Virus record (IMG/VR): IMGVR_UViG_3300021373_003472
Coordinates: 1-53,518 of that record
Origin: a virus
Lineage: Duplodnaviria > Caudoviricetes
DNA length: 53,518 nucleotides
Reading direction: 5' to 3' (one strand)
A program made the translations under genes and the position numbers. Below the pieces are notes generated by a model that did no database searches, was not told where the DNA came from, and saw only the letters and a list, made by a program, of their open reading frames with translations. This document shows positions 1 through 53,518 of this stretch, in pieces (position 1 is the stretch's first letter; each line of letters opens with the position of its first letter).

Positions 1-185
1 TGTCTTTCTCCAAGTATGTAATTTTCACCTTGGACTAATTTGATTCTAATTCCGTCAAACATAAAACATCTAAATGGCTTATCCAAGTCTTCTATATAAG
101 TTTGTGTTTGCAAAGGAGTATCACTGTGAAAGTGGGTTTCCTTTAAATTTTGTACGTTTGTTTCTATTATTTTAAATTTTTTCAT
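1..185 (-). CDS. Partial hypothetical protein (runs off left edge)
   Basis: ATG at 185 overlaps the TAA of the upstream gene; manual translation MKKFKIIETNVQNLKETHFHSDTPLQ... stays open to base 1. Confidence 0.6.
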   Translation of the reverse strand, partial: MKKFKIIETNVQNLKETHFHSDTPLQTQTYIEDLDKPFRCFMFDGIRIKLVQGENYILGER

Positions 186-3100
186 TAATATGAAGTTAAA
201 TTATTTAATTCTGTGTTTGTGAAAGCTTTATCAAATACTGCTATAGTTTTAAATCTTCCAGAGCTATCTCCACTTCTATTTATTACTAATTTATCAAGTG
301 AGTCTACTGGTCTAGTATTAGTAAAGAAAAAATCAGAACCATTACAACTAATGTTGTAATCTAAATCCTTAATGCTTACAGCTACTTTAGCCATTTTATT
401 ACTATTAAAATAATCACTATTTATTACTATTTGGGGAAATGATACAAAAGAATTACCGGTAGAGGTAAATGCCTCCACCCGTACTAATGATCCGTTTGTA
501 GGAGTATAATTCATAACTATTTGAACATAATTAGTTTCATCTGAAGAATCAACTAATGCTATTGCAAAATCATTTGAAGTTGCACTACTACTATTAGCCA
601 TAGGTGTATAATTAAAAGCACCTTCTACATATAAAGTACCTTCTGTTAAAACCCCCCCAGGTAATGAAGAAGATAATGGAAAATCTGGTATTGCTGTATT
701 ATTTGAAGTAAAATGGAAAGGAACCATTCTAGCGTTTGAATTTATTGCAGAATTTAGACGTGGACTATTATTCCCCCAAACTAGCATACTTGCATTTCCA
801 TCAGCTGTAACTGTTTTAGAATTATCAGCATCTGCTATTCCTACAGTAAGACTACCTGAACCTAATCCAAAAAGTTCGAATTGCATTCCCACTCTTTTCC
901 AATTATCAGGAAAAGATTGGACATCAAAAACACCATCTAATAAGTTATTATCTGTTACACTTCCTGTAACTCCGTTAGTAATATCAAACCAACTAACACA
1001 ACTTCCGTTTTGAAAAGAAGCAGATATATATAACCAATCTGCTCCAGAAGAAGAAGCGAAAGTAGTATATTGGAAATTTGAATTATCTGTAACTGAAATA
1101 GTTTGGGTGAAAAATACTTCTTTACTTCCTCCTGAATTATCATCTGTTAATCTTGCAGCATTATTTTCTCCTTGAACAGGTCCCTGTGGGGTTGAAATTC
1201 CTGCAGCACTTTGTGTAAATACAGTATTTGAACCTGTTGAAAAAGTAGTAGAGTTATTTCTAAAAATAATACCATCAACCCACTTATTCACTGTACTAGT
1301 AGGGAAAAAATCTGGTACAAGACAAAAAGATCCTGACTTACCTAAATCTGTAGAAGAGTAATTGAGAGGTACTAACCCTCCTGTACTCCCTGTAATTACA
1401 TACCCTTCATCATTTATTCTAGATAGCCATTGAGGATATGCTGGTCTGTTAAATATACCTGTATCCATTATTAACATGTCACCAGCACTAGAAGAAGGAA
1501 TTAAACTTTGAATTGAACCCGAACTATATCCTGCTGCTACATATACAAGACTAGCTGAACTTAAAAAGTTATTATCTTCTAAAAATGTAGGAAACTCTTC
1601 TGATTCGGTTTGATTTTCAAAAAATGTAGCTCTTGACTCTAATGAAGAAAATAAATTTTGTATTTCATTTGGTGGGTTGGAATAATTTCTATCTAATACT
1701 TGTTCAAATGGTAAATCTTGAGTTGTTGTTAATTCAAAATTATCTAATCTTTCATTTTCATATTGTACTGAGATTAAAACTATATCTACTATAGTTCCTA
1801 CAGCTAAAGTAAAAGTAAATGATCTATTATCAGTTGTTCCATCTGTTGCATTTTCTATACCCGCTAATTCAGTTTGAGGCCCTGTTGTAGCAGAATCAAA
1901 TATTCTTACTTCGGTGTTATCTTTTAATCCTGTAATTGTAATTTCAACATTACTATTAATAGTTACTGAAGTTCCACCATTAACAACTGTTAAATTACTA
2001 GTTCCGCCCCCTAAAATATTTAATTCTAAATCACCAGTTGCCCCTGGTGGGTTAAAATACAGATCTGAATTATTTTGAAGAAATCCATCAGGGAATCCTG
2101 TAAATTTATTTCCAGTAAAATTATAGGAACCTGTTACAATTATTTCCATACCAAAAGATGATCCATCTCCATTAAAATTACAAAAACTAATTAATGAAGG
2201 GTCATCCACTACTATAACAGCTGGGTTGAGGCTATATGATGCTGTACTGTTAACATTATTAATAGTAGAAGTTGTTATAGAGGATCCACTTTGATAAACT
2301 ACATCACAGTTATTCCAAGTTGATCCTGTAACTTGTACATTTGCTTGTAAGGAAGTACGTCCTATATTATTAAATTGACAGTTTTCTATGGATCCAGTAG
2401 TAGAAGAATCATTAAATACAATTTGTCCTCTGTTATTAGTTCCTTCAGCTGTAAAACTTATACCATTAATATCAAAAAATGTAGAAGGATGGTCTACTAT
2501 AAGTTGAGTAAATTGATCTAATGATTTTGGAGTATCTTTAAATACAATATTTTTATTACTATCTGTAAAATAAGATTGGGTTGTATTAAAATTAGGATCT
2601 TGACCAATTACAAATCTGCCTTTATGGGAAAATCCACCTGGTATAGCTTCAAAAATTCCATATCTATTAGCATTAGAATCATTTACAACAGAAGCACTTT
2701 CAAATGTAATAGGAGTGGTAGCATCACCTTCAGTAATATACAATCCAGTACCATATCTCATAGCATCTAAAGCAAAATTTACACCCCTTGAAGTAGCAGT
2801 TACATCTGCTTGGCCCCCAAAAAATTGTGGGTTAGCACCAGGAGAACCTTGGGTGTTATCAGCAGTTGAAGATGTATGAACAGCATAATTATTCATACCT
2901 CCTTCTGGGAGGGTATCACTTCCGTTTACATACCATTCTCTATAAGCATTTGTACCTGTACCTATAGTTACTCTCAGACCCCCTAAACTTTGAATTTCTG
3001 TGATACCAGGAGTAGAACAAATCATCCAAATTAATATATGTTCATCTGCTCCTAAAGTAATAGTAGAACCAGTATCATAAACCATTCCTTTTAAAGAGTT

Positions 3101-3253
3101 AGATACCTGTTTATCAACTGCATTTGTACCTTGGATAGCAAAATCCACCCCAGCAGATAAACCAGCACCCCCACCCCCTAAGGCAGAGAAATCTGTTGTG
3201 GTTTCACAAAGATTTATATCTTTTAAATCGGTATCGTATACTCCTGCAGCCAA
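185..3253 (-). CDS. Large beta-rich virion protein (putative tail/fibre-associated); N-terminal half paralogous to 3512..5086
   Basis: 1022 aa, TTG start, G/S/T/N-rich; aligns by eye with the neighbour up to DRNYSNP; C-terminal extension looks like a beta-sandwich. Confidence 0.6.
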   Translation of the reverse strand: MAAGVYDTDLKDINLCETTTDFSALGGGGAGLSAGVDFAIQGTNAVDKQVSNSLKGMVYDTGSTITLGADEHILIWMICSTPGITEIQSLGGLRVTIGTGTNAYREWYVNGSDTLPEGGMNNYAVHTSSTADNTQGSPGANPQFFGGQADVTATSRGVNFALDAMRYGTGLYITEGDATTPITFESASVVNDSNANRYGIFEAIPGGFSHKGRFVIGQDPNFNTTQSYFTDSNKNIVFKDTPKSLDQFTQLIVDHPSTFFDINGISFTAEGTNNRGQIVFNDSSTTGSIENCQFNNIGRTSLQANVQVTGSTWNNCDVVYQSGSSITTSTINNVNSTASYSLNPAVIVVDDPSLISFCNFNGDGSSFGMEIIVTGSYNFTGNKFTGFPDGFLQNNSDLYFNPPGATGDLELNILGGGTSNLTVVNGGTSVTINSNVEITITGLKDNTEVRIFDSATTGPQTELAGIENATDGTTDNRSFTFTLAVGTIVDIVLISVQYENERLDNFELTTTQDLPFEQVLDRNYSNPPNEIQNLFSSLESRATFFENQTESEEFPTFLEDNNFLSSASLVYVAAGYSSGSIQSLIPSSSAGDMLIMDTGIFNRPAYPQWLSRINDEGYVITGSTGGLVPLNYSSTDLGKSGSFCLVPDFFPTSTVNKWVDGIIFRNNSTTFSTGSNTVFTQSAAGISTPQGPVQGENNAARLTDDNSGGSKEVFFTQTISVTDNSNFQYTTFASSSGADWLYISASFQNGSCVSWFDITNGVTGSVTDNNLLDGVFDVQSFPDNWKRVGMQFELFGLGSGSLTVGIADADNSKTVTADGNASMLVWGNNSPRLNSAINSNARMVPFHFTSNNTAIPDFPLSSSLPGGVLTEGTLYVEGAFNYTPMANSSSATSNDFAIALVDSSDETNYVQIVMNYTPTNGSLVRVEAFTSTGNSFVSFPQIVINSDYFNSNKMAKVAVSIKDLDYNISCNGSDFFFTNTRPVDSLDKLVINRSGDSSGRFKTIAVFDKAFTNTELNNLTSY

Positions 3254-3264
3254 ATTTCTTTATT

Positions 3265-3480
3265 TTACTTTTCGTCTTCTTGTACTCTTCCAGTATTCAT
3301 TTGTTCAGTTAATTTTCTAGAAATTTCAGCATAGTTAGTTTGGATTTCTTTAGAAGCTTTATCCATAAAAGGCATAATTTCATTAGTGAACTTAAATAAA
3401 TCGTTAGGAGAAACATTATAATCATATATTTTTGATTGTAATTCTCTTAGTTTTTGTGTTGCTAAATCTACGTTATTCAT
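3265..3480 (-). CDS. Hypothetical protein
   Basis: 71 aa ORF filling the gap, preceded by the TATTTATA motif. Confidence 0.65.
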   Translation of the reverse strand: MNNVDLATQKLRELQSKIYDYNVSPNDLFKFTNEIMPFMDKASKEIQTNYAEISRKLTEQMNTGRVQEDEK

Positions 3481-3500
3481 TTTATATTAATTTAATTGTT

Positions 3501-3508
3501 TATAAATA
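3501..3508 (-). promoter_or_regulatory. Putative late promoter TATTTATA
   Basis: 20 nt upstream of ATG 3480; recurrent motif. Confidence 0.6.
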
Positions 3509-3511
3509 TTT

Positions 3512-5086
3512 TTACGGGTTCAAATAATTTCTATCTGTTCTTTGAGATACTGGGAGATCTTGGGTTTGAGTTATTTCAAAATTACTAATTCGTTTATTTT
3601 GGAATTCTAAACTAATTAATACTATATCTACTACAATACCTATTTCTAATGTAAAAGGCCAACTACCTCCTGAAGTATTTTCTATGCCCGCTAATTCTAA
3701 TTGTCCACCACCAGGGTCTAATTCAGTTGTTGACAAGACTCTGATTTCAGTATTATCTTCAACTCCTGTTATAGTAATAGTTGCATTATTTTCTATGGTT
3801 ACAGTACCAGAAGAAGCATTTCTAAAATTAATGTTTGTACCTCCATTAGTAATTTGTAAAGTTAAATCACCTGTTCCTCCAGGAGGATTAAAGTATAAAG
3901 CTTCATTGGCATTAGAACCCGAATCAAAATTTGAAAATAAATTAGCATCAAATACATAACTTCCAGTTACAATCACTTCTATACCGTGTTTACTTCCTTC
4001 ATTATCGAATACACATTCTCTAATCAAAGATGGGTCATCTACCAGTATAGACGCACTAGCTCCAACAGTAGTTCTAAAGGAACTATCAAATAAATCAGAC
4101 CCACTTTGAAATACTGTATCACTAGAAACCCATCCTGAGCCTGAAGAGTCTACATTTGCTTTTAAAAATGTTTTACCTATTGTATTAAAATTACAGCTAA
4201 TAAAAGATCCAGTAGTAGTAGAATTATTAAATACAATTTGACCTGGGTTAAAAGTACTTACCCCTGTAAAATTAATACCTTCTGCTTTAAAGAATGTAGA
4301 TGGATGATCTATTATAATTTGTGTAAAATCATCTTTAGCGAACTCTGTCTCTAAAAAAGTAACTGCTGTATTAGAATCATCAAAATAGGATTGAGTAGTG
4401 TTTAAATTGGGGTCTTGACCAATTACAAATCTACCTTTTAAATCATACCCACCACCTCTTGTAGATAGTATCCCATATCTATTAGCATTAGAATCATTTA
4501 CAACAGAAGCACTTTCAAATGTAATTGGTTCCGTAGCATCACCTTCAGTAATATAAAAACCTGTACCTCTTCTAATAGCATCACAAGCAAAATTATCTCC
4601 TTTCGCTGTACCTACAGTAGAAGCTTGTGAACCAAAGTATCTAGGGTTTGCTCCGGGTGAACCGTTTGTAGCACTTGCAGATGTTGCTGAGTAGTATACA
4701 GCATAATTTCTCATTCCACCACCTGGGAGTGTATCTGAACCATTTACATAAAAATCATACCATGCTCCAGATCCTGCTATACTTGTTCCTATTGTTACTC
4801 TGACTCCTCCATTTGATTTAAGATCAGTAATACCAGGAGTTGCGCAAACAGTCCATACAAAGATATGTTCATCTGCTCCTAATGTTACTGTTGAACCAGT
4901 ATCATATAAAACACCCCTTCGGGTGTTATTAACCTGTCTTGTAATTGCGTTTGTTCCTTGGATTGCGAAATCAATCTCGGCTGAGTTAGCACCCCCACCA
5001 CCTGCTTGATTTACATCCTCCCAGTCAGTGTTAGTTTCTGCTAAATTTATTGTTATGAGATCAGTGTCATATACACCTGCAGCCAT
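3512..5086 (-). CDS. Beta-rich virion protein (putative, with beta-helix-like central region)
   Basis: 524 aa, paralog of 185..3253, ends DRNYLNP. Confidence 0.6.
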   Translation of the reverse strand: MAAGVYDTDLITINLAETNTDWEDVNQAGGGGANSAEIDFAIQGTNAITRQVNNTRRGVLYDTGSTVTLGADEHIFVWTVCATPGITDLKSNGGVRVTIGTSIAGSGAWYDFYVNGSDTLPGGGMRNYAVYYSATSASATNGSPGANPRYFGSQASTVGTAKGDNFACDAIRRGTGFYITEGDATEPITFESASVVNDSNANRYGILSTRGGGYDLKGRFVIGQDPNLNTTQSYFDDSNTAVTFLETEFAKDDFTQIIIDHPSTFFKAEGINFTGVSTFNPGQIVFNNSTTTGSFISCNFNTIGKTFLKANVDSSGSGWVSSDTVFQSGSDLFDSSFRTTVGASASILVDDPSLIRECVFDNEGSKHGIEVIVTGSYVFDANLFSNFDSGSNANEALYFNPPGGTGDLTLQITNGGTNINFRNASSGTVTIENNATITITGVEDNTEIRVLSTTELDPGGGQLELAGIENTSGGSWPFTLEIGIVVDIVLISLEFQNKRISNFEITQTQDLPVSQRTDRNYLNP

Positions 5087-5099
5087 ACTACTATTTTAT

Positions 5100-5107
5100 T
5101 ATAACTA
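5100..5107 (-). promoter_or_regulatory. Putative late promoter variant TAGTTATA
   Basis: One mismatch to the motif, 13 nt upstream of ATG 5086, just after a hairpin. Confidence 0.45.
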
Positions 5108-5115
5108 TTTTAAAG

Positions 5116-5142
5116 AGCAGTGGGGATTACCTCCCCACTGCT
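5116..5142 (-). terminator. GC-rich hairpin, probable intrinsic terminator
   Basis: AGCAGTGGGGA-ttacc-TCCCCACTGCT 11-bp stem downstream of 5166..6599; weak U-tract on the minus strand. Confidence 0.65.
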
Positions 5143-5165
5143 TTTATTTATTCTATTCTAACCTA

Positions 5166-6599
5166 TTAAGCTGGGTTAGAGTAGTTTCTTTCTAGTGCAG
5201 CAACAAAGTTAACTGAGTTGGCTGTACTTCTTGTCCAAGTACCTGTTACTACCGTATATTGAGCTGTTCCTAATCCTAAAGCAACTCCTGTAAATGGTAC
5301 ATCTTCTCCAGCAGAAGCTGCTCCCCTTTGTACATTACCATCATAATCATAGTTGAACTCAATTGAAGAACTTCCATCTACAGATCCTGTAATAGGTTGA
5401 TCACTGTTATCTTGGATAATAATTGCATCTTGGGTACCAAAATCTCTTCCTGTATCATCTCCTGCATTATCATTTGTGAAGAATAACTTGTAAATAGCAT
5501 CATTATCATCTGTTAAGTTAACATTGAATAATAAGTTACCTGCTGCTACGAAAGGATAACTATTTTCTGATCCACTATCATCTACAAATACTAAGTCGTT
5601 TGTGTCTGATGATTGGAATCCAATTAAGTTAACACCACCAGGTCCACTACCACTTACATCAGTTTGTAGTTTTGTTTTTAATGTAGCTCCAACGAATTCT
5701 AAAAGTTCTTCTGCTACCGAACCTGTTACCCCTTGTGCTAGGTTTGAACCAGAATCAATATTACTTGCTTGTCTTAGTTGATATTGTGTCCACTCATAAA
5801 TTTGTTGTAGTGAACCACTGTTACCATCCAATTGAACTTTAAATGGTCTAACACCACTACCAAAATCAACTGTAAATGATTCTGTAAAATATTCAAGAGA
5901 CATTCCATTATAAGGTGCAGATCCTGTAATAGTATCATCAGTAGCTGAAATGTTAAGATCTGTTTGTGTAGATAAAGGTAGGGCGAATTTTCTATATGTT
6001 AGAGCTGTTAAGTTCTGTTCTGTTAATAGATCATAGAAACCATAAGTAGCTCCTCTTACTCTTAAATAAATCTTAAAGAAATCTCTATAATCAAAGTTTT
6101 GACCATCATCAGAAGCAGAAGCATACAATCTAATACCTTGGTTAATAGGTCCAGGATAAATAGAATTAACAATCTCACCAGTTGTAGCTTCTTGATAATA
6201 ATAAGCAACATCTGCAGAACTTGAGAATGAACCTAAAGTTGTTAAGTTCATCCACTCTTCAGTATTACTACCAGAAGTGTTTACTACTGCCCATCCTCCA
6301 TCACGTACTAAATATTGTGAGGCACTAACATCACTAAGTGATCCTGAGAGGTTCCAAGTGTTAATAATTTCGAACTGTTCTGTCGTAATTGAAATTAAGG
6401 GGAAAGCAAATTTAACTAGGTTATCATCGTTTTTCCACTCTTCTTTTATAAAAGAGTAAAGTGCCTGCCATGTAACACCATTGTCATTTTCACCTTCTAG
6501 GTTACCAGATATATTTAATCTGATAAGTTTATCTGAACCTGTAAGGAATTCTACCTCTACGCCCTGGTTCAGCTGATCTGGATCTGTAATTCTTGCCAT
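5166..6599 (-). CDS. Putative virion structural protein
   Basis: 477 aa, acidic G/S/T-rich, followed by a hairpin, ends ERNYSNPA. Confidence 0.6.
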   Translation of the reverse strand: MARITDPDQLNQGVEVEFLTGSDKLIRLNISGNLEGENDNGVTWQALYSFIKEEWKNDDNLVKFAFPLISITTEQFEIINTWNLSGSLSDVSASQYLVRDGGWAVVNTSGSNTEEWMNLTTLGSFSSSADVAYYYQEATTGEIVNSIYPGPINQGIRLYASASDDGQNFDYRDFFKIYLRVRGATYGFYDLLTEQNLTALTYRKFALPLSTQTDLNISATDDTITGSAPYNGMSLEYFTESFTVDFGSGVRPFKVQLDGNSGSLQQIYEWTQYQLRQASNIDSGSNLAQGVTGSVAEELLEFVGATLKTKLQTDVSGSGPGGVNLIGFQSSDTNDLVFVDDSGSENSYPFVAAGNLLFNVNLTDDNDAIYKLFFTNDNAGDDTGRDFGTQDAIIIQDNSDQPITGSVDGSSSIEFNYDYDGNVQRGAASAGEDVPFTGVALGLGTAQYTVVTGTWTRSTANSVNFVAALERNYSNPA

Positions 6600-6610
6600 T
6601 TGTTATTTTT

Positions 6611-7159
6611 CTATTTTATGAGATTTGTTATTACTTCTGTTAATAACTCATTTGATTGTTTTATATCAAACTTTTTAGTGTATCTTTCAACTAATACAGC
6701 AGCTTCATCTAATTTTTCTTCTATATTAGTTTTGTTAATTCCTTTCATTTCTAATAATTTAGAAAGTCTTAAAGAATGAGGATTTTCTTCTTTCTTTTTA
6801 ACAGTATTAACTTTAACTGAAATTTTGTTTTCCTTGATTGGGGTTTTAGAAGAACTTAATACTTCAACTGTTACACGTTTATTAGTATCAACAATAAATT
6901 CATCTTCCCAAGGAGAAAAAAATGTATCTTCAGCTATAACTTCTAACTTCATAGTACCTTTAGTACCTTCAGCTAAAAGATTTTTCAGTTTATTAATAGG
7001 AATAGTACAAGTACCACTACTATCAATTGTACCTTCATATAATAAATTTACTTTATCACTATCTAATACTAATCTTGCTTTAGTATCAGATAAATTTGCA
7101 CCTTCTACATCGATGGCACATTTAAAGTTTTCAACTTTGTCGGTATATAAAGTATACAT
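6611..7159 (-). CDS. Hypothetical protein
   Basis: 182 aa ORF with upstream TATTTATA. Confidence 0.7.
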   Translation of the reverse strand: MYTLYTDKVENFKCAIDVEGANLSDTKARLVLDSDKVNLLYEGTIDSSGTCTIPINKLKNLLAEGTKGTMKLEVIAEDTFFSPWEDEFIVDTNKRVTVEVLSSSKTPIKENKISVKVNTVKKKEENPHSLRLSKLLEMKGINKTNIEEKLDEAAVLVERYTKKFDIKQSNELLTEVITNLIK

Positions 7160-7171
7160 TCAGAATTTTGT

Positions 7172-7179
7172 TATAAATA
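7172..7179 (-). promoter_or_regulatory. Putative late promoter TATTTATA
   Basis: 12 nt upstream of ATG 7159. Confidence 0.6.
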
Positions 7180-7193
7180 TATAAAAAAGCAAT

Positions 7194-8141
7194 TTAAGTT
7201 ACATCCTCTATATTAGTAGCGTTTCCTCTTACTGAAGTGCTTCTAAGGGTAGAAGATGGATTATAAACATCAGAATTTGATGTAGTTTCCATCTTAATAA
7301 TAACTTTAGATTTTGAGTTATATTTTTTGATAGCGGTAACATCTTTTTGGATTGTGTCAGGTATAATATATCCTCTTAAATTTATATCAAATGTTCCTCT
7401 TACTAGTCTATCTTGTCCTGCTGTTAATTCAGTAGCTGTAGTAAAACTATCAATTCTAGCTCTAAATTTAAATCTTTCAGGATTACCCCAATAAGAATCA
7501 GAAGCATATTCTATGGATTCAATTACTTTATTTAATTGTTCCATATAATAAGTTTGTATAATACAGCTATAATTTAGAGTAACATAATCAGGGACAGTTA
7601 CGGCATTAAATTGTTTTGCAGGAATTCTGTTATTTAAAGCTGCAAAATTTGAATAAGCATTTTTAGAGTTAAATGCTTTTTGGTAAGAACTATAAATATT
7701 AGGTTGATTAGCATCTATTTTATTAGCTACAGTTCTATCTTTTTCTATACTATCTCTTTGGATTATAATAATAGGTAGCATTACAGCACCTCCATTATCT
7801 CTATAATAACCATCTTTTTGAAATGATTTCCATCTTTCAGGAGAAGAATAAATTATGGGAATACTTCTTCTTTCACCATTTTGGTATACAAAAGGTTGGA
7901 TTACTTCATTAAAGTAATAAAAAACAGCTTCATCTAAATCTTGGATTCCAATTGAAAATGGTTTAGATGTATCATTTCTAAAACTTAATTTAGTAGATCT
8001 ATTAAACCCAGTAGCTGTTTCATCTTTATTAGTAGCAACTTGAGCATTAGGATTACCCCTTTCAAGATCAGTAGCTTTTTGTAAATCTACACTAATCTGT
8101 CTTTGTGTTTTTGGTATGGGTTTTCTATACTTAGTTGACAT
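7194..8141 (-). CDS. Tail terminator/sheath stabiliser, T4 gp15-like
   Basis: IPIIYSSPERW and LPIIIIQR motifs; synteny after gp13- and gp14-like genes. Confidence 0.6.
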   Translation of the reverse strand: MSTKYRKPIPKTQRQISVDLQKATDLERGNPNAQVATNKDETATGFNRSTKLSFRNDTSKPFSIGIQDLDEAVFYYFNEVIQPFVYQNGERRSIPIIYSSPERWKSFQKDGYYRDNGGAVMLPIIIIQRDSIEKDRTVANKIDANQPNIYSSYQKAFNSKNAYSNFAALNNRIPAKQFNAVTVPDYVTLNYSCIIQTYYMEQLNKVIESIEYASDSYWGNPERFKFRARIDSFTTATELTAGQDRLVRGTFDINLRGYIIPDTIQKDVTAIKKYNSKSKVIIKMETTSNSDVYNPSSTLRSTSVRGNATNIEDVT

Positions 8142-8671
8142 TAAAATCTTTCTTTATAAGGTGAAATATTAACTTTATCTCTTGGTATGTAATAAGTTTG
8201 ACAAATTATAGATAAATTAGCCCCAAAATTTTCTAAACCTGGATTTAATGGGTTTGGGCTACCATCTGATCCATTATTAGGGTAATCAGGGTTTTTACCT
8301 ACAAAATATTGGTTAGCTACTGTACTTTGTACTCCATAGTAACCATTTTGATATAAAATTATATCTCCTACTTCGGGTACTACATCTGCATCAACTAAAT
8401 CTTGTCTTAAAAAAGCAAATGAAATACCTTGAGCAAAATTAACCCCTTCACTTGATTCAGGGAACTGTTGGTCTTCTCTATCTATTAAACAATCAAATAA
8501 AAATGGACCATCATAATATTTTTCTCCAGCTGCTTCACCATATAAATTTACTTTTGTTTCTTCTAATTTATATTTGTAAATAGCAGCTTGTTGGGTAATA
8601 ATATCACCCATTAATTCACGGTTTAATCCTCTGATTAAACTGATGTCTCTATGTCCACCAAACATTGCCAT
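8141..8671 (-). CDS. Neck/head-closure protein, T4 gp14-like
   Basis: NLYGEA and PEVGDII motifs; position between gp13- and gp15-like genes. Confidence 0.55.
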   Translation of the reverse strand: MAMFGGHRDISLIRGLNRELMGDIITQQAAIYKYKLEETKVNLYGEAAGEKYYDGPFLFDCLIDREDQQFPESSEGVNFAQGISFAFLRQDLVDADVVPEVGDIILYQNGYYGVQSTVANQYFVGKNPDYPNNGSDGSPNPLNPGLENFGANLSIICQTYYIPRDKVNISPYKERF

Positions 8672-8672
8672 A

Positions 8673-9818
8673 TTATCCTATGTAAATGGTATAAGGAACT
8701 TGTTTAAGTTCTGTTTGTTTAAATTCGGCCTCTTGTGATCTCCTTTCCAATAATGCTTTACGAGAAGTTTCATCAAAATAACCTCTTAGTCTTTCTATTA
8801 AAGATGTTTTTTCTGCTGTTGCTGCTGTAATTAAATCTCCTTGATTTAATGATACTTCAGCATTTGGAATTGGAATACTACTGTATTTTCCTCTTACATA
8901 TCCTAACATTTCTTTTGATATAGCTAAAGTATATTCAAAAATCCATTGACGACCTACAGAATTTATACTTGCATAAGTTGGATTCTGATAAGGTACATCT
9001 GAAACATTAGATACTTTTCCAGGTTGATTATCAATACTTCCAGCAATTCTTTCATCTCTTTTAAGGTACTGAAACCATATATTAGCACTTCCTGATAATG
9101 GAATTGGGAATATTCTTAATTTATTATTATGGATTTCAAAACTATAATTTGATCTCCTAATTTGATCATTTAATTCAATTGCTTGAATTGTTTGTAAATC
9201 ATAATTTAAAGGCATCATTAAGAAATTGATAGCAGGAGAATATGAACCAAATCCAAAACTATCAAATAATGATTGATACCCAAACCCTGTTCCAGCATAT
9301 GGATCATAATATCTTACAATTGCAGGAGATTCTTCATAGAATACTTTTTTAATTTCTATACTACCAGTAATTCCTTGATCTATAGCCCATTGTTCTAAAT
9401 CGTAATCTTGTTGGCTTTGTGTAACAGGGACAGAACCTGAATACCAATTTACATTTCCTCCTGTGCCTGCTTCAGTTCCATATTGTTCAGATAATCTAAT
9501 TATAGATTCAAAACTAGGAGTTATAATAGCATTATTTACATCACTACTAGTTGGTAAACCTTCTAATGTTAATTGGTTATCTCTAATTTTGTAAGCATAC
9601 AATTCATTCCCATAAGTAGTAATTGCTTCTTCAAAAGCAGCATAAAAGCTTATGTCTTGTAATTCTACATCTACTAAAGGATATCCTAATCTTCTAGCAC
9701 AAAAATTTGCTACTTTATCAGCATCAGCTTGAAATTCTTGGTCATTATCATAAAACCCAAAAGGAGTTTCTCCTGGGAAAAATGATGATGAACCGGGCCA
9801 AATAGGAATGTTTGCCAT
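8673..9818 (-). CDS. Neck/head-tail adaptor protein, T4 gp13-like
   Basis: RRLGYPLVDVEL near the N-terminus and LGYVRGKY..IPIP..EVSLNQG near the C-terminus. Confidence 0.7.
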   Translation of the reverse strand: MANIPIWPGSSSFFPGETPFGFYDNDQEFQADADKVANFCARRLGYPLVDVELQDISFYAAFEEAITTYGNELYAYKIRDNQLTLEGLPTSSDVNNAIITPSFESIIRLSEQYGTEAGTGGNVNWYSGSVPVTQSQQDYDLEQWAIDQGITGSIEIKKVFYEESPAIVRYYDPYAGTGFGYQSLFDSFGFGSYSPAINFLMMPLNYDLQTIQAIELNDQIRRSNYSFEIHNNKLRIFPIPLSGSANIWFQYLKRDERIAGSIDNQPGKVSNVSDVPYQNPTYASINSVGRQWIFEYTLAISKEMLGYVRGKYSSIPIPNAEVSLNQGDLITAATAEKTSLIERLRGYFDETSRKALLERRSQEAEFKQTELKQVPYTIYIG

Positions 9819-9828
9819 AATTTATATT

Positions 9829-11829
9829 TTATACGTTTTTCGCCTGTATTTTAAACCATTCAGTACCATCAGACCATACCATTATACCTTCATAACCACG
9901 GTTCATTGTAAATCCGCCTCCACCATCCAGTGTTTGTGAGCCAGAAGGAGATATGTCTATTTGATGTATATTATCTACAGTACTATCTGAAATAAATCTT
10001 ATAGTTCTATTAATTGAATTACCTGCAGTTGCATCTGGGAGCTGTACTGTAAAGGTTCCATTAGAACCTCTTTGGTGGGTTACTTTTACCATTGAAACAT
10101 TATCATATACACTTCCAGTTAGTATAATAGTTTCATTTGTATCACCTGATACAGGGGATGCTATTAGATAGTTAGATCCACTATGGACAACTGATGCTGT
10201 TATTTGTGGGGTAAGAATTGTACCATTTACTTGTAAATTTCCTCCTAAAACAGAATCCATTGCCGCAGGCATGTAAATGTTGTATGCATTTCCACCTACA
10301 TTCGTTGGTACTTCTGCATCAGCTAGTATGTTAGCAAAATCTCCAGATATAGCGAAATTACTGTTAACATTATTGAAAATTCTAAGATTTGCCACACTTG
10401 AAGCACTTCCTGAGGTAAGTGTGAGTGTAGTGGAAATACCATTTAAGCCACCTGTAACATTGGCATTACCGTTAGTAAAAGTAACCTTACTTATAGCACC
10501 GAATATATCTTCTATAGTTGTAGGAGAATTACCTGTTACTTGTATATTACCGGCAAGACTTTGGAGTTCTTTAGTTTGATTTGCTTGGGAATCAGCACTA
10601 CCACTTACTATAATAAGACCAGTTACACCAAACACTGTTCTTACTTTAGAGTAATCTAATATTTGTGTTCTATTAAAAATTCCATATATATCACCTGAGG
10701 TCGATCCGCTTACTCTTACATCAGTAAAATCTACCATACCTGCTAAAATAGGAGCATTACTTACAGAACCTGTAAAATCTGTATGTTGGTTATTTGCTAT
10801 AGTAAAACTAGAAGGATTTCTTATAAAGCTTTGTCTATAATAATTTGCATTATTTAGATCGTAATAAGAATCATCTGCAGTACCGTTGGTAAGGTATACA
10901 CTACCTGTAAGGTTAGTTTCTCCTATAACTCCTAAACTACCACTAACTATGGCAGAGCCGGTTGTTAAAGAACCACTTTGTAGTATCAGAGTACCTCCTA
11001 AAACAGAATCCATTGCAGCAGGCATGTAAATATTATATGAACCGCTTGTTGACTGTATTACATCACTGTCAGCTCTTAAATTAGCAAATGTTCCTTCTAT
11101 GTTAAAATTACTATTTATTGAATTTTCCAAAAGAATAGAATTAACATCTTTAGCACTACCTGTTGTAAGAGTAAGCTTATTCCATAAACCGGTGAAGAAC
11201 GGGGTATTGCTACCTGTATTTGTAAAGTTAGGATTATTTACAGTTACCCGATTGGGTATACCGATGAGTGTATTAACTTGAACAGAGCCTGTACCTGTGA
11301 TGTTTATATAGCTACCAAAATTTTCAAGTTGATCCAACTCTACTGATACTACGTCATCTCCGATTTGAGCAATACTTACTAGATTAAACAGATCATTCAT
11401 TTTAGTTTCACCAACTACTCTGGTTTGTTGATACAAACCGTAACCAGTAGGTCTTGCTGAACCGCTAATGTCTAATCTAGTGAAACTAGTCTCAGCAGCA
11501 AATAAATTGAAACTAGGTCCGGTTGAACCTGTAAAGTTTTGACTTTTACTATTTAATATTGTTAGAGAGGTAGGGTCTTTTGAAAAAAGATGGTGGTAGT
11601 ATTCTGCATTATTAAGAGCATATAAACTATCGTCTGCAGTACCGTTGGTAAGGTAAACACTACCTGTAAGGTTAGTTTGTCCTATAACTCCTAAACTACC
11701 ACTGACTATAGCAGAACCAGTATAAGGAAAAGCATCTGTCCCATCTGCTCCTGCAGGTCCAGTTAATCCAACAGAAGATACTGTTACTGTTGTAGTGTCA
11801 GGTGCTATTACAATTTTATTTTGTGCCAT
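9829..11829 (-). CDS. Fibre/receptor-binding-like protein with internal ~250-aa duplication
   Basis: 666 aa; short collagen-like GLTGPAGADG; duplicated TGSAIVSGSLGVIG.TNLTGSVYLTNGTADDS and YNIYMPAAMDSVLGG; C-terminal TVQLP...TLDG...SDGTEWF typical of fibre domains. Confidence 0.65.
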   Translation of the reverse strand: MAQNKIVIAPDTTTVTVSSVGLTGPAGADGTDAFPYTGSAIVSGSLGVIGQTNLTGSVYLTNGTADDSLYALNNAEYYHHLFSKDPTSLTILNSKSQNFTGSTGPSFNLFAAETSFTRLDISGSARPTGYGLYQQTRVVGETKMNDLFNLVSIAQIGDDVVSVELDQLENFGSYINITGTGSVQVNTLIGIPNRVTVNNPNFTNTGSNTPFFTGLWNKLTLTTGSAKDVNSILLENSINSNFNIEGTFANLRADSDVIQSTSGSYNIYMPAAMDSVLGGTLILQSGSLTTGSAIVSGSLGVIGETNLTGSVYLTNGTADDSYYDLNNANYYRQSFIRNPSSFTIANNQHTDFTGSVSNAPILAGMVDFTDVRVSGSTSGDIYGIFNRTQILDYSKVRTVFGVTGLIIVSGSADSQANQTKELQSLAGNIQVTGNSPTTIEDIFGAISKVTFTNGNANVTGGLNGISTTLTLTSGSASSVANLRIFNNVNSNFAISGDFANILADAEVPTNVGGNAYNIYMPAAMDSVLGGNLQVNGTILTPQITASVVHSGSNYLIASPVSGDTNETIILTGSVYDNVSMVKVTHQRGSNGTFTVQLPDATAGNSINRTIRFISDSTVDNIHQIDISPSGSQTLDGGGGFTMNRGYEGIMVWSDGTEWFKIQAKNV

Positions 11830-12221
11830 TACGGTATAGTTGTTACTTGTTTAGATAATTTGACATTTCCTTCTAATAATCTTATTACATATTCACAGTT
11901 ACTTCCTGAGTATATTTCTAAATCATATACACCTTCAGTAAAATCTAAAGCAGATGAACTAACAGCAGAAATGAATATACCAATAGAGCCAGAGGTAGGA
12001 GGATTATCTCCATTTGAACCACTAAAATTTAATCCTGTACCACAAGGACCTAAACTACTAGAGAGGTTAATATAAACATCTCCTCCAATTGCAGATTTAA
12101 TAGACATTCTACCACTATAGTCAGTAAGATCAACAGGATCATTATTCCCGTCTTTATACTCAATTTGAAAATCTGTGGTAGCGCCTTGTTCTATTACAAA
12201 ATTATATTTTCCAGCTGCCAT
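11829..12221 (-). CDS. Small virion protein (BppU-like fibre/baseplate adaptor)
   Basis: IEQGAT, PVDLTDY, YDLEI, RLLEG pattern; translationally coupled to the fibre gene. Confidence 0.55.
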   Translation of the reverse strand: MAAGKYNFVIEQGATTDFQIEYKDGNNDPVDLTDYSGRMSIKSAIGGDVYINLSSSLGPCGTGLNFSGSNGDNPPTSGSIGIFISAVSSSALDFTEGVYDLEIYSGSNCEYVIRLLEGNVKLSKQVTTIP

Positions 12222-12235
12222 TACTACGTTTTATT

Positions 12236-12243
12236 TATAAATA
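12236..12243 (-). promoter_or_regulatory. Putative late promoter TATTTATA
   Basis: 14 nt upstream of ATG 12221; a second copy at 12263-12270. Confidence 0.6.
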
Positions 12244-12248
12244 TTAGG

Positions 12249-12986
12249 TTAGTTTTTATTATTATAAATATAAGAACCTGATGTAATTATTGAGATGCCT
12301 TTTTCTATTGCTTCTTGATAGTATTCTAATAAATCTTCTACTATAGGGTCTCTATGGTTTGTATTTAATGTAATAGCAGCTAAATTTTTAATTCTTCTTC
12401 CTGCTTTATATAAAAATTTAAATCCAGATTCATCACGTTTTTTTAAATCAATTTGATGATCATCTCCACATATAATCATTTTACTTCTTAAACCAATTCG
12501 AGAAGTAATCATTTCCATTTGTTCATGAGTAACATTTTGGGCTTCATCTACAATTATAAGGGAATTTAAAAATGTTCTTCCTCTCATAAAAGATACGGGA
12601 ACAATTTCTATTTTATCATCTGAAATTAATTGTTCTACTTTTAATTTATCATATAATGAGTAAAAATTTTGGTAAATTGGTTGTACCCAGGGATCCATTT
12701 TTTCTCTTAAATCTCCAGGTAAAAAACCTATTTCTTCTTTTGAAACTGTAGGACGTGTAATAATAATTTTGTCATACATTCTTCTTAATAAACCATCAAG
12801 AGCAACATTACAAGCTAAAAGTGTTTTTCCACTTCCAGCACCACCAGCTAATAGGGTGATTGTATTATCAAGTATAACCTGTTTTGCTTGTTTTTGTTCT
12901 TCATTAAGTTGTAGTTTAAACTTAATTGGGTTTTTTGGAATCCTTTTAGGACGATAGATCTCGTCCGTGTGCGGTTTTGACGCCAT
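12249..12986 (-). CDS. phoH: PhoH-like ATPase
   Basis: GGAGSGKT, ITRP, IGFLPGDLREKMDPW, FMRGRTF, IVDEAQN, GD..QIDL. Confidence 0.95.
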   Translation of the reverse strand: MASKPHTDEIYRPKRIPKNPIKFKLQLNEEQKQAKQVILDNTITLLAGGAGSGKTLLACNVALDGLLRRMYDKIIITRPTVSKEEIGFLPGDLREKMDPWVQPIYQNFYSLYDKLKVEQLISDDKIEIVPVSFMRGRTFLNSLIIVDEAQNVTHEQMEMITSRIGLRSKMIICGDDHQIDLKKRDESGFKFLYKAGRRIKNLAAITLNTNHRDPIVEDLLEYYQEAIEKGISIITSGSYIYNNKN

Positions 12987-13112
12987 AGACTTTTTAAATT
13001 ATAGGTTAGACAAATGATTAAAGCAAACAGTGTAAGTACGTTAAAAGACGAGTAAATTTGAATATAGTGATATAGTGAGATAAATAGTAATATACTCATT
13101 AACGTTGTTAGT

Positions 13113-13120
13113 TATACATA
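13113..13120 (-). promoter_or_regulatory. Putative late promoter variant TATGTATA
   Basis: Immediately after the capsid terminator, upstream of phoH. Confidence 0.45.
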
Positions 13121-13129
13121 TTTTAAGAT

Positions 13130-13155
13130 AAAAAAACCCGGCTAAAAGCCGGGTT
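13130..13155 (-). terminator. Intrinsic terminator after major capsid gene
   Basis: AACCCGGCT-aaa-AGCCGGGTT stem running into a T tract on the minus strand. Confidence 0.85.
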
Positions 13156-13183
13156 AATTTATAGAATTAATCTAAACTACTAA

Positions 13184-14812
13184 TTATAGAGAGTTTAAAC
13201 CGTTTACTTCTATGATACCATAGAATTCTGGTCTTACCATCTTCTTAGCATATCTAGTTAACAATCCTTTTCTTGGAGTGAAAGTATCTGGATCGTATAC
13301 TAGTGGGGTCATGATTAATGGAATGTATGGAGCAAATACAGCACCAGCTTCTAAGAACTGACCTCCTCTAAATCCTAATAAGATTTTGTTTTCAGTCATG
13401 TATGGGTTCTTATAAACTTTCTGACGGCTGTTTAAGCTACCTACTTTCTGAACACCGAATGCATAGTTAGCTTTAGATACATCACCATCTGAATCAGCAG
13501 CAAATCCTGGGATTGATTCCAAGATAGTACCTACAGTTGGAGAGCATACTAGGAAGTTAGCACCACCTCTAAGAGTTTTCTGGTGGATGATATTAGATAG
13601 TTTTTGGATTTTAGTTCCTAAAGTTTGGAACCATTGTCCTTGGCTATTGTAGAATCCTAAATCGGTTACTGTACCGTTAGCATCTTGAGCAATAGATCTG
13701 TTGTTAACAGCTGACCATACTTCTGTTCCAGCAGCAGCAGAATCAATTAACATATCTAAGATTTCTAGGTCAATTTCTAATGAAATGTACTCACTTAGGA
13801 TTGAAGTTAATTCAGCTTCAGCGTCTAGAGCGTGGTAAGCGTTAAGATCTTGAGCAAACTCAGGAGTCCATACAGCTTTTAGTTTTCTAGTTTTAGCAAC
13901 GATTGCAGATGATTTCATCTGTACGTTAATTTCTGGGATTGAGATTGGGTTGTTTTCACCGTTTAATCCAGTGTTACCGTCTTCAAAATCACCTCTGTAC
14001 TGATCAGTTGGTTGTAGTGAATACACTGCAATTGAATCAGAAGCTGGATCGATTGAATCTTCATCAACTACGAATTCAATGTTTGAACCATTGATTTTAG
14101 TAAATTGTGGATACTGTTCTGCATCAGTTGGGGCATTAGATCCTGTTAATCTAAATCCTCTGATAGCTTCAGCATCATAATTAGAATTTAATTGAGTAAG
14201 AGCTACTTCAACAACTACTACAGTTCCATCAACAATTGATTGAGAGAAGTCTGAATCATAATTAACATCTGACCATGTAGCAGATGAAGTTGTAAGTGAT
14301 GCATTAGCAATTACTGATTCTGTGTTATTGATAGAATATCCAAATCTACCAGCACCATAGAATCCTCCAGTATTTGTGTTACCAAATGGAGTATTTCCTC
14401 CAGCATCACCGTAAAGTGAATCTCCTGAAGTAAATGGAGCTTTATCAGTACCATATTGGAAATCTAGGAAAAATACTAGTCCAGAAGGTAAATTCATAGG
14501 TTGTACTGATACAAATTCTTGAGCTGCGATCTGTCCAAATACTTTACGTACCAATGGAAGAGCTACACCAGCCCATTGCTCACCAACACCAGCAGTAAAA
14601 GTACCTACAGAATTAGTACCTCCACCTGTTTGAGAGCTTTCAACTACAAGTTGTTTAGCTTGGTTTTCAAGGATGATTCCCATGTTGTTTTTCTGAGATC
14701 CTTTTAAACCTTCTAATAAACCTGTTTTTTCCCACTTTTCAGCTAGTCTAGCAGCATCGCCTTGTACTGAGTGATATGGGTTTGCACTTTCTAATAAAGT
14801 TTGTAAACTCAT
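13184..14812 (-). CDS. Major capsid protein, T4 gp23-like
   Basis: VQPMNLPSGLVF, AKTRKLKAVWTPEFAQDLNAYH.LDAEAEL, APYIPL, TRY motifs. Confidence 0.95.
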   Translation of the reverse strand: MSLQTLLESANPYHSVQGDAARLAEKWEKTGLLEGLKGSQKNNMGIILENQAKQLVVESSQTGGGTNSVGTFTAGVGEQWAGVALPLVRKVFGQIAAQEFVSVQPMNLPSGLVFFLDFQYGTDKAPFTSGDSLYGDAGGNTPFGNTNTGGFYGAGRFGYSINNTESVIANASLTTSSATWSDVNYDSDFSQSIVDGTVVVVEVALTQLNSNYDAEAIRGFRLTGSNAPTDAEQYPQFTKINGSNIEFVVDEDSIDPASDSIAVYSLQPTDQYRGDFEDGNTGLNGENNPISIPEINVQMKSSAIVAKTRKLKAVWTPEFAQDLNAYHALDAEAELTSILSEYISLEIDLEILDMLIDSAAAGTEVWSAVNNRSIAQDANGTVTDLGFYNSQGQWFQTLGTKIQKLSNIIHQKTLRGGANFLVCSPTVGTILESIPGFAADSDGDVSKANYAFGVQKVGSLNSRQKVYKNPYMTENKILLGFRGGQFLEAGAVFAPYIPLIMTPLVYDPDTFTPRKGLLTRYAKKMVRPEFYGIIEVNGLNSL

Positions 14813-14839
14813 GATTATTAGTTTTTTTTAGTTTTAAAA

Positions 14840-16021
14840 TTAAATAATTCCAGCTAATTTCTTAAATCTTTCAACCATAACATCGCTTTCAACGATTGGT
14901 TGTTTAGCAGTAGGAGCTGTACCTGTTGCTTTAGATGCGCTACCTTTTACTTCATTAATTGATTTTTTAGCTGAATCAGCAATTCCTTCATTTAATGTTT
15001 CAAAGACAACTTTTGCTTCTTTAACTGTAGATGCATTATCAAAAGCTTTTAATACTTTTAATTTTTTATCTTCAGATAAATTTTTAGATTTGAAGATTTT
15101 GTTAGTGTAAAGTAGTTTAGCATTTAGTAAATTAACTTCTTGAAGTTCTTTCTTAAGTTCCTCTACTTCAGCCATAGCTTCTTCTAAATTAACGGCATAA
15201 GCAGAAGTTGATTTTCCAACCTTTTTAGGATCTAGTTCTTTTTTACTAGCTCCTCTTGTAGGGTTGTTTTTCTCATTCCAGCTTACTTCGTCCATTTCTT
15301 CTAACTCTTCTTTTTCTTCCATCATGACATCCTCCATATCATCTTCCACTTCGATTTCTTCTCCACCTTCGGCTTCGAATTCTTCTCCAGCTTCTAATTC
15401 TCCAGATTCTACCATGTCTCTAATTACATCCTCAATAAATCCTTTAAGGTCGTCCTCAGACATATCCTCTAAATCAATTTCTTCATCTTCCATTTCACCT
15501 TCAGCTTCTTCGTCTTCGACTTCAATTTCGTCTTCAACTTCTTCTTCTTCAGTTACTTCTTCAGATTCTTCAATTTCTTCAGATTCTTTTACTTCCTCTT
15601 TTTCGTCATCTTTTTTAGCTTCTTTGACTTCGTCTTTTTCGTCGTCTTTTTTGGCTTCATCGATTTCTTCAGATTCAGTTACCTCTTCGTCTTCATTAAG
15701 TTCTGCAAGTAATTCGTCTAAGTTAACTTCTTCGTCAACTTCTTCTGCTTCAGTTACTTCATCAGACTCATTTACTTCTTCATTTTCTTCTACTGCTTCT
15801 ACTTCTTCAGAAACTTCTTCGGTCATATCGTCTTCTTCATACTTATCGTATCCTTCGTCAACGTCTTCCTTATCCATTTCTTCTAATTTAGCGGCTAACA
15901 TAGATTTCAAATGTGGAGTAAATGCTTCTTCTAAAGCAGCTTTAGCATTTGCTATAGCAGTTTCTTTAACAGCTTTAGCATCAGCAATTGCTTCTTTAAG
16001 CAAGTCTCTGTTGTTTGACAT
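14840..16021 (-). CDS. Prohead core/scaffold protein
   Basis: Very acidic, coiled-coil, located between protease and capsid genes, many (V/I/L)-x-E sites. Confidence 0.75.
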   Translation of the reverse strand: MSNNRDLLKEAIADAKAVKETAIANAKAALEEAFTPHLKSMLAAKLEEMDKEDVDEGYDKYEEDDMTEEVSEEVEAVEENEEVNESDEVTEAEEVDEEVNLDELLAELNEDEEVTESEEIDEAKKDDEKDEVKEAKKDDEKEEVKESEEIEESEEVTEEEEVEDEIEVEDEEAEGEMEDEEIDLEDMSEDDLKGFIEDVIRDMVESGELEAGEEFEAEGGEEIEVEDDMEDVMMEEKEELEEMDEVSWNEKNNPTRGASKKELDPKKVGKSTSAYAVNLEEAMAEVEELKKELQEVNLLNAKLLYTNKIFKSKNLSEDKKLKVLKAFDNASTVKEAKVVFETLNEGIADSAKKSINEVKGSASKATGTAPTAKQPIVESDVMVERFKKLAGII

Positions 16022-16046
16022 AATCGCAAAATTTAAATTTGTGAAA

Positions 16047-16108
16047 TACGTTTATTAGAAACGTAATAGGGTAAGTTATCTATATCTAATGCCATATAGA
16101 GATGGCAT
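16047..16108 (-). promoter_or_regulatory. Two hairpins in scaffold/capsid leader
   Basis: TACGTTT-attag-AAACGTA (16047-16065) and ATGCCAT-atagag-ATGGCAT (16089-16108). Confidence 0.45.
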
Positions 16109-16144
16109 ATTGTCAGTAATACGTATATGGATATTTTGTAAGAT

Positions 16145-16750
16145 TTACGAAAGTGGGCAAGAACCTTTAGAACAAAGTATTTCTCTTACAATAGTATTTA
16201 CCTTTGTATAATCATACTGCAAGGTTTGTTTACCTTCTTTAATAACATGCATAAATGAACCTGGGTTTGAAGGTGTAGAAACAAAATCCCAACATAATAG
16301 TTCAAAGTCATCTTGTACTTCCATTACATTACCATTTTGTTCTAATGAACCCATTCCTCTAGAAGAAACTCCTACAGTTACTCCCGCTTTAATTAGTTCT
16401 TTAAGTATATTTCCTGAAGGGGTAGGTAATATTTCTATTTTACCTATTACATTGTTCCCATCCCACCAATAATCTGAAATAAGATGTGATACATTTTGAA
16501 GATTTATAACTTGTGATTCAGGGTGGTCTAATTCCCCCATTGAACGTCTTTGCTTAATAAGTTCATCATATTTAGCCATTTCACGTTCCCATAAATCTTT
16601 AGCATAATATCTACCATTGCCATTTTTTACTTCAGCAGTAGCTAAAATACCTTCTACAAGCAAATTTCCAGTTTTTTCATTAACATTTTCAGTTAATTGA
16701 ACAGGGTTTGCTCTAAAAGTATGAGTTTCTATAAGTAATTTTTTACTCAT
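16145..16750 (-). CDS. Prohead protease, T4 gp21-like
   Basis: NGNGRYY, GELDHP, VGVSSRGMG, DFVSTPS. Confidence 0.93.
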   Translation of the reverse strand: MSKKLLIETHTFRANPVQLTENVNEKTGNLLVEGILATAEVKNGNGRYYAKDLWEREMAKYDELIKQRRSMGELDHPESQVINLQNVSHLISDYWWDGNNVIGKIEILPTPSGNILKELIKAGVTVGVSSRGMGSLEQNGNVMEVQDDFELLCWDFVSTPSNPGSFMHVIKEGKQTLQYDYTKVNTIVREILCSKGSCPLS

Positions 16751-17630
16751 TTTCGAAAGTTTCTACTTCGTCTACAATTTCTTCTTTTTGGTATTTTTTA
16801 CCAGCCATTTTTTCATACATTTTCTCCATCTTAGCTTTTCTTTTTTCTAAGATTTTAACTTCTTTTTGCATGGCTTTCATTTTGGTTTTATCTACTAATT
16901 CTGCTAAGTTAGCATCTTCAGAAACCATATTAATACGTTGTAATTTTCCCTCAATTACTTCATCTATTTTATCTAGTTTAGCTTCCATAGCTACAATATC
17001 AGCTTGTTTATCAATTTCAGCTAAATCAGTATCAATTGATTCTTTTTTAGGTTTTTTAGCTAGTTTTTTCTTTTCTTCTTTTTCACCAGCCATTTTTCCT
17101 TTTTCATATTCTTCAGCTCCATATCCTTCAGTCATTCCCCCCATTAAAGATTCTTTAACTACTTTTTTAAGTTTATCAGAATATCCACTAGAAGCATGTT
17201 TACCAGATACTTCTTCTAACTCAGTTTCTTGATACCCAATACCTTCAACTCCGAAAGCAGCATTTTTCATATAATACTGTCCATCTTTAGCTAAATTTTT
17301 AGCTACGATTTCTTTAATTTCTTCAATTGATTTATCTGGGTTTTGTTTTGATTCAAAATAAACACCATTCATTACTTCTTGACCAATTTGATTATCTAAA
17401 TTACTTTTATCAGTGTAATCAAAATTATGGGCTTGAGTTTCTTCAACTTCTTTAGTTACTTTTTTCTCTTCAACTTTTGCTTCTTCAGCTAAGTATTGAG
17501 CAAATTTATTTTCAAAATCAGCTTTAGGTGTAGAATCTAAATTACCAATAGCAGGAAGATCAACATATCCTAAATTTTCATTAATTAATTCTTTTTTTAC
17601 TGATTCGAATATTTTTTCTGAATTTTTCAT
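16743..17630 (-). CDS. Hypothetical head-associated protein
   Basis: 295 aa K/E-rich, in head module, with LINE/LAEE/VKES motifs. Confidence 0.65.
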   Translation of the reverse strand: MKNSEKIFESVKKELINENLGYVDLPAIGNLDSTPKADFENKFAQYLAEEAKVEEKKVTKEVEETQAHNFDYTDKSNLDNQIGQEVMNGVYFESKQNPDKSIEEIKEIVAKNLAKDGQYYMKNAAFGVEGIGYQETELEEVSGKHASSGYSDKLKKVVKESLMGGMTEGYGAEEYEKGKMAGEKEEKKKLAKKPKKESIDTDLAEIDKQADIVAMEAKLDKIDEVIEGKLQRINMVSEDANLAELVDKTKMKAMQKEVKILEKRKAKMEKMYEKMAGKKYQKEEIVDEVETFENE

Positions 17631-17875
17631 TCTTCTGGGGTGTTTAATAATGTTTCAATATCTTTTATATAGTCCTTAACTAGATCTGTTGGTTTAACAA
17701 CAGCAAAACTGTTAGGATTATCTCTGTAATATTTTATAGTTTCAATTTTAGCTTGACGTATTGTTTTTTTAATATTTTCTAAACGAGACTCTATATCATC
17801 AAAAACCATGATTCTTTTTTCATGGAATTTTTTTGCTTTGTCTTCTTCTTGTTCAATTAATCTATACTTATACAT
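17627..17875 (-). CDS. Hypothetical head-associated protein
   Basis: 82 aa, N-terminus MYKYRLIE. Confidence 0.65.
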   Translation of the reverse strand: MYKYRLIEQEEDKAKKFHEKRIMVFDDIESRLENIKKTIRQAKIETIKYYRDNPNSFAVVKPTDLVKDYIKDIETLLNTPEE

Positions 17876-17876
17876 A

Positions 17877-18443
17877 TTAAAAGTTTTTTACTTCCAAACC
17901 ACTACTTTTTTGGACATAATTCCCATTTTTATTTTTGGGTATTAATTTATATTTAAACTTTTTAACATAATAATTATCTTTAACTCCATCTGGTCCTGCC
18001 TTAGGACCAGGTCCTAATGTAGCACCAATATTTTCAGGAACAATTTCCTTTTGTTTTTTAGGTAATTTAAAAGCATATTTAGTTAAATAAGAACCAGCAC
18101 CCGCAGAAGTAGACATTTCATCTATTTCTTCTTCTGTCATACTTATTTTAGCATATTCTTTTTGATAATTATTTCTAATATGAGTTCTGTATCGATTAAA
18201 TAATGCTATTGCTTCTTTTGAGATCTTATCAATTTCATCATCATCAGTAACAGCAGATAATTTTTTTATATAATTTCTTAATTCTTTGAATTCTTTAAAA
18301 GTTCTAGTAATATTAGCTACATAATCAACTTTCCAAGAAATAGCACCAGTTTCAGGGTCTACATCATTAACAGTGTATTTAACACCGCCTTGTACTTTAG
18401 TATCCCCAACTTTAATTTCTTTAAGTTTATATTTGTACGACAT
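17877..18443 (-). CDS. Hypothetical head-associated protein
   Basis: 188 aa, N-terminus MSYKYKLKE. Confidence 0.65.
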   Translation of the reverse strand: MSYKYKLKEIKVGDTKVQGGVKYTVNDVDPETGAISWKVDYVANITRTFKEFKELRNYIKKLSAVTDDDEIDKISKEAIALFNRYRTHIRNNYQKEYAKISMTEEEIDEMSTSAGAGSYLTKYAFKLPKKQKEIVPENIGATLGPGPKAGPDGVKDNYYVKKFKYKLIPKNKNGNYVQKSSGLEVKNF

Positions 18444-19293
18444 TTGCTACTTTAATTTCTTTTATAAGTTCGTAGTATTGTAACAAGTCAACTAAATTAT
18501 CATTATTAACTTTAGCTGTTTTATCTAATTCAACTAAATACTTAGCTACTTCTTGGATTTTAATTTGAGTAGCTTTATCTTTAATGCTTTTAGCTTCTTC
18601 GTTCAAAGTAGCTTTTAATTCTTGAATTTTTGAGTTATAAAAATCTCTTAATCCTGGGGTTGAATCCACTGAATTAATAAATTCTTTAAGAACTTGTTTT
18701 TGTTCTTTTGATAAGTCCTGGTATTTGTTATTGAATTTTTCTAGGATTACTTTATATGTAAGAATTCTTACATCTTTATCATATGTAGAAAATTCTTTTA
18801 GTACGTCTTCTTTAATATTCTTAGCCTCAACTTCTTGTTTAGTTAAATGCTCTAATAAAGTAACTTTACTACTAATTAATTGATTAGCATCCACATTTTC
18901 TTTTACATTATAACCTTCAATTAAAGTATATAATGCAGCTAATTCTTTATAGTTTTTAATTTTAGAACCAAAGAAAACATCTAAATCGTAGTGTTTTTTA
19001 ATTTCATTAATTAAATTATATTTTAATTTTCTTAAAGTAGTACGATTGAATTTTTGAGAAGACTCTAAAATAGTACTAACTACCATATTAGCTCTTCCTT
19101 CATTTAAGACTTTAGACTTTAAAATTGATTCATACAATTTATACTCACGACCTAAAGAGGTTTTTACAAAATATTCTTTAAGGATATCTATAGCAGGAGA
19201 ATCAGACCCTTTAAGGGTATCAGCCGTAATTTGACGTACTAATAATTCAAATAATATCCCTGTATTTTTGTATTTTGAATGCTTAATCTTCAT
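18427..19293 (-). CDS. Hypothetical protein downstream of portal
   Basis: Helical ~288 aa; ATG at 19293 preferred over TTG at 19296; upstream TATTTATA. Confidence 0.7.
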   Translation of the reverse strand: MKIKHSKYKNTGILFELLVRQITADTLKGSDSPAIDILKEYFVKTSLGREYKLYESILKSKVLNEGRANMVVSTILESSQKFNRTTLRKLKYNLINEIKKHYDLDVFFGSKIKNYKELAALYTLIEGYNVKENVDANQLISSKVTLLEHLTKQEVEAKNIKEDVLKEFSTYDKDVRILTYKVILEKFNNKYQDLSKEQKQVLKEFINSVDSTPGLRDFYNSKIQELKATLNEEAKSIKDKATQIKIQEVAKYLVELDKTAKVNNDNLVDLLQYYELIKEIKVANVVQI

Positions 19294-19310
19294 CAAAAAA
19301 TATATTTATT

Positions 19311-19318
19311 TATAAATA
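19311..19318 (-). promoter_or_regulatory. Putative late promoter TATTTATA
   Basis: 17 nt upstream of ATG 19293. Confidence 0.6.
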
Positions 19319-19329
19319 TGTAGAAAATA

Positions 19330-21231
19330 CTACTCCTTTAACTGAGATTCATCTAACAATGTAGTATTATCTTGATCATTTTCAAATACTAATTGTTTTT
19401 TATTTATTTTCTTAAACATATCTTTATTCTTTAAATAAGTAGTTTTAGCAGACTCTAATGCCATTCCACTTTTATTAGTATCTGTTCTACTATCTAAAGA
19501 ATCATTTTTATCAGTATCCTTCATTCTCTTAGTTCCTAAAGGATCTTTCCCAAAATTGCTATCTTGAGTACCTAATTTACTAATTGAATCTTTTGGTCTA
19601 CCTAATTCTTTATCTTCATCATATCCTGGAGGTACATTTCCTGGGTCAGAATACATTCTTCCTTTACCATATAGAGAAGCTAAATCATGTGGAGTACCAT
19701 ATGATTTACCTGTTTCAACTGGATCATTTCCTTCTGCTTCAATTTGAGATAGTCTAAAAGTACGTTTAGCATCTTCTCTAAGTAAATCTCTATATTCATC
19801 ATATTGATCTTCACTGAAGTTAAAGATATTATCATATATCCAATCTGTAGGGATCAATTTTTGATCTTGTAAAGATTGGGCTAATTCTGCTTTAGATTTC
19901 ATTAATTCAATTCTTTCTTGTTCAAATATAATTGAAGGTGAATTTAATGAAATTTCAAAATTAGTTAAAGATTCATTTTGGTATCCTTGAGTATATAAAT
20001 GAACTAAAGCAATTTTATTTAATTCAGATACCATTATTCTTTGTAATCTTTCAATAGTACGAGCAAATCTAATATCTTCAGCTGCTAGTGTAGCTTTACC
20101 TTCTACATCTTCTTCATACCCTAAAAACGCTTTAGGTATTTTAAGTGCGGCAAATAGTTTTTCTCTTAAATATTCTACATCAGCAATACCATCGTACTCT
20201 AATCCTTTTGTAGTTTCAATTTTTGTGGTAGTATCATTTCCACGAACTGGGATGAAGAAATCCTCCATCATGTTTTGCATATTATACTTCAAATTATACT
20301 CACCAGTATTTTTATCTACATAAGGAGTACGTTTCATATTTGAAATAGTTTTCTGCATGAATGCATCTACTTCGTTTGGAGGGATAGATCCAACATTCAT
20401 ATAAAAAATACGTTTTTCAGGGGCACGTGCAATTCTATGAATTAACATAGCATCCTCCATTAACGTGTATTGTTTAAATAATTTTCTTGCAGGCTCAATA
20501 TATGAACGACCATAAGGAAGATAATTAACATCTGCAATTAATCTAAAATGAGCCATTTCATAATTGTCAAAATAAATACCAGGAGAATTATCACGATCTT
20601 GTCCTGGAACTCTATACATACCTGTGTTAGTATTTACAGTACCATCAGGTGAGAATTTAAATCTTACATCTGAAGGATTATCTGGGTTGAATCCTTCTTC
20701 TCTACTAATATGATATGCAGTATAAGGGATTACATTGTATACACCAAATTTTTCAGCAATTTCTAATTTTAAGAAGAAATCACCATATTTACACATTTGT
20801 CTAGTCCAAGACCAAAGGTTAAACTCAATATTTAAAACGTCATAAAATAAGTTATAAAGTATTTTCTGAATATCTTCATTAGAAGATCGGATAGATAATA
20901 CCTCCCCCATATCATTTTTAAGAGTAGATTCATCAGCAATAATATCAAGAGCAGAGGCAATAATTGCATCTTGATCCATTACATCATATTCTGAATATAA
21001 TTGGGGTCTTAAATATTGGTAATTAAAATTAAATTGTGCTCCATATAAAGATGTAGAGCTATTAGTATAAATTCTATTATACCTGTCTATTAGAGAATTT
21101 GTTTCAATTTCTCCTGTAGATTGGATAGTACTACTATCCATTACTTTTATCTGATTTCCTCCTACATTTCTAATGATAACATCAGTAGAAAATAGTCTTT
21201 GTAGTCTAGAAAAAATGCTTTTATTCGCCAT
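19330..21231 (-). CDS. Portal protein, T4 gp20-like
   Basis: EDAMLIHRIARAPEKRIFY, EDFFIP.R, ALKIPK, EDIRFARTIERLQ. Confidence 0.93.
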   Translation of the reverse strand: MANKSIFSRLQRLFSTDVIIRNVGGNQIKVMDSSTIQSTGEIETNSLIDRYNRIYTNSSTSLYGAQFNFNYQYLRPQLYSEYDVMDQDAIIASALDIIADESTLKNDMGEVLSIRSSNEDIQKILYNLFYDVLNIEFNLWSWTRQMCKYGDFFLKLEIAEKFGVYNVIPYTAYHISREEGFNPDNPSDVRFKFSPDGTVNTNTGMYRVPGQDRDNSPGIYFDNYEMAHFRLIADVNYLPYGRSYIEPARKLFKQYTLMEDAMLIHRIARAPEKRIFYMNVGSIPPNEVDAFMQKTISNMKRTPYVDKNTGEYNLKYNMQNMMEDFFIPVRGNDTTTKIETTKGLEYDGIADVEYLREKLFAALKIPKAFLGYEEDVEGKATLAAEDIRFARTIERLQRIMVSELNKIALVHLYTQGYQNESLTNFEISLNSPSIIFEQERIELMKSKAELAQSLQDQKLIPTDWIYDNIFNFSEDQYDEYRDLLREDAKRTFRLSQIEAEGNDPVETGKSYGTPHDLASLYGKGRMYSDPGNVPPGYDEDKELGRPKDSISKLGTQDSNFGKDPLGTKRMKDTDKNDSLDSRTDTNKSGMALESAKTTYLKNKDMFKKINKKQLVFENDQDNTTLLDESQLKE

Positions 21232-21250
21232 TTAGGTATATAATTATTGT

Positions 21251-21258
21251 TATAAATA
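21251..21258 (-). promoter_or_regulatory. Putative late promoter TATTTATA
   Basis: 19 nt upstream of portal ATG. Confidence 0.6.
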
Positions 21259-21261
21259 TTA

Positions 21262-22827
21262 TTACAAAAGCCAACTAATATCTTCTTTACCATGGTCTGT
21301 GTCTACATGGTAAGGATTATCAGCTCCCTTTGAAAAATAAGCCCCTTGATAATTTGTTCTATTTACTGTTATATTATTTAGAGCTTGTCTGGTTAGGTCA
21401 ATTCCTCTTTGTCTATATTTTAAAGCTGTATCTCTAATATACATAGCAATACCAAATGCCATAACTAAATCATCATTGTATCCTGATTGAGCTTCTGGTC
21501 TTCCATTTCGCCAAATAAAAGTCTTCATTTCTTCTATTAATCTTTTAGATTGAAATGTTACACCTTTATCTGAAATATATTCTTGGAATTTACCTACCAC
21601 CATAGGTCTAGTTCTAGATGACATAGTAAATCCAGCTGTCATTCTAGATGTATCCATATACTTATCAAAATAAGAATCTACAGTAGATTCTGATTTAGGA
21701 GAATAATATAAATTTGGGTAATTTCTATCAATTGCAACTTGAATGGTTGCCCATCCAATATTTGCATTTTCAATTACAAGTAGTGCTTCATTATATTCTG
21801 AAGCTATTCCTACAAGTAAATGTCCATATTCTTTAGTTCCTATTTGCCCTTTATATTCAGCTACTTGGACATTATTTTCTATATCAATTACATGAAATGC
21901 AGAATAATCTTTACCATCACCTCTTGCTACATCAGCTACAACCATATAAGTTCTAGTATAATCAGGTGATTCCCAAACCCATAAATTTTGATCTGCTCCT
22001 CTTTTTTCTAATGGGTCTTTAATATAAGATTTTTCATAATATTCAATATATTCAGGATAAAATACTATATCACCAGAAGTACTAAAGTCACAGTCACATT
22101 CTTGAGCTGCCATTCTAGGGTCACCTAATAATTCATCTTGTCTATCTCTCCAAGATTGATCCCGTTCTGGGTGTACATACCAGGGTAATTTTATAGGTAA
22201 AAATTCATTTTCACTTGCTTCTGCCCTCACCCAAGTTTGATGGAACCAATTTCCTGTACCGTAAGGGGTACTTAAAGCAATACAACCACCTCCAGTTGCT
22301 AATGTTTGTTGAGCTGAAGCCCATATTTCTCCAATATTATCAATAAATGCTGCCTCATCAATTAATAGTAAGGATACTGCTTCTGATCTACCGGCATCCG
22401 AACTTGCTGAGGTAGCTTTAATTTGAGAACCATTATTTAGTCTTAATGTTAATTTGTTATTTTCATCTGCGTCTACTTTAAGCCAAGAAGGTAAATTTTC
22501 ATACATAAATTTAACCTTTGTAACCATATTTTTGGCTGTTTCTTGTTTTGTAGCGATACAAAGAATATTTCTATCTTTATGAAATAACATCATCCATAAA
22601 GAATAACCAGCAGAAAGAGTTGAAATACCTAACTGTCTTGACTTTAAGATAATCGAATAAGGATTATCTCTCATTAGAGTTAATACCTTTTCTTGGAATG
22701 GAAATAAATTAAATTGGATTCTACCTCTTTGAGGATGTTGAATATAGCAATACTTGCGCATAAAGTGAACTGGGTCTTTAGCACATTTAAGATACTCTTG
22801 TCGTATTACTTTTTTTAAATCAGACAT
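21262..22827 (-). CDS. terL: Terminase large subunit, T4 gp17-like
   Basis: KSRQLGIST Walker A, LLLIDEAAF Walker B, STP coupling motif, ADVARGDGKDYS and DDLVMA nuclease motifs. Confidence 0.95.
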   Translation of the reverse strand: MSDLKKVIRQEYLKCAKDPVHFMRKYCYIQHPQRGRIQFNLFPFQEKVLTLMRDNPYSIILKSRQLGISTLSAGYSLWMMLFHKDRNILCIATKQETAKNMVTKVKFMYENLPSWLKVDADENNKLTLRLNNGSQIKATSASSDAGRSEAVSLLLIDEAAFIDNIGEIWASAQQTLATGGGCIALSTPYGTGNWFHQTWVRAEASENEFLPIKLPWYVHPERDQSWRDRQDELLGDPRMAAQECDCDFSTSGDIVFYPEYIEYYEKSYIKDPLEKRGADQNLWVWESPDYTRTYMVVADVARGDGKDYSAFHVIDIENNVQVAEYKGQIGTKEYGHLLVGIASEYNEALLVIENANIGWATIQVAIDRNYPNLYYSPKSESTVDSYFDKYMDTSRMTAGFTMSSRTRPMVVGKFQEYISDKGVTFQSKRLIEEMKTFIWRNGRPEAQSGYNDDLVMAFGIAMYIRDTALKYRQRGIDLTRQALNNITVNRTNYQGAYFSKGADNPYHVDTDHGKEDISWLL

Positions 22828-22828
22828 A

Positions 22829-23275
22829 TTATTTGGCTAGTACCAAAACCCCTACTACAGCTGCAATACCCGCTCCACTGAATAATTTTGTTTTTAATTT
22901 TTGTTTTTTTAAATCTTTTTGTAACTGAGCTGTTAACTCTTTAGATAAAGCTATTTGTTCTGCTTGTGTATTTACTATTCTACAAAAATTATCAATTTGA
23001 GCACTTAGATTAGTATTTAAATCACTTTGAACTAACAATTTATTATTAGTTTGGGTTAAAATTTGTTGCATAAATTCAATTTCTTGAGATACACCATCAA
23101 ATTTAATAAGATCTTTTATAACTAATCTAGCAATAGGTTTAGTTAATTGAATCCTGGTTGTGTCTGGAGCTATTGATTTCGCTTTTATAGCGTTCTGCGA
23201 AAAACTGTTCAAGCTCATCATCACCAAAGAAATCAACAGAATCCACTTTTTGTTGAGTTTGTTTTTTAATAACAT
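22829..23275 (-). CDS. Secreted coiled-coil protein with C-terminal hydrophobic segment (spanin-like partner)
   Basis: Signal-peptide-like KKWILLISLVMMSLNSFS/Q; overlaps upstream gene by 137 bp in another frame. Confidence 0.5.
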   Translation of the reverse strand: MLLKNKLNKKWILLISLVMMSLNSFSQNAIKAKSIAPDTTRIQLTKPIARLVIKDLIKFDGVSQEIEFMQQILTQTNNKLLVQSDLNTNLSAQIDNFCRIVNTQAEQIALSKELTAQLQKDLKKQKLKTKLFSGAGIAAVVGVLVLAK

Positions 23276-23519
23276 AAATTCTTGAATTTAATAATTTAAT
23301 TTTTTTATCATATTCAGCTATCTTGCTTTCTAATATTTTAGATTCTTCTTCTAATTTTGAATTTTGTGAATGAAGAGAATCTATCTTTGAATTTAAAGCA
23401 TTAATTTTATTATTATACTCAGCTACGTATTCTTCTTTATTGTTAAAGAATGTTACAACTATTATGGAAGCTCCTAATATAACTAATAAACTAATATTTT
23501 TTCTAAACCATTTAAACAT
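23139..23519 (-). CDS. Membrane-anchored coiled-coil protein (i-spanin-like)
   Basis: Single N-terminal TM helix followed by heptad repeats. Confidence 0.55.
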   Translation of the reverse strand: MFKWFRKNISLLVILGASIIVVTFFNNKEEYVAEYNNKINALNSKIDSLHSQNSKLEEESKILESKIAEYDKKIKLLNSRIYVIKKQTQQKVDSVDFFGDDELEQFFAERYKSEINSSRHNQDSIN

Positions 23520-23524
23520 AATAA

Positions 23525-23887
23525 CTATGCAATATCTAAAGCTTTTTCTAATTCTTTTTTCAGTTTTGTTTTTTCCTTTAGGTCAGCCATAATTTTTTCT
23601 TTTTCTTCACCCTCAGCTTTTTTATAATCACCATTCAAAGATTTCATTTCTTTAGTTAATTTAGCTAATTCTTCTTTCATTTTAGCTAAACTTTTAGTTG
23701 CTTTAATATCAGCTTTAGTTGGACCTTCTTCTTCTTCTTTCATATCCATTTTAGACATTAAATCAGCAGTTTTTTCTAACTCTTTATTTAGTTCCTTTTG
23801 ATTATTAATATCTTCTTGTGATGCTTCCTTAGCAAGAATAGATAAAATTTCTTCTTTAATAAACGATTGTAATTCTGATTTTTTCAT
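23525..23887 (-). CDS. Hypothetical K/E-rich protein (putative internal head protein)
   Basis: MKKSELQSFIKEEI leader; upstream TATTTATA. Confidence 0.6.
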   Translation of the reverse strand: MKKSELQSFIKEEILSILAKEASQEDINNQKELNKELEKTADLMSKMDMKEEEEGPTKADIKATKSLAKMKEELAKLTKEMKSLNGDYKKAEGEEKEKIMADLKEKTKLKKELEKALDIA

Positions 23888-23905
23888 TTATATAGGGGTT
23901 TTTGT

Positions 23906-23913
23906 TATAAATA
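23906..23913 (-). promoter_or_regulatory. Putative late promoter TATTTATA
   Basis: 18 nt upstream of ATG 23887; heads the run into terminase. Confidence 0.6.
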
Positions 23914-23915
23914 TA

Positions 23916-24446
23916 TTAAGAATTAATAACATTTAATATCTGCTCTATACGCTGCTCTGTTGTACCCTTAATTTCTGATACATTTTTAGTCATAAAACCA
24001 TATCTATTAATTAAATGAGTAATACTAAAATCGATTAAATCTCTATAATGTTCATCTGTTTCTCTTACTCCATTATCTTCAATAGGAATACCATCAGGAG
24101 AAATATAAAAAATATAATCATATTCTCTAATAAATTCTTTAGCATAATCTTCAAATTTTTCACTATCTATTAAGTCTATTGATTTAGCTGATTTAGTAAA
24201 AGCTATTACATCAAATATTGTTCTATCTGTGATTATGTTTTCATGCATTAATTCAGCACATCTTTCAGCTAAAAATACTGTTTGACCTTTTAATGTTGAA
24301 TCAGTATTTAAAGGAATACCTAAATCACTTAAATATTTACTACGTTCTGTAGCAAAAGTATAATCTTTAAATTGTTCAACTTCTTTTAAAGCATTAACTA
24401 AAGTAGTTTTACCTACTGACATTGTACCACATAAACCTATTTTCAT
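23916..24446 (-). CDS. P-loop kinase (NadR-C/AAA_28-like or dNMP kinase-like)
   Basis: GTMSVGKTT, ITDRTIFD, YDYIFY, EDNGVR. Confidence 0.75.
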   Translation of the reverse strand: MKIGLCGTMSVGKTTLVNALKEVEQFKDYTFATERSKYLSDLGIPLNTDSTLKGQTVFLAERCAELMHENIITDRTIFDVIAFTKSAKSIDLIDSEKFEDYAKEFIREYDYIFYISPDGIPIEDNGVRETDEHYRDLIDFSITHLINRYGFMTKNVSEIKGTTEQRIEQILNVINS

Positions 24447-24448
24447 AA

Positions 24449-24715
24449 TTAATTTCTATGATTATCTAATTTAGCTTTCATTGATTGGTTTTTATAATAA
24501 GGTAGACCTTCCCTTTGTTTTCTCATTTCTTTCCATTCCTCTATTGTTTTTCTATGACCATAAAGATAATATTCTCCTTTTCTTTCATTACCTTCTGGTA
24601 TTAAAGCTGGTCCATCCCAGTTATGTAACTTCCCATCCCATACATAAGCTATTGTACCATCAGCTTTTCTTAATCTTTTTGATTGTGGAAATGGTTGTCC
24701 TGATTCTATATTCAT
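24449..24715 (-). CDS. Hypothetical protein
   Basis: 88 aa with GKLHNWDGPALI motif; has its own promoter. Confidence 0.7.
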   Translation of the reverse strand: MNIESGQPFPQSKRLRKADGTIAYVWDGKLHNWDGPALIPEGNERKGEYYLYGHRKTIEEWKEMRKQREGLPYYKNQSMKAKLDNHRN

Positions 24716-24732
24716 ATTTTATAATTTATTCG

Positions 24733-24764
24733 TTAATATATGAAGTGTTTTTTACTCCTCCAAT
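24733..24764 (-). promoter_or_regulatory. Bacteroidota-type -33/-7 promoter
   Basis: ATTG-N20-TATATTAA upstream of 24715. Confidence 0.55.
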
Positions 24765-26038
24765 ATTTTTTCAGCAACTAAAGTACCTTGTGCGCCACTC
24801 ACTGTTATTCCTCTAGCAGAAAGAGCATCCCCAACAAAATGAATATTAGGATATTTGGTTAGGGATAAATCAGAATAATCAACAAGTGGCTCAGGTGACA
24901 AATATTTTACTTCAGGTACATAAATACCCCAATCATCTTTAAGTGTTGGAAATACTTTTTTCATATCCTCAATAAAATCATATACATACATAAAATATGG
25001 TTGCATTGCTTTAGATATTTCATGTAATGTATCTACTTTAATAGCTGATACTTCTACACCTTCAGATGTTTGAGATGGTTCTCTACTTGGGCTGTAATAT
25101 AAACCAGTACCTTCTTTTTGTAATTTATTTACTACTTTTCTAGACCAATCAAATGGTTTTTCAATACCTCTAACTTCCATTAGGATACCAAAATTAGTCA
25201 TATCATTTCTGTATTTTTCATCTTTTTTAGCATGACCATTATAACTGTGATCTCCATATGTTTCTTCTACAGCAACATAAGCAGCATTATTATTAGTACA
25301 GAATGATCTTAATGATACACCTTTATCTTCAAATTTTCTATATAATTTAAAATCATAAGAAACATCAATTAATTTTTGAAAGTGTTTTTGTGGAGCTTCA
25401 AATCTAACACCTATTTGTACTGGTTTAGGTTCAGTTGGTAAATCATATTTTTCAGCTAATTGTTTACCAAAATCAATACCACTTTTACCTACACCAAAGA
25501 TAAGTGTATCATAATCAATTGTAAAACTATCAGTATAGGCAATTTGTTTATCAAAATCAATATCTTCTACTTTAGTTTCCCAATGAAATTCTACACCATT
25601 ATCAACTAAAAAGTCATACCAATTTTTACCTATTTCATGTAAGTAATCAGTACCAACGTGCCATACAGGGAATAAACGTAATCCAAAATATGGTTTAATA
25701 AAATCAGGTTCTGCAACAGGATTTGAGCATTGTACTTCTTCTGGTTTAGGATGGAATCGTTTAAAGTTTTCAATTACTTGATCCATTAATTCCATTGCCT
25801 TTTCATCACCTGTATATTTAGATAAATGACCACCAATGGCAGTATGGTAAGTTAATTTACCATCTGACCAACCTCCTGCACCTAAAAATCCAGTCATTAC
25901 CTCAGAATAAGGTCTTAAATATGGGTCTTTACCCATATCAATAATGGTAATTTTACCACTAAAGTTGTTATCAACTAATTTTGTAGCAGCATTTACACCT
26001 GCTACTCCTGCACCTACAATTACTACGTTTTTAGACAT
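24752..26038 (-). CDS. FAD-dependent oxidoreductase
   Basis: VVIVGAGVAG Rossmann motif, GAGGWSDGKL, IGVRFE, RSFCTN, C-terminal FVGD. Confidence 0.88.
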   Translation of the reverse strand: MSKNVVIVGAGVAGVNAATKLVDNNFSGKITIIDMGKDPYLRPYSEVMTGFLGAGGWSDGKLTYHTAIGGHLSKYTGDEKAMELMDQVIENFKRFHPKPEEVQCSNPVAEPDFIKPYFGLRLFPVWHVGTDYLHEIGKNWYDFLVDNGVEFHWETKVEDIDFDKQIAYTDSFTIDYDTLIFGVGKSGIDFGKQLAEKYDLPTEPKPVQIGVRFEAPQKHFQKLIDVSYDFKLYRKFEDKGVSLRSFCTNNNAAYVAVEETYGDHSYNGHAKKDEKYRNDMTNFGILMEVRGIEKPFDWSRKVVNKLQKEGTGLYYSPSREPSQTSEGVEVSAIKVDTLHEISKAMQPYFMYVYDFIEDMKKVFPTLKDDWGIYVPEVKYLSPEPLVDYSDLSLTKYPNIHFVGDALSARGITVSGAQGTLVAEKILEE

Positions 26039-26057
26039 TTATTATAATTTTAACACG

Positions 26058-26089
26058 TTAATATACAAACTAAAAATGACCCATCCAAA
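26058..26089 (-). promoter_or_regulatory. Bacteroidota-type -33/-7 promoter
   Basis: TTTG-N20-TATATTAA upstream of 26038. Confidence 0.65.
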
Positions 26090-26099
26090 GGATGGGCCA
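26072..26099 (-). terminator. Intrinsic terminator
   Basis: UGGCCCAUCC-uuu-GGAUGGGUCA stem (one G.U pair) followed by UUUUU. Confidence 0.7.
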
Positions 26100-26145
26100 C
26101 AGCTCCATAATATTTTTAATTAAATCGACTGGCTATGAATCAGTC
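26097..26145 (-). ncRNA. Candidate H-type pseudoknot RNA
   Basis: GACUG/CAGUC stem; loop UCAUAGC can pair with downstream GCUGUGG; no family recognised. Confidence 0.3.
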
Positions 26146-26162
26146 TATATGTTTGTTTTTAC

Positions 26163-26270
26163 CTAAAAAAAGGGCATATCTGTACCATCTATTTCAAAGC
26201 CATCTTTTGTGGGGGTAATTGATCCCGTTGGCATAGGTTCCCATGATCCTGTTGATGGTAAGTTACCCAT
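26163..26270 (-). CDS. Small 35-aa ORF (not in ORF track)
   Basis: MGNLPSTGSWEPMPTGSITPTKDGFEIDGTDMPFF*; ATG overlaps the stop of the upstream gene. Confidence 0.45.
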   Translation of the reverse strand: MGNLPSTGSWEPMPTGSITPTKDGFEIDGTDMPFF

Positions 26271-26526
26271 TTATTTTTATTTTTAAATTAGTTGTACCTT
26301 TTAATATTCGGTGTATTCTACCTTCTGCTATAAATATATGATCACCTTTTTTAACCTCAAAGGGGAGTTCGTTGTCAAATTGAACCTGCCATCCTTCTCC
26401 TTCTAAAATTTCAATATTTCTATCTTCAGCATCTTGATGCCAAACTAATTCTAGCTTATTTATATCTTTTGAGAATGTTCTTACGTTACCTTTATTACGA
26501 TAAGGTTTTATTTTGTTTTCCCCCAT
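26263..26526 (-). CDS. Cupin-like protein
   Basis: WHQDAEDR.IEILEG and IFI....IHRI cupin motifs. Confidence 0.7.
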   Translation of the reverse strand: MGENKIKPYRNKGNVRTFSKDINKLELVWHQDAEDRNIEILEGEGWQVQFDNELPFEVKKGDHIFIAEGRIHRILKGTTNLKIKING

Positions 26527-26930
26527 GATTTACCTTTTCCTTTATCTTTGCATTTTGCAGGTGTAGGTCTACATGATGGATATTTTGCCCTTTTTTCTCC
26601 TTTTTTTCTACCACAGGCTTTGTATTTCATTTTACCTGTTTTAGGATCTTTTCTACCTGTATTACAATCAACCCAACCTCCTTCTTTACCTGCAGGGCCT
26701 TGTCTTTTAAACCATGTACGTAAAGATTCTTTTTCTTTTTCACTTAGTGTTTGAACATGTTCTTTTACACCTTTCCAAATATCTCCTTTACGACATCTAA
26801 CTACAGCACCTGATTTATATGCAGATGGTTTTTCAAATTTGCGGTCAGCAATACGGAGACATCTGTCTCGTTTTTTCTTTTTTTCATTTAGAACATTATG
26901 TATTGCTTCCCTAACTCTTTCCATTACCAA
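26508..26930 (-). CDS. Basic Cys-containing hypothetical protein
   Basis: PSAYKSGAVVRCRK, GGWVDC, YPSCRP; K/R-rich. Confidence 0.7.
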   Translation of the reverse strand: MVMERVREAIHNVLNEKKKKRDRCLRIADRKFEKPSAYKSGAVVRCRKGDIWKGVKEHVQTLSEKEKESLRTWFKRQGPAGKEGGWVDCNTGRKDPKTGKMKYKACGRKKGEKRAKYPSCRPTPAKCKDKGKGKSWGKTK

Positions 26931-27535
26931 AAAGTATTCATATTAGCACCTAAACCTAATGCCGATGCATATCTAGGTAAATTGCAAGACCAATATCCTG
27001 CTTTGGTTCTATCTTTTTTATTTTTACAATTATGTCTAGCTGCAAAAGCATTTCTAGCTTCTTTATTTTTAATTTTAGCTCTTAAGCCACCCGAACCAAA
27101 TGATACTTTTTTAATTTTTTTAGTTTTAGGATCCCTTACATAAACATAATATGCTTTAGAACCACCACGTTTTGGTTTATTTAGGGGTACATCTTTACCT
27201 CTAAATTCAGCTTCTTCAATTTCATCTTCATTTAACATAGGTAAATCTAAGGGTACAGATACACCTTCATATAAACCAAATTCACCTAAATGTGTTTTAA
27301 TTAATGCTTCATCTTCTTCACATAAATCAATTACATTTCTAGAATATAATTTTCTAGCTTCTTTAATTAAAGATAAATGTTTATCTGAACCAATACGATA
27401 TACTGTTTCAAATAAAGGAATTTTTTTATCTATATGATATTGTAGACCTTCAGATAATAAAGATTTTACTTTACTTTCTGTAAGTAAAGGTCCTCTAATT
27501 TTAGTTTCACAAGTATTACATCCGCAGTTACACAT
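26924..27535 (-). CDS. Hypothetical protein with basic C-terminal module
   Basis: KKVSFG...AFAARHNC...AGYWSC; N-terminal CNCGCNTC. Confidence 0.7.
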   Translation of the reverse strand: MCNCGCNTCETKIRGPLLTESKVKSLLSEGLQYHIDKKIPLFETVYRIGSDKHLSLIKEARKLYSRNVIDLCEEDEALIKTHLGEFGLYEGVSVPLDLPMLNEDEIEEAEFRGKDVPLNKPKRGGSKAYYVYVRDPKTKKIKKVSFGSGGLRAKIKNKEARNAFAARHNCKNKKDRTKAGYWSCNLPRYASALGLGANMNTFW

Positions 27536-27536
27536 A

Positions 27537-28655
27537 TTATCTTATTATCATATTAGGGTGGGGATTATTCCATTGATAACCACTAATTGGGTTTTTAACT
27601 ATAGTTCCAAATAAACCATCATCAATTGAATCCTCTAAGTTATCAATATCTACTAATACATAATCACCTTTTTTAGAATCCATAAACAAAAAATAACCAA
27701 CATTAGTCTTCTCAGCATATGCTTCAGCATTTAACTTAGTTAATTTTATTTTCATTTCTGCAACATCTTTAAAATCAGCAGGACTGTTAAAATATTTTTT
27801 AGCTAAATCTTTATTAAAGAAAATGCTATCTAAAGCTTTTTGAACATCTTTAATTATAGTTTTTTCTTTCTCCTTTTTCTTTTTTGGATCATCCTCATTG
27901 GTTATAGCTTGATCGTAAAGATTTTTAATGGATACATTAATTATTTTATTTTGAGGATCGTTTAAAAATTCTTCTAATTCTTCTCCTTCTAAATATCTTT
28001 TTCCTAAAAATTCTAAATAATCAAAATCACTACCTCTTCCAGGTTGTTGTCCTAATCTACCTCCTGTTCCTTTTACTTCTAGATTTTTTCCATTATAATT
28101 TAAATCACCTCCACCACCTCTATTATCAATATCATTAAAGGCTAAAGCTAAAAATAATTCACCTTTACCTATAGAAGAACCAGTAGCATCAGCACCCGGT
28201 TCTATATTAATTAAATCTTGTACTAGATTAGATGATAATCCTGTAACTTTTGAAAAATTTCCTTTTTCGGGGGAATTAGAGAATGATTTGGGTTTGTAGT
28301 TTAAAAATTCTTGGACATTAGAATCTGAGATTTTATCTATTACATATTCTAGTGCTTTATCTCCTACTTTAAATGAATCAGCAGTATATCCCTTTTTTGA
28401 TAATAAATTCTTAAGATCACCTTTAAATCCTCTATTAGAAATAGATCTAATATAAGCATTTAATTCTTCGTTGCTTAATTTACTAGAACGAATTATTTTG
28501 ATAAGTTTATCTTCAAGGTTTTCTTCCTCCTCTTCTTTGATTAAGTTATTTACTATTGAAAATAACTTTTCCTTGTCTTCAGGATTATTCATATCAGGAT
28601 AACCCTTCGAAAATCTCCAACTATGTTCTTTTAATATCTTATCAAAAACATCCAT
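27537..28655 (-). CDS. Putative PD-(D/E)XK restriction-like endonuclease
   Basis: IGKGELFL...GGGDL...LEVKG active-site-like spacing. Confidence 0.55.
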   Translation of the reverse strand: MDVFDKILKEHSWRFSKGYPDMNNPEDKEKLFSIVNNLIKEEEEENLEDKLIKIIRSSKLSNEELNAYIRSISNRGFKGDLKNLLSKKGYTADSFKVGDKALEYVIDKISDSNVQEFLNYKPKSFSNSPEKGNFSKVTGLSSNLVQDLINIEPGADATGSSIGKGELFLALAFNDIDNRGGGGDLNYNGKNLEVKGTGGRLGQQPGRGSDFDYLEFLGKRYLEGEELEEFLNDPQNKIINVSIKNLYDQAITNEDDPKKKKEKEKTIIKDVQKALDSIFFNKDLAKKYFNSPADFKDVAEMKIKLTKLNAEAYAEKTNVGYFLFMDSKKGDYVLVDIDNLEDSIDDGLFGTIVKNPISGYQWNNPHPNMIIR

Positions 28656-29101
28656 TATATTTCTTCTGTGTCTTCTATTTCAGTTTCTGTTTCTATATCT
28701 TCAGCTCCTTCAACATCAGCTCCTACTCCAGTTGTTGTTTTACCCCCATAAGATAAAATCCTAGCTATAGATTCTGCTGCTCTTTCTTCTTCATCTAAAT
28801 TTAATAAATAATATTTTTTACCTTGAACTTTAGCTACCCAACTTCTATCATTATATTCTAATAAGAAATTTTCACCGTTTAAAAGGTTTACTCTAAAAGT
28901 AGAAGGACGAGGAGCAACCCAATCAATTGATTCTAAAAATTTATCAAAATCAACCGTAAGTAAATCAATGATAACTAACTTTAATTCTGGGAATTTGGTT
29001 AGTTCATCATAGGCAATAGCAGCATCTTCACCTTTGGTTTTTTCCTTATAGACTTCTTTTGCAAGTCTTTTTATTTTTTCTTTTAATTCAGAAGCTGTCA
29101 T
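28655..29101 (-). CDS. Hypothetical protein
   Basis: 148 aa ORF with acidic tail, coupled to neighbours. Confidence 0.7.
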   Translation of the reverse strand: MTASELKEKIKRLAKEVYKEKTKGEDAAIAYDELTKFPELKLVIIDLLTVDFDKFLESIDWVAPRPSTFRVNLLNGENFLLEYNDRSWVAKVQGKKYYLLNLDEEERAAESIARILSYGGKTTTGVGADVEGAEDIETETEIEDTEEI

Positions 29102-30894
29102 TATTTTTTATCTTGTTTAGCTAAATAGGCTGCAACAGCCATTTTGCGTCTTTTATCTTGGGATTTTCCTTTGAATTGTTTAGCATCTGATTTTTGGAAA
29201 TCATCTACAAAATCACCTACATCAGATTTTTTAGTAAGTTTTTCTTTTATAGCTTTTATTTCACCACCTTTATTATAGATGTTTGATGCTTTAGTTTTAC
29301 CTTCACCTTTATCATATAATACATTATAGGTAACATCACCAGTCATTTCTTTATTAACTTTAGTGATTTCACCTGGGTGTCCTAGGTATGTTACTTTATC
29401 TCCTACTTTAAATCCTTCAGCTACTTTTTTTTTACCTAATACCTCTTTAACATGTTTTTTGATTAAATGTTTTAAAGGTAATTCAAATACTGTGTCAGCA
29501 TCCATTTCAATTTTTTCTTCATCTATTGAAGATAAAGGTCTATCTTTATAAAAATCTCTTTGTGCTTTAGCTTCTCTATCTAAACCACTCATTACATGAT
29601 CAACTATATCTCTTAAACCTTCAGTTGAAATATCAACTGGGTTGTAGTTACCATCTGTCATGTAAGAATCTATTCCAACTTTACCTGTAGAGTCTTTTCT
29701 CCTCATTCCCGCTTTTGCAGCTTCTTCTTGATCAATTCTATACCCATACATTCTACTAATCATAAATTGATCAACATCTTTATCATATTGGAATATTACT
29801 ACTTGTGATGGATTTTTACTATTATCAGAGGAAACTGAATAGCCATCAAACCCAGCTTCTTTTCCATCTGGTCGGCGTTCTTCAATATGGTATCCTTTTT
29901 TAGCAAAATAATCAAATAATTGACCGCCGTCCATTTCTTCTTCTTTTAATGGTTTGTCAGTACCCATTGCTTTTGAAAGCGCATCATATGCTTTATTTAA
30001 AATACTTCTATTTTTTTCACTTTTATCTTGGTTATAATTACCTCGTGCAACCCAAATATCTCTATGAAAGGGGCTGAGTTTATTATAATCAAGTTCCTCT
30101 TCTAAAGAAGATTCCTGCATATCATGACCATAGAGTTGTTTTTGTATATTATATATTTTATCTTCAATTTTATTTAATTCATCACCATACTTATCTGCAA
30201 TTGGGCCACCTTCTGGTTCAGCTTCTTGCTCCATATCTCGCATTAATTGCTCTCTTTCATCTACTAAATTAGCTAACATATCTTTTAGAGTTTTAGCTTC
30301 ATTAGAATCAATTGCTTCATCTAACATATCATCAATTTGAGCTACTTTTTCTTCACCATCTAAATAATGTTTAGCTGAGACTAATAGATTTTTAGCGTTA
30401 ATAATTTTAGATTGCCACCAGTGTGGAAAATCCACTTCTCCACCTTGATCGTATTTATCCATCATTTCAAATAATTCAGATGAATATTTAGCTATTCTAT
30501 ATAAGTCTTTTTTAAGCATGTGAGGTTCATTGTCTTGATGACCTACATCTAAATCCTCAGTTTTAAGATCTTGTTTAATAGTTACAGGATGCATTTTGCC
30601 ACTACCTTTTGGAAATTCAAATTCTTTTTTACCTGCATCTCTAGCTGCATCTGCTGCTAAAACAAAAGGAGATGCTTCTTTGACAGCAAGAGCATCTTGG
30701 ATCATTTCTTTAAGTTTGTCTAAGTTCATATTTTCAACTTTTTTCTTAGCTTGTTTAGTGGCAATGCCATACATAACCTTTTCCGCATCCGCACCATATT
30801 TTTTAACTAGAGCACGTTTGTTTTTTAACAAACCTTTTAGAGCGATATTTTGTTGCTCTAGTTCGTTTTCGGTGAGTTTACGCTCGTTTAACAT
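29101..30894 (-). CDS. Modular K/E-rich protein (putative internal head polyprotein)
   Basis: 597 aa; includes SH3/KOW-like FKVGDKVTY...GEITKV; many L/I/V-x-E sites. Confidence 0.6.
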
Positions 30895-30895
30895 C

Positions 30896-31618
30896 TTATC
30901 TTTCTACTACGTGTGATCTTGTAAAGAAAGTAATAGAATTCCCAATTTGGTCTGCTAACTTTTCGTCTCCAATAGCTACAGCATTGTCATAAGCAGATTT
31001 TAAGTCATCTTGAATTGCTTGCTCTTCTGCTGAAAGGCCTACTTCAGAGGGAGTTGGGTCACCCATTTCTGGTTCTTCCATATCTATTTCATCTTCAACT
31101 TCTACTTCATCTTCAATTTCTGCTTCAACATCTTCCTCTTCTTCTTCTGAGAGTAATTCAATGATATCTTCTTTGATTTTAGCTTTAAGTTCAGATACTT
31201 TTATTTTATAGCTAATTGTATCCTCACCTTTTTCTATTTCACCATCTTTATGAAGATCATCCATTTCATCTTGTGAAAGTTCAATTTCTTCTTCTGTTAC
31301 AGAAGAAGCTTTAGCATCAGCGTCACCAATTTTTTTATTTAATTCATCAAGTGTATCCTTAAATGTTTTAGCTAATTTTACTAATTCTGGTTGGTTTTCC
31401 TCTAGGTATTTTTCTAGAGCAGTAAATCTAGATTCCAGTGTAGATATAATATCAGTATATGATTTGAATTCACTAAATTCTTCAGTAACTGTTTCTTCAA
31501 CTTCAGCTACTTCTTCGTTTTGAATTTCTTGTGATTCAGTAATTAATTGACCCTTTACTTCTTCTTTTTTAAATAAATGATTATTTTTTAAATACTCTGT
31601 GTAATTAAAATCGCTCAT
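30896..31618 (-). CDS. Acidic hypothetical protein (putative internal head protein)
   Basis: 240 aa E-rich; upstream TATTTATA. Confidence 0.6.
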
Positions 31619-31635
31619 TATAATATATTTTTATT

Positions 31636-31643
31636 TATAAATA
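31636..31643 (-). promoter_or_regulatory. Putative late promoter TATTTATA
   Basis: 17 nt upstream of ATG 31618. Confidence 0.6.
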
Positions 31644-31946
31644 TTAATTTCTTTTTTTATATTTACTCCTAGTTTGGTTGCTTCTTCCACGATTAGGGGA
31701 AACAGTTGAACCTCTACGTCCTTTTACTTTAGATTTTGGTTGAACTACAATAACTCTAGGTGGAACATAGTATGGTAAGTATTCCCTATTATTTCTATTA
31801 TAAAACCACCAATAATTCCAAGATTGGGGTTGTGGATCAACAATTACATTTCTAGGTTGAATATAAGTGGGTTGTAAAGTAGATAATTGGTAGGTACCAC
31901 AAGAGGTTAAACTTAATACTAATAATAAACTTATTAAATATCTCAT
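31644..31946 (-). CDS. Putative lipoprotein
   Basis: MRYLISLLLVLSLTS/C lipobox; Pro/aromatic middle and basic tail. Confidence 0.7.
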   Translation of the reverse strand: MRYLISLLLVLSLTSCGTYQLSTLQPTYIQPRNVIVDPQPQSWNYWWFYNRNNREYLPYYVPPRVIVVQPKSKVKGRRGSTVSPNRGRSNQTRSKYKKRN

Positions 31947-31954
31947 TATTCTAC

Positions 31955-32257
31955 TTATGATTTGCTTATTTGGGATGATCTAACAATTCGTACTATCTCA
32001 CCTCGATCATCATCATCAGTATGAAATACTTCATATTCACCATATTTTTTACCATGATTTTTATTACCCCAATCATACATGTCTTGTTGAGAACCTCTTA
32101 CATCAATTCTTCTATAAATGTCTGAATCTGGGAAGTTAATAGTAAATGTTAAATCCTTATGTTTATTATTTAAAGTAGCAGCTAATTTTTCTAGATATTC
32201 TTTACTTTCGTTAAGATATCTTTTTTTATTCCATTCGTGTACGTCAAAATTATTCAT
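31955..32257 (-). CDS. Hypothetical protein
   Basis: 100 aa with MNNFDVHEWNKKRYLNE leader. Confidence 0.65.
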   Translation of the reverse strand: MNNFDVHEWNKKRYLNESKEYLEKLAATLNNKHKDLTFTINFPDSDIYRRIDVRGSQQDMYDWGNKNHGKKYGEYEVFHTDDDDRGEIVRIVRSSQISKS

Positions 32258-32259
32258 AA

Positions 32260-32880
32260 TTATTTAGATTTACTTGTTTGTGATAAATATGTACTTAATA
32301 GGGTACCAATAGTAATTGATTTGTCACGTAAATATTCTAATTGATCTTCATTTAAACTTTTTGCTCTATTACAATATTCTGCTCCTAATGTTCCTATAAA
32401 TTCATTTTTAAGAGAAAATAAGGCAAACATGTAAGAAGATTTAGCTTGGGTTCCTTCTGCAAATGTAGCTAATCCTAGTTTATCATCTTTAAAATTAGGA
32501 ATTAGTATTTCTTTATTTTCATACATGTGCATAAATGGTTTTGTGAATAAAGAAACAGGAATATTTGTATAAGTATCACTTATTCCCTTATTTCCTGGTT
32601 TAATATGTTCATAAAATACAGAAAATTTTTGGATTGATTTACCTGTAGGGTAAAAATTACCTCCATTATGGAACTGGGAAATCCATATTCTGCAGCATTT
32701 TAATTCTGTCATTATTTCTTCTAATTGCTCATCTATTAATAAATTAGATTTAATAGAAGAAACTACAGGGTCAGCAGATTTCTTTTTAGATTCTAAATAA
32801 AATCTATATCTAGTTACTAATATAGGTCCTACAAAAGCAGTTATTATTGCTACTAATATTGCTATTTCCAATTCAAACAT
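32260..32880 (-). CDS. Membrane protein with GAF-like domain (T4 T-holin-like architecture)
   Basis: N-terminal TM helix followed by RIWISQFHNGG...FIGTLGAEY. Confidence 0.5.
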   Translation of the reverse strand: MFELEIAILVAIITAFVGPILVTRYRFYLESKKKSADPVVSSIKSNLLIDEQLEEIMTELKCCRIWISQFHNGGNFYPTGKSIQKFSVFYEHIKPGNKGISDTYTNIPVSLFTKPFMHMYENKEILIPNFKDDKLGLATFAEGTQAKSSYMFALFSLKNEFIGTLGAEYCNRAKSLNEDQLEYLRDKSITIGTLLSTYLSQTSKSK

Positions 32881-32881
32881 T

Positions 32882-33457
32882 TTAAGTTTTTAATCCTTCT
32901 AAATATTCGACAACCTCTTTAATATTTTTATCTACTAATTCTTTATTAATTTTTCCATTCCACTTTTCAACATCACCAGCTTCAGAAACAAAAGAATTAT
33001 TTGATTCAGACATTTTTTCTTCTACCCAATTCTTAAATTCTACTATTTTATTATCAATCTCATCATTCTTAATATTGCGCTGGTATTCTTCCCACTTGCC
33101 TTGCTTTTTTAATTCAGCTTCAAAATCAATTACACAATCAAAACAAATTTTATGTATATTATAAAATTGTTTATCTACACGTTTTTTCATTACGCGTTTA
33201 CATTTTGGACAAAGTAAAGGCATAACATGTGCCTTTTTTGCTTTATCTAACTTAGTGATATTTTGTTTAATACCATCTTTGATAGTCCAAGTCCTACCAT
33301 CAGATTCCCAAATATCACCTTCTTTATAAAACTCATCTTTTTTAGAGAAACCAACACTAGAACGTGTTTTTTCACCATATTTTCCTTGAACAAGATTTCT
33401 TAATCGTTCTACATCTTGTTTTTGAAACTCTTTTTTTAAAACGTTATCTTGACTCAT
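32882..33457 (-). CDS. Hypothetical protein with CxxC...CxxC zinc site
   Basis: CPKC...CFDC. Confidence 0.7.
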   Translation of the reverse strand: MSQDNVLKKEFQKQDVERLRNLVQGKYGEKTRSSVGFSKKDEFYKEGDIWESDGRTWTIKDGIKQNITKLDKAKKAHVMPLLCPKCKRVMKKRVDKQFYNIHKICFDCVIDFEAELKKQGKWEEYQRNIKNDEIDNKIVEFKNWVEEKMSESNNSFVSEAGDVEKWNGKINKELVDKNIKEVVEYLEGLKT

Positions 33458-35529
33458 AAACCTAATTTTTGTAAATCAGAAATAACCTGATTTGCTGATT
33501 GATATAATATACCTGTTCCTCCTGCGTTATTCCAATTATCAATTATATACTGTTTGTCGTCTATAAGTATATCAAAATTGGTTAATTCTGGTTTGATTAA
33601 ATGTTTTTCTTTGGATTTTTCAAAATTTATTTTGGGTTTTGAAGGAAATACATCTCCTATATGATTTCTAATCCAAAGTCTTTTTCCTAAACGGGATTCT
33701 TTTCTAGCAGATGGGGCAGTTAACATTTCATAATCATGTTTAGATACATAATCAACTAATTCTTTAGCACCATCCATAACAGGAATACCAATCCAAAAAC
33801 GTAATTTATGTTCTACATCTATAAAATCCCAAAATTCATTTTTACCAAATTTATCTTCAAATTCTGAAGGTTCCATTCCTGATAATGATCTAAATCTTTG
33901 GTCAAAATCAGCTACAACCCCATCCATATCAAGATAAATTTTATATTTGCCTTCTTCTTCTCTTAAACGAGCTAATTCTTGTGAAAATGCTTTTATACCT
34001 AATTTATCTCCTTTTTTCCCTTCTTCTATTACAGAATTAGTCCAACTTCTAAATAAAATATTTCCAGTTTCATAAGCTTCTCTTTCAATATTTTCTAAAC
34101 GATCATCTTGATTTACATTAGTTGTACCATAATCCTCTAATCTATCTTCCATGTTTTGATGAACATGTACTAATTCATGAGCATAAGATCTTAAAATATC
34201 TTTTGGATGTCTACCATAGGTAAACAAAACTATTTTATTATTATGTGGAGTGTAGTATGCTGTGTTACCTAATAATTTCATCCCATTTTCAACTTCATCA
34301 TGTACAAATTTAACTTCAGGAGATGGTTGTAATTTTAAACCATTATCTTCCATATAAGAAGTTAATGATTCAATATAGGGACTAAAATTAAATTCTTTAG
34401 GGTCTAAAGATTCATTTAAAGTTTGTTTTGATAAATCAACTACCCATATTTTAGGATCTATTCCATTTTTAACTGAACCTGCAAGTCTGGTATTACCAGC
34501 AACTAGATCATAATCATTATTTGAGAATTTAACAGCAATTGGTGTTTCAATATTTCCAACTTTAAATGCTGATATAAATCTTTGTTTTTTAGGTTCTTCT
34601 AGACTATCAAAATCTAAATTTACATTTCCTAGCACTTTTTTAATAGAACTATAAGGAACAGATTTACCTTGTTTAGCTAATTTAACCCATTTTTCTTTCC
34701 CCATTTCTACAAATTCTGGATAACGATTAGCTTCTTCCCATTCTGCATCAAAGTTAGGATTGGTATATGTTATTTGTTTATTTTCTTCTAATCCTAAACT
34801 AACTAATTTAGTATAATACTTTGGGTCCTCAGCTAAATGTTGCAAAGCAATTACTTTAGCTTTAGCTGGGTCATCTGTATGTTCCATTTCAACTTTGATT
34901 CCCATTTTAAGTTCTTTGGGATCAACTTCTTTTTCTTTAGCTGGGGTTTGGATTTCAGCTATTTTATCTGATACTATATTATATACTTCTTGTTTTTCTT
35001 CAGGGGATAAAATATTAGGAACAAATTTTTCAAATTTTTCAAATGAAACTTTAGCAGCATTTCTAGCAGCAGTGCCTGATACCCCACCTGCTGTTACAAT
35101 GGTACGAAGTTCTAAATTTGGGTATTTAGAAATTGATTTAGTTCTGTCTTTAATATCTTTAAAATCTTCTTCATTCCCCTCTCTAGCACCTATAACCCAT
35201 AATACTTCTCTTGTAGGATGGTTTTTAGCAAAATCATATACTGCTTTAACAGGGGGTATTGAGGTAGGTTCTATTTTAACTTTAAATGGAAGATATTTTT
35301 TATAAATTTCCCATATTAATAAAGATTCTACTTGGCTAATACCATTTCTGTCTTTATTCCCTATAAAAAGAATAAGTTCATCTATTTCTGGGTTTTGTTC
35401 AAGGGCTAATTTAGCAACTTCAAAATGACCAGAAGTAGGGGGTTTGAATCCACCAGCGTATACTGCTGTGGTTTGTTTTTTTTCTTCTTCAGGTAGTAAT
35501 CCTTTTACTAATTCATTTACTAAACTCAT
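33454..35529 (-). CDS. Multidomain protein: HIGH-like nucleotidyltransferase + DUF5661-like + ParB/Srx-like + HExxH metallopeptidase + HAD 5'(3')-nucleotidase
   Basis: GGFKPPTSGH/SGTAAR; GIKVEMEHT...HLAEDPKYY; LVAGNTRL; AHELVH...EREAY; YLDMDGV...LIDD. Confidence 0.75.
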   Translation of the reverse strand: MSLVNELVKGLLPEEEKKQTTAVYAGGFKPPTSGHFEVAKLALEQNPEIDELILFIGNKDRNGISQVESLLIWEIYKKYLPFKVKIEPTSIPPVKAVYDFAKNHPTREVLWVIGAREGNEEDFKDIKDRTKSISKYPNLELRTIVTAGGVSGTAARNAAKVSFEKFEKFVPNILSPEEKQEVYNIVSDKIAEIQTPAKEKEVDPKELKMGIKVEMEHTDDPAKAKVIALQHLAEDPKYYTKLVSLGLEENKQITYTNPNFDAEWEEANRYPEFVEMGKEKWVKLAKQGKSVPYSSIKKVLGNVNLDFDSLEEPKKQRFISAFKVGNIETPIAVKFSNNDYDLVAGNTRLAGSVKNGIDPKIWVVDLSKQTLNESLDPKEFNFSPYIESLTSYMEDNGLKLQPSPEVKFVHDEVENGMKLLGNTAYYTPHNNKIVLFTYGRHPKDILRSYAHELVHVHQNMEDRLEDYGTTNVNQDDRLENIEREAYETGNILFRSWTNSVIEEGKKGDKLGIKAFSQELARLREEEGKYKIYLDMDGVVADFDQRFRSLSGMEPSEFEDKFGKNEFWDFIDVEHKLRFWIGIPVMDGAKELVDYVSKHDYEMLTAPSARKESRLGKRLWIRNHIGDVFPSKPKINFEKSKEKHLIKPELTNFDILIDDKQYIIDNWNNAGGTGILYQSANQVISDLQKLGL

Positions 35530-36329
35530 GTACGAAGAAATTTATTTATTTTTGATTGTGCCTCTTCTTTATCTAACCCATCTTTTACTATTTTTTCTAC
35601 TTCTTTGCTTTGTATTAAATTTTGGGCTAATTTATTTAATTCTGCTTTTTGTTTATCACTTCGAGCTTGTTGAGCTGGAGTTTTAGGTTTGGCATCTGTA
35701 ACTTTAAAATGGTCTAAATATTCTTTATATATGTCTTCAATTTTTTCCATTTTTTCTCCTTCTAATGTATTAGCTACTAAGGCAAAATTTTCATTACTAA
35801 ATAATTCTTTATAAGGAAAATAATTTTTAGTTACATTTACCCAAGTTCTTAATACTACAGCTGGGGATAAGCTTCTATCTTTCCCTCCTGATTTTTCAAA
35901 TCTAAAGTGGTTTTGTTTTAAAGAACGTTCTAAATCTGTATAAACATAAAGCATGAATACATCATATCCTGCTTCTTCTAATTGTTCTTTTAATTGTTGA
36001 GTATTTTTATAAGATGCAGCAGTACCATCTAATATAAAAGATTCTTTACCTGCAATTACAGTTTGAATTTGACCCTTAAATTCTTTATTAGCTGCCGCCA
36101 TAGCAACAGCAGCATCACTTCTTTGTTGAGCATTTGCTCTTTTTAAATTTAAACTAACATTAGCTTTTTTTAGTTTTTCAATAAAAAGGTTATCTACATT
36201 CATTATTTTTAAACCACTTAGGTCTAATCCATCAAGGGTATATCCTTTTCCTGCACCTGGGGCTCCAGCTAATATAATAGCTTTAGGATTACCTTGAGCT
36301 TCTCTTAATATTTGTACTAAACTTATCAT
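35526..36329 (-). CDS. Zeta-toxin-like P-loop kinase
   Basis: ILAGAPGAGKG, NVD, FILDGT, GYDVFMLYV. Confidence 0.7.
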   Translation of the reverse strand: MISLVQILREAQGNPKAIILAGAPGAGKGYTLDGLDLSGLKIMNVDNLFIEKLKKANVSLNLKRANAQQRSDAAVAMAAANKEFKGQIQTVIAGKESFILDGTAASYKNTQQLKEQLEEAGYDVFMLYVYTDLERSLKQNHFRFEKSGGKDRSLSPAVVLRTWVNVTKNYFPYKELFSNENFALVANTLEGEKMEKIEDIYKEYLDHFKVTDAKPKTPAQQARSDKQKAELNKLAQNLIQSKEVEKIVKDGLDKEEAQSKINKFLRT

Positions 36330-36862
36330 GATTTTGGTTTTCCCATCATTACTTTTCTATGCTTTTCTCCTCCGATAACTCTATCATAAGATCCATCTCC
36401 GTTCCAAACAATATCTTTCCCTTTTAATACTTTACGAACTAAAAATTCATCATCAACAGGTTCTACTCCTTTAGCAAGAAGAATATCTTTTATTTTTCCA
36501 CTAACCTCGATATAATATCCTGTTCTTTTAAGTAATTCAGCTTTATGATTAACTATTTTACTTTTTGCTTGTGGTGAATTATCATGACCCGTTGCCACAA
36601 ACTTTATACCTGATGGTTTTTGTTTTGCAACACTAACTGCATCTATTCCTGGATCTGAATCTAAATCAATAACTTCATATTCTTCATCTGGGGTTATGTC
36701 ACTTGGGGATTTATAATTAGGATGACCCCCAATAGGGGCGTATGCTGTAGAAATAAGATCAAAGATCTCATCTTCATAGTCTTTTAATTCAGAAGTGGGA
36801 ATGGGTTGCCATTGTCCTTTAGATAAGGCCATTTCCTTAACAATATCTAAAAATTTTATCAT
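36326..36862 (-). CDS. Hypothetical protein
   Basis: 178 aa with MIKFLDIVKE leader; upstream TATTTATA. Confidence 0.7.
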   Translation of the reverse strand: MIKFLDIVKEMALSKGQWQPIPTSELKDYEDEIFDLISTAYAPIGGHPNYKSPSDITPDEEYEVIDLDSDPGIDAVSVAKQKPSGIKFVATGHDNSPQAKSKIVNHKAELLKRTGYYIEVSGKIKDILLAKGVEPVDDEFLVRKVLKGKDIVWNGDGSYDRVIGGEKHRKVMMGKPKS

Positions 36863-37330
36863 TTAAAAGTATTTGTTATAAATATCGACAAATATATCAA
36901 GTGGTGTTTGATGACCCATTTTTTCAATCATTTCTACTCTTTCTGTTCCATCCAACATTGCTTTTGTAGTGATAGGATCAATAATCTTATCTTCTTCACC
37001 TAAAACCACTATTTTGTCAGCATAATTATAACCATACTTAATGTCAGAATCTATTTTTAATGAACGAGAATGAAGTGCAGGATTAAATAACAATGCAGTA
37101 CATCTTTTATGTGAAGCAATAATATCTGCTAAATACCCCCCCATACTTGAACCTATAATTAAAGTATCTTCATCTACTTGAAATAATAAATCATAAAAAT
37201 CATTATAAGTAAAGTTTTCATAATCAATAGCAGGGGCATAAACAAATCCTTGTGTAGCTAAGAAATCAACCTTAGGGCCTCCTTGCTTACTTTCTAACCC
37301 GTGTAAATAAATTATTTCTTTTCCTACCAT
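36863..37330 (-). CDS. YqiA/UPF0227-like alpha/beta hydrolase (esterase)
   Basis: YLHGLES, GSSMGG nucleophile elbow, LFNPA, D, GH. Confidence 0.85.
   Translation of the reverse strand: MVGKEIIYLHGLESKQGGPKVDFLATQGFVYAPAIDYENFTYNDFYDLLFQVDEDTLIIGSSMGGYLADIIASHKRCTALLFNPALHSRSLKIDSDIKYGYNYADKIVVLGEEDKIIDPITTKAMLDGTERVEMIEKMGHQTPLDIFVDIYNKYF
36877..36884 (-). promoter_or_regulatory. Putative late promoter TATTTATA
   Basis: 14 nt upstream of ATG 36862, inside the esterase 3' end. Confidence 0.6.
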
Positions 37331-37524
37331 CCTCTTTCTCCTCTTTGAACATAAGCATCATGTCTTGCCTGAGATTGGGCTTCAATATCCCAAGCTTCAT
37401 TGGCAGTAACACAAATCTCTTCTCCATTACGAAGAATGACTGCACACTCATCTCCTGTTAAACCACATGTGAAAAATCTTAATACTTGATCGAACATAAC
37501 CTTTATTTTTAATTCGTAACTCAT
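37324..37524 (-). CDS. Hypothetical protein
   Basis: 66 aa ORF directly after a -33/-7 promoter. Confidence 0.6.
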   Translation of the reverse strand: MSYELKIKVMFDQVLRFFTCGLTGDECAVILRNGEEICVTANEAWDIEAQSQARHDAYVQRGERGW

Positions 37525-37532
37525 TTACTTTG

Positions 37533-37564
37533 TAAATATACGAACAGTCTCCTGGGTAGCCAAA
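37533..37564 (-). promoter_or_regulatory. Bacteroidota-type -33/-7 promoter
   Basis: TTTG-N20-TATATTTA. Confidence 0.65.
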
Positions 37565-37567
37565 TTT

Positions 37568-38335
37568 CTACACGGTTCTCTTCACAGTAGTTTGGAAAGA
37601 AGTTGTAGCAGGTTTATGTTTTGGATTTTCTAAATCAAATATTCTTTTAACAGAATTAAATATTTCTAAATTTTCTTCTTGGGTTCTAGGAGATTCATGT
37701 AACTCCCATCCTTTGCCTTTTACCTTTTTTCCAGTTTTATCTGGTCCTCTTGATTTGGATTTTAACCATAATATACCTACCCTATTTACTTCTTTACCAA
37801 AGCATTCTTCATAACATTTAGCATAAACTGCTCCTTGTAAATCATAAACAGTTTGTAAATGGTTTGAGGTTTTAAAATCAATAACCCATAATTCATCATC
37901 AATTTCACAAATACAATCTACAGTGCCAGCTACTTTTAATTCATCTGAAAATAAGTGGGTTTCTGTTTCAACTAGAACAGGTTTATATGTTTCCCAAAAG
38001 TCAACAAAATTTAAAAACATTTTCCAAATGTCAGGATTCATTTTAGGATTACCATATTCATTTAAAAAATTCATTTCTTTACCTTCGAAGTATTCTTCTA
38101 TTAATTCGTGTACAGCTGTACCTTCCTCAGCACTTTTTTTAACAATCCAATCTGCACTATATCCTACTTTTTTAAGCCAATCTTCAAAGTGTTTACCTTT
38201 AGGATATGAATTTAAAACATAAGTTACAGATGGATAAAATTCCCCATTACGTCTATAATAACGTGAATCTGGTAGTGTTATTTGTTTGTGATCATCAGAT
38301 ATTTCTAAGATTCGGTCATATGATTTTTTGATCAT
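37568..38335 (-). CDS. PD-(D/E)XK exonuclease
   Basis: PSVTYVL, GTAVHELIE, AGTVDC, IDFKTS, Q..VYA. Confidence 0.85.
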   Translation of the reverse strand: MIKKSYDRILEISDDHKQITLPDSRYYRRNGEFYPSVTYVLNSYPKGKHFEDWLKKVGYSADWIVKKSAEEGTAVHELIEEYFEGKEMNFLNEYGNPKMNPDIWKMFLNFVDFWETYKPVLVETETHLFSDELKVAGTVDCICEIDDELWVIDFKTSNHLQTVYDLQGAVYAKCYEECFGKEVNRVGILWLKSKSRGPDKTGKKVKGKGWELHESPRTQEENLEIFNSVKRIFDLENPKHKPATTSFQTTVKRTV

Positions 38336-39261
38336 AGTGCTAATTTTCTTTCCATTAAATTATAATAGGTTAATGGAACAGTGTTTTGGATTAGTTTGGT
38401 GAAATTTTTAAAACCCATTTCACTTGGATCCTTATCTTGTAAATCAACAAGATAGACTTCTTTACCTTCTGCCAATAGCATTTCACAAAATTGTAAAGCT
38501 TGTTTCATAGCATCCCTATCTAATGCTATATAAATTTTATCTACTAATGAAGTAACTATTTTTTTCATTAAGCTACTTTGTATATTTTTTCCTAATAAAG
38601 GAATTGCGTTTCTTTTTATTGCAATAGCATCAAATAATCCTTCACAAATAACAATAGGTAATTTCCAATTTATTAAATGTTCATTTGGGATTATATCTCT
38701 TGATGCTGAGGGGTTTCTATATTTTACATAAGGATCTTTTTCGAATGAACGAGCTGTAAAATAATTTAATCTACCATCTTCATCATAAGTAGGAATTATA
38801 ATCATATTGTTATATAAACCGCTTTTACAATAACCTATATTATATTTTAGAATATCGTATTTACTAATGTGTCTTTTTTTTAAGTACGCTAATGCGTGTT
38901 TAGCAGTGATATCGTTTAAATTACCGGTAGATAGGCTAATAAATTCATCTGGTAATGAAACACTAGATATAATTTGTGTTTCTTTTATTGATTTAGATGT
39001 TTTTACTAGTGATTTTAATTCAGTAAATTTATTACCATCTACTTTTAATTGTTTAAATAAATTATATATAGTAGTTCCTCTAACATTACAAGCCCAACAG
39101 TGCCAAGGGTTTTTACCTTCTCTATTTTCAGTTAAATTAACTTCTAATTTTGGTTTATGATGATGGCAAAAAGGACAATGGTAAGCATAATTATTTCTAG
39201 CGGTTGCCTTTCCTGATCCAAGTACAGAATTAACTAATGTAACTAATAATTGGTTTACCAT
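38332..39261 (-). CDS. DNA primase (zinc finger + TOPRIM)
   Basis: CPFC...HCWAC; ICEGLFDA; LDRDA; KDPSE; ATG 39261 preferred over TTG 39267. Confidence 0.9.
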   Translation of the reverse strand: MVNQLLVTLVNSVLGSGKATARNNYAYHCPFCHHHKPKLEVNLTENREGKNPWHCWACNVRGTTIYNLFKQLKVDGNKFTELKSLVKTSKSIKETQIISSVSLPDEFISLSTGNLNDITAKHALAYLKKRHISKYDILKYNIGYCKSGLYNNMIIIPTYDEDGRLNYFTARSFEKDPYVKYRNPSASRDIIPNEHLINWKLPIVICEGLFDAIAIKRNAIPLLGKNIQSSLMKKIVTSLVDKIYIALDRDAMKQALQFCEMLLAEGKEVYLVDLQDKDPSEMGFKNFTKLIQNTVPLTYYNLMERKLAL

Positions 39262-39266
39262 AAACA

Positions 39267-39298
39267 ATAATATACAACCTTATTTTTTTTATTCCAAA
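39267..39298 (-). promoter_or_regulatory. Bacteroidota-type -33/-7 promoter
   Basis: TTTG-N20-TATATTAT immediately before primase. Confidence 0.65.
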
Positions 39299-39304
39299 TA
39301 ATAT

Positions 39305-39332
39305 AAAAAGAAAGCCGACGAAAGTCGGCTTT
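39305..39332 (-). terminator. Intrinsic terminator
   Basis: AAAGCCGAC-gaaa-GTCGGCTTT stem with T tract on the minus strand. Confidence 0.8.
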
Positions 39333-39355
39333 GTTTCTTTTACATAGTTAAAGTC

Positions 39356-39628
39356 TTATTTTAGACCCACTTTAGCTGTAATGCGTCCATAAAGAGCTAC
39401 TGCTTGTCCAATTGCGAAAGTAACCGCAGCCCATACATTATCTAAAGACTCAACTAATCCACCAGGTTCATCTGCACCTAGTACTTCACCTGCAGCTCCT
39501 GCTATATCTACACTACCATTTGTAAGTGCAAATACAACTCCTGAAACTGAGGAAATGATCAAACCAATAATTGTTTTTGATTGGTACCAAGATTTTACAT
39601 CTTGGAATTTGTCTTGGATTTCTCCCAT
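39356..39628 (-). CDS. Small two-TM membrane protein (holin-like)
   Basis: KSWYQSKTII + two hydrophobic segments + YGRITA. Confidence 0.55.
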   Translation of the reverse strand: MGEIQDKFQDVKSWYQSKTIIGLIISSVSGVVFALTNGSVDIAGAAGEVLGADEPGGLVESLDNVWAAVTFAIGQAVALYGRITAKVGLK

Positions 39629-39664
39629 ATCATAAAAATTTATAATTCTCTTATAATTATGAAA

Positions 39665-40147
39665 TTATTTAGTTTCCTTTACAAGATCTTCAAATTCAAT
39701 ATTAGCTAAATCTCTAGTAAAAAATTTTCCTAAAATATTATCATTAAAAAACTCATCTGGTTTTTCTAATACTTGGTATATCATTTGATACTTTACTTCA
39801 AAGTAGGTTAATGATTTTTTATTAGGACATACTTTTAAAATCATACGTTCAAATTCATCTTTTTTACCTTCTGATAAAAGTGTTTTTATATCTTTTTGGG
39901 AACCATAATAATTCAACCAATCAGATTCTTTAACAGCTAGTTTGTAAGCAGGGCGACGTCCAACTACACCTTGTAGTTGTTCTAACTCTCTTTTTCCAAT
40001 TTTTACTTTACGTGTATGATATAAGACTTTTTTTCCGATGTAAGCTTTTCCAGAGGGTTTGTGAGTAACAATATAAACAAAACCAAATGTATTTTCTGGA
40101 AATTGAGTGATGTCCCCTATTTTTTTAGTTTTATAGGTCCAACTCAT
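39665..40147 (-). CDS. GIY-YIG-like nuclease-family protein
   Basis: GFVY...YIGKK, YYGS, E, N..I.G. Confidence 0.75.
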   Translation of the reverse strand: MSWTYKTKKIGDITQFPENTFGFVYIVTHKPSGKAYIGKKVLYHTRKVKIGKRELEQLQGVVGRRPAYKLAVKESDWLNYYGSQKDIKTLLSEGKKDEFERMILKVCPNKKSLTYFEVKYQMIYQVLEKPDEFFNDNILGKFFTRDLANIEFEDLVKETK

Positions 40148-40162
40148 AGTATTTAAATTTAG

Positions 40163-40170
40163 TATAAATA
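40163..40170 (-). promoter_or_regulatory. Putative late promoter TATTTATA
   Basis: 15 nt upstream of ATG 40147. Confidence 0.6.
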
Positions 40171-43100
40171 TTAATTCTCTCTTCGTTCTTCAGGTTCATA
40201 ATGTTTTATGCGCTCGTGCCATATGGGGGAAGCCAATAAAACTGCTGAATTTATTTCATTATTTTTTTGTTTTAAAAATACATAAGACATCCAAGTTTGT
40301 TCAAAGGGATTATCCCATTTTGTATCAATAAAAACTTTTTGATTACCTTTTTTAGACATAATCATAGGCCAGTTAGTGTATGTAATATCTCCTGTTATAT
40401 AAGCCACTCCATCTATAGCATCAATTCTATTAAATTGGGTTCTAGGGGCGTTTGGATCAATCCCATTAGTAGGAAGTTGGTCATAATCAGGCCAATATTC
40501 TGTTCTACTCTCTTGGGGTACATTATACCAGCTAGTTTGGATATTATTATCCCAATATACTTCTGTAAAAGACATTTTTAAATAATCAAAATCTTCTTTT
40601 ACCATTATCTTATGGAGAGTGTTGTATAAATTAGGGATATACTTTCTTAATCCATTTCTACAAAATTGACCTTCATATTCTGGGGGGTTAGATGTCATAT
40701 CATCTTCAAAAAAGAAATAGTAATCTGCATCCGAGTCATGGAAATGTTCTGCTGCTGCTTGTCTTCCACCACAAATTCCTTTATTTCCTTCTAAACTTAT
40801 ATATTCAAAATTATACTCTTGTGCTATTTCTTTATTTTTATTTCTGGAATCTTCATTTGTAGAATTATCTAAAAGTATAAGTTTTGGGTTTTCTAACCAC
40901 TCAGGTACTTTTTTCATTGATTCTATAGTATGAAGTACTTGTTCTGGAAAGTTAAAGGTAAGTATGTATAGGTTAGTTTTAATTTTATTTGGATTATATT
41001 TAGGTTGAATTAATTTTTTTCTTTCTGCTGGAATAGGTTCTAATTCAATATTATCATTTCCTAAGTTAATAGCAAATTTTACAATTAAGCCATTATCATC
41101 TAACATATACCTTCTATAAGTTTCAGGTTCTTGATACGCCATTATAGTAAAAATACTTTCTTCAGTGCCCATTAATCCTCTGTTTAAAGTATTATTTAAT
41201 AAATGCCAATAGGTTCCATTTCCCTCTTGGATTGTTTCTTTAGTACCACCAAATAAACCACCTCTACAAACATATTCAACAGGACAATTAGTATATTCTT
41301 GCATAGCTTTATGTTCAAACCCATGAACTTCATCTACAGCTTTATAAGGCCAACTTAAAAATAAAAATGGATCTAAATAATTTACTATTTTACTAAACCA
41401 ATTATCGGCAAAATAACTTTCATGTACTGACATTGTTATACCTGCATCAAGCCATATAAAATATTCAGAATCAAAAGGATTCCATACAGTAGCATTGTGT
41501 AATAATGAGTACTTACTCATTACTATAGGATTATACCATTCATTTTTACATTGAGGACTTTCTTTTAACCAACCTCCTTCTCCAGTAATATTCACCCATT
41601 CAGGAGAAGTTCGTATTTTTTGGGTCAAATCCCAAAAACCACCATACATTTCTTTAACGTCAGATAATTCATAGATTTTGACAAAAGTATTTTCTTTACT
41701 TCTTTTTTCCCATACTAATTTTTCTAGTTCTGCTGGAAGGTAAAGGAAAAGATTACAATCAAGAGTCATTAATCTTTCTAAATGATCAATGTACATACTA
41801 AAATCTTTTTTATGATTTCCAATGTCCCAAAGTCCAGATACTACTGTAAGTTTATCTGATGGTTTTTGTTCTTTTATGAATTTTTTGCTAATGTAAGTAT
41901 CTTGTAAAATTAAACCATCCATTTCTGTTGTCTTATATACTTCAAAAGCATCTTTATATGTATTTAAAATAGGTTTTCCATCTACATTAAATGAAGTGTT
42001 TAGTAATACTCCTATACCTGTTTCTTCTTTAAACTTAGTTAAAAGATCATATAACCATGGATTTTGTTCTTTAGTAACTGTTTGTACCCTTGCTGTTCCA
42101 TCTATATGGGTAATAGCTTGTAATTTTTCTTTCCATTCATTTTTTACTAAAGGACAATAATTCATCCATCTAGATTCTTTATCAAAATCAAAATAAATAG
42201 AAACATCTTCTAACCTTACTACAGGGGCAAATGGACGATACCATTCTCTATTTTTTACTTTAGCATTAAGAATATCTTTCATCCTTTCTATATTAGGATT
42301 ACAAATAATACTTCTATTACCTAATGCCCTTGGTCCATGTTCTGCTCCATCTCTTACAACCCCAATTATATTCCCTTTTTGAAGATCATTAATTACTTGG
42401 GAAATATTTGAAGATACTTCAAATTTTCCTTCATATTCATATTCATTTAAATATTGTGTTAAATTAAATTTATCAAATATTTTTGGCCCTGCATATGTTA
42501 TATCTATAGATTCTGTGGGTTTAATATGATTACAAAGCATACCAACAGATAAACCACAATCAGATGGATTTGGTGAAATAAAGGTTTCTCTTAATTTCGC
42601 TAATTTAGTATTTAGTAAAATATTTAATCCTCCTCCGCCAGTAATGTGCAAAGGCAGTGTAGGATAAGCATCAAGATGTGGTTGTAAAATTTCTAGTACC
42701 TTTTTTTCTAACATATATTGGTTAGTAGCCGCAAGGTCTTTACTATCCTCTGAATTAGCTAGGTTGTTTTCATCCAATGGAATGTTTAATCTGGTTAGTA
42801 TTTCTTTAAATATACCTTCGTGATCTACTCCAGTTTCTAATTCATACCATTTTTCAAATTCATCTAACCATTCATTTCTAACTTTACCATATCCTGCTAA
42901 TCCCATTAGTTTACCAGCATATACTAAGTTTCCAATTAAGTAATTAGATTCATGTTTTAGTTCACTAACATAATGACCAACCATCCCATAACAAACTCCA
43001 TAATTAACATTTTTATTTAAAATATCTTCAGGATTCTCTCCTTTTTTATGTTTAAATATTCTAAACCATCCATCATTACCACCACCATCAAATGATAGCA

Positions 43101-43449
43101 CTAAAGCTTCATTGTGGTTTGATTGGTATAAAGAACTACAAGAATGATTTTCATGATGGTTAGTTTGGATATACTGGTTTGATTTAAATACTTCTTTTAC
43201 TAAATCTAAATCTACTACATCATAATAGCAATAATCATAAGATTCTATTCCATACTTATCTTTAAAAATATCTTTAACAGATATTAATACATCTTTACTG
43301 TTATCCACTAATGTTGGGGGGTAAAAAAATAGAGAAGCATTTTTTTTATTTACTAATCTTTCAATTTCAATAACTTCTTTTATTTTTCCATCTATTGCTA
43401 AACTAATAGAAGCATTGTGAGAACCATATATTGCTAAAACTGTGTTCAT
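40171..43449 (-). CDS. Fusion: NodU/CmcH/TobZ-type carbamoyltransferase + HtrL/YibB-like + GT-A glycosyltransferase
   Basis: HHENH, DGGG, GKLMGL, EHGPRALGNRSI, RPFAP, LLNTSFN; then TVVSGLWDI...FIWLDAG...GGLFGG...TEESI; then DNST...FFFEDD. Confidence 0.8.
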   Translation of the reverse strand: MNTVLAIYGSHNASISLAIDGKIKEVIEIERLVNKKNASLFFYPPTLVDNSKDVLISVKDIFKDKYGIESYDYCYYDVVDLDLVKEVFKSNQYIQTNHHENHSCSSLYQSNHNEALVLSFDGGGNDGWFRIFKHKKGENPEDILNKNVNYGVCYGMVGHYVSELKHESNYLIGNLVYAGKLMGLAGYGKVRNEWLDEFEKWYELETGVDHEGIFKEILTRLNIPLDENNLANSEDSKDLAATNQYMLEKKVLEILQPHLDAYPTLPLHITGGGGLNILLNTKLAKLRETFISPNPSDCGLSVGMLCNHIKPTESIDITYAGPKIFDKFNLTQYLNEYEYEGKFEVSSNISQVINDLQKGNIIGVVRDGAEHGPRALGNRSIICNPNIERMKDILNAKVKNREWYRPFAPVVRLEDVSIYFDFDKESRWMNYCPLVKNEWKEKLQAITHIDGTARVQTVTKEQNPWLYDLLTKFKEETGIGVLLNTSFNVDGKPILNTYKDAFEVYKTTEMDGLILQDTYISKKFIKEQKPSDKLTVVSGLWDIGNHKKDFSMYIDHLERLMTLDCNLFLYLPAELEKLVWEKRSKENTFVKIYELSDVKEMYGGFWDLTQKIRTSPEWVNITGEGGWLKESPQCKNEWYNPIVMSKYSLLHNATVWNPFDSEYFIWLDAGITMSVHESYFADNWFSKIVNYLDPFLFLSWPYKAVDEVHGFEHKAMQEYTNCPVEYVCRGGLFGGTKETIQEGNGTYWHLLNNTLNRGLMGTEESIFTIMAYQEPETYRRYMLDDNGLIVKFAINLGNDNIELEPIPAERKKLIQPKYNPNKIKTNLYILTFNFPEQVLHTIESMKKVPEWLENPKLILLDNSTNEDSRNKNKEIAQEYNFEYISLEGNKGICGGRQAAAEHFHDSDADYYFFFEDDMTSNPPEYEGQFCRNGLRKYIPNLYNTLHKIMVKEDFDYLKMSFTEVYWDNNIQTSWYNVPQESRTEYWPDYDQLPTNGIDPNAPRTQFNRIDAIDGVAYITGDITYTNWPMIMSKKGNQKVFIDTKWDNPFEQTWMSYVFLKQKNNEINSAVLLASPIWHERIKHYEPEERREN

Positions 43450-43452
43450 TAT

Positions 43453-45054
43453 TTATTGTGTTATATAATGGTTTTCTATTATTAAACCATCTAATTCTGT
43501 TGTTTGAAGTATTAAAAAACCATCTTTAATAGTAGATAAAATAGGTTTTCCTGCTACATTAAATGAAGTATTTAGTAATACTCCTACACCTGTTTGTTTA
43601 TCTAATTCAGATAATAATTCATATAAAAATGAATTTTGTTCTTTGGTAACTGTTTGTATCCTGGCTGTGCCATCTATATGTGTAATAGAAGGTAATTTTT
43701 CTTTCCATTCTTCTTTAACCATAGGGCAAAAATTCATCCATCTACTTTCTCCTTCCCATTCAAAATATTTAGAAACATCTTCTAGTCTTACTACAGGAGC
43801 AAACGGACGGTACCATTCTCTATTTTTTACTTTAGCATTAAGAATATCTTTCATATTTGGAATACTAGGATCACAAATAATACTTCTATTACCTAATGCC
43901 CTTGGTCCATGTTCTGATTGGTCCCTAATTACTCCTATTATTTTACCATCTTTTAAGTTTTGTACTAATTGTTCAATATTTAATTCATTTACATCATGAG
44001 TATTTAAATATTCTAAAAGAGTACCTAAGTCTAAAATCGGAATACCTTTATAAGTTATATCAATTGGTGTTTTTGGTTTTAAATATGATAATAATAACCC
44101 TACTCCAAGACCACAATCATTAGGATTTGGACCAATAAAAACTTCTTTATTAAATTCAGTTTTAATTCTAGTATTTAGTATAATATTTAAGGCACACCCC
44201 CCAGTAAGTATTATAGGCATATCTTGATATTTTTCCATATAGGGTAAAGCAACTTCTAAAAAACATTCTTCAAAAGCTTTTTGTGAAGTAGCAGCAATAT
44301 CATATGCAATTTGTCCTTTTAACCTGTTATTTCTATCAAATTTTACTCCTATATTATCACCAATAATTTTATTAATTTCTTCTTCATACTCACCAGATGC
44401 TGCATTTGCTTTATAATAATCCATAAAATAAGGAATCCAATCTTCATGTACTTCCCCAAAAGCACATAATCCCATAATTTTACCTGGGTATATTAGATTA
44501 CCATCTGTTAGTGGGATTTGTGTTATATCATCAAAAAAATCTCCAAAAGTTGCATATGGAAAACCTAAATCATAATAAATGTGATCATTTCCTAAAATAG
44601 GATTTTTAACTTTATTAACTAACATAGGTCCTTGTTCTCTATTAGCTAAATAAATATTAAATTTACCATCATCACCCCCTCCATCAAATGAAAATATTAA
44701 AGCACTTTCATATGGAGATTGATAAAAAGCTCCATTAGCATGAGACTCATGATGATTAGGATAAATAAAATTTTTAGCATTAATTTTTTTTGCTAAATTA
44801 GTTGACACTCCATTATGATGAATTACAGAACAATTAGCTATGCAGTTATCAAATTCTTTTATACCATATGTTTTTTCAATCCAATCAAGAATAAAATCTA
44901 CAAGTGTCCAAGGATGTCTGTAAGTTTTGTACTGACATATACCTGAGTTTTTTACACCTGTAATTCTTTCTGTTTCTATAACACATAAAATTTCTCCTTT
45001 ATCTTCTACTACTATAGAACCGTTATGTGAACCGTAAAATGAAATATTAGCCAT
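43453..45054 (-). CDS. NodU/CmcH/TobZ-type O-carbamoyltransferase
   Basis: HHESHA, DGGG, GKIMGL, GGCALN, GPRALGNRSI, LLNTSFN. Confidence 0.92.
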   Translation of the reverse strand: MANISFYGSHNGSIVVEDKGEILCVIETERITGVKNSGICQYKTYRHPWTLVDFILDWIEKTYGIKEFDNCIANCSVIHHNGVSTNLAKKINAKNFIYPNHHESHANGAFYQSPYESALIFSFDGGGDDGKFNIYLANREQGPMLVNKVKNPILGNDHIYYDLGFPYATFGDFFDDITQIPLTDGNLIYPGKIMGLCAFGEVHEDWIPYFMDYYKANAASGEYEEEINKIIGDNIGVKFDRNNRLKGQIAYDIAATSQKAFEECFLEVALPYMEKYQDMPIILTGGCALNIILNTRIKTEFNKEVFIGPNPNDCGLGVGLLLSYLKPKTPIDITYKGIPILDLGTLLEYLNTHDVNELNIEQLVQNLKDGKIIGVIRDQSEHGPRALGNRSIICDPSIPNMKDILNAKVKNREWYRPFAPVVRLEDVSKYFEWEGESRWMNFCPMVKEEWKEKLPSITHIDGTARIQTVTKEQNSFLYELLSELDKQTGVGVLLNTSFNVAGKPILSTIKDGFLILQTTELDGLIIENHYITQ

Positions 45055-45952
45055 CTTGATGAATAATTAAATGATAATGATCCATCATTTCTTTTACCCA
45101 TTTTTCAGGGTATGTTACTTGGTCATTAACATGTGTTCCTGTAATATTTCTTAATACGTGGCAACCTGTGTGATCAGGAAAAGGTAAATTATCTAAAACA
45201 GGGAAGCTATTACAATTTCTGCCTAAAGTATTAATCACTCTCCAATCTGTTTCTTTATCCCAAGCTACACATTTTATATCCTTTTTATGTTTATAAGCAT
45301 AATATCCTACTAAAATATCATCAGACCAATGATTATTAAATATAAATTCTTCATTTAAAAAATCATCTTCAAAAAAAGATCTTTTATAACTTACTGAATG
45401 CCAATGCCCTGTAATCATTATATTATGATCATAAAATAAAGGGAAAACATCTGGCATAGGAGCAAAAGTAAATTTCTTATTCCCTTCTTCATCAGTCCAA
45501 GTTCTTTTCTGGAGTAATCTATCACCTCTGAATGCAATTGCACTATCAGGATATTGTTCTAATTTTTTCAGATGATATTCTAACATATCAGGATGGTATA
45601 AATTATCATCATCTAATATAATTAGAGTATCATCTTTTTTATCTGTATACTGTAAAGCACCAACAATTTTAGTTGGAGGACCATAATCTTTTAATCTGTT
45701 AATTATCAAATGGTCGTATTCTTTTTTTAATTCTTCTACCCATTGTGGAATTTGAATTTCATCACCTTTATCAGTATTTTGAGGCAATCTTCCAATATTA
45801 TCTGCTAATCTTGCTGTATATTTAAAAGGTACATTATAAAGAACTTTATATTTCTTATCAGTATTTTGGGTTAAAAGAGAAACTAAATTTTGCCTTGATG
45901 ATTGTTCAAAATTCATTCTATCAGGTACGGTAGTTAAAGATATATAAATCAT
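45047..45952 (-). CDS. GT-A fold glycosyltransferase
   Basis: ISLTTVPDR, DYGPPTK, LDDD, SDDI. Confidence 0.7.
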   Translation of the reverse strand: MIYISLTTVPDRMNFEQSSRQNLVSLLTQNTDKKYKVLYNVPFKYTARLADNIGRLPQNTDKGDEIQIPQWVEELKKEYDHLIINRLKDYGPPTKIVGALQYTDKKDDTLIILDDDNLYHPDMLEYHLKKLEQYPDSAIAFRGDRLLQKRTWTDEEGNKKFTFAPMPDVFPLFYDHNIMITGHWHSVSYKRSFFEDDFLNEEFIFNNHWSDDILVGYYAYKHKKDIKCVAWDKETDWRVINTLGRNCNSFPVLDNLPFPDHTGCHVLRNITGTHVNDQVTYPEKWVKEMMDHYHLIIHQDG

Positions 45953-45956
45953 GTTT

Positions 45957-46700
45957 TTATATTAAATTTAAAAAAGATAAATCACTGTCAGGTCTAGATA
46001 AATCATTTCCTCTATCTAAAAAACTACAAGGATAATGTTTTTTATCCTCTTTAATATAAGGAACTAAATCTTTATTTACAAAAGAAAGTTCAATTACTTC
46101 AGGAAGGGAATATTGTTTTATATAATTTGTATTAGGAACAATTTCTTCATATGCAAAGTTATTAGCATAATTATTTCCATGGACATGAATTAAATAATAA
46201 TACTCATTAAGTTTATTTATACATTCAAAAAATTCTTTTTGTCTAGTAGGATCTTGAAGCCAATGAAATTCAAAAACTAACCCAGTTGTTACTTCACTAA
46301 GTTTTTGAATATCTGTATTTAGGATATATTCACATTCTGCTCCTTCTACATCAGCTTTGAATAAAACTCTATCTGTAATTCCTGATTGTTCATAATGGGA
46401 TAAAAAATTATCCATATTATCTGTTTTAAACGATGATATTCCTTCTTTGGTATAAATTATATTATTTTTATAATTTTCATCTATTTCAATTCCTTCTATA
46501 GTATGGTCATAACAAAATGCTTTATTTCCAGTTGCATCTACATATGCTTTTTCAAAAGATATATCATTTCCTACTCCATAACTAAAAAGTGAAACACTTT
46601 TTCCTATTGATTGTAAAGCCACAACATACCCCCCATCCCAAAGATTTCCAATTCTTACTTTTTGTAAAATAGGATCATAAAGTTTTAAAGAGTTTATCAT
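45957..46700 (-). CDS. FkbM-like methyltransferase
   Basis: RIG...DGGY, SYGVGNDISFE, KADVEGAE, FEFH, HVHGNN. Confidence 0.8.
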   Translation of the reverse strand: MINSLKLYDPILQKVRIGNLWDGGYVVALQSIGKSVSLFSYGVGNDISFEKAYVDATGNKAFCYDHTIEGIEIDENYKNNIIYTKEGISSFKTDNMDNFLSHYEQSGITDRVLFKADVEGAECEYILNTDIQKLSEVTTGLVFEFHWLQDPTRQKEFFECINKLNEYYYLIHVHGNNYANNFAYEEIVPNTNYIKQYSLPEVIELSFVNKDLVPYIKEDKKHYPCSFLDRGNDLSRPDSDLSFLNLI

Positions 46701-46706
46701 TTTTTT

Positions 46707-47666
46707 TTATTTTAGTTTATTTAAATTAATTAATTCTGTAAATATTTTAGTATGAGATTCTAAAGTACAATTTTCATCCCACCATTTTCTTCCGTTTTCT
46801 GATAGAAAAATTCTATAATCTTTATCTTGTTTTACTTTTTCAAAAGTTTCTATATAAGCATCCGCTAATGATTTATAATCTGAAAAATCAGGGCATGGTA
46901 CTTCTGCATAATGGTAGTTAGGGATTAATTTATTATGGTATTGTATATGTAATTTTGGTCTTACTAAAGCAGCCCCCAATCCTAAAGCCTCAAAAGTTCT
47001 ATTAGATACTTCAGCTCCACCATTAAAATCAATATGAATTGAATATTTAGATAATTCTTTAATAAAATCTCTAGGGGGAATAGCTGGGGTTAGGTTAAAT
47101 CTAGTATCATATTTTTTTATATATTCTCTAAAATTCCATATTCCTCCTCCTATAAAAATAGGCTTCTCAGGAGAAATAGTTGATCTTTTTTTATTTTGAT
47201 AATATTGAATAGCTTTATATCCTTCCCAAAACCAAGTACTATTTGTACAAGGAGTATATTTTATAAGAGGGTGAAAGGGTTCATATGTTACATCTTCATG
47301 TTGTAATCCACCACAGGCAAATAATTCTATACAATTATCTAAATCTTCCCATAAATTATCTTTTCGTATTAAATGGTTTTTATCACAATAAGATATGGCT
47401 ATATGTTTACCATTATCTGGGTTTTCTAATAAAGGAATAAATATATTATATTTGGTACAACAACAATATGTTTCTGCTTTATCTTTATTATCAATAGGTA
47501 TTATTTCTATATCAGGATACTTTTGTTGAAGGCTTCTATACAAACTAACCATTGCATAAGATAAAAAAAAGTTACTTGCTCCTATAGAGGTAGAATCTAT
47601 AGGAGTATTTTTAACATCTTCTATAGTCCATCTTGCAGGTAGGGGTAAGTAAAAATTGATTTTCAT
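46707..47666 (-). CDS. Glycosyltransferase-like protein (GT-B C-terminal/CgeB-like)
   Basis: NRTFEALGLGA, LIPNYHY, LSENGRKWW; operon context. Confidence 0.55.
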   Translation of the reverse strand: MKINFYLPLPARWTIEDVKNTPIDSTSIGASNFFLSYAMVSLYRSLQQKYPDIEIIPIDNKDKAETYCCCTKYNIFIPLLENPDNGKHIAISYCDKNHLIRKDNLWEDLDNCIELFACGGLQHEDVTYEPFHPLIKYTPCTNSTWFWEGYKAIQYYQNKKRSTISPEKPIFIGGGIWNFREYIKKYDTRFNLTPAIPPRDFIKELSKYSIHIDFNGGAEVSNRTFEALGLGAALVRPKLHIQYHNKLIPNYHYAEVPCPDFSDYKSLADAYIETFEKVKQDKDYRIFLSENGRKWWDENCTLESHTKIFTELINLNKLK

Positions 47667-48634
47667 AGTTTATTTCTCCAATATTTTATCATTTCATCTA
47701 ACATCTCTTTAAAACTATATTCACGTTTCCAACCAGTCATTTCTTCTAATTTAGAAGGATCCCCTTTTGTTAATTTAATTTCTTTAGGTCTTAACATATT
47801 AGGATCAGTTTCAATATATTCTTTGTAATCCATTCCTAAACTAGAAAAAACATATTCACATAAATATTTTAAACTATTAAGTTCTCCTGAAGCACATACA
47901 AAATTATTAGGGTTTGATTGTTGTAAAATTAACCACATAGCTTGGACATGATCCTTAGCATGACTCCAATCTCTATAAACATCTAGATTACCTAATTTTA
48001 ATTTATCTTGTTTATTTTTATATATATTAACTGCTCCTTTTATAACTTTAGTAGTAACAAAATTATCTCCTCTACGTGGAGATTCGTGATTAAATGCAAT
48101 CCCTGTACTTATATACATGTTATAGGCTTCTTTATAAGTATTGCATATATTATAGCTAAATACGCGTGAACAGGCATATGGGTTATTAGGATTAAATGGA
48201 GTGCTTTCTCTTTGAAATCCATCACTATCTATATTATTCCCGAACATTTCAGAAGAAGAAGCTTGATAAATTCTTGTTTCAGGAGATATATTTTTTATAC
48301 ATTCTAATACATTCAAAGTCCCAGTTGATATAGTATTATTAGTATAAACTGGATTGTCAAAACTAATTCTAACATCTGATTGGGCTGCTAGATTATAAAA
48401 TTCGTTTGGTTTATATTTTTTTACAACTTTTTGTAAAGAATCTAAATCAGTTACATCAGCATATTCTAATATTATTTTATCTACTAAATGAGATATTCTA
48501 CTATTAGATAAATTAGCATTAAAAGAATGTCTTCTAATAGTACCTATAACTTTATATCCTTTAGATAACAATAACTCAGCAAGATATGAGCCATCTTGCC
48601 CTGTAATTCCAGTTATCAAAGCTGTTTTTTTCAT
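47663..48634 (-). CDS. gmd: GDP-mannose 4,6-dehydratase-like SDR
   Basis: ITGITGQDGSYLAELLL, NLAAQS, YQASSSEMFG, FNHESPRRG, LGNLD..RDW. Confidence 0.85.
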   Translation of the reverse strand: MKKTALITGITGQDGSYLAELLLSKGYKVIGTIRRHSFNANLSNSRISHLVDKIILEYADVTDLDSLQKVVKKYKPNEFYNLAAQSDVRISFDNPVYTNNTISTGTLNVLECIKNISPETRIYQASSSEMFGNNIDSDGFQRESTPFNPNNPYACSRVFSYNICNTYKEAYNMYISTGIAFNHESPRRGDNFVTTKVIKGAVNIYKNKQDKLKLGNLDVYRDWSHAKDHVQAMWLILQQSNPNNFVCASGELNSLKYLCEYVFSSLGMDYKEYIETDPNMLRPKEIKLTKGDPSKLEEMTGWKREYSFKEMLDEMIKYWRNKL

Positions 48635-49896
48635 TATAAGTTTATTTCGTATCTTTCAGTCCAACCTCTTTTTTCACTATGACCCCAATAAACTACTTTA
48701 GAAGGATTTTTTTCAGTCATAAACATTTTTTCATAATGTATTGGTTGACCTTGTTCTAAAAATAATTTTAATCTATAATCATCTATATACTCAGATTCAA
48801 TTCCAGTTCCATTTTCATCATCAAAAGCAACTAAGATAAAATTATAGTCTTTTTCAGGTAAATAAGAAGGTTGAATATCTACTAAATGGTAAAAAGAATG
48901 CATAAAACTATCTTCCCATTCTTGTTTATCTTCTATAATAGGGTTTGGGGGTAAAAAATTATCTTTTGTATATTTTTGAAATGATTTTTTTTCAAAATGT
49001 ATACCAGCGTATTTTTCATAATCTCTTAAAGTACGAACTGTTCCTAAATCATAACCAGTTAAATCAAACCCATTATCTTCTACTCTTAGTAATTGTCTTA
49101 TTTTAGCTCTACCTACATTATTTTCTCTCCACCAACTATCTTCACCTCTTTTAGATTGATCATCCCATACTAATATTCCATCTCTTTCTTCTCTCATTGT
49201 AGCATGCCATATTACTACTCTATGAGGATGAAATAAATCGTAACCATGTGTATAACTTCTTACTGTTAAATTTATTTCTTCTCCTGCAAAGAAAATATCT
49301 GAATCGTGTTTTACTTCTCTAGCCCATTTATTAGGACCAAAACAAAAATGTCCAGAAATAAACCTAGCAGGAACTGGTTTGTTTAATTTTTTCCAGTCTA
49401 TTGCAAATCCTGTAGGTCTAATAAAGATAGTGCCATGAGGGTAAAATGAAGCTGCTTCACTATACCATGGTTCTTGAACTCTATCTTCTGGGTCATTAAA
49501 TGGGTTATAATAGGGTAAATAACCACAAATTAAAGGATTATGACCATCTTTAACTAATTGATCGTACCATTCAATTAAAGTTTTATCCCAATCTTTTGTA
49601 AATCTATGATGTGAATCTAATTGTAAAACAAAATCTTCATCTTCTAATAATTGATCATTTATAATTGCTCTTGCATAGGCTAAACCTTTAGCTTCTTCAT
49701 AGGGCATATCATAAATTTTAAATCTTTTATCTTTTCTATATTTGTCTACATTATCAAACCCATCTTCAGGGTTAAATTGCCTACAAATTCCAAAATGTAT
49801 ACGGTTAGGATATTTAGCTTGAGCTAAAGCATCTTCAATTGTAGGTATTAATTCTGGTTCCCTGTAAGCAGGAAGATGTAACATTATTTTTCTCAT
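48634..49896 (-). CDS. GT60-like (Skp1 hydroxyproline GlcNAc-transferase family) glycosyltransferase
   Basis: AYREPEL, GLAYAR, LQLDSHHRF, FAGEE, R.YTHGYDLFHP, WH, LGTVRTL.DY. Confidence 0.8.
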   Translation of the reverse strand: MRKIMLHLPAYREPELIPTIEDALAQAKYPNRIHFGICRQFNPEDGFDNVDKYRKDKRFKIYDMPYEEAKGLAYARAIINDQLLEDEDFVLQLDSHHRFTKDWDKTLIEWYDQLVKDGHNPLICGYLPYYNPFNDPEDRVQEPWYSEAASFYPHGTIFIRPTGFAIDWKKLNKPVPARFISGHFCFGPNKWAREVKHDSDIFFAGEEINLTVRSYTHGYDLFHPHRVVIWHATMREERDGILVWDDQSKRGEDSWWRENNVGRAKIRQLLRVEDNGFDLTGYDLGTVRTLRDYEKYAGIHFEKKSFQKYTKDNFLPPNPIIEDKQEWEDSFMHSFYHLVDIQPSYLPEKDYNFILVAFDDENGTGIESEYIDDYRLKLFLEQGQPIHYEKMFMTEKNPSKVVYWGHSEKRGWTERYEINL

Positions 49897-51359
49897 AAAA
49901 GTTTCTCTAGTCTTTCTTCATGGATATACCCTTTAGATACAGAGTGGGGCCAAATAACATATTTGTAAGGATATTCACCAAAAAATTCCCTCCATATTCT
50001 TACTATCCCATCTCCTTGAGAAGAAGTATGTAATAAAGTATCTATTTCGTTAGTATCAGCATCAACCCTAGATATAACAGTTCCATCTTCTTTTTCAAAA
50101 GATACTACCCAAAAATCATAATCATTTTCTTTAAAATGACCTTCATGTACATCAATACAATGTTTAAAATGTGGAAGTAAAGAATTTTCATATTCTAATT
50201 CACTTAAAGTTTGTGGATTTGGAGGTGGTTTTAAATCTAAAGTATATTGTTGTACTTTTCTATCTTTAAATCTTAACCCAGCATATTTTTCATATTCCTC
50301 TAAAGTACGTTCTTCACCAAAATAAAATTTACCAAAAGACTTTTTAACACAAGGGGTACATACTTCTCCATCCATTTCATGCATTAGTCTATATCTGTGG
50401 TGGGACTGAGCATCTCTTGTTTCCCAATCACTATTATCATCCCAATGTCTTTTTCCTGTACTTCTAGTATATTCATGCCATCCAATAATTTTATGTGGAT
50501 GAAATAAGTCATAGCCATGAGTAAAAGCTCGAGCTGCTATACTTGGTTCTTCTCCATGGAAATACATTTGAGGATCGTGTTGAACTTCTTCACAAAATTT
50601 ACCTGTAGTAAAAGCAAAATGTGCTGAATAAAATCTAGCAGGAATTGGTTCTTTTAATTTTTGCCATTCAGGAATTAATGAAGGGAAAGTGAATATATAA
50701 CCTTCTGGGGTATATCTGTTAAAATCCATTTGCCAAACTTCTTGGGTTCTGCCTTGAGGATCATTATTAGGAAAAAAGGATGGTAAATAAGAAGTAATTA
50801 AAGGTTTTTTACTTCCTTTAGATTGAAGTTGTTTATACATTGCTATTAAATGTTTATCCCATTCTTCAATAAATCTTTCATGGGAATCTATTTGCAATGT
50901 ATATCTTTCTCCTTTATAATATTGTTGGATTTTATGTCTAGCCCAGCATACTCCTTCAGCTTCTTCATATGGTATATCTAATATTGTAAACCTAGAATCA
51001 TTCCAATATTGTTCAGGAATTACATCCCAAGTATCTTCAGCTGCATGTTGCCAGGCAATACAAATTCTTAAATTTTCTGGGTGTTTTGCGTTATATAATA
51101 AACTTTGAATAGTAGGGACAAGTTGGGGGTCTCTATAAGCTGCTATTTGTACAAAAATGGTATCTTTTTTTGTTTGTTTATAAGGAATAAGTATAGTTTT
51201 TTTCTTTTTAGGTTTATTATAAGAAACTAAATCATTTAATTTTTCTTGTCTTTCATCACACCCACAATCATCACCTAAAATTTTTTTAACTAACCATTTT
51301 ATACCCGTAAATTTAGTAATAAATTCGATAGTATCACCTAATCCCTTGTGTTTCCCCAT
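49893..51359 (-). CDS. GT60-like glycosyltransferase with extra N-terminal CGC domain
   Basis: IFVQIAAYRDP, GVCWAR, LQIDSHERF, FHGEE, RAFTHGYDLFHP. Confidence 0.8.
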   Translation of the reverse strand: MGKHKGLGDTIEFITKFTGIKWLVKKILGDDCGCDERQEKLNDLVSYNKPKKKKTILIPYKQTKKDTIFVQIAAYRDPQLVPTIQSLLYNAKHPENLRICIAWQHAAEDTWDVIPEQYWNDSRFTILDIPYEEAEGVCWARHKIQQYYKGERYTLQIDSHERFIEEWDKHLIAMYKQLQSKGSKKPLITSYLPSFFPNNDPQGRTQEVWQMDFNRYTPEGYIFTFPSLIPEWQKLKEPIPARFYSAHFAFTTGKFCEEVQHDPQMYFHGEEPSIAARAFTHGYDLFHPHKIIGWHEYTRSTGKRHWDDNSDWETRDAQSHHRYRLMHEMDGEVCTPCVKKSFGKFYFGEERTLEEYEKYAGLRFKDRKVQQYTLDLKPPPNPQTLSELEYENSLLPHFKHCIDVHEGHFKENDYDFWVVSFEKEDGTVISRVDADTNEIDTLLHTSSQGDGIVRIWREFFGEYPYKYVIWPHSVSKGYIHEERLEKLL

Positions 51360-51377
51360 TATAAATAACTTTTATTA

Positions 51378-51409
51378 TTAATGTACAACTTAATTATTTA
51401 AAAACCAAA
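51378..51409 (-). promoter_or_regulatory. Bacteroidota-type -33/-7 promoter for glycan operon
   Basis: TTTG-N20-TACATTAA upstream of 51359. Confidence 0.6.
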
Positions 51410-51415
51410 TTATTT

Positions 51416-51754
51416 TTATCTATCTATATTAATTATTATATTAGTATCTGTTATTTTAGATGTTGGTAAAGGTTTAGCTAATTTAGCAACTGCTAATAAA
51501 TTATGATTGTCATCATATAACCCTACAGTAGTTACATAAGGAGCAAAATAAGAACCTGTTACAAAATCATATACAAACCCTTCACTACCTGTAAGTAATG
51601 TTGGGTTATTAGAATAATTATACTCATCTGCTCCTATAGTACAATTATATTGGGTTTCAAATATAGTAAAAGAACTAGAGAATGAAATTGTTACATCAGA
51701 ACCTGTAATGTATGTATTTAAAAAATTATTATAAACCTCTCTTGGAGTAGCCAT
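51416..51754 (-). CDS. Putative baseplate/tail-associated protein
   Basis: YVTTVGLYDD..NLLAVAKL..P motif; TGS-rich; upstream TATTTATA. Confidence 0.55.
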   Translation of the reverse strand: MATPREVYNNFLNTYITGSDVTISFSSSFTIFETQYNCTIGADEYNYSNNPTLLTGSEGFVYDFVTGSYFAPYVTTVGLYDDNHNLLAVAKLAKPLPTSKITDTNIIINIDR

Positions 51755-51771
51755 ATTATATTATTATATAT

Positions 51772-51779
51772 TATAAATA
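51772..51779 (-). promoter_or_regulatory. Putative late promoter TATTTATA
   Basis: 17 nt upstream of ATG 51754. Confidence 0.55.
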
Positions 51780-51796
51780 TTTTAAATTAATACTTT

Positions 51797-52303
51797 TTAA
51801 TTTTTTGTCCAAAGAGTATTATTTAAACAGATATATATACTTCCATTTTGATTAACATTGCCCTTAAATCTATTTAATAATATAGGTTCATTTTCAGGTA
51901 TATTTTCGAAATCTTTCCCCCACCAAATGTCTAATAAAATTAAATCATAAGTATTTGTAGTAGTATAATTAAATACATCACCCACAATTAGATTAATAGA
52001 TGAATCTAAATGATTGTTATTTTGTACCCAATAAACTAATTCACTATTATTATCAATTACATCTATAGTACTACAATCTGTATTATTTGAAATCCAATAA
52101 GGCATATATCCTAATCCTAAACCTCCAATTAATATAGAATCATAAGTTAAATCATGAATTCTACTGCAAATATTTAAATAATCTTCATTATTTTTTAAAG
52201 GTTGTCTAAAATGTTTTTGGTCAAAAAACCAATAACTATTTTCTATAAATTTTATATTAAAGCTATTGCCATCATATTCAGTAAGTAAATTATTAGGTAT
52301 CAT
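51797..52303 (-). CDS. Class I SAM-dependent methyltransferase (spermidine-synthase-like)
   Basis: ILIGGLGLG, IDVID, GDVF, YDLILLDIW. Confidence 0.8.
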   Translation of the reverse strand: MIPNNLLTEYDGNSFNIKFIENSYWFFDQKHFRQPLKNNEDYLNICSRIHDLTYDSILIGGLGLGYMPYWISNNTDCSTIDVIDNNSELVYWVQNNNHLDSSINLIVGDVFNYTTTNTYDLILLDIWWGKDFENIPENEPILLNRFKGNVNQNGSIYICLNNTLWTKN

Positions 52304-52319
52304 ATTATTTTATTTTTAA

Positions 52320-53516
52320 TTAAAAACTACACAGTCCTGTTAATGTTAATACTCCACTACCATTAGTTGTACCATATTCAAAACCATCTGAAACAAAGAA
52401 GTTATTAAGTGTTTTAACACAACTTGTATTAGTATATATAGTTATACCATTTGTAAAACTACTGCTACTAGCTCCTAAGTTAGATGGTATTGCTTCACAG
52501 GCAGTGGCAGCAGAGACACTACTAAATCCTAATGATTGAGTAAAACAACTTACGGCATTAGTTGGAGTTCTAGAAGGTGTTCTACTAATTGAAGGTGTAA
52601 TACTTACACTAGGAGTTCTAGATACAGATGGAGTCCTTGATTTAGAAACTGATGGTGTGGGAGTAGTACATGTACTAGCTATATCAATTACTTCCCCAAC
52701 ATTATTAATCTGAATTGCTTTTGTAGGTGAACCTGTTGCTGATGCTATACCATAGTAATAAGATTGGCCATTAAAAGGTGTACCAACATTATCAGTTATA
52801 ATTGTTCCTGTTGTAATAGCTGAGAATGTTGAAACATTAGCATATAATCCATTAGCTGCAAACCCAGCACAAGCATCAACTACATTAGTATAATTATTAC
52901 TATCTGCTGTTCTAGCTCCTACAAAGAAGAAACCAGGTGTTGTTGAAATTGAAGGTGTTCTAGATACCGAAGGAGTTCTTGATGGAGTATTTGAAACACA
53001 AGTTGAAACTACTCCAACTTTAGCATAGTTAGTTCCTCCTTCAGGGCTAATAGTATAAACATTAGCTCCATTAGCTATATAAACAGGAGATGTAGCTCCC
53101 CCAGGAAGAAAATCTCTAAGATCCGTAGTATAATCCGCAGGGGTTCCAGCACTATCAGTTGTATATAGGTAATCTCCTACTTGTAATGGGGCTCTATCAT
53201 AGTAAACTTTTGTTGTATGAGGATTAAAACATGCATCTACAGCAGTTAATGCTAAATTATATGTAAGTCCAGTTAATGGTGATGTTGGTGTTCTTGTAAT
53301 ACTTGGTGTTATACTCACACTAGGGGTTCTTGAAGGTGTTCTAGTAATTGAAGGTGTTAGAGATACAGAAGCAGTTCTTGTTATACTAGGAGTCCTAGAT
53401 ACACTAGGTGTTCTAGAAGGAGTCCTTGTAATTGAAGGTGTAATACTTACACTAGGGGTCCTAGATACACTAGGTGTTCTAGAAGGAGTCCTTGTAATTG
53501 AAGGTGTAATACTTAC
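52320..53516 (-). CDS. Partial mucin-like Thr/Ser/Pro-repeat protein with Cys-bracketed domains (5' end outside window)
   Basis: Frame stays open to the window edge (VSITPSITRTPSRTPSVSRTPS...); GTG 53318 is an internal Val. Confidence 0.8.
   Translation of the reverse strand, partial: VSITPSITRTPSRTPSVSRTPSVSITPSITRTPSRTPSVSRTPSITRTASVSLTPSITRTPSRTPSVSITPSITRTPTSPLTGLTYNLALTAVDACFNPHTTKVYYDRAPLQVGDYLYTTDSAGTPADYTTDLRDFLPGGATSPVYIANGANVYTISPEGGTNYAKVGVVSTCVSNTPSRTPSVSRTPSISTTPGFFFVGARTADSNNYTNVVDACAGFAANGLYANVSTFSAITTGTIITDNVGTPFNGQSYYYGIASATGSPTKAIQINNVGEVIDIASTCTTPTPSVSKSRTPSVSRTPSVSITPSISRTPSRTPTNAVSCFTQSLGFSSVSAATACEAIPSNLGASSSSFTNGITIYTNTSCVKTLNNFFVSDGFEYGTTNGSGVLTLTGLCSF
53385..53516. 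repeat. 66-bp in-frame tandem repeat, 2 copies
   Basis: 53385-53450 and 53451-53516 differ at one base; unit encodes VSITPSITRTPSRTPSVSRTPS. Confidence 0.9.
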
Positions 53517-53518
53517 AC

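Follow-up and report, generated by a model that had tools for sequence, protein, structure and literature searches.

The polyprotein described here, encoded by a marine T4-like phage, joins five unrelated modules behind a short leader, and is probably, judging from its sequence, a capsid-targeted cargo cut by the prohead protease of this T4-like myophage. Since all of its joints carry the motif of the phage's own head protease, the chain is likely to be packaged, cut and delivered with the DNA. Coordinates (Table 1) refer to the window, that is, the whole 53,518-nt stretch of DNA that was analysed.

Table 1. Positions of the polyprotein, its parts and joint tripeptides, and related genes in the window.
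Feature	Position (nt)	Strand	Residues	Remarks
Polyprotein ORF	33454..35529	minus	691 aa	phage T4-like, marine
Leader, candidate capsid-targeting propeptide	35488..35529	minus	1-14	C-end LPE
LPE		minus	12-14	
Module 1, HIGH-motif (T-x-G-H) nucleotidyltransferase, predicted PPAT/NaMNAT fold	34954..35487	minus	15-192	C-end IAE
IAE	34954 (end of E codon)	minus	190-192	
Module 2, DUF5661	34783..34953	minus	193-249	C-end LEE
LEE	34783	minus	247-249	
Module 3, ParB/sulfiredoxin-like (weak)	34411..34782	minus	250-373	C-end LNE
LNE	34411	minus	371-373	
Module 4, predicted HExxH zincin metallopeptidase	34021..34410	minus	374-503	C-end IEE
IEE	34021	minus	501-503	
Linker peptide	33958..34020	minus	504-524	C-end LRE; conserved helix of ~20 residues before HAD module
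LRE	33958	minus	522-524	
Module 5, HAD 5'(3')-deoxyribonucleotidase-like	33454..33957	minus	525-691 + stop	DMDGV motif
Zeta_toxin-like P-loop kinase, upstream neighbour	35526..36329	minus		10-residue leader ending LRE; PF06414 1e-16
Protein of unknown fold, second upstream neighbour	36326..36862	minus	178 aa	10-residue leader ending VKE
Prohead protease, T4 gp21 family	16145..16750	minus		proposed cutting enzyme
Head-module gene between portal and protease	17877..18443	minus		leader ending LKE

Modules and joints of the polyprotein

The initial annotation of this DNA had proposed a reading frame with six [LI]xE tripeptides bounding five domains, to be checked against profiles and structures. 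The frame and all six tripeptides lie where it had placed them, and the five domain calls were borne out by Pfam and PHROG profiles and by Foldseek and VIA structure matches, with unequal strength, the ParB/sulfiredoxin-like call being weak. Compared by sequence with solved structures, the family profile gave weak matches only, to PPAT (0.0025) and to mitochondrial 5'-nucleotidase (0.011).

The first module carries the HIGH-type signature (H/T)xGH as T32-S-G34-H35 and a second, S-x-T-x-x-R-like motif as S151-G152-T153-A-A155-R156, and the residues G26-G27-F28-K29-P30-P31-T32, G34-H35, S151-G152-T153 and A155-R156 are invariant in the homologue alignment. Its model matches PPAT (5ts2; Foldseek E 4.3e-7, TM(target) 0.69-0.81) and NaMNAT (8aih; E 1.6e-6), while all Pfam and NCBIfam sequence models stayed below their cut-offs, including Pfam CTP_transf_like (merely E 0.081) and the adenylyltransferase matches of the NCBIfam scan. 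Motif and Rossmann-like fold mark it as a predicted HIGH-signature nucleotidyltransferase of the PPAT/NMNAT/NaMNAT superfamily. The second module matches Pfam PF18905 (DUF5661) at E 1.5e-10 and 41.7 bits, against a gathering cut-off of 27; this domain occurs in 41 of 268 homologues, placed on either side of the zincin, and a literature search on DUF5661 found no paper naming the family.

For the third module the structural matches are weak, both in Foldseek (ParB 6sdk, E 5.9e-3, probability 0.66; Noc 7ng0, 7.9e-3) and in VIA (sulfiredoxin 6ky4, Z 5.8, rmsd 3.4, 77 aligned; Osa 4ovb, Z 5.4), and a model of the ParB and zincin modules together gave no Foldseek match at E<=1e-3. Pfam ParB_N matches homologues only (for example P0081, at 4.2e-9), and a G-N-T-R stretch is conserved; a ParB/sulfiredoxin-like fold is thus weakly suggested. 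The fourth module was matched by VIA to lugdulysin (7bb8; Z 8.0, rmsd 4.3, 112 aligned), to 8sln (PprI) and 6mdx (both Z 7.7) and to 5xbn (Wss1; Z 7.6), zinc peptidases filling nearly all of the best 50 VIA matches; its Foldseek E-values all exceed 1e-3. H451, E452, H455, E482 and E484 are invariant in the homologue alignment, and the identity of the downstream glutamate that serves as third metal ligand is our assumption. The HExxH motif, the downstream glutamate and the fold point to a zincin metallopeptidase. The last module matches phrog_2643 (2.4e-21) and, in Foldseek, 3bwv (6.3e-6) and 2i7d (2.5e-5); Pfam NT5C reached just 16 bits against a cut-off of 24.8. Its DxDxV/T nucleophile motif, D534-M-D536-G-V538, is invariant, and with the fold it argues for a HAD enzyme of the 5'(3')-deoxyribonucleotidase (NT5C) class. 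The same module is a separate gene in Flavobacterium phage immuto and in 8 distinct viral-contig loci.

A motif at each junction had been the central claim of the initial annotation, and here number and placement part ways. The polyprotein holds 10 [LI]xE tripeptides against 10.5 expected from composition (shuffle z -0.2), so an overall enrichment was rejected; the annotation had picked six of the ten, the other four lying inside domains (residues 49-51, 72-74, 232-234 and 310-312). The placement stood. In the AlphaFold model, the segments with pLDDT<50 (residues 9-15, 191-250, 370-374 and 486-526) cover 17% of the chain and hold all six junction glutamates, and residues 370-374 are the sole such segment of a second model. 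The leader is modelled as a helix at residues 2-9 followed by the first of these segments, and the linker as a helix at 512-523 within the last. The above-chance signal is the position of the motifs, not their number.

Shuffling of modules among relatives

The polyprotein belongs to a large family (2218 matches in a single search; 477 distinct clusters of 50% identity among the matches with E<1e-30); its cultured relatives are immuto and Pelagibacter phage HTVC008M. The longest relatives have 1547 aa, and SOD, Zeta kinase, GNAT and poly(A)-polymerase are among the modules of the relatives, together with a weak ART-PolyVal match. The five-module order of the query is found in just 3 of the 268 homologues, and the ParB-like module precedes the zincin in 23 and follows it in 29. 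BLAST breakpoints peak at residues 192, 250, 375 and 502 (50 alignment ends at 192 alone), and homology to 120 relatives breaks at 192, 249-252, 371-375 and 500-506. Modules are deleted, inserted and permuted precisely at the motif joints, as the initial annotation had suggested homologues might do, and these alignments mark the tripeptides as conserved joints between modules, with a sequence that fits the specificity of T4-type prohead proteases.

The motif also emerges from a pattern-free test, in which all 400 possible a-x-b patterns were ranked over 1084 distinct breakpoint contexts. L-x-E came first (124 against 9.2 expected), I-x-E second (55 against 6.7) and V-x-E third (38 against 4.5). 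Among alignments of at least 75% identity, 298 of 1822 internal ends fall exactly on E, against 26 at random, and 299 of 1419 starts fall exactly on L/I, against 21. A small control of 56 breakpoint contexts, from 724 other genes of the same 45 loci, gave no L-x-E, no I-x-E and one V-x-E. The mosaic tail-fibre-like proteins (185..3253) were unusable as a control family because they have merely 15 homologues, mostly colinear. Two earlier tests, a crude automatic junction test (514 of 1356 against 95 at random) and an insert test (147 inserts with the motif at the left in 63, at the right in 62 and at both ends in 28; random means 20.1 and 22.0), were replaced by the pattern-free and high-identity analyses because BLAST end-point noise and low-complexity, Lys-rich matches blur both.

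Selection acts on the joint peptide itself: of 235 homologues aligned at the residue-192 joint, 203 have E at P1 and 196 have I/V/L at P3, while P2 varies over 16 different residues. With P2 unconstrained and L, I and V interchangeable, no nucleotide microhomology is available to drive the recombination. An [LI]xE tripeptide occupies the leader position (LPE) in 166 of 194 homologues and the LRE position in 138 of 191; by crude mapping, it is found at the LEE249 position in just 45 of 127 and at IEE503 in just 127 of 236. At some joints P3 is V, T or M, and others lack the motif altogether, as in the P0083-type module.

These data bear on the possibility that the chain is never cut and acts as a multi-domain enzyme, its [L/I/V]-x-E tripeptides being module end-caps or by-products of recombination. 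The chance-level motif count would fit such a protein, and many polyvalent proteins are transferred intact, for example N4 vRNAP and ArdC (excerpts of PMC5512222). This reading is nonetheless unlikely: the motif heads the 400 breakpoint patterns across more than 10 unrelated module families, the free P2 and the exchange of L, I and V leave no room for microhomology, and the control genes of the same loci lack the motif at their breakpoints. Moreover, the motif sits in disordered linkers rather than at the helix ends of domains, IAE at the end of helix 176-190 being a partial exception.

The prohead protease, leader peptides and neighbouring genes

The proposed cutting enzyme matches Peptidase_S77 (PF03420; 7.2e-29, 101.1 bits, cut-off 27) and phrog_207 (2.8e-60), and shares with T4 gp21 a near-N-terminal LLIE as well as invariant H76 and S129/S130. 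We take H76, S129 and S130 to be its catalytic residues. T4 gp21 is described as cutting after the glutamate of L/I-X-E (excerpts of PMC9026906), and as cutting an LPE in an exposed, disordered loop (excerpts of the preprint PMC12991175). An S77 protease is encoded in 3 of 5 polyprotein-bearing records, among them the sole complete one; the two negative records are fragments with a completeness of 65% and 39%.

The products of six head genes in a row (13184-18443) have [LI]xE at residues 6-14, like T4 gp67, gp68, gp21, gp22 and gp24, and throughout the window the motif is found at these residues in 15 of 57 ORFs against 6.5 expected (P = 0.0014). In the head-core gene (18427-19296) the motif occurs 17 times, against 4.9 expected. 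Alignment of the capsid protein to T4 gp23 did not locate its cleavage site, because the N-termini align too poorly. Between portal and protease lies a head-module gene with similarity to a module in polyprotein P0178 (pairwise BLASTP E 4e-10, 27% identity, 102 residues), and a module of this type is also found in the 707-aa second polyprotein of locus L025.

Both upstream neighbours of the polyprotein gene are stand-alone versions of modules found fused elsewhere. The Zeta kinase is homologous to residues 1132-1389 of P0178 (E 3e-31), where IKE precedes the module, and the 178-aa protein to fused modules in P0126 (residues 194-362; 4e-19) and P0133 (residues 383-552). Among distinct stand-alone module proteins, 51 of 59 have an N-terminal leader ending where the polyprotein has its joint; by family, it is present in 29/29 Zeta kinases, 8/8 HAD proteins, 5/5 DUF5872 proteins and, as [LI]xE, in 7/8 of the 181-aa family, that of the second upstream neighbour. 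The stand-alone HAD genes of immuto and the viral contigs carry the leader in place of the LRE linker. In comparison families the N-terminal motif occurs in 2/23 primases, 0/4 terminases and 0/7 hydrolases; in an exonuclease family, 18 of the 22 members keep an ILE at residues 9-11, and an N-terminal motif is therefore not fully specific. In one cluster, 4 of 20 polyproteins start without the leader, and so does the immuto polyprotein.

The stand-alone leader is about 10 residues long, with L at position 4 (24/27), L/I/V at 7 (27/27), L/I at 8 (26/27) and E at 10 (24/27), and T4 ipII and ipIII likewise start with a 10-residue peptide ending in IAE. In the T4 capsid-targeting sequence, residues 4 and 7 are reported to serve targeting, and 8 and 10 processing (excerpts of PMC9026906). 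The geometry of the stand-alone leader matches that sequence, and the N-terminal leader of the polyprotein resembles it. For a cleavable leader on a single-domain enzyme, no use other than targeting is obvious.

The polyprotein gene lies in a tight, co-oriented run with primase and exonuclease genes on one side and leader-bearing genes on the other, with no MuF or portal fusion and with a terminator-like hairpin upstream (39311-39332). From this run downstream of the hairpin, expression may be early or mid-infection. The window shows no enrichment of the T4 late-promoter word (19 against 17.6), and a sigma-70-type scan found fewer sites than in shuffles. The neighbourhood is weak counter-evidence to packaging, because the T4 ipII and ipIII genes also lie far from the head genes.

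Another possibility is that the prohead protease cuts the chain in the cytoplasm, without packaging, so that equimolar enzymes are freed late and act in the producing cell. T4 gp21 is reported to act, both in vivo and in vitro, on a cytosolic protein of the host, which it cuts in an exposed I/LxE loop (excerpts of PMC12991175), and cutting need not imply packaging; the polyprotein gene adjoins replication genes rather than head genes, and a nucleotidyltransferase and a nucleotidase would suit nucleotide metabolism during replication. Such a scheme is rather improbable, as it leaves unexplained both the conserved, cleavable, T4-like leader of 10 residues on single-domain forms and the module common to the head-module gene and the polyproteins. 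Cutting by the chain's own HExxH zincin, in cis or in trans and with the prohead protease uninvolved, has several points in its favour: 258 of 268 homologues contain the zincin (a figure inflated by the use of a zincin-containing query), its metal-binding residues are invariant, its fold resembles those of ArdC, IrrE/PprI and Wss1/SPRTN peptidases, and autoproteolysis by such domains of polyvalent proteins was predicted by Iyer et al. (2017; excerpts of PMC5512222). It is nonetheless unlikely. The joint motif is the published specificity of the S77 protease that the phage encodes; the capsid, scaffold, protease and core proteins of the phage, classical S77 substrates in T4, start with the same motif; and proteins with leaders or joints but no zincin exist (the kinase and HAD proteins encoded as stand-alone genes, and the second polyproteins of 418 aa in locus L044 and 707 aa in L025).

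Relation to known cargo proteins and proposed mechanism

[quoted passage not shown] Shared features are a Peptidase_S77 family protease with an L/I-x-E cut motif, an N-terminal propeptide that is short, hydrophobic at 4 and 7, and has L/I at 8 and E at 10 (both from excerpts of PMC9026906), a leader whose 14 residues fall within the roughly 10-19 of such propeptides, cargo genes distant from the head cluster, and a cargo that includes an enzyme (Alt). T4 cargo, however, consists of single proteins that lose terminal propeptides only, whereas here up to five unrelated modules (many more in relatives) are chained with a motif at each joint and shuffled among phages; and packaging has been demonstrated for T4, while for the polyprotein it is predicted from sequence. 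Pfam and PHROG scans revealed no homology to IPI, IPII, IPIII or Alt, and the resemblance appears to be one of mechanism, not of descent.

The polyvalent proteins of Iyer, Burroughs, Anand, de Souza and Aravind (2017; excerpts of PMC5512222) likewise combine many unrelated effector-type domains in one chain, and five modules with five folds fall within their criterion of 2-15 unrelated domains. They share hub domains such as the zincin and ParB-like domains (and, in relatives of the polyprotein, GNAT and a Zeta-type kinase), and their delivery with DNA was predicted. In the available excerpts of that paper, release is attributed to an embedded peptidase with no mention of prohead-protease sites at joints, phage examples are anchored by MuF or portal fusion rather than by a targeting leader, and the nucleotidyltransferase-zincin-HAD core is not among the combinations described. 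Over the text of the paper, the word 'prohead' occurs once and 'linker' not at all.

In the giant phages phiKZ and SPN3US, a diverged homologue of gp21 cuts many head-internal proteins after the glutamate of a motif of three residues, and these proteins are ejected into the host (excerpts of PMC9026906 and PMC10052503). Their motif differs in having a small residue at P3 (for example ASE, ATE or AQE), and 13 of 14 mapped sites in SPN3US remove N-terminal propeptides instead of separating enzyme from enzyme (excerpts of PMC10052503). Cyanophage P-SS2 gp030, in which a Zeta_toxin-type kinase is fused to a Phage_Mu_F head domain beside the portal gene, is 31% identical to the neighbour kinase (E 3e-7) and represents the same enzyme class tied to the capsid by another route; its anchor is a folded head-protein domain rather than a cleavable leader, and the phage is of another type.

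The initial annotation had called the polyprotein a candidate for an undescribed system. Its parts are known, namely capsid targeting and gp21 processing from T4, and polyvalent proteins from the work of Iyer and colleagues; the combination was not found in print, and searches of the literature on polyvalent proteins, capsid targeting, gp21 and prohead proteases, and ejection proteins returned no protease-jointed cargo polyprotein. Nor did the literature yield proteomics or biochemistry on these proteins or this phage group.

We infer the following course for targeting, cleavage, retention in the virion, injection and action in the host. The 14-residue leader, functionally like the T4 capsid-targeting sequence, would bring the chain into the core of the assembling prohead, where Peptidase_S77 would cut at the exposed joints, after the glutamate of each [L/I]-x-E (residues 14, 192, 249, 373, 503 and 524). 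This would release, as separate proteins, the nucleotidyltransferase with its PPAT/NMNAT fold, DUF5661, the ParB/sulfiredoxin-like domain, the zincin peptidase and the HAD nucleotidase, which would stay in the head and pass into the next host with the DNA. An anti-defence role for these enzymes is speculation.

Cutting of the joints inside the head, if it occurs, would mean that T4-type phages package multi-enzyme polyproteins that are dispensed by the maturation protease, a second mode of cargo beyond single internal proteins, and a leader combined with [L/I/V]-x-E joints could serve to spot injected cargo in metagenomic phage genomes. The family is large, and its intense shuffling is as expected of arms-race proteins. 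More tentatively, and with somewhat less than an even chance of being right, marine T4-like phages may share a general plug-in cargo system, in which any small enzyme placed behind a 10-residue tag or between [L/I/V]-x-E joints can enter the capsid and is then dispensed by the head protease as part of an injected cocktail specific to each phage. Such cocktails would include nucleotidyltransferase, nucleotidase, kinase, peptidase and ParB-like proteins and, in relatives, ART-like, GNAT and SOD modules. If this plug-in reading is true, the thousands of shuffled variants would form a large, unexplored repertoire of injected effectors of host takeover and anti-defence.

Module boundaries of the polyprotein

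The 691-residue reading frame is present as the initial annotation described it, and the six tripeptides named there lie at residues 12-14, 190-192, 247-249, 371-373, 501-503 and 522-524, at the very nucleotide positions it gave. The claim of a motif at every joint stands in that all six are found; however, they were chosen from ten [LI]xE tripeptides, a total that is at chance (10.5 predicted by composition, shuffle z -0.2), so motif number alone carries no meaning. The five domain calls all hold on profile and structure comparison, ParB/Srx being the weakest. Pfam places DUF5661 above threshold at residues 189-243, with NT5C, cytidylyltransferase and zinc peptidase hinted at below threshold; PHROGs identify a 5'-3' deoxyribonucleotidase at residues 528-689 (2.4e-21). 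An AlphaFold model from 22 colinear homologues (mean pLDDT 75.1) matches PPAT and NaMNAT structures over residues ~15-190 (E 4.3e-7, TM to target 0.69-0.81) and deoxyribonucleotidases at its C-terminus. For the second half of another model, covering residues 250-503 (mean pLDDT 85.2), zinc metallopeptidases fill nearly all of the top 50 structure matches, and comparison gives lugdulysin (Z 8.0, rmsd 4.3, 112 aligned) and PprI, SPRTN and Wss1 (Z 7.6-7.7); its first half resembles sulfiredoxin (Z 5.8) and the ParB-fold protein Osa (Z 5.4). Foldseek matched this model to ParB, Noc, PadC, sulfiredoxin, IrrE and ArdC, every one at E>1e-3. No variation occurs across the homologue alignment in the motif residues of the nucleotidyltransferase, in the HExxH site or in the DxD site of the HAD domain.

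The joints are real module boundaries, as seen by three independent lines: structure, homology and pattern-free statistics. All six junction glutamates fall in segments of the query model with pLDDT<50 (residues 1-3, 9-15, 191-250, 370-374, 418-421 and 486-526), whereas three of the four internal motifs lie in well-folded parts; the low pLDDT of the DUF5661 block is due to a lack of alignment depth. In the 250-503 model, the sole segment with pLDDT<50 is residues 370-374, the LNE joint.

A word-indexed search yielded 2218 relatives of the query, and an exhaustive search 9091 cluster representatives at E<=0.001, including 477 at E<=1e-30. Homologues do swap domains at the joints, a check that the initial annotation had named: in BLAST comparisons with the first 120 relatives, blocks break at residues 192, 249-252, 371-375/386 and 500-506, and modules are missing, inserted or permuted at these limits. 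The nucleotidyltransferase and zincin modules are near-constant (in 259 and 258 of 268 homologues), and the HAD (181), ParB (54) and DUF5661 (41) modules are variable; ParB precedes the zincin in 23 and follows it in 29, and the query's module order is common to only three. Modules inserted in relatives include a zinc ribbon, GNAT, DUF6934, Fe/Mn superoxide dismutase, a Zeta-type kinase, a poly(A)-polymerase head domain and, as a weak match, ART-PolyVal.

Where alignments of at least 75% identity stop inside both partners, 298/1822 ends coincide exactly with the Glu of [LI]xE (random, 26) and 299/1419 starts exactly with its Leu/Ile (random, 21). Ranking all 400 a-x-b residue pairs at 1084 distinct breakpoints puts L-x-E (124 vs 9.2 expected), I-x-E (55 vs 6.7) and V-x-E (38 vs 4.5) in the top three places; the counts in 724 other genes of the same 45 loci, a small control with few breakpoints (56 contexts), are 0, 0 and 1, respectively. 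Cruder junction tests are noisier and point in the same direction. Of 235 sequences at the joint that aligns with query residue 192, 203 have Glu at P1 and 196 have I/V/L at P3, with 16 different residues at P2, and this pattern of fixed P1 and P3 with free P2 argues for selection on the peptide rather than DNA microhomology. Joints with V, T or M, or with no motif, also occur.

A ~20-residue peptide (query residues 504-524, conserved K-D-P-F-G ... L-x-E) precedes the HAD module, and the same peptide stands before a different module at residues ~243-264 of the homologue P0178. Its behaviour is that of a mobile mini-module, perhaps one serving as a second internal helix for docking or targeting.

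A leader shared with stand-alone modules

Across 45 related viral-contig loci, genes adjoining the polyprotein have their homologues among the internal modules of other polyproteins, and in 51 of 59 distinct stand-alone N-termini an [LI]xE directly precedes the start of homology, which is the place of the polyprotein joint. Within the window, the Zeta_toxin gene 35526-36329, its neighbour 36326-36862 and the head-module gene 17877-18443 stand in this relation to polyprotein modules. The leader is carried by Zeta-type kinases (29/29), stand-alone HAD proteins (8/8), DUF5872 proteins (5/5) and a 181-residue family (7/8), and is found in several small-protein families too; the comparison families show it in 2/23 primases, 0/4 terminases, 0/4 thymidylate kinases and 0/7 hydrolases. 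The exonuclease family is the exception: 18 of its 22 distinct N-termini have ILE at residues 9-11. This ILE is either a structural piece of the enzyme, or a replication-type enzyme is a protease substrate as well.

Kinase leaders conserve L4 (24/27), L/I/V7 (27/27), L/I8 (26/27) and E10 (24/27), and the 10-residue peptide at the start of T4 ipII and ipIII contains Tyr4, Phe7, Ile8 and Glu10. According to the account in PMC9026906, residues 4 and 7 of the T4 leader act in targeting, and 8 and 10 in processing. In Flavobacterium phage vB_FspM_immuto the HAD module has a gene of its own, whose leader ends in LLE at the place of the query's LRE linker; the same cluster recurs in Pelagibacter phage HTVC008M, where gp127, gp129 and gp130 carry leaders. 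The leader is missing from some relatives, including immuto gp088.

Features of the window (P0126, P0133 and P0178 are polyprotein homologues)
Feature	Coordinates	Strand	Evidence or remark
Large structural-type protein	185..3253	minus	only 15 homologues found
Large structural-type protein	3512..5086	minus	
T4-type major head protein	13184..14812		PHROG 1.9e-67
Head maturation protease	16145..16750	minus	PHROG 2.8e-60; Peptidase_S77 7.2e-29, above cut-off
Core-type gene	16743-17630		10 [LI]xE vs 5.1 expected
Head-module gene	17877-18443		related to P0178 module, pairwise E 4e-10
Gene adjoining portal gene	18427..19296	minus	289 aa; 17 [LI]xE vs 4.9 expected, z 6.4
Run of unknown genes	26508..30894	minus	
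DUF5872 gene	26508-26930		
Motif-rich gene	26924-27535		9 motifs vs 2.5 expected
Polyprotein	33454..35529	minus	
Zeta_toxin gene	35526-36329	minus	1e-16; fused in P0178
Leader-bearing neighbour gene	36326-36862		fused in P0126 and P0133
Exonuclease	37568..38335	minus	PD-(D/E)XK-type
Hairpin	39311-39332		bidirectional, terminator-like, 9 pairs
Carbamoyltransferase and sugar block	40171..51359	minus	

Head genes and other candidate cargo

The record for this genome is coextensive with the window, a 53.5-kb T4-like myophage fragment of ~30% G+C with nearly every gene on the minus strand. PHROG scans also identify portal, large terminase, PhoH, primase and exonuclease genes, and the closest cultured relative is immuto, with 57.9% identity between the capsid proteins. 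In alignment with T4 gp21, the protease has kept the LLIE of the N-terminus as well as the His and Ser columns; for gp21, PMC9026906 describes an L/I-X-E specificity with cutting after Glu; a 2026 preprint (PMC12991175) describes gp21 cutting of LPE in an exposed disordered loop. An [LI]xE within residues 6-14 starts six consecutive head genes (13184-18443: capsid, scaffold, protease and three core genes), the same N-terminal pattern as in gp67, gp68, gp21, gp22 and gp24 of the T4 record, and occurs in 15 of the window's 57 ORFs (6.5 expected, P = 0.0014). The gene adjoining the portal gene, with about one motif per 15 residues, looks like one for a prohead core protein destined for chopping into small peptides, as are T4 gp22, gp67 and gp68.

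The polyprotein gene overlaps its neighbours by four bases and sits in a co-oriented run, including the primase and exonuclease genes, that begins past the hairpin. This hairpin lies directly upstream of the primase gene and could be the starting boundary of the transcription unit that holds the polyprotein. T4 ipII and ipIII are also distant from the head genes in the T4 record.

Other genes are of interest in this context. Within the run of unknown genes, 27537, 28655 and 29101 have N-terminal [LI]xE leaders and others have N-terminal halves rich in the motif, with small basic domains after them, and a 707-residue protein of a related viral-contig locus (L025) is a fusion of modules from 29101-30894, 17877-18443 and 28655-29101; the genes of this run are probably further head-internal cargo. 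The two large structural-type proteins share identical first ~17 residues ending in [L]xE and diverge thereafter. The carbamoyltransferase and sugar block comprises two carbamoyltransferase-like genes (1092 and 533 residues), two glycosyltransferases and a nucleotide-sugar epimerase, a gene content suggestive of a pathway that modifies DNA or a surface polymer with sugar or carbamoyl groups.

Processing, packaging and function

We lean towards the polyprotein being capsid cargo, an interpretation well supported as sequence logic. The favoured mechanism would resemble the T4 capsid-targeting sequence and gp21 processing, here read from sequence; the polyprotein is not homologous to the T4 internal proteins, and its architecture is that of a polyvalent protein. 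A gp21-type protease might instead cut the chain in the cytosol without packaging, and cytosolic proteins can be gp21 substrates, as described in PMC12991175; it is the leader that would point to packaging beyond mere cutting. The zincin, almost universal among polyprotein homologues, could also be the processing enzyme of the chain, and processing of polyvalent proteins by an embedded peptidase was proposed in the text of Iyer et al. (PMC5512222); the S77 protease is found in three of five polyprotein-bearing records, both misses being fragments.

Neither a chain of enzymes whose joints all carry a prohead-protease site nor a leader common to a polyprotein and its stand-alone paralogues was found in the literature searched, which included passages from the text of Iyer 2017. 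Cyanophage P-SS2 gp030 (L054:2214-6713; 1499 residues), encoded beside the portal gene, fuses a relative of the Zeta_toxin-type kinase encoded upstream of the polyprotein to a Phage_Mu_F head domain.

Returning to the polyprotein as capsid cargo, the roles that its released modules would play in the host are guesswork. The predicted fold of the nucleotidyltransferase module is closest to PPAT and NaMNAT, and phage NAD-rebuilding pathways are described as known counter-defences.
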